A program made the position numbers and the translations under genes. Shown piece by piece: positions 1 to 64,000 of a DNA stretch of 64,000 nt. Source of the DNA: Nemertoderma westbladi (lineage: Eukaryota > Animalia > Xenacoelomorpha); contig JAUCBJ010000608.1 of assembly GCA_032718475.1 (NCBI GenBank), positions 1-64,000 of the forward strand, read 5' to 3'. Numbering within the stretch: position 1 is the first letter of the stretch; the number at the start of each line of letters is the position of its first letter. The notes below the pieces were generated by a model, which saw only the letters and a program-made list of their open reading frames with translations, was not told the origin of the DNA and did no database searches.

Positions 1-3000
1 TTGAGTTAATGCCGAACGAGTATTATACCGATGGACTGCAGATATTGGTTTGAACATATTTATTAGTGCGTCTGTTTTATTGCATTTTTTAACATCAAAC
101 ATAAATTTCGCAACTTCCAGCTCAAATAGTTTATCTAGTGGCAAAACTTTTAAGGATTTATATATCGGGGGTGCATGGGATTGGAAGTGGCTAAACGTTA
201 TTGCTCGGAGTATCTTATTTAATTTTATTTTAATTTTATTAGTGTAGGAATTGTAGCTGTTACCCCAAAGTATAATACCGTAAAGAATGTGTGGGTGTAC
301 GAGTGCAAAATATAGGGTTCTAAGTATATAAAGTGGTAGTATATGACGTAATTTATAGAAGATGCCGGTTAGTTTCGAGATTTTTGACAAAATATATTTA
401 CAGTGAACCATCCAATTTACATGGTTATCGATGTAGACTCCTAAGAATTTAGTTGATGTTGTTTTCGTTAATGGTATAGAACGGATGTTGACTGTGGGAA
501 TTGTGGTAGTGGTGTTGTGATTGTCAAAGATGATATATTCCGTTTTCTTTAAGTTTAAAGATAGTTTGTTGTCTGTTAACCAGCTGTCTAGTTTCTGTAA
601 TTCCGTGTTAACTGTAGAAATAAGTGTGTTTGTATTTTTGTGGCAGAATAGTAGTGTAGTGTCATCCGCAAAAAGTGTTGATATTAATTTTGTGCAGTTC
701 GGTAAATCATTAATATAAATTAAAAATAGAAGCGGTGATAATATTCCACCCTGTGGGGTTCCACAGGGTGTACCAGCGGAGTCTGAATTAATACCGTTAA
801 TATTAACTACTTGTGATCGGTTGTCAAGGAAACTGGCTAACAATTTAAGTGGGAGGCCGCGTATACCATAACATTCTAATTTTTGCAGTAATATGGAGTG
901 ATCTAAGGTATCGAATGCTTTCTTGAGATCTACTGAAACTAAGCAGGCGGAGCTCTGGTTGTCTAGTGTTTCCTGTATTTGTTCCGTAACTGTTAGTATA
1001 GCATCTGTAGTCGTTATATGTTTTCGGAATCCGTGTTGTGCAGGGGAAAGTAAATCGAACTTGTTTAGATATGCCAGTAGTTGAGAGTTGATAACACGCT
1101 CGTATATTTTAGTGAAAAGCGGTAATATCGAAATGGGACGGTAATTATTTTTATCCGTGGGATCGCCAGTTTTAAAAACTGGGATTATTTTTGCAATTTT
1201 AAGTAAATCTGGAAAAAAACCATTTATGACGGATAATTTAATTAAATGAGTTAAGTGGGGGGCTATCGTATGAGCTGCTAATTTCACCAGGTAGACCGGA
1301 AATTCATCATATGTTGAAACGTGGTTGTCTATATCAAGTAAAAAATAGAGAATTTCGGTCTCACATGGTTCTATTAAACAAAACGATTTGTAATTACAAT
1401 TTTTTATGAAGCGTGTTGGATTTCTATTAGTTTTCGGAATTTGCTCAGCTAATTGGGGTCCAATGGTAGAGAAATGTTTGTTTAGTATATTTGCAATGGA
1501 TCTACTGTCAGTGGTTACGTTTCCAGGTGAGCCGGTATTAATTTTAACAGGGGCAGATAGTTTTTTTGATCTATGTAAAGCTAAATTTATTGTTTGCCAT
1601 GTTTTTTTACTGTTGTTTTTATGTTTATCGAATTCCAGCTCATAATAATTTTTTTCCGCAATACGAAGGGTTTTTGTTAATTGATTCCTATATGATTTGT
1701 ACTCTGATAGTTTTGAGTCCGTAGGTTTTGACATTAGAGATGCATATAGTTTATTTTTTTTTATTACACATTTCACTAGACTATGCGTCATCCATGGTTT
1801 TTTTGGAATATATTTTTGTTTTGTTTCCTTTTTTGGCAAATGTTTTGAGCACAATGAGTCAAAATCTTTATAAAAATTAGTAAATTTTTCTTTGTTTGGT
1901 ATTGAGTCCATTTTATACGACCAATTGCTGGGATTTTGTAAATCAGAGATAAACCTTTCTTTGTTTAATTTACTGTAATCATAAGTTAGTCGTTTTGTTT
2001 CAGTTGATGTCAAATAGCAATCGAAGTCATTAAATACAATAAAAGTTGCCAAGTGATCCGTGGTTCCCATTTCTGATAGAAATACTCCGGCTGAAACGAA
2101 TTTGTCAGTAATGTTAGTACAAATGTGGTCGATCAAAGTTTTAGAGTACAGAGTAATTCTAGTCGGCTGTTTTATAACCTGTTGGAAGCCGTAAGTGTTT
2201 AGTGTATTGTAGTAGTTGTTTGTGGTGCTGTTCAGTTTCATAGTATTAATGTTTGTATCACCTGTAATTACAGTGTTTAGTTTAAGGTCCGTAATTTCAT
2301 TAAGGAGTCTGTTGAGTTCATCGTTAAATTTAGATTCCGTGCAAGTATCCGGTCTGTATATAGTTCCTACTAGTAATGGTTTTCGGTTTGTAGTGTTAGC
2401 TCCGCCTGGTTTCAGTAGAACCCAAGATGATTCACAACCATCCAGTTTAAAGTCCTGTACTGTATATTGTAGACCCTGTTTGACATATATAGCGGTTCCT
2501 CCCCTGTCTAGTCTACCGTATTTTCTGTTGTTTACTAGTGGACCGATGTAGCCGTCTAGTTTGACCATGGTGAGGTCTGTTTCGTCGGTGAGAAAAGTTT
2601 CAGTGAATGTTAATATGTCAAACTGATTGTTCATTAGGTCCAAGTGATTTGTAGTGTCTTGTAAGTTTTTTCGAAGACTTCTGCAGTTTAAATGAAATAC
2701 AGATAAAGACTTTTTACCATTTTCCGGCTGTTCGAGAAGAGTATTGTACGAATCATGATCAAAGTAGTCGGAGCTATTAATAGTGGAAATTACGTTTCTG
2801 TCCGGGTCTATTGAGTTAAAATGGTTGTTTGTTGATGAAAAATCAGTCCTGTCAGTGCTATCGTCACCGGTAGAAAAAATATCAGTATCAGTAGAGGGGG
2901 TGTTTGTAAAAGGGAACAGTTCTAAGTAGCAGTAGATACAGTAGGCTGAGATAGTAGACACGGACGAATCTAAAACGGGCAAGTCAAGGCAGGTCCCACA

Positions 3001-3129
3001 CTGGTAATGGTATAAATTATTACATAACAAGCACTTAAGTGTGTAATCATTACAGCAAACTACCGAGTAACAGAACGCACAGGAAAGGGGAGTGGACGAG
3101 TTGCCTCGGGGAGGGGTAGATCTGGGCAT
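1..3129 (-). CDS. Non-LTR retrotransposon (CR1/L2-type) ORF2: N-terminal PHD-like finger, APE endonuclease and reverse transcriptase; runs off the window start
   Basis: The minus-strand frame starts at ATG 3129 (MPRSTPPRGNSSTPLSCAFC...CLLCNNLYHYQC...YCIYCYLELFPF). It contains the endonuclease motif VFHLNCRSL...FTETFL near 2700-2590 and the RT motifs GTPQGGILSPLLFLIYINDL and TLFADD near 760-661. The motifs I checked are in one frame. It is absent from the ORF track, presumably because no stop occurs inside the window. Confidence 0.92.
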   Translation of the reverse strand, partial: MPRSTPPRGNSSTPLSCAFCYSVVCCNDYTLKCLLCNNLYHYQCGTCLDLPVLDSSVSTISAYCIYCYLELFPFTNTPSTDTDIFSTGDDSTDRTDFSSTNNHFNSIDPDRNVISTINSSDYFDHDSYNTLLEQPENGKKSLSVFHLNCRSLRKNLQDTTNHLDLMNNQFDILTFTETFLTDETDLTMVKLDGYIGPLVNNRKYGRLDRGGTAIYVKQGLQYTVQDFKLDGCESSWVLLKPGGANTTNRKPLLVGTIYRPDTCTESKFNDELNRLLNEITDLKLNTVITGDTNINTMKLNSTTNNYYNTLNTYGFQQVIKQPTRITLYSKTLIDHICTNITDKFVSAGVFLSEMGTTDHLATFIVFNDFDCYLTSTETKRLTYDYSKLNKERFISDLQNPSNWSYKMDSIPNKEKFTNFYKDFDSLCSKHLPKKETKQKYIPKKPWMTHSLVKCVIKKNKLYASLMSKPTDSKLSEYKSYRNQLTKTLRIAEKNYYELEFDKHKNNSKKTWQTINLALHRSKKLSAPVKINTGSPGNVTTDSRSIANILNKHFSTIGPQLAEQIPKTNRNPTRFIKNCNYKSFCLIEPCETEILYFLLDIDNHVSTYDEFPVYLVKLAAHTIAPHLTHLIKLSVINGFFPDLLKIAKIIPVFKTGDPTDKNNYRPISILPLFTKIYERVINSQLLAYLNKFDLLSPAQHGFRKHITTTDAILTVTEQIQETLDNQSSACLVSVDLKKAFDTLDHSILLQKLECYGIRGLPLKLLASFLDNRSQVVNINGINSDSAGTPCGTPQGGILSPLLFLIYINDLPNCTKLISTLFADDTTLLFCHKNTNTLISTVNTELQKLDSWLTDNKLSLNLKKTEYIIFDNHNTTTTIPTVNIRSIPLTKTTSTKFLGVYIDNHVNWMVHCKYILSKISKLTGIFYKLRHILPLYILRTLYFALVHPHILYGIILWGNSYNSYTNKIKIKLNKILRAITFSHFQSHAPPIYKSLKVLPLDKLFELEVAKFMFDVKKCNKTDALINMFKPISAVHRYNTRSALTQ

Positions 3130-3877
3130 AAAATATGCAGGTATGCAGCTTGGGATAGGCGGGGGAATAGGCCATAATAATTATTAAGATAGCACATTGA
3201 TAACAATTAGCGGGAAATTTGAAAATAAACTTACCCTCAACAATTCCATTGCACGGGATTGTAAAGGTTACTATACTTATTTTGCAACATAATGATATGC
3301 TAAATATACAATATTATTATGATATAATATTGATTGCTACTTAATGCTAATATACTGATATACTGAAGGTACCGGTATATAGTTTCCAATAATATGAAAA
3401 TAGTCCGGATAGGCTATTTATCTAACAAAACACTAACCTAACTGGGCACTGGACATCTTCTATTAAAATAAAATATAATAGAAATATGAAGGGTCGCCGT
3501 AAAGGGCGACCACATATCGTCACGATATATAATTTGCAGTCTGCAGTCTTGGTAGCGGTTCACACAGTTCTTACGATTAGGTTGAATCTTACTCCATACG
3601 TTACTAACGTAGTTTAAATAATTGGCTCACAAATTACAAAGTACCGGGTAGGCCTAATTAATACCAAATAAACGAAAATAAATGTAAAATTGTCTATCTT
3701 CTGAACTTGCTCAATGCTTACTAACGGACAAAGTACAGCTGTATTACAGTATTTGGCCAAGGATACGGTAGGCCGGTAGGTTCTTGTTTTCTATCAACTT
3801 ACAACTTACAGACTTCGGTACTCCAACTTAATTATGGACAGTTCTGTAGTGTAGTTAGTCGCTTGAGTCATGTTCTT

Positions 3878-4708
3878 CTAGGGGAGGTAACGAGTAGATA
3901 CCGGAGTGTCCGGAGTCGAGCTGATCGAAGAGACATCAACATCGACAGTGGAGGTCTGCTTCTCCTTCGCGGTCTTCTTTCTCTTTGCAATGACTTTCTC
4001 GAGGTCCAGTAGGTTGGATTCGGATACGATGCGGATCGCGTCGGAGGCTTCGGTAATTTTAACGAATATTGCACCTCGGAACGTGTAGTAGACATAGATT
4101 TTGCGATTCATCTTTAGCTGGGAAACGCGTTTGAGGAGAATGGAGCGACGTTTGGATAGGTGCTCGTAAATAGCCAGAGGATATTTCAGCTGCTTCCGTG
4201 CCCGGAGGACGGAAAGCTGACCGCTGTGCCCATAAAAACGTATAATAATGGGACGCGGGCGAATGGAGTCGCGTTCGGTTTGGACGCTGCCGGGATCATC
4301 AGATTGGTGCGCGTGCTCAGCCGGCACCGGTAATCGCGGTTTCGGACGATGTTTGCCCAGTCGATGGAATACATCAACCATACTGAGCGACGATCCTAAA
4401 TTCTTCAGAACCTCGTCAAATTTCTCCCTTTCTTCAGTGGAATTATCAGATTCCGGCAACCCGAATAACAGAGCGTTGTGGCGATTCATGTACTGTTCCA
4501 AGTCATCATTCTCTTGGATAAGATTTATGTTCAGTTGGTTTACTGCGTTTAATTTGCTCTCCAATCGCTCAACGTATTCATTTGTACTCTGGATTTCGAA
4601 CAATGCGGATTTGATTTCCTCCCGTAGGTCAGCCTGGGAGGCTTTTAGGTCGGCCAGGTTGTCTAGGATTTGTTGCCCCACGCTACCCCATGTCTGAGTA
4701 GGCGGCAT
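3878..4708 (-). CDS. LINE ORF1 (coiled coil plus RRM-like L1-type ORF1 domain)
   Basis: 276-aa ORF with a heptad-rich N-terminus, followed by LEQYMNRHNALLFGLPE, FHRLGK, RPRPIIIRF and IYEHLSKRRSILL, typical of CR1/L1-type ORF1 proteins. It lies upstream of ORF2 on the same strand. Confidence 0.85.
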   Translation of the reverse strand: MPPTQTWGSVGQQILDNLADLKASQADLREEIKSALFEIQSTNEYVERLESKLNAVNQLNINLIQENDDLEQYMNRHNALLFGLPESDNSTEEREKFDEVLKNLGSSLSMVDVFHRLGKHRPKPRLPVPAEHAHQSDDPGSVQTERDSIRPRPIIIRFYGHSGQLSVLRARKQLKYPLAIYEHLSKRRSILLKRVSQLKMNRKIYVYYTFRGAIFVKITEASDAIRIVSESNLLDLEKVIAKRKKTAKEKQTSTVDVDVSSISSTPDTPVSTRYLP

Positions 4709-4753
4709 GTTGCTGTGTTGCGTTCTGCCGTCAGCCGTTAGGCAGTGCAGCAG

Positions 4754-7700
4754 GGGTGCATGTAAAGAGCGGACTGCGGACTGTGGATTGTCAATTAAAA
4801 GCCCAAATATGCGCGGTCAATTTGAATTATAGCATTATAATGTAAGAATCCGCTCTTTGTTGTCTGGACAAACGGCGGACTGAAGCCAGAAAATTGTAAC
4901 CTGATTGGCTCAATCATTTACATAGGCCCAAAGGGAACTTTCCTGAATCCTCTTATTGGCTTAAATGTTTTCATTGTGACACATAGCAGCATAGAGATGG
5001 AAACACAAACAATATTCCAACATTGCTACAGCATAATTATACTGCAAGTAAGGCACTAGGACTACCGGTGCGGTATCAATTAAGCTGCCGTCAGCAGGCA
5101 TGTACTGTTGGCCTACCGGCACCGGCTACTGGTCAGCCGGTTGAAGTTTTCGATTATTTCAAACTAAAACTAAGTAGCCTATAATAAGTAACGCAATCGA
5201 TGGCGGCCGTATTGCACGTGTAGTAGGCCTATTCTTAAACGTCCAAAACTAAACTTACTATAATACATCCAGGCTTACGTAAGATGAGAGCAGTGGCGTG
5301 GTGGCCATATACATCTATTCGGGAAAATTCCCGGGCCCCCTTGACGATCTGGGCCCCCCGGGGCCCTCAGAGTCAGAAAATTATATTGATGTTATAAAAA
5401 AATATAGTAGTAGGTATTACATTTTTCGAATAAAATATAAGCAACGAAACCAAAACAATATATATAAAGGCTTCATGTCGCAGTTAGCAAGCACAGCACT
5501 AAACTAAGAGGGTTGGAGAGGATGAGGGGGGGGGGGGGGGGGGTAGTAAACGTTGGTAGGAGCACATACCAGTATTATTCTATATTGAAAAAGTCCCCTC
5601 AGGCAAGGCAAACTGTGTTGAAGTTACATTAGTGCCAGCCTGCCAGACCATTCACGATGGATACATACTCCATCTACACCTGTCTCATTCTAGGACGGCT
5701 AAAACGTCTGTCCTTATCTGATCTGATCTGATCTGACGGTATCTGACACTTGTTTCACCTTATTGCAGTTAGTGGTTTATACATGGTAGGCCTATTAGTT
5801 TATACTTATATGAACAGGTACGAAACGTGTACAGTATGTTTCGAGTTTTATAACGCTAATAAAACCAATACAGTGACTAAGGATAAAACACACATACAGT
5901 ATTTGGAATCAGCGTACTTAAGGTGTAAGGATGCAAGATGATTTAAGCTAGTTTTGACTCGTCCATACTCGCTAGGAACCTCCATCACCTTAGTCTTAAC
6001 AACCTGGGTGGGCCACGACCTGGTTGTGCAAGGTTTCTACAGTAGAAACCCCGCCCATTTACACGAAGTCGCGGACGCGGCCCTGTTGAGTCTCCACTGG
6101 AGAAGTTTACAAGACAGCCGTTAATTCAGGGCCTGGAGCAAGACCCACTGCTGAACCACCCAGAGAGATACCAGCCAGGTTTGGAGCAAATTTAAACGAA
6201 CCCTCCAGAGTCGGAACGATGTTGGACCAACCCGCTATGGTCGGAACGAGGTTGGATGAACTCGCCAGAGTCGGAACGAAGTTGGCATCATGTCATGAAT
6301 GTTGAAAATTTATGTTTTTTTGTGCATTTGTAATATGAGTAACGGAATTGGAACATAAATCCCCCCCCCCCCCCCCCCCGGGGGGAAATAATATTGTGAG
6401 GCAAGGCAGCTTGCCAGGTTGTGCGAAACTAGAATTGAACAAGTCGGCGCTTAACATACGTTTATGTCACGTGCTGCGCGAAGGCCCGTTTGTGTAATAG
6501 AACATGGATGCAATGTGTGGTTATTTCGATTTATTATCGAAATTTATTGATTATTTATCATGTAATATTTATAGTGCTGAATACTGAACAGTCTACGTAG
6601 ATTCGTCCTCATTCTATTACTTATGTCGAATTGTAATTCTGCAATCAATAATAATTGAATTGACAAAGAAATGCCTTCGCTATTTGTATTTTTTTACTGT
6701 TTGAAGTTTTTTATTGTGTTCTACCTACCTAGTACGTTATTTACGCGATGGTGATACTTTTAGAGGTGATCATTCGTGTTTGACGTTCACATATCACCGC
6801 TAGGCCCGTTTCTAATTTATACTTAAATGAACAAGTACGAAACTAGTACAGTATGTTTCGAGTTTTCTCACTCCAATAAAACCAAAACAGTGACTCAGGA
6901 TAAAACACGTACATATATTTGAAACATATTTTGTGCAATATAAATTGATCAGAATAATTGAAATTTTATTTTTTATACCATTGTGTTAACATAAAAAAAA
7001 TTAATTTAACGGGTCCGTACAGGGCCAATATCTGTAACAAACCACAAGGATGAGCACATTTTAAATACTTTCAATTACAGTACTTCTACGTTTCTGTCAA
7101 TTCGCCCCCTAGCGGCAGACAGAGGAACTATAGAAGTCTGTCTGTGTGTAGAATCTCTAAACTTTTGATAGACTACATGTGCACCAAGTTTGGTTCCATT
7201 TCATTCATGATCGACACAGTTATTAGCGTTCAAACATTTCCGACGACAACGACGACGGACGGCTCACTAATTGTACTGCTATGCTAAGGCTTACCTGGAC
7301 TTCGTGGCTCGCCCCACATATGTTAGCCAGGACTGTGATAACCCTTCCCTCTAGAGTACCAAACAAACAAATATTTTATATTTAATATATTGATACGTCA
7401 TCATCATTATTTAATAATATTAATTATAATTAATACAATTAAGTATAACAATTAATAATGATAACTATTAACAAGAAAGATTAGTAAAATATTGCAGCAA
7501 GGTTGTGTTGTTTTTAATAAATATTTAATGTATCAACAACAACTAAAGCTACGAAAGTTGTTTACATCCGAAACTAGAATAAAAATATAAGTAGAAAATT
7601 GTATTTCATATAAAATAGGGAAGTTGTTTACATCTGGACCTAGAATACAAATTTCATATAAAAAAAATAAATAAAATAAAGCCCACAAGCTTGGTGTCTT

Positions 7701-9803
7701 CAAAAGTATTGGTCAAAAATTTAAAATTTACATCCTGACTCATTTTATTGGCTTCGAAATGTAATTTTAAAAAAATGCCAAACCCCAGCAATTACGGGCG
7801 CAATATATTAAAAATGCAATAAAGGATGGCGGGTATGAAAGTGGGGTGATGGGACGTTAATATGGGACGTTGATGAGAATTGGGTTATTACCTCGAGTCG
7901 TCTCCAAGTTACTTTTGCTTCTCAAATGAGCAACCCAGATACCGTTCTTTCTGACGCAAACCCATTTTTGGATGGGTGTGAGAAGACTTTGAGAGAGAAA
8001 GGGACTGAACTAAAAGTGACCACATACCACCCAGTTTGGTATGGTAAATTTGTAACATCCGATAAATAAGTTGCCTCTTTTAGGTTAATTTTAAGTCCTG
8101 GCTGCCTGGTCCAGTGTAGATTCTCCTTCCCTTTTGATCAATTTTTAGAATAATTTCATCCTTAGTATTATCGTAAAATGTCCTGTACTTCGAAATATAT
8201 GGTGACTCTGAGACTTCCGAAATTTCAATAACATCCTCATTGATTGTGACTACAGGCCTAGGCCTGTAAAATTATATCTAGCTTAGTCAGGCAGTTAGGT
8301 ACCGGTACCGGTTGGTCGGTAACTACCTACAGTAAGTAAAGTACCATAGTAAGCTGGTAAGTACCCAGTACCGGTAACAGTCTGACAGTAGGGTACGGTA
8401 CATACTGACATAAGCTAGGCCTATCTGGCATCTGCCTATAGCAGTATACTGGTATAGGCAGATAGGCTAAACCTATCACTTATGCTGTAGGCCTATCCGC
8501 CTACCATGCCTACTGACTGACTGATGCAGACCAGTACAGCAGTACTGCAGTATGCCGTTGTAACAGTACTGCAGTATGTCACAATCCATGGTGCTATGTA
8601 GGCCTACTGATGTAACTTAGCAACCTGATCCCCTATTGGCTATTTACCTAACTTATGCTTCGTTTCACCTGAGCTGACTATCCACCAGAGTTCAATATAC
8701 CAGTCATCTCTCATGAAATAGAGGTGGTAGGTAGGCACTCCAATGTAATAAACATGATGTAATCTTATCTCAGAACGCTGGTCAACATGTTGTCTGATTG
8801 GTCAGTTGTTTAAAAGTCATTGGATATATGTAACAACTGTTAATTAATTACATACAACTGATAAAATATACGTATTAACTGACTGATAAAATATACGGAA
8901 CAACTGACTGATAAAATATACGGAACAACGGACTGATGAAATATAAAAATTAGAAATAAATAAATAAATAATATGTCAAATCTAAAATTGTTATTTAGCT
9001 ACATCTCTTACTCTATTGCGCGTCATTAAGAAGAGGGCCACCCATAGAGAGGACTGGTACTGGAATTGCGGTATATTGCGGCATGACTGATAATGTTTCA
9101 CTGATGTTTTTGAAGCCTTTGCAACAACTATAACTAATTCGAAACTTCGCGGTAAAAAGTTGAAGTAATTAATGTGTCCTATCAATACTTTTACAGTATT
9201 ATTATGATTAATTGTGCCATTATATTTGTTTCTTTAAAACTTTATAAAAGCCTTTTTCTAGAAAATATTTTGGGAGGGGGATGGGGGGGGGGGGGGGTTG
9301 TTCAAAATTAGAGGTGATCTATCATTTATGAATCGGCCCTTATTTTGGGATTTCCCGGGCCACCACGCCACTGGATAAGAGTGCCTTGATGTGAAAGTTT
9401 AGGAAAATATTACCTGATAAGCCTACTACTGTATTTACAGAAGAGGTATAGGTTCGCCACTAGTCCTCAGTAGGTATAGGTTCGCCACTAGTAGTAGCCC
9501 CTTAATCAACAGTCCACGTAATTACTGTATAGGATAATTATTTCCTGTATTACAGTGTTGCACAATGGTAAACATTTAAAAGCCAATGCTGCAATGGGAT
9601 GATTCATTATTTAAGTTCCCTTTCAGCCTATGTAAATGGTTGAGCCAATCAGGTTACAATTTACCGGCTTCAGTCCGCCATTTGTCCAGACAACAAAGAA
9701 CGGATTCTTCGTTTGGAAGTCGATAATTTAAATTGACCGCGTAGATTTTGGCAATCCGCAGTCCACAGTCCGCCAGTCCGCAGTCCGCTCTTTACATGCA
9801 CCC
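4754..9803. mobile_element. Non-autonomous TIR DNA transposon, Mutator/MuDR-like by TSD length
   Basis: Imperfect TIRs of about 190 bp (GGGTGCATGTAAAGAGCGGACTGCGGACTG at 4754, reverse complement ending 9803). Exact 9-bp TSD GTGCAGCAG at 4745-4753 and 9804-9812. No transposase ORF seen. Confidence 0.85.
5291..9373. mobile_element. hAT-like non-autonomous element nested inside the 4754-9803 element
   Basis: 16-bp TIR CAGTGGCGTGGTGGCC / GGCCACCACGCCACTG. The 8-bp flanks GATGAGAG (5283-5290) and GATAAGAG (9374-9381) match at 7 of 8 positions. Confidence 0.75.
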
Positions 9804-10387
9804 GTGCAGCAGAGGTAAATAAAGTTTGTAGGCTGGGGCCTGGTGGGCTGGGCAGAATGTTACAAGCGGGTCCCGGAAGGAACATTGACTGAATGATTCC
9901 ATGGAGGGAAATTTAAATGTAATAGTTGACTAGTATCGCCAGTTGAGTTAGACACTAACACATTTAGGCAGTTAGGTATTTGTATTATAACAATAAATGT
10001 ATTTCAGTGTTATTGTCATCGACAACTTTTAATATTGAATGGAAGACTCATCCACACGATCCACGATCCTCATCGACTACGGCTGGTGTGTCTATGGGCG
10101 ACGTATTAGATTCGATACGAACATCATTAGACAATTCGTCAGTTTCTAGATTGCACCTTATTAATCGGCAAGATATATTATACAAGTATTTTGATAATAT
10201 CTCCGGCATAATATGGTGTAACAGCAAAAGACTTCCTCCTCAATTTTAAGCAAATATCTGGTTTTAGATACAGTGGAAAAACTGTACTACTGTAATTTTA
10301 TAATTGTTGTCGCTTTGGCCACGTATTTACCATATATTTGGTGAACATAAATTAGGAGTAGCAGTTGATCGTTAAAGATTACTTATA

Positions 10388-10537
10388 TCCCATCCCATCC
10401 CAACCCATCCCATCCCATCCCATCCCATCCCATCCCATCCCAACCCATCCCATCCCAACCCACCCCACCCCATCCCAACCCATCCCAACCCAACCCATCC
10501 CATCCCAACCCATCCCATCCCATCCCACCCCATCCCA
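10388..10537 (+). repeat. (CCCAT/CCCAA)n pentanucleotide microsatellite
   Basis: Directly visible run of about 30 units inside the TIR element. Confidence 0.95.
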
Positions 10538-10772
10538 TCAATAAATGCGCTATATATATTATGAGCACTATATGTTCATATTAATATTTATTATTTAACG
10601 CCATGTTTCCAGGCGAAAGTTCTAGAATATAATTATATAACCAAGATACATGGGCCCGCAATATCATCACTATCCTACGACGGACGTACAGATAGGAAGA
10701 CCGGAAGACTAATTGACGGATACACCGTATTGGCGTTCGCCGACTTTGATGAAGAAGATCTCAAGCAACTAA

Positions 10773-11033
10773 TCAACCCTGACGGTTACGTTCGTTGATG
10801 TACATATAAGTTACTCTTCTTGGTGAACGTGGTACCACACACCATGACAAGCACACCATGCAGTCTATTACTGCCGATGGCGACGAGTCATCTTCGCTTC
10901 CTTCGCATTTCCTCTTACGACCTCTAACGGTAAAAACTTCTTGATCGTGAACAGTTTTACGATGTTTGTTTAAATTACCGACACATGAAAATAATTTGTC
11001 ACAAATACTACAGGATGTGGATGAGTCTTCCAT
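10773..11033 (-). pseudogene. Truncated C2H2 zinc-finger ORF of the TIR element
   Basis: CSICDKLFSCVGNLNKHRKTVH fits C-x2-C-x3-F-x5-L-x2-H-x4-H and is followed by a basic NLS-like RGRKRK. The ATG lies inside the right TIR. Confidence 0.65.
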
Positions 11034-13384
11034 TCAATATTAAAAGTTGTCGATGACAATAACACTGAAATACATTTATTGTTATAATACAAATACCTAA
11101 CTGCCTAAATGTGTTAGTGTCTAACTCAACTGGCGATAGTAGTCAACTATTACATTTAAATTTCCCTCCATGGAATCATTCAGTCAATGTTCCTTCCGGG
11201 ACCCGCTTGTAGAATGTTGATCCGATACTTCAGTTCAGTTTCAGTACTTCAGTTCCTGGCCTAATCCCTGTGCCCTGTCTGCTGCTAGCGGTAGTACTTA
11301 TTCACACGTTTTGATCCAACCAGTAGCTCACCAAGTCAGATCCGAACTATGATTAAATGAAATTTGTTGTGGACAATTTGCAATTTGTAGCAAACATTTA
11401 TATTTTACTACTTCAGAACTCAATACTGGATTGCAGTTCCAATAATCATAATCAACCAAAACCATGATCATAATTCATAATACAGTAATATGATTCTAAC
11501 AATTCTAAATCATAATATGATTTATGCTAGAAGGCTGGCTCATGGAATACTAAATATACATCCCATGTATAATCATGCATGGGATACATATACATGTGTA
11601 TATTTAGTATTCCATGGCTGGCTATTGTTATTCATGTACTTATTTCTCCTTGAAAGGCAATCGTTCATAGATACCAATAATGTCATCAGTTGGCTACAGT
11701 TCACTGCGGATGAGTGCAACACCCACCCTCCCGATATTCAGTATACTGGTATAGTACTGTAGTATACACTCTTGATATAGGCCTAAAGTACATCGTGATA
11801 TACGGTATATGTAGGTTACTGTGGTTAGGGATCAGACAGAGAGGACCCTAATAGTGCGACATGTAGAGAGACCAGTGGAGGTTTTTGAACTACAGTAGTT
11901 GGTGGTTGACAGGGCTGTGGCGTGGGTGGGTGTTGAGTATATACCAGCTGGGGCAGGGGAATCATTGATGTTGCATGCAGGTGGTGGCTGGTGACATCGT
12001 AGGCAATCTGTTAATACTATGCCGCTTGCATCTGGTGGGTCCAACTCCAGTGAATGATTTATTCCGTGATCAATTGTTTCTGATTCTTCAACCATCTACA
12101 TGCACTTAGCAGTGGTTGGATACAATTTCATCCCTTAGATGTTAAATGTTATACAATAAACAGACAAGAGGGCCTTTACAACGCTATTTATAGTTATTTG
12201 AATCATCCTGAATTGCATTCAATATCACAAAGTCCTTCAAGTAGATCCATTGCAGGATCTCCAAAATCATATATATAATATATAATTTTATTGACAAATG
12301 ATTCGGAATTTAACGCGTAACAGACCACAAATTAAATAACCAAAGAAAAGAGAAATATTTGTCCAAATAAATTTGACTGCCTGATACTGTACACACTCCG
12401 AACTACTACTTAATTAAGTTCTTACACGTTTGAAACTATACTCATCAAATATTAAAATAACGACAAATTTACAAACATTCACAATAATAGCACTTACAAA
12501 TTCATTACGTAATAGCACTTACAAATTAGATAAGATCATCATAAGATCATCAGATATGTGGGGCGAGACACGTATGGCGAGCCATCAGCGAACTGATATA
12601 ATTATACTATGGCCGTTTCTCAAAAGTCTGTGTGTGACGTGTGTGTGTGTGTGTGTGTCGGTAGCCATAAATGTCGGAAGCCATAATCGAAGTTAATATC
12701 TTCAGTTAAATTGTATGGTTGAATCGAATTATTTCGATTCTTCTATCGGTAATTAATTATTTAGGGGGGTAACATTTATCCCATCTGGTATAAAATTAAC
12801 ATGGGTAGATTCGCCGTGTCCCATTCTATCAAAGTCTTTACTTTATACTCGAGATTAATGTCAAGTTGTATAGTTATTTATTGATTTACAATTAAAATTG
12901 CATTTTTATCAATTAATTCACACGCAGGCTCTAACCGCCTAATGACAGTCAATACGGAGTAATTCCTTCCCGTGTCTTAGCAACGCTGAGAATGTCCTGG
13001 CCTGTTAGAGGCAGACTGCTGCTGGTTGGGGATGGTAGGATAGCATTAATTCCCTAAACATTCACTCACTCTCCATAGAACTGGCTGACGGGGGGGTGTG
13101 TGTGTGTTTAGGTATCAGTTATTCAATGACATTAATATTATTACTAATGAAGGAATAGTGCTCCTTCAATACATCTCAACAGACATCAATTCATTGCCTG
13201 TGCCTACCAACGCGTGCTCCATAACATAACAACATATCCTTGATTTCCATCACCTCTCACCACAATTATTATTAGTAATTAAAAGTTTCAATTCGGTTTG
13301 TCGTTCCGTTATCTGGTTATTCAGTTATTGCATTATTAATAAATAAATGTTTTAAAATATATCTTACGAAATATGGTTAATCAT

Positions 13385-13935
13385 TAAAACTTGTCGCTAA
13401 CATTCTCGCTATGGGGGTTTTAAAGAGTGTTGATTACATTTCTGATGTCAGTTTTCACGTTTACATAAATCTAGTCTGTCTGTCTGTCGGTCTTTCTGTC
13501 AGTCAGTCTGTCAAAACATAAAAGATAATTCAAATTAACTAACAATCTCGCTATGGGGGTTTTAAGGGGTGCTGATTTCATTTCTGATGTCAGTTTACAG
13601 GTTTACATAAATCTAGTCTGTCTGTTTGTCGGTCTTTCTGTCAGTCAGTCAGTCTGTCAAAACTTAAAAAAGAATACAAACTAACTAACATTCTCGTTAT
13701 GGGGTTTTAATGGGTGCTAATTTTATTTCAGATGTCAGTTTTCACGTTTAAAAAAATCTAGTCTGTCTGGCTGTCGGTCTTTCTGTCAGTCAGTCTGTGA
13801 AAACTTAAGAAAGTATACTAACTAACCAACATTCTCGCTATGGGGGTTTTAAGGGTTGCTGATTTCTTTTTTGATGTCAGTTTACACGTTTACATAAATC
13901 TAGTCTGTCTGTCTGTCGGTCTCTCTGTCAGTCTG
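13385..13935 (+). repeat. About 150-bp tandem repeat, 4 copies, Helentron/DINE-like non-autonomous element core
   Basis: The unit ...ACATTCTCGCTATGGGGGTTTTAAG...GATGTCAGTTTTCACGTTTACATAAATCTAGTCTGTCTGTCTGTCGGTC recurs four times. The family assignment rests only on the (GTCT)n tracts and general resemblance. Confidence 0.7.
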
Positions 13936-15676
13936 AACTACTGCACTGTGGTTGGCATTACGCCATATACCTAACACTAATAATACAGTCTACAATACAG
14001 CCTATCTACAGTACAGAATGGATTTTTTGCCACGAAGAGCAATAAATGTCATTAATACTATCCACCAGTATACCTTCTCCAAGAGCCTTCTAATAAAACA
14101 TGTATTCCAGCATGACGTGCACTGCACGTCTTCGTGCTGTCCATTGTGACGTGCAGTGGACGTCATAGGCTCTAAGAGGTTAAGCAACACGGTCCCTACT
14201 TCGCCCTGTCGACACCCCAGCCATTTTTCACCAATCCTTTTTAGAGTTTTTTAATTTTTTTGGTATTGGTGAAAGTTCTACAACATTAGTAGATATGTTT
14301 TTTATGATAGCTAGTGTTTTTTTGCTAGCTAGTATTTTTTGAAATTATAAAAAATGTGAAAGTCCATGATATTTCAGGTTAAACCTTTGAAGAATATATT
14401 AATGACCAAAATAATTTCCAAAAATTACTAGATAGTAAAAAATACTAGCTATATACCATAAAAAATCTACTAAGGTTCTAGAACATTCACTAATATAAAA
14501 AAGCACTCAAAATCACAAAAAATAGAGGTTAAAAAACTCATTCGGGACTCTTTTGCTTAAGGAGTCAAAATTGTAGAAAAAATTCCCGAAGTTTGCGACG
14601 TTTGCGAAATTCGCGAAGAATCCGACAAGTTTCTGTGCCCTAATGGTTTCGTGACGAAACAATAAAATCTTACACACTTAACACACACGAACTAATTTAA
14701 TGTGTGTATTAGTATGCCTGAATAATTAATTAGAAATTGAATTAATGAACGCTATTTCAACATGAAATCTACGGAATCAATACACAACACACGCACACTA
14801 CTGAATTTAACAATTTATATAGATTGCAACTTTTATATTTGGCTACCTTTTAATGGGTGACTAATTTAATTATTCACCCCTATATATTTGTAGCCTTGTT
14901 AATTTGTGCCTCTAATTGAATCAAACATTAAACTATGTCACAATATTGGTCTGTCGGTAGCTGGTCAATGATTCTCTCATAAATGTGTTAATTAGTCGCT
15001 GCTCAGTCATTGAACATTTGAACACGTGCTGCTCGAAGACCCCACAACGTGTTATATTCTGTGCTCGGGTTAACTTTAAACATAGCTAATAAAACTGGTC
15101 GCGTTCTCCATAAAGGCACTCCAATAACATTTCAGTACTCCAATAGGTTACAGTAGGTGCCCATTTCAGCGTCCACCCTTGTTAAAATTTTGTAAGAATA
15201 ATCGTCAAAATGATATGGATATTTCATTGCAGACTTCAAGTCTAGACTTTGATGTTGTTGCTCTCTGAAGATTATGAATTTAAGACACAGATACCTCTAC
15301 CTTTCCCCATTGGCGAGAATACCCAATTTGCGATCTTCTGTTTTAAACATTTGAATCTTGAAAGAAAAATTTATGTAGCATTGCTTTGTCTGACCTGGCA
15401 GAATATACTCTATTAAGTCAACTACAGTATGTAATTATTTTGGGCTGTCGTTGGGGCTCAACTCTCCCTCCATTAAATTGGTCCTTCTGACATGTGAGCG
15501 TGTGATTCCATCGTTAGTTTGATCGGTTTCGGACCAGCCCGCCGCGCCGTGTGGGTAAAAAAAAATCGATTTTTGGGTTATGAGCGATTCTAAACTAAAA
15601 TGTATTGGAGATTTCAAATCTGAAAACCGTTTTTTGAGATCTCAACCCGTTCTTGTTTTATATCTAATTCAATAGA

Positions 15677-15754
15677 GATGATCTAGCAAATGTCATGGGT
15701 GATAGGGAGTTGTGGCAGTGCAATTTTGTCGACAAAGCCTTCACAGCATTCTTA
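15677..15754 (+). mobile_element. 3'-terminal fragment of the RTE-type LINE family
   Basis: GATGATCTAGCAAATGTCATGGGTGATAGGGAGTTGTGGC...ACAGCATTCTT closely matches the reverse complement of 44878-44954. Confidence 0.75.
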
Positions 15755-15957
15755 TTTTATATGTAATATATATATAATGCAGCTGCAATGCAGCATGTCA
15801 ATCATATTAGTAGTAGTAAGTGCCGCTTATGGTGGCAGGCAAGGATAATAACACAATACGAATTTGCATCATTGAGAAACCCGCAAGACCCCCCCCCCCC
15901 CTAACAACAGCACTCCTAGCAAAGCCACCCTTAGTAAGTAACCGCAACTTTGGGAGG

Positions 15958-16291
15958 GTTGCTCATAGCAACTGTTGATGGGGTTTGCCCATATCAAAAC
16001 CCTCGCCAATAGCTACTGTAGACATGGGAGTGTCACCAATAGCAACCATCAACTGCGCGGAGAGGGGGGCGAAGTAAAGGCGTTATGTGCAGCACATTGT
16101 ACATGGGGCACATTACATTATATACAGTATTACATAAAATATTGAAAATGTAGCTAGAATAGAACAACAACGGATCCATTAACTCGGCGTGAAAATTTAA
16201 ATAACTTTCCTTACCACCTCAGTCAGCCTCTAGTACTTCACTGTTGCCATCAATGCCTTTTATGATAATAATCAATATATTGCCTAGCAAC
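15958..16291 (+). promoter_or_regulatory. Cluster of three RFX X-box-like motifs upstream of LRRC9
   Basis: GTTGCTCATAGCAAC (15958-15972), GTCACCAATAGCAAC (16032-16046) and ATTGCCTAGCAAC (16279-16291) resemble the GTNRCC-N0-3-RGYAAC consensus. Confidence 0.6.
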
Positions 16292-16886
16292 CACACTAAC
16301 AGAAAAGTGTAAATCATCTGACATTATCTATCAGCTAGTGTCTGACTGTCTGATGGCTTCAGGATACCGGTACTATCGATCTATCGTACCGGTATACATT
16401 ATGGATACATTTTTATACACAGATAGAGATAGGCACGTGTACGGAATGCCTACCGCCTTTATTGCCAAACACACTGTAAAGAAAATAAGGGTCGTCAGCA
16501 TACCATTACCACTACAATACAAATACTATTTAGCAGTTAGCGGTATCTGCTTCTGGTGGGATACTTTAATCACGACTATACACTATACTGCTATATCAGT
16601 ATATGCACCTCTTTGTACGTTGACGTTACTGTCTGACTGTGGTGTGGCGTGTTGGTTAAGGTGACACAATTAACTCATAATAGTGCAGTTTGGCTGTGCG
16701 GGCCATCGTACCGTACCGTATGCGTACCCTGTCCCTGTACCTACCTTGTAGGCCTGCATATATTTATCTTCTGGATATTATTGGATTTTACTGTATATGG
16801 CTGGCATTTTCATATTCATATTATTACCTAAATGGTAGCCTATCCTTTTGAAATTACGAACTGCAAGTTGTAAATAAAACAAAAGT

Positions 16887-18338
16887 ATGCTGTCGGATTC
16901 AGGAGAGGAAGAGGATAGAGCTGTAATAGTTACTGACGAGGATATCTTACAAGAGATATCTTTATCCAACGGGATTAACTACAACAAACTCATCCACGGG
17001 CATAATGTCAGAGAGATCCACACAGTGGAACTATTCTTCTCTGGAATGCCCAGAATGATCCCGCTATCTTTATTTCCTCATCTCACTACACTGCGAATCG
17101 TCAGCCAGACAATAAAGATAATAGAACATCTCAAAGGTGTACCGAGATTGCGTGAACTTTGGTTTGCTGAATGCGAAATTACCGCCATCCAAGGGTTAAA
17201 CGATTGCGTCGAATTAATCCGGCTATACCTTTACTCAAATAAAATTACAAAAATTGAAAATTTAGATAAACTAATTCTACTAGAAGTTCTTTGGTTGAAC
17301 TTTAATAAAATTAATGTCATTGAAAATGTTCAGCATCTATTTAATCTAAAGGAGTTTAATTTAGCCGAAAATTGCATAGGAACTATCGGAGATTCGTTGT
17401 TGAATTTAGAAAGTTTAGAGAATTTAAATTTATCTGGGAATCGTATATTATCCTTCAATCAGCTTTACTGTCTGGTCGCCCTTCCCAAACTCAAACAGTT
17501 GAGTCTCAGGGGCGGCCAGTACGCGCCGAACCCGGTATGTTCGCTTTGCAACTACTCAATCTACGTTCTCTACCATCTGCCGACCCTCCAACGTCTGGAT
17601 GACATTGACGTTAGCAACGGGGTCTTACAGGAGCTCTCAGAGCAAACCGTTAATAAAAAGAAAATATTTTATAACATGAAAATTAAAACTTTAAAAAATA
17701 GAACTTCTTCACAATTAATTAAGTTAGAAAAAGAGTTAGATAAACTTATTGAAGACCCTCGAACTAAAATATCAACTTTATCTTCTTTAATAAAGAGTTT
17801 AGAGCGAGAAATACGAGAGTTTGAGTCGCCACGTAAAGGAGAGGATTCGGACACTGAGGCGGACCAGGGATCAGTTCGCTCACCGGCCGCAGAGCGGCGT
17901 CACAAAGTTGGCGAGTTGATAAAACGGCGGGACCGATGGACGCGGCAGTTGCGGCGTTACCAGGACGACGCTATAGTGGCTAGGCGACGAATAGAGTCAA
18001 GGGCCCGCGGGTCGGAGCGCTGGCAGACCGTGGAGTTAGAGACGGGAGGGAACGTTCGGTTCGAGTCCGCTAGAGGGGGTAGCGACGCGGACTGGTGGGA
18101 GTCGTGCGAACGGCTGGTACAGTCGCGGTTCTGTGCGGCGGAACACGCTGGGCGAGAGGTCCGAGTTGCCAGGGTTACGAGGGTCTACAACCGCGGGGTC
18201 AGGGGCCGTTTCGATGACTATATAAACCGTGTGGTAGACGGAGGGGGGCTGGTTGGCTTGGCCGTGAAACCCAATCAGTTGAAGCGACTTATCGAGTATC
18301 TCTTCTACAGCGAGGAGGAAGGTGACTGTCTGGATGAG
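16887..18338 (+). CDS. LRRC9: LRRC9 coding exon 1 (N-terminal LRRs, LRRcap, coiled coil, start of the ART/PARP-like region)
   Basis: SDS22-like LRRs, NPVC...Y LRRcap, and the ELETGGNVRFE...WWESCERLVQSRF block that I recognise from LRRC9. Donor GAG|GTTAGT at 18338/18339, phase 0. Confidence 0.88.
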
Positions 18339-19358
18339 GTTAGTTGCTTCATTATTATTATATATTAGTTGGATTAATCCTTAATTATTGTTAGTGAATT
18401 CTTCCTAATTTAGCTTTATTGGATTTAATATTGGGGAAAAAATGTATAGAACAATTATAAAACATGGAATCAATATTGGAAGTTGAAACAAAAATATTGG
18501 TCCGGATGTCAGAACAATGGTGTAGTATGTACATCCCTTTCATGGGTTTCACTTTAACATACTTAGAATAATTAACTTATTTATACATGATATGAATAAC
18601 TCTCAGTAAATTGATGATATACATAAAAAATGCGAATTCGGCACCGCCATAGATCGAAACCAGGTCTTCTTCGGGTTTCTGAAAGATGAGAATATGAAAG
18701 ATTCTAAACAATTAGTTGATTAGTTTATCCTTAGCTTTACAGACATACATTTTATATTGCATTTCGGAACTATTCCGGAATAATTATCACGGTCGTGTTC
18801 TATAATATTTTAAAGTACATACAGTAGTTGCAAGCAGAGTTGTAGTTATATTGCAATCCAAATCAGTTTATAATTAAATAAACATTGAAAAACTTTAAAA
18901 TAAAGTTTTTTACAAGCTAATTGAAGAATTGAACAATACTCCCTAGTACCTACTAACAACAATACAATACTACCCAACTCCGTAAATAAAGGCTTTTAGA
19001 TGCTAAATTTTGTGTTTTTTTATTGTTTAGTTTTGAAATCAATAAATTTTTACTAATTATAGTAATTTTTCGGAAGAAACCATTTTCACCATTTTTACGT
19101 AAAATTTTTACGCATCTCGGCGATTTAATATCTCGTCTCAATGTGAAATTTGTAAAATGAATGGAAAGGAGCAGGTTACAGTGACATGTTTTTCTAACCA
19201 TAACAATAAACTAAAGTCAATAGAACAAGTCATACAGTTTAATTTTTATGAGTAATCAGCAGATGTAACAGATTGCGTCGAAAGTTCCCAAGCCCCCCCC
19301 CCCCCCCCCTAGTAATTAGTAATAAATAGTCCTAAGATATTGTGTTTCTATCCGTCAG

Positions 19359-20257
19359 GTCCTCATTAAAGGCGTCAACTCGTCCGTCAGGTTAACCAAC
19401 TCCGTCGATATCCCTGTCGGATGTCGGACATTCCGTCTCCTCGTCTGCAAGGTCTTCCTCGGTCGGACCATGCCGGTCTACAAGGCGGGCACGGTGACCC
19501 CCAACCTCTACCCCAACACCGAGTCGGTATTCCGGCCTCGCGACACCGGCGACCCCAGAAACGACTGCGATTGCGCGACGCGACAATGCGATTGGTTCGT
19601 CTTCAACGGGAGTCTCGTAGTTCCCGAGTATTTAGTCGATATCGAGGTGGACTCGCCGGACACTGATCCACCCTCGCACACCGGTGTTCAACCAGCGTTC
19701 ACCGGTGTTCAACCAGCGTTCAACGGGGTTCAACCAGCGTTCACCGGGGTCCAACCAGCGTTCACGCTCTCTCACAGTTGCGACGACATCAGCGCCATCC
19801 CCTCCGCCAACCCTCCCGACGATGACGTCATCGGTCTTCCACCGGAAGTCGCCACTCGACCGCGTATCGTCAACCCCACCGAGGACATCATAAAGACCCT
19901 GACCGGATGTACAAACCTCTCCAACCTAGTCGATCTCAACCTCCACAACAACGGGATCACTAAACTCAAACAGTTGCCCCAACTGGCGAAACTCAAGCGT
20001 TTGGTGTTGAGTTTCAACGAACTAACGCGACTCGATGATGTAGGAAGGATCGAATCGTTAGAGGATCTCGATATCAGCTTCAATAAACTCCTTACCGTCG
20101 ATGGGTTGAAGACGATGGCGAGATTGAAGCGTTTGGACGTCAGTTGGAACAGGTTAACGAACACCCGGGAAGATATCGCAATAATGAGGAAATATTGTAG
20201 CAATTTGGTAACTCTTTTTTTGCACGACAACCCCTGGAAGAAAGGAAATAATATTAG
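19359..20257 (+). CDS. LRRC9: LRRC9 coding exon 2
   Basis: Acceptor TTTCTATCCGTCAG|GTC, in frame with ORF 19470-20279. Encodes LLVCKVFLGR, CDCATRQCDWFVFNGSLVVPEYLVD and LRRs. Donor AG|GTTAGT, phase 2. Confidence 0.88.
19680..19763 (+). repeat. 21-bp in-frame coding tandem repeat, 4 copies (TGVQPAF)
   Basis: ACCGGTGTTCAACCAGCGTTC and its variants are repeated four times within exon 2. Confidence 0.9.
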
Positions 20258-20962
20258 GTTAGTAAATACAGTAATTTAATTATTCTATATATATATTGAC
20301 AGGACAGTGTTACTATTTACCATATTAACACTAAACTACTTTATTTTCTATTTATGTTCACCTTAAATTTATTTAGGTTTATAAAATACTTTCAGTTTCG
20401 TTTTTTATCCAGTACCGGTATATACGCTCACCGCGTTATGCTAAAATATAACATGGAAAAGTAATTTGAATACAAACTATATTTAATTAAAGAAAGTAAT
20501 AATTAGGTGCTAACAAAGCGCAAGAAAGCAAATGGTTCCGGTGGACCATGTTGAATACAACAGCTTTCTAACAATCGTGTGAAACCAGAAACTCCAATAT
20601 CGTCAACGAAAATAAGTAAAATTTTCCACAGCCTTTGTTCATAATTAGCAGTAACATACTATTTTATGAACAAAAATAATATGTTAAAAAGAATGTAGTT
20701 TATACAATCAGAGATAATTCACAACCAAAATACGGTATATTAGCCGAGCTAGTTTTTTTTAATAGTATTGGTTTATTTCCATAATCATGTTTTAAAATTA
20801 TTGTACTTGTGTTTCGCCCCTGAGGGATTGTTAGCATTAAATAAATGAAATATATATTTTTTCCTGTAAGATTTGTCCTTCTTTTTTGCTATAGACAAAA
20901 TAAGATTATTAAGTTAGTTAAAATAATTGTGATGTGAAGGAAACTGATTTATTGTTTCTCAG

Positions 20963-22401
20963 ATTGAGGGTTATTGGGAGGCTGCGCGGGTTGAAGATGG
21001 TAGACGGGATAGCTGTCACTGAGACGGAGGCCCTAGCGGCCTTACAGGTAGCCTCGGGGGCGAGAATCTCCCAGTCGATGGTGCTAAACCACGGTCGGAC
21101 GGCGGACAAACCCGTCCGGAGTCTATCCCTCGGGTGCGCCTCCCGGACACTCGATGAGTCCACGGCACCGATCCGACCCGAGGTGCGAGGTTTCGACCCC
21201 GGGTGGATGACCTCGGTGACTTCACTCCGCATAGAGAACCAACACCTCAGCAAGATATCGAATCTCGAGAAACTCGTCAACCTCCGCTGGCTCTCTCTCG
21301 ACCACAATGACATTACCAAAATCGAAGGTCTCGATAACCTCGTTGCCATAGAGGAGTTAAGTCTCTGCGACAACGCTCTCTCTCGTCTTGACGGTATCGC
21401 CAACCTCTCCAACCTCCAACGACTCCATCTCTCGGACAACCTCATCCTCGGGTTGGACTCCATCAGTGTCTCGCGTCTCGTCAGCCTCGTCCATCTCTCC
21501 CTCGAAGACAACTTCATCGAGAGTATCGACGCGGTTAGCGGCTGCCCCAACCTTGTCGAGTTGTACCTCGGCAACAACAAAGTCACCGACATCCGGAAGA
21601 TTTTCGCGCTGAAACGCCTCCGAAACATCGCGATCCTCGACCTCGGAGGCAACCCGGTCTCCGAGAACGAGAACTACCGTCTCTTCATCGTCTTCCATCT
21701 CAGGATGCTGAAAGCTTTGGATGGAGTCTCTATAGCAACAGGAGATTTATCCCGCGCGAAAGAGACTTTCGGAGGGAAACTAACGCGAGACTTTGTTCTA
21801 GAACAGCTGGGACACGAAGCGAACTTACACACCGTAGAGGAACTCGACTTTCCTAACTCCTCGATTCGGTTTATCGATCTGGAAGACGGATCGACTTTCG
21901 TTAAACTCCGGAGTATCAACCTCGAACACAATTGGTTAACGAGTCTATCCGGACTCATCCATCTCCCTAACCTACAGGTTCTCTGCCTCAACTACAATAA
22001 AATAGAGAGCATCTTAGATAAGAATTACAACGCGAACAGCGAGACTTCATTCCTACATAAACTCCAAGTGCTACACCTCGGGTACAACGGGTTGTCCAGC
22101 ATCCGGGGCCTCCAGTTGTACCGACTCCGCTCGCTCCGCTCTCTCTTCCTACAGGGCAACGAGATCGCCGAGGTTGACGGCCTGGAGGGTCTGTCCCAGC
22201 TGCAGGAGTTGATCCTAGACCGCAATAAGATCCGATCCGTTGGTTCGTTCGCCTTCAACCCCTTGAAGGATCTCATCGAACTTCATCTCGAGGAGAATCG
22301 ACTACGGGAGTTGGAGAATCTCGATTGTCTTCGGAATCTAAAACGTTTGTTCGTGTCCCAAAATCGGATACAGGATATTAGTGAGCTGGAAAGGCTGGAA
22401 G
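20963..22401 (+). CDS. LRRC9: LRRC9 coding exon 3 (two LRR blocks)
   Basis: Acceptor TTGTTTCTCAG|A completes an Arg codon in the frame of ORF 20934-22415. Donor GAAG|GTGAGT at 22401/22402, phase 1. Confidence 0.88.
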
Positions 22402-24852
22402 GTGAGTCATTCTAACTGGAAAGGCCGGAAAGTGAGTCATTCTAACTGGAAAGGCCGGAAGGTGAGTCATTCTAACTGGAAAGGCCGGAAGGTGAATCAT
22501 TCTAACTGGAAAGGCCGGAAGGTGAGTCATTCTAACTGGAAAGGCCGGAAGGTGAGTCATTCTAACTTAAATGCCGAAAGGTGATTCATTCTAACTGGAA
22601 AGGCCGGAAGGTGAGTCATTCTAACTGGAAAGGCCGGAAGGTGAGTCATTCTAACTGGAAAGGCCGGAAGGTGAGTCATTCTAACTGGAAAGGCCGGAAG
22701 GTGAGTCATTCTAACTGGAAAGGCCGGAAGGTGAGTCATTCTAACTGGAATGGCCAGAAGGTGAGTCATTCTAACTGGAAAGGCCGGAAGGTGAGTGATT
22801 CTAACTTGAATGGCCGACAGGTGAGTCATTTTAACTGGAAAGGCCGGAAGGTGTGTCATTCTAACTGGAAAGGCCGGAAGGTGAGTCATTCTAACTGGAA
22901 AGGCCGGAAGGTGAGTCATTCTAACTGGAATGGCCAGAAGGTGAGTCATTCTAACTGGAAAGGCCGGAAGGTGAGTCATTCTAACTGGAAAGGCCGGAAG
23001 GTGAGTGATTCTAACTTGAATGGCCGACAGGTGAGTCATTTTAACTGGAAAGGCCGGAAGGTGTGTCATTCTAACTGGAAAGGCCGGAAGGTGAGTCATT
23101 CTAACTGGAAAGGCCGGAAGGTGAGTCATTCTAACTTGAATGGCCTAAAGGTGAGTCATTCTAACTGGAAAGGCCGGAAGGTGAGCCATTCTAACCGGAA
23201 AGGCCGGAAGGTGAGTCATTTTAACTGGAAAGGCCGGAAGGTGAGTCATTCTAACTGGAAAGGCCGGAAGGTGAGTCATTCTTACTGGAAAGACCGGAAG
23301 GTGAGTCATTCTAACTGGAAAGCCCGGAAGGTGAGTCATTCTAACTTGAATGGCCGAAAGGTGAGTCATTCTAACTGGAAAGACCGGAAGGTGAGTCATT
23401 CTAACTGGAAAGGCCGGAAGGTGAGTCATTCTAACTGGAATGGCCGAAAGGTGAGTCATTCTAACTGGTAAGAACGGAAGGTGAGTCATTCTAACTGGAA
23501 AGGCCGGAAGATGATTCACTCTAACTGGAAAGGCCGGAAGGTGAGTCATTCTAACTGGAAAGGACGGAAGTTGAGTCATTCTAACTGGAAAGGCCGCAAG
23601 GTGAGTCATTCTAAGTGGAAAGGCCGGAAGGTGAGCCATTCTAACCGGAAAGGCCGGAAGGTGAGTCATTTTAACTGGAAAGGCCGGAAGGTGAGTCATT
23701 CTAACTGGAAAGGCCGGAAGGTGAGTCATTCTAACTGGAAAGGCCAGAAGGTGAGTCATTCTAACTGGAAAGGCCGGAAGGTGAGTCATTCTAACTGGAA
23801 AGGCCGGAAGGTGAGTCATTCTAACTTGAATGGCCGACAGGTGAGTTATTCTAACTGGAAAGGCCGGAAGGTGAGCCATTCTAACCGGAAAGGCCGGAAG
23901 GTGAGTCATTTTAACTGGAAAGGACGGAAGGTGAGTCATTCTAACTTGAATGGCCTAAAGGTGAGTCATTCTAACTGGAAAGGCCGGAAGGTGAGCCATT
24001 CTAACCGGAAAGGCCGGAAGGTGAGTCATTTTAACTGGAAAGGCCGGAAGGTGAGTCATTCTAACTGGAAAGGCCGGAAGGTGAGTCATTCTAACTGGAA
24101 AGACCGGAAGGTGAGTCATTCTAACTGGAAAGCCCGGAAGGTGAGTCATTCTAACTTGAATGGCCGAAAGGTGAGTCATTCTAACTGGAAAGACCGGAAG
24201 GTGAGTCATTCTAACTGGAAAGGCCGGAAGGTGAGTCATTCTAACTGGAATGGCCGAAAGGTGAGTCATTCTAACTGGTAAGAACGGAAGGTGAGTCATT
24301 CTAACTGGAAAGGCCGGAAGATGAGTCACTCTAACTGGAAAGGCCGGAAGGTGAGTCATTCTAACTGGAAAGGACGGAAGTTGAGTCATTCTAACTGGAA
24401 AGGCCGCAAGGTGAGTCATTCTAAGTGGAAAGGCCGGAAGGTGAGTCATTCTAACTGGAAAGGACGGAAGGTGTGTCATTCTAACTGGATAGGCCGGAAG
24501 GTGAGTCATTCTAACTGGAAAGGCCGGAAGGTGAGTCATTCTAACTGGAAAGGGCGGAAGGTGAGTCATTCTAACTGGATAGGCCGGAAGTTGAGTCATT
24601 CTAACTGGAAAGGCCGCAAGGTGAGTCATTCTAAGTGGAAAGGCCGGAAGGTGAGTCATTCTAACTGGAAAGGACGGAAGGTGTGTCATTCTAACTGGAA
24701 AGGCCTGAAGGTGAGTCATTCTAACTGGGAAGGACGGAATGTGAGTCATTCTATCTGGAAAGGCCGCAAGGTGAGTCATTATAAGTGGAAAGGCCGGAAG
24801 GTGTGTCATTCTAACTGGAAAGGCCGGAAGGTGAGTCATTCGAACTGGAAAG
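22386..24852 (+). repeat. 30-bp tandem array (about 82 units) spanning the LRRC9 exon 3 splice donor
   Basis: The unit CTGGAAAGGCCGGAAG|GTGAGTCATTCTAA equals the last 16 nt of the exon plus the first 14 nt of the intron. Confidence 0.97.
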
Positions 24853-25012
24853 ATCGATAATATATGTCTACATATATGTATATACATGTATATACATATA
24901 TGATAATACATGTTTGAAATATATTTTGTCCCTTATCGCGACAAATGGCTTCTTTTGATTCGTTGACGTTTATAATATACAGGAGTTGCCATACATTGCA
25001 TTATCTGGTGCG

Positions 25013-25150
25013 TGTGGGTTGTTTTACCTATGGATAGTTTTAACTTATATGTTGTGTGGGTTGTTTTACCTATGGATGGTTTTAACTAATATGTTGTGTG
25101 GGTTGTTTTACCTATGGATGGTTTTAACTTATATTTTGTGTGGGTTGTTC
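25013..25150 (+). repeat. 42-bp tandem repeat, about 3.3 copies, in LRRC9 intron 3
   Basis: TGTGGGTTGTTTTACCTATGGATGGTTTTAACTTATATGTTG recurs. Confidence 0.85.
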
Positions 25151-25744
25151 TGGTATACCATATCTTATAAACGGACGGGACTGACATACAAGTCTAGAAC
25201 TCCATCTTGAATAATTATTGTTAATTTTTTTTTTATTGTGGTATGTGTTGTTTTGCTCTATGGTATTGATCGTTATTTCTACCTCTTTTTGGTTTATATT
25301 GGGTTTTCTGGGGCGCTGAATGCTATAAAACATGTTGTAGGTAGGGTCACTCAGGTCTGCGTAGGGTTACTTTTCGGCCCCACCTCAATGGCGAAAATAA
25401 CTAACTTGTAATTGTCGTGCAGCACCGATTCCCGTTAAGAAGCCTAACCAAAATTTAAACCGTTGGAAAATGAAAAATGTAACCATTGAATTCAACATTC
25501 AGGAAAACCTAGTAGTTGACATTATTATCGACCAATTCTGGTATTTATTTTTTGTTTTTTTCGTATGCGAAAAAGCTATCCAGGAGCTTTTTGGTAAAAT
25601 TCATACATCTTTATTGAATTTCGAAGGGCAGGTTGTCAAAATGACCCCCCCCCCCCCCCGAGTGGTTTCCGTATGTAATGGATAATGTAAATATTTATTG
25701 TATCACAACAGTTTTCTGTTCGACCTAATCGTTAATGCTAAATA

Positions 25745-26387
25745 TCTGTAACTCTGTATTGCAGGTCTTCCCAGTCTCACGGAAGTGTCTTTAGTTAACA
25801 ACCCAGTTTCTGTAACTCTGTATTGCAGGTCTTCCCAGTCTCACGGAAGTGTCTTTAGTTAACAACCCAGTTTCTGTAACTCTGTATTGCAGGTCTTCCC
25901 AGTCTCACGGAAGTGTCTTTAGTTAACAACCCAGTTTCTGTAACTCTGTATTGCAGGTCTTCCCAGTCTCACGGAAGTGTCTTTAGTTAACAACCCAGTT
26001 TCTGTAACTCTGTATTGCAGGTCTTCCCAGTCTCACGGAAGTGTCTTTAGTTAACAACCCAGTTTCTGTAACTCTGTATTGCAGGTCTTCCCAGTCTCAC
26101 GGAAGTGTCTTTAGTTAACAACCCAGTTTCTGTAACTCTGTATTGCAGGTCTTCCCAGTCTCACGGAAGTGTCTTTAGTTAACAACCCAGTTTCTGTAAC
26201 TCTGTATTGCAGGTCTTCCCAGTCTCACGGAAGTGTCTTTAGTTAACAACCCAGTTTCTGTAACTCTGTATTGCAGGTCTTCCCAGTCTCACGGAAGTGT
26301 CTTTAGTTAACAACCCAGTTTCTGTAACTCTGTATTGCAGGTCTTCCCAGTCTCACGGAAGTGTCTTTAGTTAACAACCCAGTTTCT
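25745..26387 (+). repeat. 64-bp tandem array (10 apparently identical units) spanning the LRRC9 exon 4 splice acceptor
   Basis: The unit TCTGTAACTCTGTATTGCAG|GTCTTCCCAGTCTCACGGAAGTGTCTTTAGTTAACAACCCAGTT equals 20 nt of intron plus 44 nt of exon. Units start at 25745+64n. Confidence 0.97.
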
Positions 26388-26822
26388 CGTCGAATGGTCC
26401 ATAGACCTATCCTTGTGTTCAGGATTCCTCAACTGAAAATATTAGACGGAATAGTTATTTCCGAAGAGGAACGCCAGAGGGCGCAACTTTATTTCTCGGA
26501 GCAAAACGTCGGCCCCTCCTTTGAATCCCCTCCACCTTCGTTGCCAGGGTTACAACACCAGCAGCATCATTCAACCTCCAACCCCTCGCACAACCAACCA
26601 ATCAGAGTGACCAGCGTGCAACTAGGTTCCCAACCGGGCACTCATTGGCCAGCGGCGTCGGGGCCAATTAACCGCAATCTGATTGGCTACCCGCAGTCCA
26701 CCCAGGCCTTCTATCTCAACCTCCCGCGTACTGGCAGGGATGCGAGTTCTAAAAATAACCACGTGAATCATTACGAACCCGGAACAGAGATACAGAGAAA
26801 CCAGAGACCGCGTAAATATTAA
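26341..26822 (+). CDS. LRRC9: LRRC9 terminal coding exon 4
   Basis: The phase-1 join gives ...ERLE-G-LPSLTEVSLVNNPVSRRMVHRPILVFRIPQLKILDG (final LRR plus LRRcap). Total CDS is 4272 nt, i.e. 1423 aa plus stop. AATAAA lies near 26936. Confidence 0.87.
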
Positions 26823-27544
26823 TTTTTAATACTGTATCTGCAATTTATTTTTATTAAATTAACTAATTTTTTTTAATACTACAAAGTTTTTTTATTTGAT
26901 ATTTTCTTATTTACAAAAATGAATTAATTTCAATTAATAAAATTTATTTAATTTAGCATTAAGTTAATATAATAATTCATATGCAAATACTATTTTTTAT
27001 TTATTTGTGTGGAATTAATTTTGCACTACCAAATCGCCAGGCCGACATATTTTCTAACTTTATATCGCAGTGCGACATTATTTCTCAGTATGTCCGTCCC
27101 TACGCGTTTACTATGTATTTTCAGTATATCCAATATATCCAGTATGTCACCGCGTTATTATTAGGTTGTTCTAGAAAGTGTAAGTGCATAACTACTAATA
27201 ATTCCTCACAAATAAATAAGATTAGATTATTATTGCCTTCGTCATGTACAATTCAAATTAATAATAATATTGTAAGTAATAAATATTACTGTTTTGCTAA
27301 AGTTTGTTCCGACTTCTTCTTAAAGTTATTATTCACACATTATTCAAATATTATGTTCTGGAATGGTTTTGTCGAAATTCCAATTACAATTAACTATCTC
27401 ACGGCAGTAATGGATCTTTCATAATCTTAAGCGGTGACCGGATCGGGTCTATGAGTGTTTCATTCCCCGATCACAATCCATGAAGTTTTTGCACTGGTAT
27501 AATAGACCAAGGGTAGGGCACACTTTGCACACATAGGTATACAG

Positions 27545-28663
27545 TTGGGTGTGCCGGATATCCGGATTTTGAGAAAAAAAATCCGGTTCCGGCTCCGGCC
27601 GGATTTCAATTTTTTGGCCGGATTTCAATTTCAACGAAATGTTGACAAAATTTACAATTAATGTGAATTTAACAAAAAAACATCAAAATAATTTTCTTTT
27701 AAATTGAACCAAATTTAAACATAAGCAAATACAATGCAATACAAAACAAAACAATGATTTTCATAGTTTGTATCAAATTCATTCATCTTATGAATTATGA
27801 TAAAGTCTAAAGCAGAGCTATTATTTTATGACAATCAACATGCTGAGCTGACTGACTACTTTTTACCAAGAATATTTGTGTTTGGTTGGCTCACTAACAG
27901 TTAATATATAATAAATAGTACATGATGCCCATATACTAATCATAACTACTGTAATCAATAATTATTATAGTTTCCCAGCGCGCAAGCTTTGATGTTAGCT
28001 CCAGGTATTGTTATAAATTGAGATTAAGCTACAACCGTGAATGACCTGTTTATATATTCGACAGGCAATTTAGAAACTCTTAGTAAATCCAATTTAACTC
28101 AGAAAGTATAAAAAACTACAGCAATTGTTACTTCGTTCTATTTTTCAATTTGCAATTTATTTATCAAATCAATCCATTACGGTATATCAAATCGTCGTAG
28201 GTTATGGTACAAAAATATTAGTTTATCTTCGCGATCAGGAAGTAGACGAGAGCGTTTCTCATCAAATACATTACCAACCTCTACAAATATTCGCTCGGAA
28301 TAAATTGAAGACGCTGCACGCTGGTGATACTAAATATATGTACAAGTATTTGTAAATTAGGAAACGCTCTTCTCGTCCCGTTTAGTTAGGATAATTGACA
28401 TACATATCTACTTCTAAATTCATAATATTATAAAGTCAAATTCCTTATCATGACCTTGTTGATCATGATCCAGCACGTTATCTATCGACGCAGTACCTAA
28501 CGCCCAAAGGATCATATGACGTGGTACCCTCCCTCCCTCCAGTTCTGTTCATGCATAAAGGTACCATACAGCCGATTCAAGTAAAAAAGTAGTCGTATAT
28601 AAAAAATCCAGCTTTGGCCGGCTGGTTTGAAAGTTTGAAAATAGTCAATCCGGCACATCCCTA
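27545..28663. mobile_element. Possible hAT-like MITE
   Basis: Imperfect TIRs (TTGGGTGTGCCGGAT... / ...ATCCGGCACATCCCTA) with subterminal CCGGA repeats. The TSD is not clean. Confidence 0.45.
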
Positions 28664-28679
28664 GTATAGGCCTTGCCTA

Positions 28680-29370
28680 CATAAAGTAAGGCAGGTATGG
28701 CAGCCTAAATAGGTCTTTAAAATACCTGAGTGTTTAAAGCTCATCTATCCCATCATATTAGACATGTACCGAACAACAAGAGTCCCACAAGAAATGAAAA
28801 CAAATAAGTTGGTGCCAGTTCCCAAGAAGGGCAACCTAACACTCTATGGTTCTTTTCGGGGAATCTCATTGATCTCGATTGCTGCAAAGCTATACAATAG
28901 AATTCTATTAAATCGCATCAGGGATCCCATTGAGAGACTGCTCCGTGGAAATCAGAATGGTTTCCGTAAGGTCGTGGGACCAAGGAGCCCATTTTGGCAC
29001 TTAGAAGGATAATTGAAGAGTTATCAAAAATAAAAAAGAAAGACAGGCATCTGGCTGTTATCTTTGTTGACTTCTTCAAGGCCTTTGATTCAGTCTCTCG
29101 GTCACGTATGTTCAGCATACTTTCATTATATGGGATTCCTGATGAAATTATTGCAGCAATCAGATCAGTATACGATGGTTCGACAACATTTGTGTCTACT
29201 GTTGACGGTGACACAGAACCATTTGAAGTGTTATGGGGCGTCCCCCATTTATGGGGCGTCCCCCATTATGAACAAGAATGGTGCAAGTGTGTCTCCCACA
29301 CACTTGCACCATTCTTGTTCATAATTGTGGTTGACAATGTTCAACGCATGTCCTTAGATCATCATAATGC
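28680..29370 (+). mobile_element. Degraded RTE-type LINE reverse-transcriptase fragment
   Basis: Frameshifted pieces VPVPKKGNL...FRGISLISIAAKLYNRILLNRI...NQNGFR and IFVDFFKAFDSV...TLAPFLFIIVVD. Confidence 0.85.
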
Positions 29371-29674
29371 TTATTATTATTATTATTATTTTATTATTTA
29401 ATCACAAATGTTTAAAACAGAGGAGAAAAACATATGGTATTAAAAAACAACTAGGTTATTGCACGAGTATAAACAGGTACAAGGGAACACTTACAGTTGT
29501 CGCCCCTCAATAAGACACAGATAGAATTGGTATGACGAATATGGCACAAAATATGAAATAAAAATAAAAACAGACTCATATTAAAAAACAGACAAAATCA
29601 ATGAATCAAAAAATGATGATGGGGTGATGATAACTCCACCTACTGGCTCCAGAAGTCGAGGAAATCCTGCTGTT

Positions 29675-30105
29675 AAAAATATCGAGTGTTGAAAAATATC
29701 GAGATGAAAAATATCGAGAGTAAAAATTCGAGTGTTGAAAATATCGAGAGTAAAAATATCGAGTGTTGAAAAATATCGAGAGTAAAAATTCGAGTGTTGA
29801 AAATATCGAGAGTAAAAATATCGAGTGTTGAAAAATATCGAGAGTAAAAATATCGAGTGTTGAAAAATGTCGAGTGTTGAAAAGTATCGAGAGTAAAAAT
29901 ATCGTGAGTAAAAATATCGAGTGTTGAAAAATATCGTGTGTTGAAAAATATCGAGTGTTGAAAAATATCGAGTGTTGAAAAATATCGAGTGTTGAAAAAT
30001 ATCGAGAGTAAAAATATCGAGTGTTGAAAAATGTCGAGTGTTGAAAAGTATCGAGAGTAAAAATATCGAGAGTAAAAATATCGAGTGTTGAAAAATATCG
30101 AGTAT
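29675..30105 (+). repeat. AAAAATATCGAG(TGTTG/AGT) minisatellite with 15-17 bp units
   Basis: Directly visible. It is the same family as 38668-39240, in the opposite orientation. Confidence 0.9.
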
Positions 30106-30109
30106 GACT

Positions 30110-30392
30110 TAGTATGTCGTTCGCACGACTGAGTAAGTCGTTCGCACGAGTTACTATGTCGTTCGCACGAGTTAGTTAAGTCGTTCGCACGACTTACTTA
30201 GTAAGTCGTTCGCACGAGTTACTATGTCGTTCGCACGAGTTAGTTAAGTCGTTCGCACGACTTACCTAACTCGTGCGAACGACATCGTGCGACGTGCTTA
30301 CTCGTCTTAGTAAGTAGTTCGCACGACATACTAAGTCGTTCGCACGAGTTAGCGAAAAATTTTTTTTTCTCATGTCCCTTTAGGGGCTCCGT
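30110..30392. repeat. GTCGTTCGCACGA-based short-unit array with an inverted copy, probably the end of a non-autonomous DNA element
   Basis: About 10 copies of GTCGTTCGCACGA, including an inverted copy (TCGTGCGAACGAC near 30271). The array ends in CATGTCCCTTTAGGGGCTCCGTA. Confidence 0.6.
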
Positions 30393-30530
30393 AGTCTAAA
30401 GTTTAGCAATTTATATAATTATGAAATGTATAGTATAATCAACATTGCACTATAAACAGCACACTACACGAATTTTAGCTATGGTCGGAGATCTGACTAG
30501 ACAACTACTGTATCTTCCTTTATTATTATT

Positions 30531-30748
30531 CTAATTCTCCGCTTTTCTTGTTGTTATTTCATTGAGTTTTAGCATGGAATCTTTCTTGTGTAGTTCGATA
30601 TTTGGTTTTTGTACTAGTTGTGGGCTGTTACCAACGTCCACTACAACACACGGAACCATTGTCTCCTTGGTTCCCTTTCTGTCTCGTCGTTTATTTACAG
30701 TGTAATTACTCCGGGTTCGCTGTATCAAATCGAATCGTCTGCGTCGAC
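30531..30748 (-). CDS. Prokineticin-receptor-like GPCR, terminal exon (cytoplasmic tail)
   Basis: Acceptor CTAATTAACGCAG|GT at 30749/30748. Phase 1 matches the upstream donor and enters the frame of ORF 30531-30728 (GRRRRFDLIQRTRSNY...RKAEN*). Confidence 0.7.
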
Positions 30749-31511
30749 CTGCGTTAATTAGTTAATATAATAATAGATTCGTACATATAGCTAATTCATA
30801 ATATCGTTACCTTTTTTTTGCGAAATGACGTTTAAGACAATTTATTAGAAATCAGTTTCTAAATGTACAGTATTTTATTAATTTATTTAAAACTAGAAGT
30901 TATTATATTAAAATACTACTAGGCTGAGCTGTGAAACGTCTTTTTACGTTTTCCCTATTTGTTATTATATTTTCACGTAGCTTTTTTTGGTATTTGAAAG
31001 AGTCTGTCTCTGCAACCGACACCATAAAAACATACCGGTTGTCACCAAGTTAATGTTTTAGAAAATTATATTTTCCTTTCCATATTCTGTTATTTCGATC
31101 CCCCCCCCCCCCCCCCCCCCCCCCCCGTTTGTAAAATCTACGTCGTAAGCCGACAGCCGTACAATAATTATTGTGAACAAAATTGAAACTGTATAACTAC
31201 ATTCTTGTTTATTGATTTGGATACTACTGTAGCTCTGCTATTGCTATATGTAGTATCCAGTGCAATGTTTTTCAAACTTTGATATACGGTTTACTTTCGT
31301 TATGTGCATTGTTCATATTTTATGGAAATAATGGAAAGGAAATTATTAAATTGAATTGAATTGAATATTGATTTGGTTATGCCATTGTAACCGGTTACCT
31401 TCCCTAAACGTAAGGTACGATTTGTGGCTGTTGTCGCCTGAAAGCTTTCAGGGTAGCATTTACACACATTGAACCCTTCAGAATGCAAATGACATCATAT
31501 GCCCCACTCAT

Positions 31512-34500
31512 AGAGCCCCACTATTACAAACCTCGTTCTCTATCTCCCTGTACCAGTAACAGAGTTCCACTACTACTAACCCCATTCTCTCTCTCCCCGT
31601 ACCAGTAACAGAGCCCTACTATTTCTAACCTCGTTCTCTCTCTCCCCTTACCGGTAACAGAGCCCCACTACTACTAACCTCGTTCTCTCTCTCCGTACCA
31701 GTAACAGAGCCCCACTACTACTAACCTCGTTCTCTCTCTCCCCTTACCGGTAACAGAGCCCCACTACTACTAACCTCGTTCTCTCTCTCCGTACCAGTAA
31801 CAGAGCCCCACTACTACTAACCTCGTTCTCTCTCTCCCCGTACCAGTAACAGAGCCCCACTACTACTAACCTCGTTCTCTCTCTCCCCTTACCGGTAACA
31901 GAGCCCCACTACTACTAACCTCGTTCTCTCTCTCTCCCCGTACCAGTAACAGAGCCCCACTACTACTAACCTCGTTCTCTCTCTCCCCTTACCGGTAACA
32001 GAGCCCCACTACTACTAACCTCGTTCTCTCTCTCCGTACCAGTAACAGAGCCCCACTACTACTAACCTCGTTCTCTCTCTCCCCGTACCAGTAACAGAGC
32101 CCCACTACTACTAACCTCGTTCTCTCTCTCCCCATACCGGTAACAGAGCCCCACTACTACTAACCTCGTTCTCTCTCTCCCCGTACTGGTAACAGAGCCC
32201 CACTACTACTAACCTCGTTCTCTCTCTCTCCCCATACCAGTAACAGAGCCCCACTACTACTAACCTCGTTCTCTCTCTCTCCCCGTACCAGTAACAGAGC
32301 CCCACTACTACCAACCTCGTTCTCTCTCTCCCCGTACTGGTAACAGAGCCCCACTACTACTAACCTTGTTATCTCTCTCCCCGTACCAGTAACAGAGCCC
32401 CACTACTACTAACCTCGTTCTCTCTCTCCCCGTACCAGTAACAGAGCCCCACTACTACTAACCTCGTTCTCTCTCTCCCCTTACCAGTAACAGAGCCCCA
32501 CTACTACTAACCTCGTTCTCTCTCTCCCCATACCGGTAACAGAGCCCCACTACTACTAACCTCGTTCTCTCTCTCTCCCCGTACCAGTAACAGAGCCCCA
32601 CTACTACCAACCTCGTTCTCTCTCTCCCTGTACTGGTAACAGAGCCCCACTACTACTAACCTTGTTATCTCTCTCCCCGTACCAGTAACAGAGCCCCACT
32701 ACTACTAACCTCGTTCTCTCTCTCCGTACCGGTAACAGAGCCCCACTACTACTAACCTCGTTCTCTCTCTCTCCGTACCGGTAACAGAGCCCCACTACTA
32801 CTAACCTCGTTCTCTCTCTCCCCATACCAGTAACAGAGCCCCACTACTACTAACCTCGTTCTCTCTCTCTCCCCGTACCGGTAACAGAGCCCCACTACTA
32901 CTAACCTCGTTCTCTCTCTCTCCCCATACCAGTAACAGAGCCCCACTACTACTAACCTCGTTCTCTATCTCCCCATACCGGTAACACAGCCCCACTACTA
33001 CTAACCTCGTTATCTCTCTCCCCGTACCAGTAACAGAGCCCCACTACTACTAACCTCGTTCTCTCTCTCCCCGTACCGGTAACAGAGCCCCACTACTACT
33101 AACCTCGTTCTCTATCTCTCCCCATACCAGTAACAGAGCCCCACTACTACTAACCTCGTTCTCTCTTTCTCCCCGTACCGGTAACAGAGCCCCACTACTA
33201 CTAACCTCGTTCTCTCTCTCCCTGTACCGGTAACAGAGCCCCACTACTACTAACCTCGTTCTCTCTCTCTCCCCATACCGGTAACAGAGCCCCACTACTA
33301 CTAACCTCGTTCTCTCTCTCTCCCCGTACCGGTAACAGAGCCCCACTACTACTAACCTCGTTCTCTCTCTCCCTGTACCGGTAACAGAGCCCCACTACTA
33401 CTAACCTCGTTCTCTATCTCTCCCCATACCAGTAACAGAGCCCCACTACTACTAACCTCGTTCTCTCTCTCTCCCCGTACCAGTAACAGAGCCCCACTAC
33501 TACTAACCTCGTTCTCTCTCTCCCTGTACCGGTAACAGAGCCCCACTACTACTAACCTCGTTCTCTCTCTCTCCCCATACCAGTAACAGAGCCCCACTAC
33601 TACTAACCTCGTTCTCTCCCTCTCCGTACCGGTAACAGAGCCCCACTACTACTAACCTTGTTATCTCTCTCCCCGTACCAGTAACAGAGCCCCACTACTA
33701 CTAACCTCGTTCTCTCTCTCCCCGTACCAGTAACAGAGCCCCACTACTACTAACCTCGTTCTCTCTCTCCCCTTACCGGTAACAGAGCCCCACTACTACT
33801 AACCTCGTTCTCTCTCTCCCCATACCGGTAACAGAGCCCCACTACTACTAACCTCGTTCTCTCTCTCCCTGTACCGGTAACAGAGCCCCACTACTACTAA
33901 CCTCGTTCTCTATCTCTCCCCATACCAGTAACAGAGCCCCACTACTACTAACCTCGTTCTCTCTCTCTCCCCGTACCAGTAACAGAGCCCCACTACTACT
34001 AACCTCGTTCTCTCTCTCCCTGTACCGGTAACAGAGCCCCACTACTACTAACCTCGTTCTCTCTCTCTCCCCATACCAGTAACAGAGCCCCACTACTACT
34101 AACCTCGTTCTCTCTCTCTCCCCATACCAGTAACAGAGCCCCACTACTACTAACCTCGTTCTCTCTCTCTCCCCATACCAGTAACAGAGCCCCACTACTA
34201 CTAACCTCGTTCTCTCTCTCTCCCCGTACCGGTAACAGAGCCCCACTACTACTAACCTCGTTCTCTCTCTCCCTGTACCGGTAACAGAGCCCCACTACTA
34301 CTAACCTCGTTCTCTCTCTCTCCCCATACCAGTAACAGAGCCCCACTACTACTAACCTCGTTCTCTCTCTCTCCCCATACCAGTAACAGAGCCCCACTAC
34401 TACTAACCTCGTTCTCTCTCTCTCCCCGTACCAGTAACAGAGCCCCACTACTACTAACCTCGTTCTCTCTCTCTCCCCATACCAGTAACAGAGCCCCACT

Positions 34501-34660
34501 ACTACTAACCTCGTTATCTCTCTCCCCGTACCAGTAACAGAGCCCCACTACTACTAACCTCGTTCTCTCTCTCCCCGTACCAGTAACAGAGCCCCACTAC
34601 TACTAACCTCATTCTCTCTGTCCCCGTACCGGTAACAGTGCCCCACTACTACTAACCTCG
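31512..34660 (-). repeat. About 47-51-bp tandem array (about 63 units) beginning at, and reiterating, the GPCR TM7-exon splice donor
   Basis: Minus-strand unit CGAG|GTTAGTAGTAGTGGGGCTCTGTTACYGGTAYGGGGAGAGAGAGAA. Length variation comes from the internal (GA)n tract. Confidence 0.95.
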
Positions 34661-34775
34661 GATCATTGCCAATATGTGACTTCGATAGTTGTCATTGAGA
34701 AATATGTAAGTTAGAGTGTCGACAGTAGAATTACTCATGGCTAGCCCCTCCACCACATAGTAGGTTTGTACGCTC
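34657..34775 (-). CDS. Prokineticin-receptor-like GPCR exon (TM7 and helix 8)
   Basis: Translates SVQTYYVVEGLAMSNSTVDTLTYIFLNDNYRSHILAMIR. The YVVE..AMSNS motif resembles PROKR TM7. Acceptor TTGTTCTAG|, donor GAG|GTTAGT. Confidence 0.85.
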
Positions 34776-35152
34776 CTAGAACAATACAGAACATAGCATT
34801 ATCTATGACATTTCCAATGACATTTTCAGTTTTATTTATTAAGCAATGAAATTTATTATTTTGCAATTCTGTACGTGTGAGGGGATATTATTGTTCTAAT
34901 CGACAATAATTGTTTTAAGGTGAAATACATACTGTATATATAAGGCATACCTACAGTAGTTGAGCCATTACATATTACTTGACACGCTGTAATGCACGCA
35001 TTGCATCTAGGATTCCCCTGGTAGTTGTACAAAATGCTTCATATGTTCTCTATCTACAGTATCATCAGAATAGTAGGCCTACACTGTTAATTACAATATA
35101 ATTATTATTATGTATTTTTATTGATCAACAAACATATTTTCAGTTTTCTCAC

Positions 35153-35318
35153 CGTTTGCGTTCAGTTAACGGAGAATCAGCGACATTTGCGTAGAATGCG
35201 TAGAAATAATAGGGACCCCAGAGAATCGCGAAAGCTGAACACAAAATCAGGAATAAACGCACCATTCGCTGTTTGGATTTCAACGCCTGTTTCGCTTGGT
35301 TGGCTGTCAATCGTTGGT
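35153..35318 (-). CDS. Prokineticin-receptor-like GPCR exon (ICL3 and TM6)
   Basis: Translates DQRLTANQAKQALKSKQRMVRLFLILCSAFAILWGPYYFYAFY. The AG/GT sites and phases fit the neighbouring exons. Confidence 0.85.
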
Positions 35319-35920
35319 CTAATTGATGAAAATTTCAAAAAGTGTTTCATAAGTTACAGAACAATACATACTCATATTTGAATAGCAAACACACACGGTT
35401 CCACACCTGTCTGTACTTTTACACGTAGCCAAAAAGTACCAGTATTTACCAGAAAATGGGGCAAATTCTGTTCAATTTAGATTTAAGAGAGGTAACATCC
35501 ATCTGTTTATAATTAAAATTTATATAAACGAGATAAGTGTAAAGCAAAAATTAAAATAAAATTAGTTCTTAGTTAATTCCATTTACCGGTACTACCACTT
35601 GCTTACCGGTACCACTTGCTTACAGGTACCATTTGATTTGCTTACCGGTACCACTTGCTTACCGGTAGGCCTACCATTGCTTGATAAAGGAACCCGTAAG
35701 GGTTTTCAAATATTACAATAATTTCATTTGTATTTTTGCTTTAACGTTATCCCGTTTATATAAATTTAAATTATGTTCAATTTGTTTGGAGTTTATATAA
35801 ACTGTACTTTCAATATTATAGGCCTATAATAGTCACATGCACCATAATACAAAATTTACATGATTTTTTATATTTCCTTTCCATATTATATTCCTTATAA
35901 TGATAAAGTAAGTATTTTAC

Positions 35921-36089
35921 CTGGAAACTTTTTGTCTCTTATCCAAAGTGTGTAACCAATCACCGAGTAACATACAATCATTAAAACCAGTGGAATTATG
36001 TATTGTAGAACAAAGAGACTGGTTTCGTATATGAACAAGGATTTCGGCCTTGGCCAGACCTCTGCACACACTGTGAAGTTTCTATCATT
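35921..36089 (-). CDS. Prokineticin-receptor-like GPCR exon (ECL2 and TM5)
   Basis: Translates NDRNFTVCAEVWPRPKSLFIYETSLFVLQYIIPLVLMIVCYSVIGYTLW. Acceptor TTTTCAG|, donor CAG|GTAAAA. Confidence 0.87.
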
Positions 36090-36778
36090 CTGAAAAGTTA
36101 AATTTAGAAAAATTTAGATAAAACAAGAATTAAATAGTTAGAGACTTTAATAATCTTAAATAGTTACTTTTTTTGTTCGAATATATGATTTTGTTCCCCA
36201 AAATTCGGGAGAAAAAGTAGTACTTTTTCCCTAGGGAAATAAGTAACACATACAGTAGGATTGCGTTTATATTACATTTTTCCCTGTGAAAAAAGTAAAT
36301 TCAAATATTTTTGGTGGAATTTCTTAAATTTTATTTTATGTATTGAAAGAGCATCGAAGTAGAAAAGGTAATTTGAGCTAATTCCATACACACATTCAAA
36401 TAAAACCTACTTTTTTCCCATATAATAAATATTAAATTATTACTTCCAAAACATCGGATTCATAATTTGTACAAAGTATTAATGGCTTTGAGGATGTGGA
36501 ATATGTTGCTAATAGACTATTTTGAATTTTTTAATATTCGTTTGGCATTTGTACTAAAACTAAAATTAACTGTAATTTTTTTTTAATTTTAATTTTACTA
36601 AAAACAAAAATGTACATTGAAATCATTAATAATTGTCTTTTTTCAGAACATTGAAGAAATCACCCTTAACCCACCGCTTGTTATGGAACTGGCTGGGACT
36701 TTGTTGTAGCGGGTACCGGTAAGTATGCCTAAGGATGTAACTACAATAAATTACTGGTACCCTTTGGAGACGACTTAC

Positions 36779-36908
36779 AGTGATTAGGTTTGTATGCGAA
36801 ATGACAGGACAGGCAAGTGCAGCTGAAAATATCCATATCAGTGCCAAGATCAGACAGACTCCTGCCCGTGGTATTCTCTGTTTCATTGGCCACATTGTAA
36901 TGTATAAC
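36779..36908 (-). CDS. Prokineticin-receptor-like GPCR exon (ICL2 and TM4); upstream exons not located in the window
   Basis: Translates (R)LYITMWPMKQRIPRAGVCLILALIWIFSAALACPVISHTNLIT. Acceptor TTTTCTTACAG|, donor ACT|GTAAGT. Confidence 0.85.
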
Positions 36909-37782
36909 CTGTAAGAAAATAATTAATTGGTATACTAAAATTATCATTGGTTTAACTACGACAGACGGAGTCCACCACCAACTCTTACAATTTGACATTT
37001 ACAATACAGAAGTGTAAAATAAGAGCTATGGAGGTAAAACCTATTTGAGTGATTGATTTGTTTTAATTCCGGTACAAAGCTAATGGAAGTCTATGATCAA
37101 GACTGTCGTCCATGATCATGAACCAAAGATATGTTCACGGTTTGCGGCCTACATGCAGCACAATGAAGTTGAGCGTAGTGGAATTAATTTTATTGAGGGA
37201 AAAGGACGGTATGTTTGCCATGTAGACTTGAATGGGGAAGGTTGATATGATGAGTGATAATTCCTTACCCTGGCAGTAATAGACACATATAATAAGATTA
37301 TATATGTACATTATAATAGGAATACGGCAAGCTTGAATAGATCAATGTCAAGCCACTCTACTACATAACCAATAGAATTGTTCAAGAATTCAAATAGAAA
37401 TCCATTGGTTCCACTATTAGGAATTTAGAATCATTTTATTACTGTCTGTTAAGTGAGATGTATACTATCAATGTGAGATGCGTTTGATCCAGATAGATCA
37501 GTACAATAATCATATATCTAACCGGTAGGTATTTGGAATCATTTTATTAGTGTCTGTTAAGTGATGAGATGGTATACTATCAATGAGCGATGCGTTTGGT
37601 CGAGATATATCAGTATAATAATCATATATCTAACCGGTAGGTGTACAGGATAAGCACGTACATATGGTGTATTTCACATACGGTATTATAAAGGGATTAC
37701 ACAAACACCTTCGGTGGGGGGTGGTGGGTGGTGGTTATGAGTTTGGTGCGTTTATGAACGTTTTATAAAACGTCAATAGTAG

Positions 37783-38460
37783 CTATTTGCGTAGCCTTAG
37801 GGGCAGTCGGATGGTTCTCCCCAAATGGGTGTGGATAACGCTTGGGGGCGCCACGTGTGGGGTAGGTGTCGGTGACTGCACATGGGCTGGCGCCAGTGGG
37901 GTGCGACTGACAGCCTCACTCCAAGTAGCCGCAATGGCGTCGAGTTGGTGGAAGGTTTTACGCCACTTCTCATCGACGACGCGACGCAGTGAAGTGGACG
38001 GGGAGGGAATCGTGGATGTTGTGGCCATAAAGCAGTTTGGCGGGTGAGTGTCCACCGTAATGTGGGGTGTTATGGAATGCGAGTATCCCCTGCGCTATCC
38101 TGCCTGAATCGAGTTTGCACGCGGCACGACCATTGGTGCGTTGGAGGTGGGGGCTGGATGGTTCCAGGTGACGCCCCACTGCTGGAGAAATTGTTTTACC
38201 TCCTCTGAAACGAGTTGTGTTCCTCCGTCTGAGTGGAAGATGGTAGGCACAGATGTGGTGTGCAACAGCTGTCGTAGGCAGATCATGATGGGGGTCGACG
38301 TTGTGTTTGAGTTCAGGAGGAATAACGTCAGCCATCTGGTGAACTCATCAGTGACAATGAGGTAGTGGATCTGTTCGACCTGGACGAGGTCGGCATGGAC
38401 GTGTCAGAATGGGCGAGTCGCGTCGGTGTTGCGTTGCAGTGGTTCCACCATGTGGGATGG
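37783..38460 (-). pseudogene. Degraded Gypsy-type integrase fragment of an older LTR element
   Basis: Frameshifted pieces VPTIFHSDGGTQLVSEEVKQFLQQWGVTW and ILAFHNTPHYGGHSPAKLLYGH. Confidence 0.75.
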
Positions 38461-38667
38461 GAGGGTTGTCTGTTAAGATTGGCACTGCTCTGCTTTTTAA
38501 TAAATATTATAAAAGAAGTGCTAGCTATAAATTTTGATAAATATTATAAATATTGTTAAATATTATATTAGAACACGTATAAGCTACCAAATGTTGATAA
38601 ATATTGTTGTTCTAGAACATTTTTAGTAAAAAAAATTATCATACAACCCTTATTTAAAAAAATTGTT

Positions 38668-39240
38668 AATATCGATATTTTTACTCTCGATATTTTTCAA
38701 CATTCTATATTTTTTTCAACACTCGATATTTTTACTCTCGATATTTTTCAACACTCGATATTTTTCAACACTCGATATTTTTCAACATTCGATATTTTTA
38801 CTCTCGATATTTTTCAACACTCGATATTTTTACTCTCGATATTTTTCAACACTCGATATTTTTACTCTCGATATTTTTACTCTCAATATTTTTACTCTCG
38901 ATATTTTTCAACACTCGATATTTTTACTCTCGATATTTTTCAACACTCGATATTTTTACTCTCGATATTTTTCAACACTCGATATTTTTACTCTCGATAT
39001 TTTTCAACACTCGATATTTTTACTCTCGATATTTTTCAACACTCGATATTTTTACTCTCTATATTTTTACTCTCGATATTTTTCAACACTCGGTATTTTT
39101 ACTCTCGATATTTTTACCCTCGATATTTTTACTCTCGATATTTTTTGAACTCTCGATATTATCGTTATTTTTCAACACTCGATGTTTTTACTCGCGTTAT
39201 TTTTACTCTCGATATTTTTCATGTCTCGATATTTTTCAAT
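38668..39240 (-). repeat. CTCGATATTTTT minisatellite (reverse complement of the 29675-30105 family)
   Basis: Directly visible mixed 15-17 bp units. Confidence 0.9.
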
Positions 39241-39356
39241 ATAACCAAATGTGCAATGCGTTTGGTCCAGATAGAGCAGTATAATAATCATAGATCTATA
39301 TCTAACCAGTAGGTGTCCATTTTAAGCACGTACCACGGTTAATTACATATGCAGTA

Positions 39357-42300
39357 TGGTATAAAATGAGTTTAATAATGTGGTATTATATAATAATAAT
39401 ATAATGTATAAAATATAAACGCAATGTCAATGAATCTAAGGTACACATTGCATAATATACATGGATGTAATAGCCCTCCACCATCTGCTTAATCCCACTA
39501 TGCAAACAATGAATACATACATTGTGATGAGGTGCTTTACACTAATATTGATGCGGCATTATTGCATACTACACCATGCCCCCCTTAAGTCTTTTTAGTT
39601 CGATATGAGCCCATTCCCCTATGAGTCCTTTAGTATCAATATCGTTTGTGAGTCATATATATTCATAACATTAGTCTATCGGGTTTTTTTTTATCACGCT
39701 TGCTGCGTCTTACATAAGTCCAAACGCCATCACCGTCGATGTCATCATGATCATTGTCGCTGTATTGCTTCTGATCGTGATCTATACTATTACCACCTTG
39801 TTGGACTACTTCCTCCTTGTTCTCTGGTTCTCTGTGGTTTTCTGGTTCTCCATCACTAAGAAGGCGAAGGAAGCGGCGGTTTCTCCAGTACTCTCGTCCA
39901 TTGTCAGCAGCAATTAGGTAACTGCGGTTCCTTGAACAATCCTTGATAATAGTACCTTTCAGGTCCCATTTCTTCGTCTGGTGGTGCTGAATTCTGACTC
40001 GGTCTCCTTGTGTGAAATTGGTTATTTCACGAGTACCTCTGTCATACAATTCCTTTGAGATTATCTGATTATGTGCGGCTTTAACATCGGCAAATTGTAT
40101 ATCATGTTCATCTGCATTTTTGAATGATGTTGCAGACGTTGTCAACTTACTTCTCAACTGCCTTCCTATGACCCGCTGAGCCGGGCTGAGACCATCGGCA
40201 CGGGGTGTGTTTCTGTATTCCAGTAACGCGTTTGCGAATTCATCTGTCGAAATGTCGCCCTTTGGACATACCTTTACAACCAAATCTTTGATACATATTA
40301 CTGCCGCTTCTGCGTATCCATTGGATTCATGGTTGTATGGTGAAGATGGTTGATGGTTAATTCCCCATTCTTGACAAAAGTTTTTAAATTCAGTTCTAAA
40401 TTGTGGCCCCCCATCCGTTGTGAGCCTATCAGGAATGCCCATATTTGTAAACCAAACTCTGAATTTCTTCTTAGTAGTATAGGTGTCAACCCCACCGTGC
40501 CCACATTCGAAAACATCAGGCCATCCTGAGTATTTATCGGTGATAACTAGATATTCTTTAGCAGCATGGGCGAAGAAATCAGCCGCTATTGATTCACCAG
40601 GCCTTGTGGGTCGCACATCAGCCATCATAGGTTCCTTCCGATTACTAGCTTTATGGACCTCGCACTCATTACACTCCGAAACTAATGTCCCTATGTCATT
40701 GCTGATCCCAGGCCAAAAGACGCACATCCGTGCCCTTCTGAGGGCTCTGTCACGCCCTTGGTGTGCTGCATGCAATTCTTTTAAAACAACTTTACGCATG
40801 GCTACGGGTATAACAATGCGATTCTCTGCATACATGACCACATTGTCAACAATTGATAGCCCATAACGAAAATTCCAATATGGTCTTAACATTTCACTAA
40901 CCATGTGTTTGGTGGGTGGAAATCCTGAAGCGATTAGCTTACGAAGTTCAAAATAAGCTGGGTCACGATTTGCCTCTTGTTTAACCTTTTCCCAGCCTAC
41001 ACCCTTGGTGTTTGTCGTGGGTGGACAGACATTTACTGTATTAAGGCTGTGTGCTGCGCTTAACAATGAGGTGTGAGCGAACTCTTCTATTTCGGTCTCA
41101 CCTTGTTCATCTTCTGTCGTTGGATGTGAAACTGGGAACCTAGAAAATGTGTCTACTACTGTATGTGTAATTCCTTGTCTCCATATAGCAGAAGGTCTGT
41201 AGCAGGCAAGCTTTTCTTTTAAACGAATGATTCGTGGTGTCTCGATTTGGTCTAATGTTTTTCCATTGATGATGGATATGAGAGGTTTATGGTCTACAAT
41301 GAGCTCAAAATGAGCCCCCTGAAGAAATAATTTGCTCTTGTGAGTGGCCCATACTACGCCAAGGAGTTCTATTTCAGTAGCTGAGTATCTCGATTCAGTT
41401 GTCGTCAATGTTCTAGAACCGCACTGCAGTAGCTTCCATATACCTGCTTTGTCTTGTTGCCATAGTGCAAATCCTAGACCTTTTGATTGGGCTGCATCGG
41501 TTTCTAACCGTAGTGGAGCATCAGGTATGAAGTTAGTGAGTACTCTAGGGGACATAAGGATCTCTATTATTGATTTAAAAGCCTTTCTTTGGTCTGCTTC
41601 CCATATAAACCGGGTCTTATGCGAGGTTAGAGCCATAAGAGGTTTTGCTGCTTGTGCCAAGTCTGGTGTGAAGGCCTGAAATTGTTGGATAAGGCCACAG
41701 AATGATCTCACATCAGTTGTTGACTTCGGCTCTGGGAAGTTTCTGAGTGCACTTGTCAGGGAAGGGTTAACACTATAACCATTTTGGTTGACAACATAAC
41801 CGCACCATTCTACTTCAGGTTTCCCAAACATGAATTTGCGCTTACTAAGCGTTATACCATTGTCATTAAAACGTTGTAAGATAGAACGCACCCTCCGTTC
41901 ATGATCATCTATGTTGGTGTCATATACGATGACATCTTCAACCACCTTCTTAAAATTATCAACGCCTTCCATGGCAGTGTCGCCTCTGCTATCGTGCTCA
42001 TCACCGGCGCTAGACAATCCCATGGGGTTTCTGAGAAATTGTTCTCTGCCCCATGGTGTGATAAAAGTAGTCATATCTCGTGCACTATCAGTAAGCGGAA
42101 CTTGCCAATACCCATGTCGTGAATCCATTGTAGTAAAAATAGTCATACCATTAGGAATTTTGGCTACTTCATTTTTGGGTACTTTCGATGGGTGCACTGG
42201 CCTTTTTACATACTTATTCAAAGCTGTGAAATCTACTGTTATTCTTGGCTCTGATGAGTTCTTTTTAGGTGTTACCACCATTGGATGTATCCAATTGGTG

Positions 42301-44628
42301 ACCTCTGTTATTGGTACCTTCCTCGTGATGCCGTTTCTCCTCATCTTTTCCAGCGTTTCTTTCACCTTATCCTCCCAATGGATGGGAACGTTATATGGTT
42401 TACATTTTTTTACTGGAATTGCCCCATCTTCTAATATAATATCCATAGGCGGCCCACTCATGGGTCTCAGTGGACCTTCATCCGCGAAAACGTCTGGGAA
42501 ATCATGTATGAGTGCTTCCTTCATAGCAGTTACCCTTTGTTTCATTGCATCATCTTTACTGTTATTATTGGAATCTGACTCCGTGGCTGTCTTCACATTA
42601 TTGCCTGACGCCATAGGTATCAATGACAACGAAGACACACTTGCTTTACAACTGCCATCACATCTGGCTTGTGGCCATCCTTGAGGTATGAGGCCTAGAA
42701 TAACGCACCCTTCATAACTTAATATTGGATTATTTGTATAATCCAGCACATGTGCCTTGCATTGGTATTCTTTCACACCAAGTCTCAGTGTAAGCTTAAC
42801 CTTTCCATGAGACTCTAACGGCTTTGCATCTGGGCCGATAAGCGTATCGCTATCGGGAATCATCATAAGCCCCCCAGCATCATTATTTCCCAATTCGGCG
42901 AGATCTTGAAGGCTGATAGCATTGCGTTTTGCTCCTGTGTCTGCTAACCATTGTCTGCTACCACTGCGTCTGCTATTTTCGGTATTGGTTGTGTATAGTG
43001 TGATGAGCTTAGTCTCATTATTATCGTAAACAGTAGATATTTCGATGCTTTTAACGTCAATACTGTTAACCGGTTGCCTACTGGCCGGTTTTTTATTGAC
43101 ACGACACATCTTTATAAGATGGCCCCTTTTGCCGCAGTTAAAACAATCAACATTTTTTGCGAAACATTTATCTTTACCATGTGGACGTCCGCAATTCTGA
43201 CATGAAATGCCAGGAGAGTCCCTTACAATCTGCTGCATTTGTGATTTGTATGCCGATCTTTTGACTGCACATAACAATTCCCCATTCACTTTTTCGGTAT
43301 CTGAAATAGACATAGAAGCTACTGGATTATATAACACGCCTGGCTTCTCTAGCGCCATATCTACAGACTGACTAGTCTCGAGTGCTCTGGTTGTCGCGAG
43401 AACATCTGCCATTGTTAGACAGTTCATTGGTGTCTTGAGCACCTCTTGGCGAAGTTTAGACTCTCTTAGGCTTGCCATGAATTGTGTTAATAGGCGATCA
43501 TGTCGATGTATGTCAGCTTTATCACATATTTCTTTTACATCGCACGCCCTATCTAGAGCTTGAAGCGCCATGTAAAACTGTGTTATGTTTTCACCTGGCT
43601 GTTGCTTTCTCTGCACGAAAGCAACTCTATCTAATAACTCATGTCGTTCACCACGTAGATAATTACGCATGCATTTCAGGATATAATTGGTGTCGTCACG
43701 TGGCCCTATCACAATTATACCTTCAGCCCATAGCTTTGTCCACTCAGGGTCCAAAGCCGACCTTAAGACTCCCCTCCGGGCGTCTATGTCTGCATCATTT
43801 AACCTGGTGCCTGCGGCGAAGTCATGCCATCGCTGTTGCCAGTCCTCGAAATCGGTCAATGTGAGACCTGCTGGTGATCTTAGGACAGGGGTGTCCATCT
43901 GGCGGGGTCTTGGCTTACCCATTACTTGTGCGGCACTCGTCATTGGTAGGCGAGCCTTTAGCTCTTCCCGCTTGTTACCGATGTACTTCTGGAAGTATAT
44001 TGTTAGTTTTTGTAAGTTTGTTACATACCTTTCAGTGGCGTCATCCTCTTGTTCATCAAGACCGACGATTTCGTCATGACATGCGGCATACCTTTCAACA
44101 GCCTTCAAGAAAAGGTTAAGTGCAGTATCTAGCGCTTCCACTTCAACATTTCCTTGTCTGTCGTGGTCTAAGTCTTCAAAGGCAGTAATCTCAGACCGTA
44201 ATACAGCTTCTGTTCGTGTACAGTTACTTTTGTACCCTCTTCTACTGGCCTTTAACCTTCTCAGCTCATCTTCTGTGCCGTCAGTTGACATGATTACTAA
44301 TGCCACATAAGTAACACAGATTTATTTTAACATTTCAAACTTACATTAATAATGAAAATTATTGAAAAATTCAAACTTATATAAAATTGCTTAAACACAA
44401 CTGCGCCATGGTATAAAATGAGTTTAATAATGTGGTATTATATAATAATAATATAATGTATAAAATATAAACGCAATGTCAATGAATCTAAGGTACACAT
44501 TGCATAATATACATGGATGTAATAGCCCTCCACCATCTGCTTAATCCCACTATGCAAACAATGAATACATACATTGTGATGAGGTGCTTTACACTAATAT
44601 TGATGCGGCATTATTGCATACTACACCA
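39357..44628 (-). mobile_element. Full-length Ty3/Gypsy LTR retrotransposon (Mag-like organisation)
   Basis: 220-bp LTRs at 39357-39576 and 44409-44628, TG...CA, identical by eye. 5-bp TSD CAGTA (39352-39356 and 44629-44633). PBS-like TGGCGCAG next to the 5' LTR (44408-44401) and PPT AAGGGGGGCA next to the 3' LTR. Confidence 0.96.
39663..44306 (-). CDS. Gypsy gag-pol polyprotein (Gag with CCHC knuckles, protease, RT, RNase H, integrase)
   Basis: Single 1547-aa ORF: CFNCGKRGHLIKMC, LADTGA, PRITVDFTALN...DSRHGYWQVPL, LETDAA...YSATEIELLGV, HQG...CNEC, D-D-E integrase core (ADFF, TDGGPQF, SNGYAEAAV). Confidence 0.96.
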   Translation of the reverse strand: MALVIMSTDGTEDELRRLKASRRGYKSNCTRTEAVLRSEITAFEDLDHDRQGNVEVEALDTALNLFLKAVERYAACHDEIVGLDEQEDDATERYVTNLQKLTIYFQKYIGNKREELKARLPMTSAAQVMGKPRPRQMDTPVLRSPAGLTLTDFEDWQQRWHDFAAGTRLNDADIDARRGVLRSALDPEWTKLWAEGIIVIGPRDDTNYILKCMRNYLRGERHELLDRVAFVQRKQQPGENITQFYMALQALDRACDVKEICDKADIHRHDRLLTQFMASLRESKLRQEVLKTPMNCLTMADVLATTRALETSQSVDMALEKPGVLYNPVASMSISDTEKVNGELLCAVKRSAYKSQMQQIVRDSPGISCQNCGRPHGKDKCFAKNVDCFNCGKRGHLIKMCRVNKKPASRQPVNSIDVKSIEISTVYDNNETKLITLYTTNTENSRRSGSRQWLADTGAKRNAISLQDLAELGNNDAGGLMMIPDSDTLIGPDAKPLESHGKVKLTLRLGVKEYQCKAHVLDYTNNPILSYEGCVILGLIPQGWPQARCDGSCKASVSSLSLIPMASGNNVKTATESDSNNNSKDDAMKQRVTAMKEALIHDFPDVFADEGPLRPMSGPPMDIILEDGAIPVKKCKPYNVPIHWEDKVKETLEKMRRNGITRKVPITEVTNWIHPMVVTPKKNSSEPRITVDFTALNKYVKRPVHPSKVPKNEVAKIPNGMTIFTTMDSRHGYWQVPLTDSARDMTTFITPWGREQFLRNPMGLSSAGDEHDSRGDTAMEGVDNFKKVVEDVIVYDTNIDDHERRVRSILQRFNDNGITLSKRKFMFGKPEVEWCGYVVNQNGYSVNPSLTSALRNFPEPKSTTDVRSFCGLIQQFQAFTPDLAQAAKPLMALTSHKTRFIWEADQRKAFKSIIEILMSPRVLTNFIPDAPLRLETDAAQSKGLGFALWQQDKAGIWKLLQCGSRTLTTTESRYSATEIELLGVVWATHKSKLFLQGAHFELIVDHKPLISIINGKTLDQIETPRIIRLKEKLACYRPSAIWRQGITHTVVDTFSRFPVSHPTTEDEQGETEIEEFAHTSLLSAAHSLNTVNVCPPTTNTKGVGWEKVKQEANRDPAYFELRKLIASGFPPTKHMVSEMLRPYWNFRYGLSIVDNVVMYAENRIVIPVAMRKVVLKELHAAHQGRDRALRRARMCVFWPGISNDIGTLVSECNECEVHKASNRKEPMMADVRPTRPGESIAADFFAHAAKEYLVITDKYSGWPDVFECGHGGVDTYTTKKKFRVWFTNMGIPDRLTTDGGPQFRTEFKNFCQEWGINHQPSSPYNHESNGYAEAAVICIKDLVVKVCPKGDISTDEFANALLEYRNTPRADGLSPAQRVIGRQLRSKLTTSATSFKNADEHDIQFADVKAAHNQIISKELYDRGTREITNFTQGDRVRIQHHQTKKWDLKGTIIKDCSRNRSYLIAADNGREYWRNRRFLRLLSDGEPENHREPENKEEVVQQGGNSIDHDQKQYSDNDHDDIDGDGVWTYVRRSKRDKKKPDRLML

Positions 44629-44877
44629 CAGTATAAAGGGATTACACACTATCCTACTTACTTTTACAATAAACAACCCCAAAAGCTGGAATTATGTGCA
44701 AATTTAATTTCTAGAACTTTCATGTCACAACACCCTAATTTATTCGTATACTCATTATTAAGTGTGAGCTCCATGTGAACGATCACGAACATGTGAATGT
44801 CTGGGTGTCATTCATTGGTATACGCCGATGACTACTACTACTACTAGGATCGGCATGCCGCATTGCAGCTGCATTTT

Positions 44878-45715
44878 TAAGAATGCTGTGCCGGCTTATC
44901 GACAAAATTGCGCCGCCACAACTCCCTATCACCCATGACATTTGCTAGATCATCCGCATCTTCAAGGCCAGTGTCCTTTAAGATGCGTCTCAAGAAAGTC
45001 ATGGGCTGTTCACCATGCTTATTCACTCCATGAGGCTGCCAAAGTACAAGATTATGCACTGGCTGGTCCTCATGGCGAAAGCAATGTCATGCAAAGCGGA
45101 GGCGATTTTGTTCTAGTGTCAAGCTTGGGGGAACCAATGAGACACCTCCAATGTTATATAGTGTCTAGTTGGAGATGTGTGCATTGTACTTGACACAATG
45201 AACCCGGCGTAGCATTCTTGTGAATGTGCCATCCAGAGATTTGGTGTCCTCAGCAGTTAGAGCCAAGCATGGACTTCCATAGAGGAGTACTGAAACTACC
45301 GCTGATCTAAATAATCGGACCTTAAGTTTCCGGTTAATTCTCGGTGACTTCCAAATCCTGGAAAGCCTATTCAAGGCTGCCCATACCTTTCCCTTACGTA
45401 TTCGTAGGTACTCACCTGACTTCCGGATCCATGATCCCAGGTAACAGAAGTCGTCTACATGTTCAAGCATACCATCCAGACTGTCTGAGGACTTTCAAAG
45501 TTAACTGTCAAAATGTTGGTCTTTTTGGAGTTAATAAAAATACCAACACTAGAAGCAGCCTGTTCTAATGAGCTGAGGAGCCGTTGGGCTCCCTCTAGTG
45601 ATTTTGAGAGTACTCTTAAGTCATCAGCAAAGTCTAGATCAGTTAGGTACTTAGAAGGATTTCCCCGACTTCTTGAGCTAGTCGGTAAGGTAGAGTTACC
45701 ATCACCCCATCATCA
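44878..45715 (-). mobile_element. 5'-truncated RTE-type LINE (end of RT plus C-terminal region)
   Basis: Minus-strand pieces YLTDLDFADDL, VDDFCYLGSWI and LKVRLFRSAVVSVLLYGS, with frameshifts. Confidence 0.88.
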
Positions 45716-47639
45716 GTTAGTTCACTTTACGTCTATACTTTCAGTGATGTTGTATACATTTCTCAATTCAATATTTATTTGATTCATTCTCAGGTGTAAT
45801 AATATATTTCGTTACATCCACGATGAGTAATATAGGTGTCATCAGGGACTGTTGTTATTGTAATAATTGTATCCTAGCTATTATCAAAAAGACTATAATG
45901 TACCTTAGGCTGGGCACGACTATCCATAAAGGCCAATTTACATCATAATATGGTTTATTCGTTTTAAATAGTTTGATTTCGCCCTTCAATATATAAAATA
46001 CATGTCAGTTCGATGGGCGCACCAAGTGAAATGACTACACCATTATTTATGCCTCATAATTCGAATGATAATTTCGCACCATTAACCAACAATTATTACT
46101 GGGATAGTATCCTGGGATATTAAACTCATACATAAAATTTTACACGTATGCGAATTTTAGCTCAACAAATTAGTCTGCATAATACTATATAACAATATGA
46201 GAATGTATTTTATGAATATGGGAGTAACATGCCTCGCCTCTATGTTTACTGTGATGAAGCGAAATTTTGTGATAGTAAAATATAAAATATTTATGCCTCG
46301 GGGGAAATTAATGTTCCCACATGGTATCAACAAAATCTAACTGCATGCCGATTTCTGAACGATTATCAACTTATATCAGAAATTGAACAACGTAATCCGC
46401 ATGGTGTTCTACAGTTCTGTGCTGTACTGTACAGTACATACAGCAGTTATCACTTTTCTAGGAATCCTAGCCTGTGTATTTGGTAGCATATCATTCTACA
46501 TAGATTGATGAAAGCCGCTTGCTTATCCTCGCTTTTGCGACCAAATATGTCTTGTCCTTGGGAAGAAGATACCGCTATCTAAAATTATGTTGTGTGCAGG
46601 TAATCCAAGGATTGATTTTTTTCACTCACCAGGGAGCATTTGAATTGAGATAAAATGAAATGTAATAGGGGTTTGTTGGATGTGCGAATCAATATTAATA
46701 GCACAGGATGGAGACAGGATAATGCATGACATTAGTTATCCCCTTGCAAATCTCAAATTTCCAGTTTCTCATGGAATAGTTTGCTAATGGGAATGTTATT
46801 TTGCTCTCTTGTTTATTTTGTATTATTATTAAATTGTTTCTTTTACTAGTGTAATTATAAGTATATCTGCAATTGTCGTGTAATACTGTAAGACGTGTAT
46901 GTTACCCTACCAGAGAAAGTATATATATGTTTCCATGTAATTTTGGACTGTATTATGTCACTGTGTATAATCGATTGTTCTTCCAGCATAAGTAAGTAAA
47001 CTGTATCCCAGTACCATATATAGGTATCTCTGTAATTTTGAGTAATATTGTTAATGTTTATAAATCTGTATCAATATGTCTGTCTGTATGTAAAGTTGAA
47101 CTGTTCGTTCTACCAGCATTAGTAGTACGTATATATGTATCACTGAAATCCCTTTGTGTTTTTCGTTTGTTTGTATATGTATGGCTGTAAATTTGGACTG
47201 TAATATGTATTGTGTTTACCAAACTATTTTCATCTTAGAAATGATATATTAAAAATATAATGTGTTCAGGAAGTCCACAAAAAAATAATCCCAATAGTGA
47301 CAACACTTTCAATACTAACATAAATTTCGAATTTACATAATATTAGTTATTCATAACCACATATGTTTGAAGGTCAGTGTATGTATGACTATCCTTACGA
47401 TCAAGCAGTCCTCCAACAAGAATGATTTAAACTAAACTATGCGATTTCATCTTAAATATGTTAGTATGTTAAATAGGTTGAGCTAATGTAATGGGGATAA
47501 ATTAAATCCTTCCTTCCTTCCTTGTCAATGTTTCAATGTCTATTCATTTTGCAGAAACAAGCTGGGAACAAGCTAATTGGAGCTGGATCGATTAGGCAAA
47601 CTAGTAGAAATTTAAGGGAATAATATATACTGAAACAGA

Positions 47640-47920
47640 TGCATGTAGACGACTTTTGTTACCTGTGATCATGGATCCGGAAGTCTGGTGAGGACCTTCG
47701 AATACGTAAGGGAAAGGCATGGGCAGCCTTGAATACGCTTTCCAGGATTTGTAAGTCACACAGAATTAATCGGAAACTTAAGGTCCGATTATTTAGAGCA
47801 GCAGTAGTGCCAGTACTCCTCTACGGGAGTCCATGCTGGGCTCTAACTGCTGAGGACACCAAATCTCTGGATGGCACATTCACAAGAATGCTACATCGGG
47901 TTACGGGTTCATTGTGTCAA
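47640..47920 (+). mobile_element. RTE-type LINE fragment, same family as 44878-45715
   Basis: RINRKLKVRLFRAAVVPVLLYGSPCWALTAEDTKSLDGTFTRML is nearly identical to the minus-strand copy. Confidence 0.85.
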
Positions 47921-49524
47921 TAACTAAATATTCTTAATATTTTGTGAAGCTGACATAGCATATCAATGTGAATGTGCAGCTTCAATGCGGAAGGCTGATT
48001 ATAGTACAGTATAGGAGTATACATAGCTGAGCGCAAATTTTGGGGGGCCAATGGGACACCTCTATGGTGGCCCATGCCTGCCACTATGTAACTCTTGATG
48101 AAATATTTAAATAATAAATAAGTGGAAAAAATATATGTTGCGCTGTCAGTCAGAGAGGTAACAGGAACAGCCCACGGGGTAAGGATTTACCCCTGGGGCG
48201 CTAACTGTCAGGATAGTCTGATACCAACTGTCAGACAGTCTTTTTCAACTATCAGATAGATGATCGGATCGCCCAGTTACAAGTTGCCCTCAGTTGTATT
48301 TTTTAAACCCTAAATTAAATTAAATATTTAAATTAATAATAATATTTTAAAATTAAACTAAATTGTTGACAGAGTCTCTTACTACTTCCGAAATCGTTGA
48401 TCGTGGTACCGGTACCGGAATCTGGCTTTGATTATAAACACTGAACTGCTGAACGATGGCGGAATCTACGAAACCCGTATTCCTAATCCCTGAATCCTGT
48501 AATCCGAGAAGGCGACGGAGTCATTAAAGGTAAACAATGAAACGATCGCGATGGACAACGGAATCTATTCAATCCAGAACGATACGATGGCGACGGAGTC
48601 TATTACCTGATTACAATATTAAACACGGAACCTGGAACCAGAACGATCAGACGATGGCGAGACAGCGAGCGAGCGAGGTATACCGAGGTAACCTACAAAA
48701 CACAAAACGACAAGCAGGCGACGGAGTTTATTAAACCCAGTACGATATGGTGCATAGCGATCGAGACGTACAACGCGACAACGGTGTCTATTAAACCTAG
48801 AACCGAAGACGACGGAGTCTATAAACCTGGAACAATGCGAACGAGGCTACTGTAAAGTTAGACTGGTTTGTGAGATTAACCTGCCAATACTAACTCAATA
48901 GAATTCGCTTTCTTCGAATTCCTACTAATATATACTGTATGACATTGCTTTATAAGTCGTCTTCATTATAAGCCTCGTTGTGCTCGTCCTGTTTTGTATT
49001 TAAATATATTTCCTAAACGCAGACTGACGGACGATCTTTATAACTACCGATGCCTTCAATAGGCGAAGCCAGGTATGGTTTATAGGAATATAGTCTACGC
49101 AGTAATCGTCTTCATTATATGCCTCATTGCGCTCGTCGCTCGTCCTGTTTTGCATTAAAATATTTTTCCTAAACCAAGACAGACGATCTTTATACAGATA
49201 TAACTATGCGAAGTTTCGAAAATGTGCGAGTAACTGCAGATACATCTATGTGGAGATGTGTGATACAACGCCAATGCATCGTATGCCGATGTAGTAATAT
49301 GGGTATTTATATAATATATATTACAATTCCCCTCTGGTTAGGCTACAGTAAAAACTCCCAGCAGCTACTGTAGCTGCTCCACACCCCTGCAGAGACCATA
49401 TTAACCAATAATGGGCAGGATTAAATTTGTACTCCATGATTGTGAAGTTTTAATTACGTTTAGATCAATTAATGGTACCCCTACGCTAAGGCTCACTCAC
49501 TTCGTGGCTCGCCCCACAGTAGTC

Positions 49525-49880
49525 TGGCAGCCATGGTCCTTGTATTACTGATCTTGGGGGCAGTGGCAGCCCTGGGCCACGAGGGGGTATTTTATTTTTT
49601 ACTATTAGTTTTTTAATGGCAGCCATGGTCCAATTCTATTACGGATTCTGGGGGCAGTGGCAGCACTGTGCCACGAGGGGGTATTTTATTTTTTTACTAT
49701 TAGTTTTTTTAATGGCAGCCATGGGCCAATACTATTACTGATCTTGGGGGCAGTGGCAGCCCTGGGCCACTAGGGGGTATTTTATTATTTTTACTATTTT
49801 TTTTTAATGGCAGCCATGGGCCAAAAGCTGTTATCTGATTATGGGGTGATGGCAGCCCTGGGCCACGTGGGGTATTTTTT
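49525..49880 (+). repeat. About 95-bp tandem repeat, about 4 copies
   Basis: GGCAGCCATGG...TATTACTGATCTTGGGGGCAGTGGCAGCCCTGGGCCACGAGGGGGTATTTT recurs. Confidence 0.8.
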
Positions 49881-50519
49881 TTCTTTAACAGTATTTATAT
49901 TACATGGAAATTTTTTTGTGAGTTTTTTTTTACCTTTTTTTTCCAAGATATTTTTTACTGAGATTTTTTTTAAAGATATTTTATTTTACTTATTTTTTTT
50001 AAGACATTTTTTTAATTATTTTTTTTTCAAGATATTTTCCACTTATTTATTATTTAAATATTTTATCAAGAGTTTTATAGTGGCAGCCATGGGCCACCAT
50101 ACACCTCCAATGTTGTATAGATGTTTTATGTATAGATATAATGATGTTTTTTGTTCTAGAACGTAAATTTCATCTTCTGATTGATGTTAGCTATTGTTTT
50201 TTATTATGGTAGCTAGTTTTGTTAATGGGTATTCTCATGATGTATTTTGTTCTAGAACGTAAATTTCACCTCCTGAGAGAGGTTAGCTATTATTTTTTAA
50301 TATGGTACTGTAGCTAGTGTTTTTTTAAAGGTAGCTAGTGACTCCATATTATAAAAGAAAATTTGTAGTGCCCCTTTTATTTAGACAATTTCCATATCAT
50401 CCAGATATTCTAGAAATGACTAATAAAAATAAGAAATAAATCTAGAGAAATAAAATGAGAAATAAATCTAGAAATTTTTTGGATGCTCTGGAAAAGATAA
50501 TAATAATATTATTAAACAC

Positions 50520-50818
50520 TAAGGCAACAATAAACAGCGCAAATAACTTAAACTTCATGATTTGAGAAATAAAGATTCTAAAAAACAGCTGACGTTTCGA
50601 TTATTTATTATTTTGTAAATTGTTTTTTTGTATTGTTATTTCAATCTTCACCAGCCTTATTATTGTATTTAGTACTGTCTTTCACTAATTTTCAGTTATA
50701 TTTGTTTTTGCTTTGAAAATGATTATTGTTTAATAAATCGAAACGTCAGCTGTTTTTTAGAATCTTTATTTCTCAAATCATGAAGTTTAAGTTATTTGCG
50801 CTGTTTATTGTTGCCTTA
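50520..50818. repeat. About 87-bp perfect inverted repeat with a spacer of about 125 bp, possibly a Penelope-like pLTR remnant
   Basis: 50520-50606 is the reverse complement of 50732-50818. The arms carry the CGAAACGTC motif. Confidence 0.8.
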
Positions 50819-53800
50819 ATAAGCTTCAGATTCCTAGCAACTCAAACTCTATCATTATTAAACACAATAAACTAGTTCTTTTAATTAAGCAACGGTAGTG
50901 TTCTGACTGAGTATAATAAAAAATGTATAATGACTGCGGCGTACGCCAGTTATGGACATTTACAATATTTATTGTTTACGTAGTTGCCGGGCAACCAGCA
51001 GATATACAGAGTTATCTGAGTACTGACTGACGGACAGGCAGCTTATAGAAATTAACCGTATCCTACCGGTACTGCATGAATTAGCGTGACGCTAAAATAT
51101 AATTTACATTCGGATCAGTAAAAACTCTATTTTGACATCTGCCTATATTTTGTATAAAAAACTAGCTAGTGAATAATTACTAGCTACTTTGACTATCAAA
51201 TAAAAATTACTAGCTACCATGACTCATAAATTATTCCAGACAAATATATAATTGAGAATTAAAAGATCTCTTTAATTTTTTCACTAGCTAATAAAAAGAA
51301 CTAGCTAACACAAAATCAAAATTACTAGCTACCATCTTACTAGCAGAAGGTCAAATATTTAGCAAGTCGTTAGACTTGATTACTGTAAGAAAAAAAGCTA
51401 CTGGCTACTGGCTACTGACTACTGGCTACTGACCTAGAGCAAAAACGGCTCTAACGATTTTGATGAAATTTTGCATGGACCATGAAAATGGATTTCTAAG
51501 GGTACTGGCAGGGCCTTCATAAAATAACCACATATTCATTAGATTTACAAAAAAGTAATCAAAGAGATTGAGGGTTTTATGATTATTCATCGGTATTCTC
51601 CAAATATATCAGCAATATATACCAACATAACACAGTAACACCAATTAATAACAGAATCAAATAATGCGGTGAACAGTCAGTATGTGTAGTTGAATCTCGT
51701 TGCGTGACGCCGCGATGTGGCGATGTTCTGGGCTTAGAAAGATATACACACTGACTGAATTGCGTGAGTTTCTATAGGCACTGTCCAACACAAAATGAAA
51801 ATCGCTCTGATTGGTCGAGCCGAACAAAGAACAAAGAAAGCCAAAAAGCTCCACGTCGACATATCAGCTGATAGATGTCGTCATCTGAACTACACTGTAT
51901 TAAGAGTATTTTGGCGTAATGCGGCAGAATGGCTAGTTATGTCCGCTAAAGTACACATACAGAAAAATGGCTTTTAAACCATATTCAAAAAATGTGTCCA
52001 TTAAATTCCCCATACACGATATAGTACTGATATGTGTTGGTCCCATGATCATAGAGTGAAATGAAGTAACACTTCCTACTTGGCCTCTTATTTTTTTGAG
52101 GGCAGCTCTGTGTCCAGGCCTGTTATTTTATGAAGGCCCTGGTACTGGTGAAATCGCGGTTTAAATTGAAACATCTCAACTTGTTTTATTTCGAAAAATA
52201 GCCCCAAACGACCAAAATTGCCATAGGCACAATGATAGAAACACCAGCTGGCACTCATGAAAAATGTATAGAGATGGCCTGGTAATGCATTCAATAGTAA
52301 GGGCAACTAACAAAGAAGTACTTTCTCTGCCAAGTTTTATTATCACTCTACTCTATAACCCAGACAGTAAGCAAACATTAACTGGTTTAGCTGGCTATTA
52401 CAGTCTCAGCTAAATAACTAATTCTAGTTGTTCTAGAACAAAAAACCTCAGGTTAAAAGCCATTTTCATATGATAAAATTTGGACAAAAGTCATCGTGGA
52501 CAGGTACCTGGACCCCCTCCCAAATTTTTCTACAAATCTTAATTAGATAGCATGAAATTTGAAACAGAGATACTGTAGTTTCACCTCCCTCCTCTTTGCT
52601 GAGTGAGCCAGAATTGTTTTATTTTTGCTTTCATCCTTTAGCTACAAGCGTTTGAAAAAGGTGTCTCCATCGGTATTGCGCCAGTTACACCGCAGTTATT
52701 CTTCAACCTTATAGCGATTTGTTGATATTGACAGAAAGCTGGCCATGCAAGGATTCCAAATATGTATCACAATCTGAATTTCGTCGTAAAACAGCAGAGC
52801 TATATGGGCATTCTAAAGTTGCATGGTTTTACACCTGCGCAAGGTTATTTTATTCTATTAATAAAATTATTTTTTTTTTTACGACACTATATTCCAGGAT
52901 GGTGTAGTAATGCCGTAAAAAAATGGCTAGCTAATACGATATTGCATCAGTACAGTGCAGTGATTCTTCAATGTTATATTGATTCGTTGGTACTGATGGA
53001 AAGCTGGCCTTGCAAGGATTCCAAATATGTAAAAATATTTGCATTTGGTTGTTAAATAACGAAATATGGGCATTCGAAAGTTGCATATATTTGCTTCCGC
53101 TGCAGGCCATTTATTCTATTTATTGTTATTTAATAGCCACGTTATTGAAATGAGCAGAATTTATAGAATTCAGCTTTAAAGGATAAGAAGTAGTAATGAA
53201 CCCAAGTAATACAATGCAATGTCTAGGCCTACATCCATAATTGACTTTGGTACAGCTCTGTTCCGCAATTCATCGTTAATTGGAATGAATAAGGTGAAAC
53301 AGCACAATACATCTCATGATCTAATATAATTATAATAATACATCAGAGCGACAGAACTCAGTTCCGGTAAAGCTAGCTGGCCCGATTGTCTGTCTTCTGA
53401 GATCTGTCGGTTTGATGTATTATTATTATAAATTATATTAGATAAAGTGATGTGTATATTGTGCTGAATAATATTTGGAGCTCTCCTGTGTAATGTGTGA
53501 TTGCCGACTGAACTTTCACTATTATCCGTCCATTCATTCCAGTTGACAATTAATTGCGGAACAGAGATGTAACAACTTATCACTTATTATTAACACTTAT
53601 ACTCCATTTATGTAGTGTTTTTACTAGTTACTACTAATAACTAGTAATACTACACCATACCCTAGTAATATAGTGTCATTATTTAGGTACATGGACCGCT
53701 CCAAATTTTCTACAAATTTTCATGAGAATGCATAAAATTTGAAACAGATAGTTTACATCCCTTTTCCTCTGTGGGTGAGTTATAATTATTTATTACATGG

Positions 53801-55429
53801 CAAAAAATGTCGAACTCCATTCATTATTCTCGAGGAATTTTATTTTTTCAGAGTATCAGCGAGGTCAAATGATGGAGAGAATTGTAAAAGCTTTTACTGA
53901 ATTGTCCAGTTATTTTTCCTTATTTTTCCCGTAAAGTACTCTGTAGTTGGTTTACCAGGCATAAAAAGGCCGTGTCCTTGCTGTACTGGTGTTTTAGCGG
54001 ACATAAAAGCTATTTCTTCTGTATTTGTACTTTAGAGGACATAATCCGTAATTCCGTGACGTAAAAGCTCGATACTCTTGAAAACAGTGTCGCTACCATG
54101 ACGACGGCTAGCAGCTGATATTGCCACGTCGACGTTTCTTTGTTTCTCTGTTCTCTCGTTGTTCATGTTGACCAATCAGAGCGTTTGTGATCTCTGTGTT
54201 GGAGGTATATACAGAAACTCAGTAGTTCAGTGTTATGTTTTTGTCCAGAGCCTAAGAACCGGCTTTGGCACCTCCGTGTTTAGTTTTTAGTCTTACACTA
54301 GTAGGTTTAATTATAAAGGGCATATATCCTTTAACCTGCATACTGATGACTGATGTCTGCATACTGCAGTACTGCATACACTGCATACTGTGTAACATTG
54401 TGCATACTTTTATATTGTTATACTGCTATTTACCGTCAGTTCTTCATAATATGGTTGATGAATAATTATATTTGGAATAACGATAAACAACCCCGAAACC
54501 CAATATTCTTGATATACCGAAGGTAAGAGAGAAGGGTTACAGATAAACGATTGTGACTTATGTTAAAGTGGTTTGAAGTGAATCTAATGTTATTTGATAG
54601 ACCCTACATGAGTCAGTCTGTGTTCCTTTTATATGTGACTAAAATCAGTGAAGATCGGCAGATTAGTGTGCAGTATTGTGCAGCATTGTGTATGAGTGAG
54701 TCTGTTAAAGAAGCATTCCTAAAGAATGCGCCATATATGTGAATTATAATTAAGCCATATCGTTGTGAGTAGTTTAAGTCATAACTCTGTTTATGTAGAT
54801 AAAGCGCCACGTCTTAAAGGAACTGTTAATATTACCGAAGGTGAATAATATTGTCAGAGATTATATAATACTGTCAGTCGAATAATACATTAGGCTTACA
54901 TAGCAATAAAAATTAAACCGTCGAACCCAATCTCCCGGGAATATCCAGCGGGTGAATGGTCGCGCACGGATTGGTTTCGACTAGTGTAGTGAATCAAATA
55001 CTTGTCATAGACTAAAAAGCAGATTTATTATCTAGAAGACATTCTAATTTGGCGGGTTAAACTGCCAAAGGTCTGAAAGCGCGAACATTAAAGGATATAG
55101 CTTCTTTGTTGCAGTAAGCAATAAAGTTGAAAGTACCGGTCAACCGGTAAACCTGAACCGGTACATCTGTAGGTCAGTAGTCAGTAGGCCCAACCGCTAG
55201 AACCGGTACTTCTGTATTCCGTAGGCCTAGCTGTCCTAACCGGTACTTCCGTATAAGTACACTAGTATTATTCGATTTGATTGTTGTATACCGGTAGGTC
55301 TTAGTACTTAATCAGGGAACGGCCGCCCTGATTTTTTATTGAGATTTTACTTATTTCTGTCAAGTTTCATTTATTTGTAGGCCAGTATTGAACAGAAGGC
55401 GTGTGAGCCTGATCAGATTGTACAGACGA

Positions 55430-55990
55430 TTTGTAGGCTGAGCTGTTGTCTGATTGCTGTTGAGTCCGAACGGATTGCAGTGTGTGTAGATCACTTGTCC
55501 GATTAAGTACGATTAGGAAGTAGGGGCAGCGAACGCTGTAGGGTAAACCCCCAACTAAAGAATAAGTCGCACTACTGGGTTAGAGCGCATACTCCCTAAT
55601 CATTTCGGAGTCTGCATGTCCTGTAATTTATTTAGGCTTGAGAGTAGTCTGCCATCGTTTGGTCTGTACTTTGTTTGTGTGGGTCTGTGCGGGTGGCGTG
55701 TGATTTTATTTAGATAATTTGTAGGCTGGATAGTTGTCTGGCTGTTATTAGGTCTGAACGGATTGCAGTGTGTGTAGATCACTTGTCCGATTAAGTACGA
55801 TTAGGAAGTAGGGGCAGCGAACGCTGTAGGGTAAACCCCCAACTAAAGAATAAGTCGCACTACTGGGTTAGAGCGCATACTCCCTAATCATTTCGGAGTC
55901 TGCATATACCGTAGTTTGTTTAGGCTTGATAGTAGTCTGTCAGTGTTCGGTCTGTATTTTGTTTGAGTAGTTTGTACGCGTAGCGTAATA
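55430..55990 (+). repeat. 288-bp period tandem duplication upstream of the BEL ORF
   Basis: The core of about 150 bp (GAACGGATTGCAG...GGAGTCTGCAT) looks identical at 55468 and 55756, with diverged flanks. Confidence 0.9.
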
Positions 55991-57315
55991 TTTATTATTC
56001 AGAGTTTATGCGATTATCCGCAACATTCATTCCCCAAGTTTATTCCTACAGTAATTGTGTTTGTTATACATACCGTTATAGTTAAATTAACCCCGGTACT
56101 ACACGGGCTGCTCGGCGTAGGTAAAGACTGGTGATTTTGTGCATCGGTCACTCCAGCAGATGCCGTGGTTCTTTTAGCTGTTCAAGTATATTTAACTACT
56201 GATTATTTGTTGTACAAGTACTCGTACCTAATTTAGGGTTTAGTGTACAGTGCTTTCCCGAAGTAATTATTGTAGCCATTATATTTGTGTTGTAAAGTGG
56301 TTGATAGGCACATTCGATTAGCTCTATTAACTTCTAGGTAGGAACACTCCGTGATACATAACGTAGAACCTATAGCGATACGGCTATAGGTCGTCAGGCG
56401 GTGGTATTTTCCTATCTAGACAACGCAGTGTATTTACTACTACTTATTATTTCAAATACCGTAGTACCCTGTCCGTAGTAATAACCAGAATTCTAACCCT
56501 TTGTTAGGCTGGTTTGTAGACTTCTTGTAAAATTACCCTAAAAATTCGTATTTTGTGTTTTTTGTAATTTTTTGCATTTATTTAGAGATTGTAATCTCAC
56601 CCGAATTGTACGTAATTTGTAGTATTAAGTAACTTAGGTAAATTAGAATTATTTGTTTTAGTGTCCTATACGTAACACTTCACTGAAAGCGCACCGCTTT
56701 GTGTAGTGATTACTCCCCAGAAATAATAACATTTATTTCAACATTGACAAAACCCATTAAAACGGGTATATATATATTATAAATCAAATCTAACGATTTA
56801 TAAATAGTAGGCCTACCATCCAACCATTAGGTCTCAATATCAGTTGGATTACTGCTCAAATAACGGTAATAAAGTAAGTAAAGTAACCAAGTAACCCTTG
56901 AAATTCAGAAATTCAGTTATTTTAAAATAATTGATATACCGGTATTTACGATAGGCCTATTATCTTATTTCTATAAATCTAGGCTGAAATTATACCGGTA
57001 CTTGTAATTAATTCTATTTCAGAATTATATATACTACAAACTGTAAGCTGTATACCGGTATTCCCGATAGGCCTATTATATATTTATATATATTTGTGCT
57101 AAAATTATACCGGTATTCTGTGATAAACCTAGTCTGTAATAATACTTATATAGTTATATATACTATAAGCATACCGGTATTCTAATATATTATATATATC
57201 ACGCTACACTGAGTAGCAGTATCGGTAATTAATTACTGGGCTAGCAGTTAATACTGAATTACTAGACTTGCTTAGACTGTAATATAGCAGTAGGCATCCA
57301 ACTGTACAAACAAAC

Positions 57316-60300
57316 ATGTCTGACACAAGGCAAACTCTGTCAGATAGTCTCCTAGAAACAACAGTCTGTTTATCAGATAGGAGTATAGAGAATCCCAGAC
57401 CGAGGTCTGAAACCCCTCCTACTGTAAGAAAGACAACCCCTACAGTAGCTGTGTCAGAACCTAGGTTAGTAGAAGCAATTTCGCAATTCGCGAAGTTAGT
57501 GAAGCGCCGTAGGTCTATCATCGGTACTCGAGCCCAAGTTAAGCGGGACCAAGAAGCAGTGGAACCGCAACAACCCGCGAGCCAGGGACTTACTTCTCAA
57601 CGGCCCGATAGCTCCAGTAGTTCGGATACTGTTGAGCGGACGCCCGAACGCGGAGCGAAGATGGCGGATAAGGTTTATGATGAGCGGCCAACCTATGAAG
57701 AATCAACCGACGCCACTTCTTCTCAAGAAGAAAGCGAAGTGACAGCAGAGAAACCGCATAAGAGGGATGCTATTGACATCTATCTGTCAGACTATCAACG
57801 CTTTGTAGGAGATGAAGAGTTGAGGAGAAGGCTGGAGGGGCTTAGCCCTAATAGTGAAGGAACCAAGCTTGTGCTGGACGCAATTGATGCGGAAATGTTA
57901 GCGGCGAACCAAGCTAAATTTGATGAACTCCTCCGCATCAATAGAGTTCAAGAAGAGCAAGTAAAGAAAAAACGTATAGAAGACAGAAAGAAAGCAGCAG
58001 TAGTAGTTGCGGAAGCAGAAAGAAAGGCGGCAGCGGCCAAGGCAGCGGCAGAGGCAGCAGCAGAGACAAAAGTGGCAGAAGCAGAAAGGAAAGCGGCTGA
58101 CGAAATCACCCAATTAGAATTGGAAAACATTCAGGAGAATCAAGACTGCATAAATAAACAGTTAGCAGCTAGTAATATGCAGATGATGAATCGATCTACT
58201 CCCAAAAGACAGGGATATACATCATCTGAGGAAGGCGATACCACCGATACTGAAGGCAAGGGAAATAGATCTCGTCCAAGTAGACGTAAAAGAACATTCC
58301 ACCGTCAGAAATTGCCTGATTTGCCTCCAGCTGTTAGAAGGCAGCTAAATAACACCAACTTAGGTAGTACAGAGCCCACAGACCAAATAATTAAAATAGA
58401 AAGACTCCCTACTATAGTAGATGAGCCTGAAATAGGTAGGCCTGTTCTTGAAATCACCCCTACGGTAATAGATACACCTGTGCTCCCTGAAGCTACCTAT
58501 AAATTCCCTCTACATAGCACTAAGCTACCTGTGCCCCGTAGAACTGCCCGAGAGACAGTTCAGGTCCTGGACCCCGAGCGAAATATTCCGAATTTGTCGC
58601 CCGTTGTCCCTTGTCTGCCCGCTACGACGTTGGCGGATCCCGTTTCGGCGGTTGATTGGGTAGACGAGAGACGGCGGGGGATGGATATTCTCCTCGGAGA
58701 GATGAAGGAGAATCGGATACGCTCCTCCCAACAGGTCCGAGAGTTGGAAGGGACTGTCCAACATTTAAAGGGAACAGTGAGGGAAAGCAAGTTAGAGTTG
58801 CAAGAAGTGCAGCAAAATATCGCGCTAGAGCGCGATAAACTAGTAAATTTACAAAAGGGTATACCACCACCCCCTGTAACAATGTGTCAACCCGTTAGGT
58901 CTGAAGTATCTCATGCGCAAGGTGTGGAGCCTACACGCATCTATACTGCTAGCGAAGTAGAAACTCCTATAGTGAACCCTATTAAGGGTAATTATAGACC
59001 TGTTGATAGTGATATTCCCTATAGACCGGATCATAATCCGAGAAATTTATATACCGATAACTCGATATTAAATAGCACGATGGCCCAAGAAAGTTTTACG
59101 CGTCAAATGGCTAGAACCGAAGCCCGGCAAGCGGTAAAGGTTGGAGAGATCGTCAAGTTCAATGGAGATGAGATGAAATGGTTACCTTTTAATGAATATT
59201 ACAAAGATAACATACAGAACTCTGTACTATCTAATGGAGAAAAACTTAGATACCTCATCGAGTGCTTGGAAGGATCTCCCAAGTTAATGGCGTTAAAGTT
59301 TATTGGACATCCAGACGGATTAAGACAAGTTTGGGATACGCTAAACATCAGGTATGGTAATAGGAATAATATCGCTGGGTACTTGTATGCCAAGTTAGTA
59401 GCGCCCCGAAAGTTTATTAGTAGCGGAATTATCGAGTTTTCCGATGAGATCCAGGAGATCTGCAGACAATTAGATTGGCTAGGTAAGTCTCATGAGTATC
59501 AGAACACTATGGTTATTAGAGCAGTGGCTTCTACTTTACCTAAAGGTGGAGTAGGTACACGCTGGGATAAGAAAGTGTTATATATGATGGAACAACAACG
59601 ACGAGACCCTACCATGACTGATCTCATGTCATTCTTAGATAGAGAAGTGAAATTACAGCTCCTAAGGCAGTCCAGAGAGAAGACATTGGAAAACAAGGTA
59701 AGTGAGAAACCCGTTTCTAGGAGAAGGGTAACACCAGTATGTTATACCGACGACGGTGAAAGCCAAACCTCTCAAGGAGAGGACAGCGGGAAAGACACTG
59801 CCAGGCCTTACTATGTCAATAAAATGCCTAAAGAACAGGTAAGTAAATCCAAGTCTCGACCCAATGACAGAAGGGAACCGGTACAAAAAACCCCTCCTAC
59901 GTCTCCTAAAGGAATTCAGGTGAGAAAGCCCGAGGAAAGAACGAGTGTGCACCACATAGCACAGGTTAAAGTAAGTAACATCAAGCCGAAATGTGTGCTG
60001 TGCGACGGGCCCCACCGTTTAAATGCGTGTGATAAATTCCTGAGGAAATCACTCGAGGATAGACGTGAAGTCATGTGGGATAAGCGGTTGTGTTATAATT
60101 GCCTCAGACGAGGACACCAACGGCGAACCTGTAACTCCGACGCAAGGTGTGCAAAGTGCGGCGCAAAACATCATATCTTGTTGCACACGGAATTCGAACG
60201 AAACAGCCCGAGTCAGGTAAGTGAGTCCGAACTACATGTCCAATTCAGTGATGTGAACGACACTGATCAATCTGAGATGGAAGGATTCTATACGGACGAG

Positions 60301-61722
60301 TTCTCCGACCAAAACGAATCCTGTTACCTAATAAACACCACCGCAGTGTATCGAGCACTCGTGTATGAGAAAGACACACTTACCTTAACTACTTCCGATC
60401 AACAACCATCTTGGAAAGCGCCAACTTCCAATATAGGAATCCGAGAATTTCCTGTAGTCCAGTTACGGGTCCACGGACCTCAGAAGAGCTATATAGTGAA
60501 CGCCCTCCTGGACTCCGGTAGCACAGGAACATTCATCGATAGGGAACTAGCCGAAGTCATCTTTGCTGGACAACCCAAGTTCCGAACCAAGCTAAACCTG
60601 TCAGGGATCATGCAGGTTTGGAATTCTACTGTAGCTGCCGACTATTATATATGTGAGTTGTCCACCCCCCAGGACGAACTAGGAGAACATAGCATCAGGT
60701 CAGTGAAAATGGTGGCTATAAAGAACTTCGCTACTACTCAAGCAGACCTTTATAATTGGGACGAGGATGAGAGCATCCAACATCTTAACATACCTCGATT
60801 CCAGACTGATTATCCTGGAGTGCAAATACTCATCGGCCAAAACGCGCATGAGGCGCTGGAGACATTAGAGAAACGACCTGCTCAACCGCAACCACTTCAG
60901 CCCTATGCGGTAAGAACTAGAGTAGGTTGGTACCTTACTGGACCTTCCCGTAGAACGCTCAGAGAAAGACTGCTTCAAGATCGCGTCTGCCAGCGGAGTA
61001 AATGGGAAGATGATACTAGTGAGGGAGACGACCCAACTGAGGGAACACCATACTCCTCAGATAATGACGATATTAGCTCCAATTTAGATCAATGGAGATA
61101 TTGTCCCAAGAAGTTTAATCCAACGGACATCGCTTCCAGAGGAGTAACTCCTCAAGAACTGACAGATACTACAGACCGGTTAGGTGAACCCGACTTCCTG
61201 AGTAAGGAGAATGAATGGCCTCCCCATCTTACTCCGACTGAGATTAGACCAGCCAAGGGAGCGGAGAAAGTCGAACCTGAAACCCGGACGGGTGGATCGG
61301 AGTTATTTGAACCCGGGATAGATCTGTCGGTATTACATGTTGCCAGGGACGACGCCGTGGATCTGGGCCTCCCCACCGCGAGTGGATCCTTCATGAAGAT
61401 CAGAGAGAGCGATTGGAGCTCTGGAACATCAGACGTCTCGCAGGGACTCTCACCTCTCCTGCAGAGAGCGACGGACCACTATAGCTCCTGGAATCGGCTT
61501 TGTGACGCCGTCATATACTTTGAGCGATGTTTCTATCGTCACTATTCCAGGACGAAGAGGAAACCTGGAATTGTATTCAGGATGCAGCAACTCAATCACC
61601 CAGTCGGTCGTTTGTGTTTATCGGAAGGGAATGGAGGACTCTCCGGAAACTATGGAAGGCAAGATTCTCTTCCCACGACCACCTCCCTAATCCTTCAAAC
61701 ATCTAGGGACTCCATAACGTAG
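57316..61722 (+). CDS. BEL/Pao retrotransposon-derived Gag-protease polyprotein lacking RT and integrase
   Basis: DUF1759-like Gag (KFNGDEMKWLPF...EKLRYLIECLEG...LNIRYGN), BEL triple knuckle (CVLCDGPHRLNAC, CYNCLRRGHQRRTC, CAKCGAKHHILLH) and protease ALLDSGS...PYAVRTRVGWYLTGP. These are followed by the RNase H tail QWRYCPKKFNPTDIASRG and YSSWNRL. No YxDD or integrase motifs seen. Confidence 0.88.
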   Translation: MSDTRQTLSDSLLETTVCLSDRSIENPRPRSETPPTVRKTTPTVAVSEPRLVEAISQFAKLVKRRRSIIGTRAQVKRDQEAVEPQQPASQGLTSQRPDSSSSSDTVERTPERGAKMADKVYDERPTYEESTDATSSQEESEVTAEKPHKRDAIDIYLSDYQRFVGDEELRRRLEGLSPNSEGTKLVLDAIDAEMLAANQAKFDELLRINRVQEEQVKKKRIEDRKKAAVVVAEAERKAAAAKAAAEAAAETKVAEAERKAADEITQLELENIQENQDCINKQLAASNMQMMNRSTPKRQGYTSSEEGDTTDTEGKGNRSRPSRRKRTFHRQKLPDLPPAVRRQLNNTNLGSTEPTDQIIKIERLPTIVDEPEIGRPVLEITPTVIDTPVLPEATYKFPLHSTKLPVPRRTARETVQVLDPERNIPNLSPVVPCLPATTLADPVSAVDWVDERRRGMDILLGEMKENRIRSSQQVRELEGTVQHLKGTVRESKLELQEVQQNIALERDKLVNLQKGIPPPPVTMCQPVRSEVSHAQGVEPTRIYTASEVETPIVNPIKGNYRPVDSDIPYRPDHNPRNLYTDNSILNSTMAQESFTRQMARTEARQAVKVGEIVKFNGDEMKWLPFNEYYKDNIQNSVLSNGEKLRYLIECLEGSPKLMALKFIGHPDGLRQVWDTLNIRYGNRNNIAGYLYAKLVAPRKFISSGIIEFSDEIQEICRQLDWLGKSHEYQNTMVIRAVASTLPKGGVGTRWDKKVLYMMEQQRRDPTMTDLMSFLDREVKLQLLRQSREKTLENKVSEKPVSRRRVTPVCYTDDGESQTSQGEDSGKDTARPYYVNKMPKEQVSKSKSRPNDRREPVQKTPPTSPKGIQVRKPEERTSVHHIAQVKVSNIKPKCVLCDGPHRLNACDKFLRKSLEDRREVMWDKRLCYNCLRRGHQRRTCNSDARCAKCGAKHHILLHTEFERNSPSQVSESELHVQFSDVNDTDQSEMEGFYTDEFSDQNESCYLINTTAVYRALVYEKDTLTLTTSDQQPSWKAPTSNIGIREFPVVQLRVHGPQKSYIVNALLDSGSTGTFIDRELAEVIFAGQPKFRTKLNLSGIMQVWNSTVAADYYICELSTPQDELGEHSIRSVKMVAIKNFATTQADLYNWDEDESIQHLNIPRFQTDYPGVQILIGQNAHEALETLEKRPAQPQPLQPYAVRTRVGWYLTGPSRRTLRERLLQDRVCQRSKWEDDTSEGDDPTEGTPYSSDNDDISSNLDQWRYCPKKFNPTDIASRGVTPQELTDTTDRLGEPDFLSKENEWPPHLTPTEIRPAKGAEKVEPETRTGGSELFEPGIDLSVLHVARDDAVDLGLPTASGSFMKIRESDWSSGTSDVSQGLSPLLQRATDHYSSWNRLCDAVIYFERCFYRHYSRTKRKPGIVFRMQQLNHPVGRLCLSEGNGGLSGNYGRQDSLPTTTSLILQTSRDSIT

Positions 61723-64000
61723 CAACATATGGAGTGGGTGTGTGACTCTATTATTTTATATTATTTTATTATTTTTATATTTATGTATGTATTACTATGT
61801 AATTTTATTATAATCGTTTTCTTTAATTTTATTCAGTAGAATGTTATTTTAGCGATTATTTAGTAGATTAGTGCAATATATATTCGCGTTTATTACTTAA
61901 TTACGTATATATTATATTTAATGCGACGGCAAGAAATAATTATTTTCTCTTTCCTTACTGTCCGTATCATATTATAAATACGTGACTACAGTAAGATGAA
62001 ATGTCCGTACTTATTAAAGTACAATAAAGCCACTACTATATTTAAGTATTATTGGTAGGCAGAGTATTAGGAATGCAAAGTTCAGATCCTCGTGTCTCGG
62101 CTAAACCAAGCTCTGGGTAGACCTTGGAAACGACTTGCCTCTTCACACTGACATTGCTTCGTGCGATATTGCTCTCATACCGTATATTAAATAATACATA
62201 TAGTAGCGTGATGTCCCTTTAACAGTAGCGTATCACGCAAAATAAATCTGTTAAACCCTTTGACCATCTGTAATTCTAGTCGATTAAGATATCGCGGCAC
62301 CCACCGATATACTTGAAAGACAAATTATAGAATCAGTGGTTAACGTCCCCAGACAAGTTCTGGAATAAATCGGTGCCCATCTCAAATATTAATTATTTAA
62401 TATTTGCAAATCTAATAAATCAAAATCTGTAAAATTCAGATCCTTCAACAATTCTAGTCAATTAAGATATCGTAGCATTTACCGATATTCTTAAAGAGAC
62501 AATTTTCTTAGAATTAAGGATCTTGTGTCCCTAGACATGTTCTAGAATCAAAATATGCCCATTTAATTATCAAGTAATAAAATTTCAGGGAATAAATTTA
62601 AATTCATGCCTTTTAATGAATTTAATAAATTGCCATTTTTACGCAATTTATAAAGTTCCCAAAATTCCATTAATTAATAGGTCAAGGGAGCGGAGATTTA
62701 TCTTATCATGCGTATGAGTGTGTGAAAGTCTCCCAAACATAGTCAATAGCCGATAAAATTCATAAAGTCATGTATAAAACAGAACATTGACTATTAAAGA
62801 ATTACTATTAAATAACATCCCAGATCTGTATGCATTGGAATCACCCTAATTCTACCGCTAGCTTTGCATAATGTCACCATAGCAACAACCACGCTAGAAT
62901 TAGAATTGAGTTAAAAGAACAATAGAAAGCTTGTCCCATTGAATAGCATAGGGAATAAATAGTGCACTGATAGTATCCAAGGATACATAATAATACAGTG
63001 ACATTCTGGAAGGCATTGACTAACGGACAAGTGACCCGAGTGTGTGTAATTTGTGACAAGTTGTGTGTGTGGTACTTGTGAGTTTATAGGCGAATGTTAC
63101 TACTAAGGTGTGTTTACAGTAGCTAGTCGCAATCGTAAAAGTAACCTAACTCTCCAAGGAAAACCTGAAGTACATCTAAGTCTTTGGGACGGACAGTCGA
63201 GTGACTTGTGTCGGTTGTCGTTGTCGTTGTGCGGCTACGTCGTTGGCGAAAGTACAGCGGCGACGACACATCGGCGCTGAGGATCTCGTACTGTCCGGGG
63301 TTGATTGGGGTAGGCAGCGACGCCCGCTCGCCTAAATGTGGACTCATTATAATATGGATAAACTCATATATAGCAGATATGACGGAGTTGATAGAAGATG
63401 GTCTTGGTATCGGGGAGCGATATACTCTACTTTTACAAGCGTTTGTTGATAACTTAATACGCGGCGACGTTAGTCCAACTGCTGCGGAGGACGATGGTCG
63501 TTATATCGAACCGCCAATGTCCCAAGAGCAGCTCGCGCGAGTTGGACTATAGAAAATTCGCTGCTCGATATACGCGGCGTAATGGTACGTATATGGGCTT
63601 CTTAACTACTGGTCATACTATGTCGACTATATATCCTGCCCAGCGGAGTCGGAACCATAAACTGAAATTCGAATGCGAAAATTATATTCGAAATTGACTC
63701 GAAAGAAAAGACACTAAAGAAACAAATGGACGCGGTAACTCCAACGTATATTTGGAATTCTTGATAGAAGCATTGTAACAACAAATAAATATCACCCGCG
63801 TTTACCCTACCAGACGTGCGTCTTTGGTATTATTACGATAAATGCCCTAGACTCAAATAATAAACGGAAAGACATAAACATCCATGTAAACCGAAACTTG
63901 TTGACGTATCACCTATGCTCACTCGGCTCGAACGATCCTGGAGTAAACCTACGATCAGAGTCCCGGAATACTCGGTCAAACCTCCTCATTCCTTAGTTGG

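Follow-up and report, generated by a model that had tools for sequence, protein, structure and literature searches.

Three tandem arrays in the window, the whole 64-kb stretch of DNA that was analysed, are built from units that span exon-intron boundaries of two genes, and this cluster consists of real, well-formed minisatellites of the mirage type. Arrays A1 and A2 occupy opposite ends of intron 3 of an LRRC9 gene, and array A3 lies at the predicted donor of the last coding intron of a G protein-coupled receptor (GPCR) gene on the other strand (Table 1). Most likely, the arrays are ordinary minisatellites that were seeded at an exon edge. We propose that they are probably three independent mirages, each of which began at such an edge, expanded, and was tolerated because the splice site adjoining the exon would be the only one in use.

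Table 1. Exons and boundary-spanning arrays mapped in the window
Feature	Position	Strand	Description and evidence
LRRC9 coding exon 1	16887..18338	+	Spliced-model alignment with animal LRRC9
LRRC9 coding exon 2	19359..20257	+	Contains an in-frame 21-bp x4 repeat at 19679-19765
LRRC9 coding exon 3	20963..22401	+	Predicted true donor AAG|GTGAGT at its end; 737 homologs, best named match LRRC9
Array A1	22386..24852	+	Donor-side; 82 units of 30 bp, each with 16 exon and 14 intron bases; the real exon end is copy 1
Array A2	25745..26387	+	Acceptor-side; ten identical 64-bp units, each with 20 intron and 44 exon bases
LRRC9 last coding exon	26341..26822	+	Residues 1-54 match Pfam LRR_9 (E 1.9e-06); homolog alignment
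GPCR putative last coding exon (71-residue tail)	30531..30748	-	In frame with the A3 donor; composition
Array A3	31512..34660	-	Donor-side; 47/49/51-bp unit x64; only 3-4 exon bases per unit
GPCR TM7/helix-8 exon	34657..34775	-	Donor GAG|GTTAGT at its end; profile of 27 homologs (E 4.9e-05); tblastn
GPCR TM6 exon	35153..35318	-	Pfam 7tm_1 (E 0.0003)
GPCR ECL2/TM5 exon	35921..36089	-	Pfam 7tm_1 (E 1.3e-05); neuropeptide-receptor-like named matches
GPCR TM4 exon	36779..36908	-	Profile match (E 0.015); frame continuity

A1, A2 and A3 are the three longest tandem arrays of the window (Tandem Repeats Finder [TRF]), a firmer statement than that of a first-pass annotation, which had placed them among the longest. 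In the TRF run on the window, the periods are 30 for A1 (82.3 copies, 91% matches), 64 for A2 (10.0 copies, 100% matches) and 49 for A3 (63.5 copies, 93% matches). All three therefore consist of head-to-tail units of minisatellite size, and each has an end unit that carries a splice site. The variation in unit length within A3 is due to a run of GA dinucleotides. Similarity between the units of different arrays is at the level of shuffled sequence (in the three comparisons, 118, 340 and 231 shuffles out of 500 reach the observed score), which confirms that the arrays are unrelated and leads us to reject a common origin of their units. No unit has a match elsewhere in the 64-kb window, and an origin as a dispersed satellite or a transposon-derived repeat was set aside because, within the window, no unit was found away from its own junction. 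G-quadruplex seeding as a shared cause was also rejected, as the mean G4Hunter-type scores of the three units (0.32, -0.19 and 0.83) do not reach the usual threshold of about 1.2. Repeats are common across the window, which has 33 merged arrays, one of them a coding 21-mer in LRRC9.

The four-exon spliced model of LRRC9 encodes 1423 amino acids, of which about 1350 can be aligned to animal LRRC9 proteins at 41-44% identity. A search with exon 3 retrieved 737 proteins, with all named relatives at 52% identity or less. At junction 3, the model aligns without gaps to all 10 homologs aligned, and it does so only if donor 1 of A1 is joined to acceptor 10 of A2. Candidate poly(A) signals follow the last exon at 26853 and 26936. 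In a quick LRRC9 tree (37 rows), the window groups with three unnamed proteins (SH-aLRT 99) on a branch that is long and odd in composition. Three related loci were found, the best 46% identical and one (L003) a weak LRR match; in two of them, L001 and L002, no intron or array was found at junction 3.

The minus-strand gene is identified by its sequence as a rhodopsin-class GPCR of neuropeptide type. Six of the eight matches that were looked up are named as NPY-, RYamide-, QRFP- or PrRP-receptor-like. Its four exons spanning TM4 to helix 8 can be spliced in frame, and they are followed by the putative tail exon, whose GC content is 0.41 (flanks, 0.32-0.33). Its codon score exceeds those of all 280 overlapping intron pieces examined, yet two true exons score inside the intron range. 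Upstream of the TM4 exon, neither tblastn nor the 27-sequence profile found any 5' exons. Together, six LRRC9 and nine GPCR splice sites were mapped. This again gives 15, of which, as had been claimed, three lie in arrays, namely both ends of LRRC9 intron 3 and the donor predicted for the last GPCR intron.

The receptor could instead end at the in-frame stop located immediately after the TM7 exon. A3 would then be a minisatellite of the 3' UTR, and the number of junction arrays would drop to two, both in one intron. Such an ending would fit the lack of any Pfam or homolog match for the proposed tail, the short tails of some homologs, and the fact that the A3 unit has only 3-4 bases in common with the exon. 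However, donors of the same type (GAG/TAG|GTTAGT) open LRRC9 introns 1 and 2, and the 71-codon exon is in frame and coding-like in composition, and the 763 unique bases before it are a normal length for an intron. Moreover, among 101 candidate acceptors scanned for the last GPCR intron, the four with longer open frames sit in repeat or LINE-like sequence. We therefore regard the 3' UTR placement as unlikely and treat A3 as a probable donor-side array.

The first-pass annotation had described every unit as carrying the gene's own splice site with flanking exon bases. This description applies to A1 and A2, whose units include 16 and 44 exon bases, respectively, at a junction supported by homologs; it is too generous for A3, whose unit takes in only those 3-4 exon bases and spans a boundary of a predicted intron. 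The splice signals are largely intact throughout the arrays. GT is kept in 77 of the 82 copies of A1, and in 61 of the 82 the 9-mer is identical to the AAG|GTGAGT of the predicted true donor. All 10 acceptors of A2 are identical, with AG kept. Every one of the 64 donor-like sites of A3 retains GT (56 are identical to GAG|GTTAGT).

Decoy copies in all three arrays lead to early stops. Each of the 81 downstream donors of A1 results in a protein of 1267 amino acids instead of 1423, and each of the nine upstream acceptors of A2 results in one of 1295, while copy 10 (exon start 26341) alone continues into the conserved C-terminus. In A3, 61 of the 63 downstream donors were tested, and with every one of them the protein ends a single residue beyond the junction. 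Judged by frame and homology, the end unit adjoining unique exon sequence would thus be the authentic site, and the claim that only this copy gives the full-length protein is upheld. Protein homology makes this choice of copy likely. The premature stop at donor decoys arises because an in-frame stop lies inside the first unit, so that the product is the same as that of intron retention; truncation by donor decoys is uninformative on design.

We suggest that each array would have started from one short tandem duplication across an exon-intron edge. The start and the end of the array overlap by 3 bases in A2 and by 8 bases in A1, as would be expected of microhomology-guided duplication or of later trimming. 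Expansion may then have proceeded by unequal exchange or slippage, to which a 27-unit block duplicated inside A1 points. In A1, the coding copy and the 81 decoys differ consistently at one position, where the exon has the leucine codon CTG and all decoys have CC-. This difference and the duplicated block suggest that the array turns over while selection holds the coding copy. Under concerted evolution inside an array, edge copies would be left out; in A3 the greatest divergence is found at the end copies (8, 9 and 8), but inner copies reach 8, and A2 is uniform. A duplication that leaves one outer site intact would cost no protein, and the arrays could thus persist as near-neutral intron filler.

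The intact decoys could also mean that the arrays have a regulatory function or leak, with decoy use yielding truncated products in proportion to copy number, i.e., LRRC9 of 1267 or 1295 amino acids whose last repeat block is uncapped, or a GPCR lacking its tail. In humans, the length of the ABCA7 VNTR alters splicing, according to the accessible text of PMC5954066, and contig depths (below) hint weakly at A2 length variation between samples. Several observations make such a role quite improbable. Selection has left no sign of preserving the A1 decoy donors: counted per position, nine distinct changes fall on the nine donor positions and 26 on the other 21, and the decoy sites have been neither purged nor preserved. 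Because these changes are neither concentrated in the donor motif nor excluded from it, they fit neutrality. Additionally, each array gives one product whichever decoy is used, so that more copies do not mean more isoforms, and the amphioxus mirages are reported without splicing disturbance in the accessible parts of PMC3087553 and PMC3902484.

If the arrays are near-neutral, the splicing machinery would have to settle on the exon-adjoining copy. For the donors of A1 and A3, the most upstream site would win, as in human F7. The first-pass annotation had invoked strict exon definition, which is unneeded for the two donor arrays given the upstream-first choice described for F7 in the available part of PMC1557585, and which is still a candidate for the acceptor array. 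In A2, the last copy may win via the full terminal exon and the poly(A) signals downstream. This explanation is weaker than the one for donors, as local signals do not favor copy 10: its AG-free zone is 20 bases long with one branch-like motif, compared with 51 bases and two such motifs in copy 1. Since copy 1 is locally better, a simple first-AG scan would choose the wrong copy. The 100% identity of the A2 copies indicates that the array is recent, and conservation of the C-terminus would consequently reflect past rather than present use of copy 10. Recursive splicing via the GT that opens the exon part of A2 is thought unlikely, because GTCTTC is a poor fit to the donor consensus. With ten sequence-identical acceptors, of which the locally better-looking first one leads to a truncated protein, A2 is a ready minigene that would test terminal-exon definition against first-come acceptor choice.

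Identity over all 10 copies of A2 is also what an assembly artefact could produce. To evaluate A2 in independent DNA, its right edge was compared with contigs from four DNA-type runs of three studies that have exons 2-3. Run X2 has one contig for the entry from unique intron sequence, one for the shared core and another for the copy-to-copy joint, and run X3 has a single contig with core and joint; there are no differing letters in either run. Support hence comes from two of the four runs and two of the three studies, one of which may be the source of the assembly. At least two A2 copies exist in contigs of two studies, and A2 is real DNA. This comparison covers A2 alone. In the other two arrays, the 36 unit variants of A1, with block duplications nested in one another, and the graded variants of A3 argue against an artefact. 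An artefactual origin of the arrays is very improbable. The depths of the X2 contigs (193.8 for the core, 148.9 for the joint and 37 for the entry) would be compatible with 4-5 copies of A2 rather than 10, but depth does not amount to a copy number; the length of A2 may vary between samples.

The arrangement is not new. In the accessible text of PMC3087553 and PMC3902484, mirages of amphioxus are tandem repeats across exon-intron boundaries, on the donor and the acceptor side and variable in length. They are described in Adh3, BflGb6, BflGb9, TnC and PGBD5 with normal splicing, and are suggested to be a general cephalochordate feature and a route to intron gain. Judged by sequence, A1-A3 have the structural features of a mirage: boundary-spanning units on both sides, several per gene or locus, many intact signals, the authentic site at the exon-adjoining end, and units of 30, 49 and 64 bp within the 10-160 bp reported for amphioxus. 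The acceptor-side mirage of BflGb6, with six and three units in two haplotypes and normal RT-PCR products (PMC3087553, accessible part), has the same layout as A2. The host differs, as it is not a lancelet: its LRRC9 shares 42.7% identity with that of Branchiostoma and sits elsewhere in the quick tree. A3 and A1, with 64-82 copies, also exceed the 2-7 copies given for amphioxus in the text available, and here unrelated arrays lie at both ends of one intron, in contrast to the amphioxus mirages as described there.

Human precedents exist as well. Donor-side cases discussed in the available part of PMC1557585 are F7, CBS (IVS13), 6-16, lamin B2 and PDGF. The 37-bp VNTR of F7 intron 7 resembles A3 in having four exon bases in its unit, and it resembles both donor arrays in that the first unit spans the donor, identical pseudo-sites lie downstream, and the upstream site is used. 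Mutagenesis of this VNTR demonstrated the upstream-first choice. Cases of the F7 type differ from the arrays described here in being on the donor side only, in having 5-25 pseudo-sites, and in that splicing was measured. In the 25-bp VNTR of ABCA7 intron 18, each of about 12-427 units starts with a donor, and expansion enlarges the intron up to eightfold (PMC5954066, accessible part). That VNTR is polymorphic and shifts splicing; A1-A3, as opposed to the human cases, are known from sequence alone. Some human cases are leaky: in CBS, 6-16 and ABCA7, a proportion of splicing goes to the next decoy or the next two (PMC5954066 and PMC1557585, parts available). A1-A3 thus add a clean example of a described oddity, and they are a warning that gene predictors and assemblers may err at such junctions.

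In this lineage, exon-intron edges may themselves be mutational hotspots, where short duplications occur or later expand more readily; recombination, the change in composition across the edge, or repair from cDNA are candidate causes. Such a bias would add to, and not exclude, the seeding of ordinary minisatellites proposed above. To evaluate it, one unit per merged array was placed uniformly at random in the collapsed window. Three of the 33 merged arrays overlap junctions, compared with 0.36 expected (P ~0.005). When the null model is restricted to introns, three of the five arrays that lie in a mapped intron or touch one do so, compared with 0.58 expected (P = 0.012), which lowers the excess without removing it. 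For arrays with a period of at least 10 and at least 10 copies, the ratio is three of six, compared with 0.06 expected (P = 2e-05). These P values come from one window that was picked for its pattern in a very large scan, with cut-offs set afterwards, and do not transfer to the genome. The uniform-placement null under-predicts junction arrays, and pure tolerance may be an incomplete account.

In favor of a junction bias, all three of the window's longest arrays are at junctions, their units are richer in GC (0.44-0.51) than non-array intron sequence (0.27-0.35), and the intron-poor LRRC9, with three introns, hints at past cDNA-mediated intron loss. A general phenomenon is also suspected by the amphioxus authors (PMC3087553, accessible part). 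On the other hand, the other 12 of the 15 mapped junctions are without an array, and GPCR exons beyond those mapped would raise the expectation. Of the junction ends of the seven mapped introns, 11 were searched for near-copies, with one single match. We hold a junction-biased birth of arrays to be possible but somewhat doubtful. The recurrent process put forward by the first-pass annotation is accordingly plausible and already proposed for amphioxus in that accessible text, but the window statistic lends it no genome-wide support. In the literature searched, which covered few subscription papers, we found no genome-wide test of array enrichment at splice junctions, and the accessible portions of PMC12783039 and PMC10078293 contain nothing on junction-spanning arrays.

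A broader and rather unlikely conjecture is that long minisatellites, here and in other invertebrates, arise or expand preferentially at exon-intron edges, that junction duplication is a main driver of intron growth, and that the ten A2 acceptors are a natural test of a spliceosome skipping nine perfect 3' splice sites. If true, genome-wide enrichment at junctions would be a mutational route to intron growth and, via the model given in the available part of PMC3087553, to intron gain. Within the window, the suggestion that the arrays are a source of intron expansion is borne out. The two array-bearing introns, LRRC9 intron 3 and the last GPCR intron, are 3939 and 3908 bases long, and the other five mapped introns are 377-1020 bases long. 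If the extra copies are taken away, the array-bearing introns shrink to about 930 and 760 bases. Their growth is thus explained by the arrays, which lengthen them about fourfold.

Tandem repeats in the window also occur outside the three arrays at splice junctions. In contrast to those arrays, a 15/17/32-bp repeat family is dispersed and lies away from any junction, and its two occurrences are ~89% alike. The in-frame repeat in exon 2 of LRRC9 encodes a 7-residue protein repeat; LRRC9 thus also carries a purely exonic minisatellite.

Vertebrate LRRC9 is intron-rich. The gene in the window (16887-26822) has only three coding introns, with exons of 0.5 to 1.45 kb, and its distant relative at locus L002 (3-4031) is readable in one frame across query residues 57-1366. 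Among the seven mapped introns of LRRC9 and the GPCR gene, three (at 18339, 20258, and 34656) open with GTTAGT, which has T at +3; this intron start may be a lineage habit.

The retrotransposon, putatively Ty3/Gypsy by its motifs, has terminal repeats of 221 bases each that are 100% identical to each other and a single open frame of 1552 codons. It is a very recent insertion, perhaps into an intron. Its position is upstream of the TM4 exon of the GPCR gene.

The gag-/protease-like frame (1479 codons), possibly BEL/Pao-like, ends with no clear reverse transcriptase before its end. The LINE-like fragments resemble reverse transcriptase and ORF1 of such elements; one of them lies between the convergent LRRC9 and GPCR genes. 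The inverted-repeat arms enclose ~1 kb, including a run of ATCCC x30, and the element appears to be a non-autonomous DNA transposon of young age.

Mobile-element and repeat features in the window, with the basis for each
Feature	Positions	Orientation or context	Basis
LINE-like fragments	1-4816, 28713-29401, 45165-45709, 47669-47923		Resemblance to LINE reverse transcriptase and ORF1
Retrotransposon with two terminal repeats	39356-44628	Open frame on minus strand	Repeat identity and open frame
gag-/protease-like open frame	57283-61722		Motifs in open frame
196-base inverted repeat	9861-10056 and 11016-11211		99.5% identity of arms
15/17/32-bp repeat family	29671-30103 and 38672-39239	Opposite orientations	Tandem-repeat scan and comparison
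21-bp x4 coding repeat	19679-19765	LRRC9 exon 2, in frame
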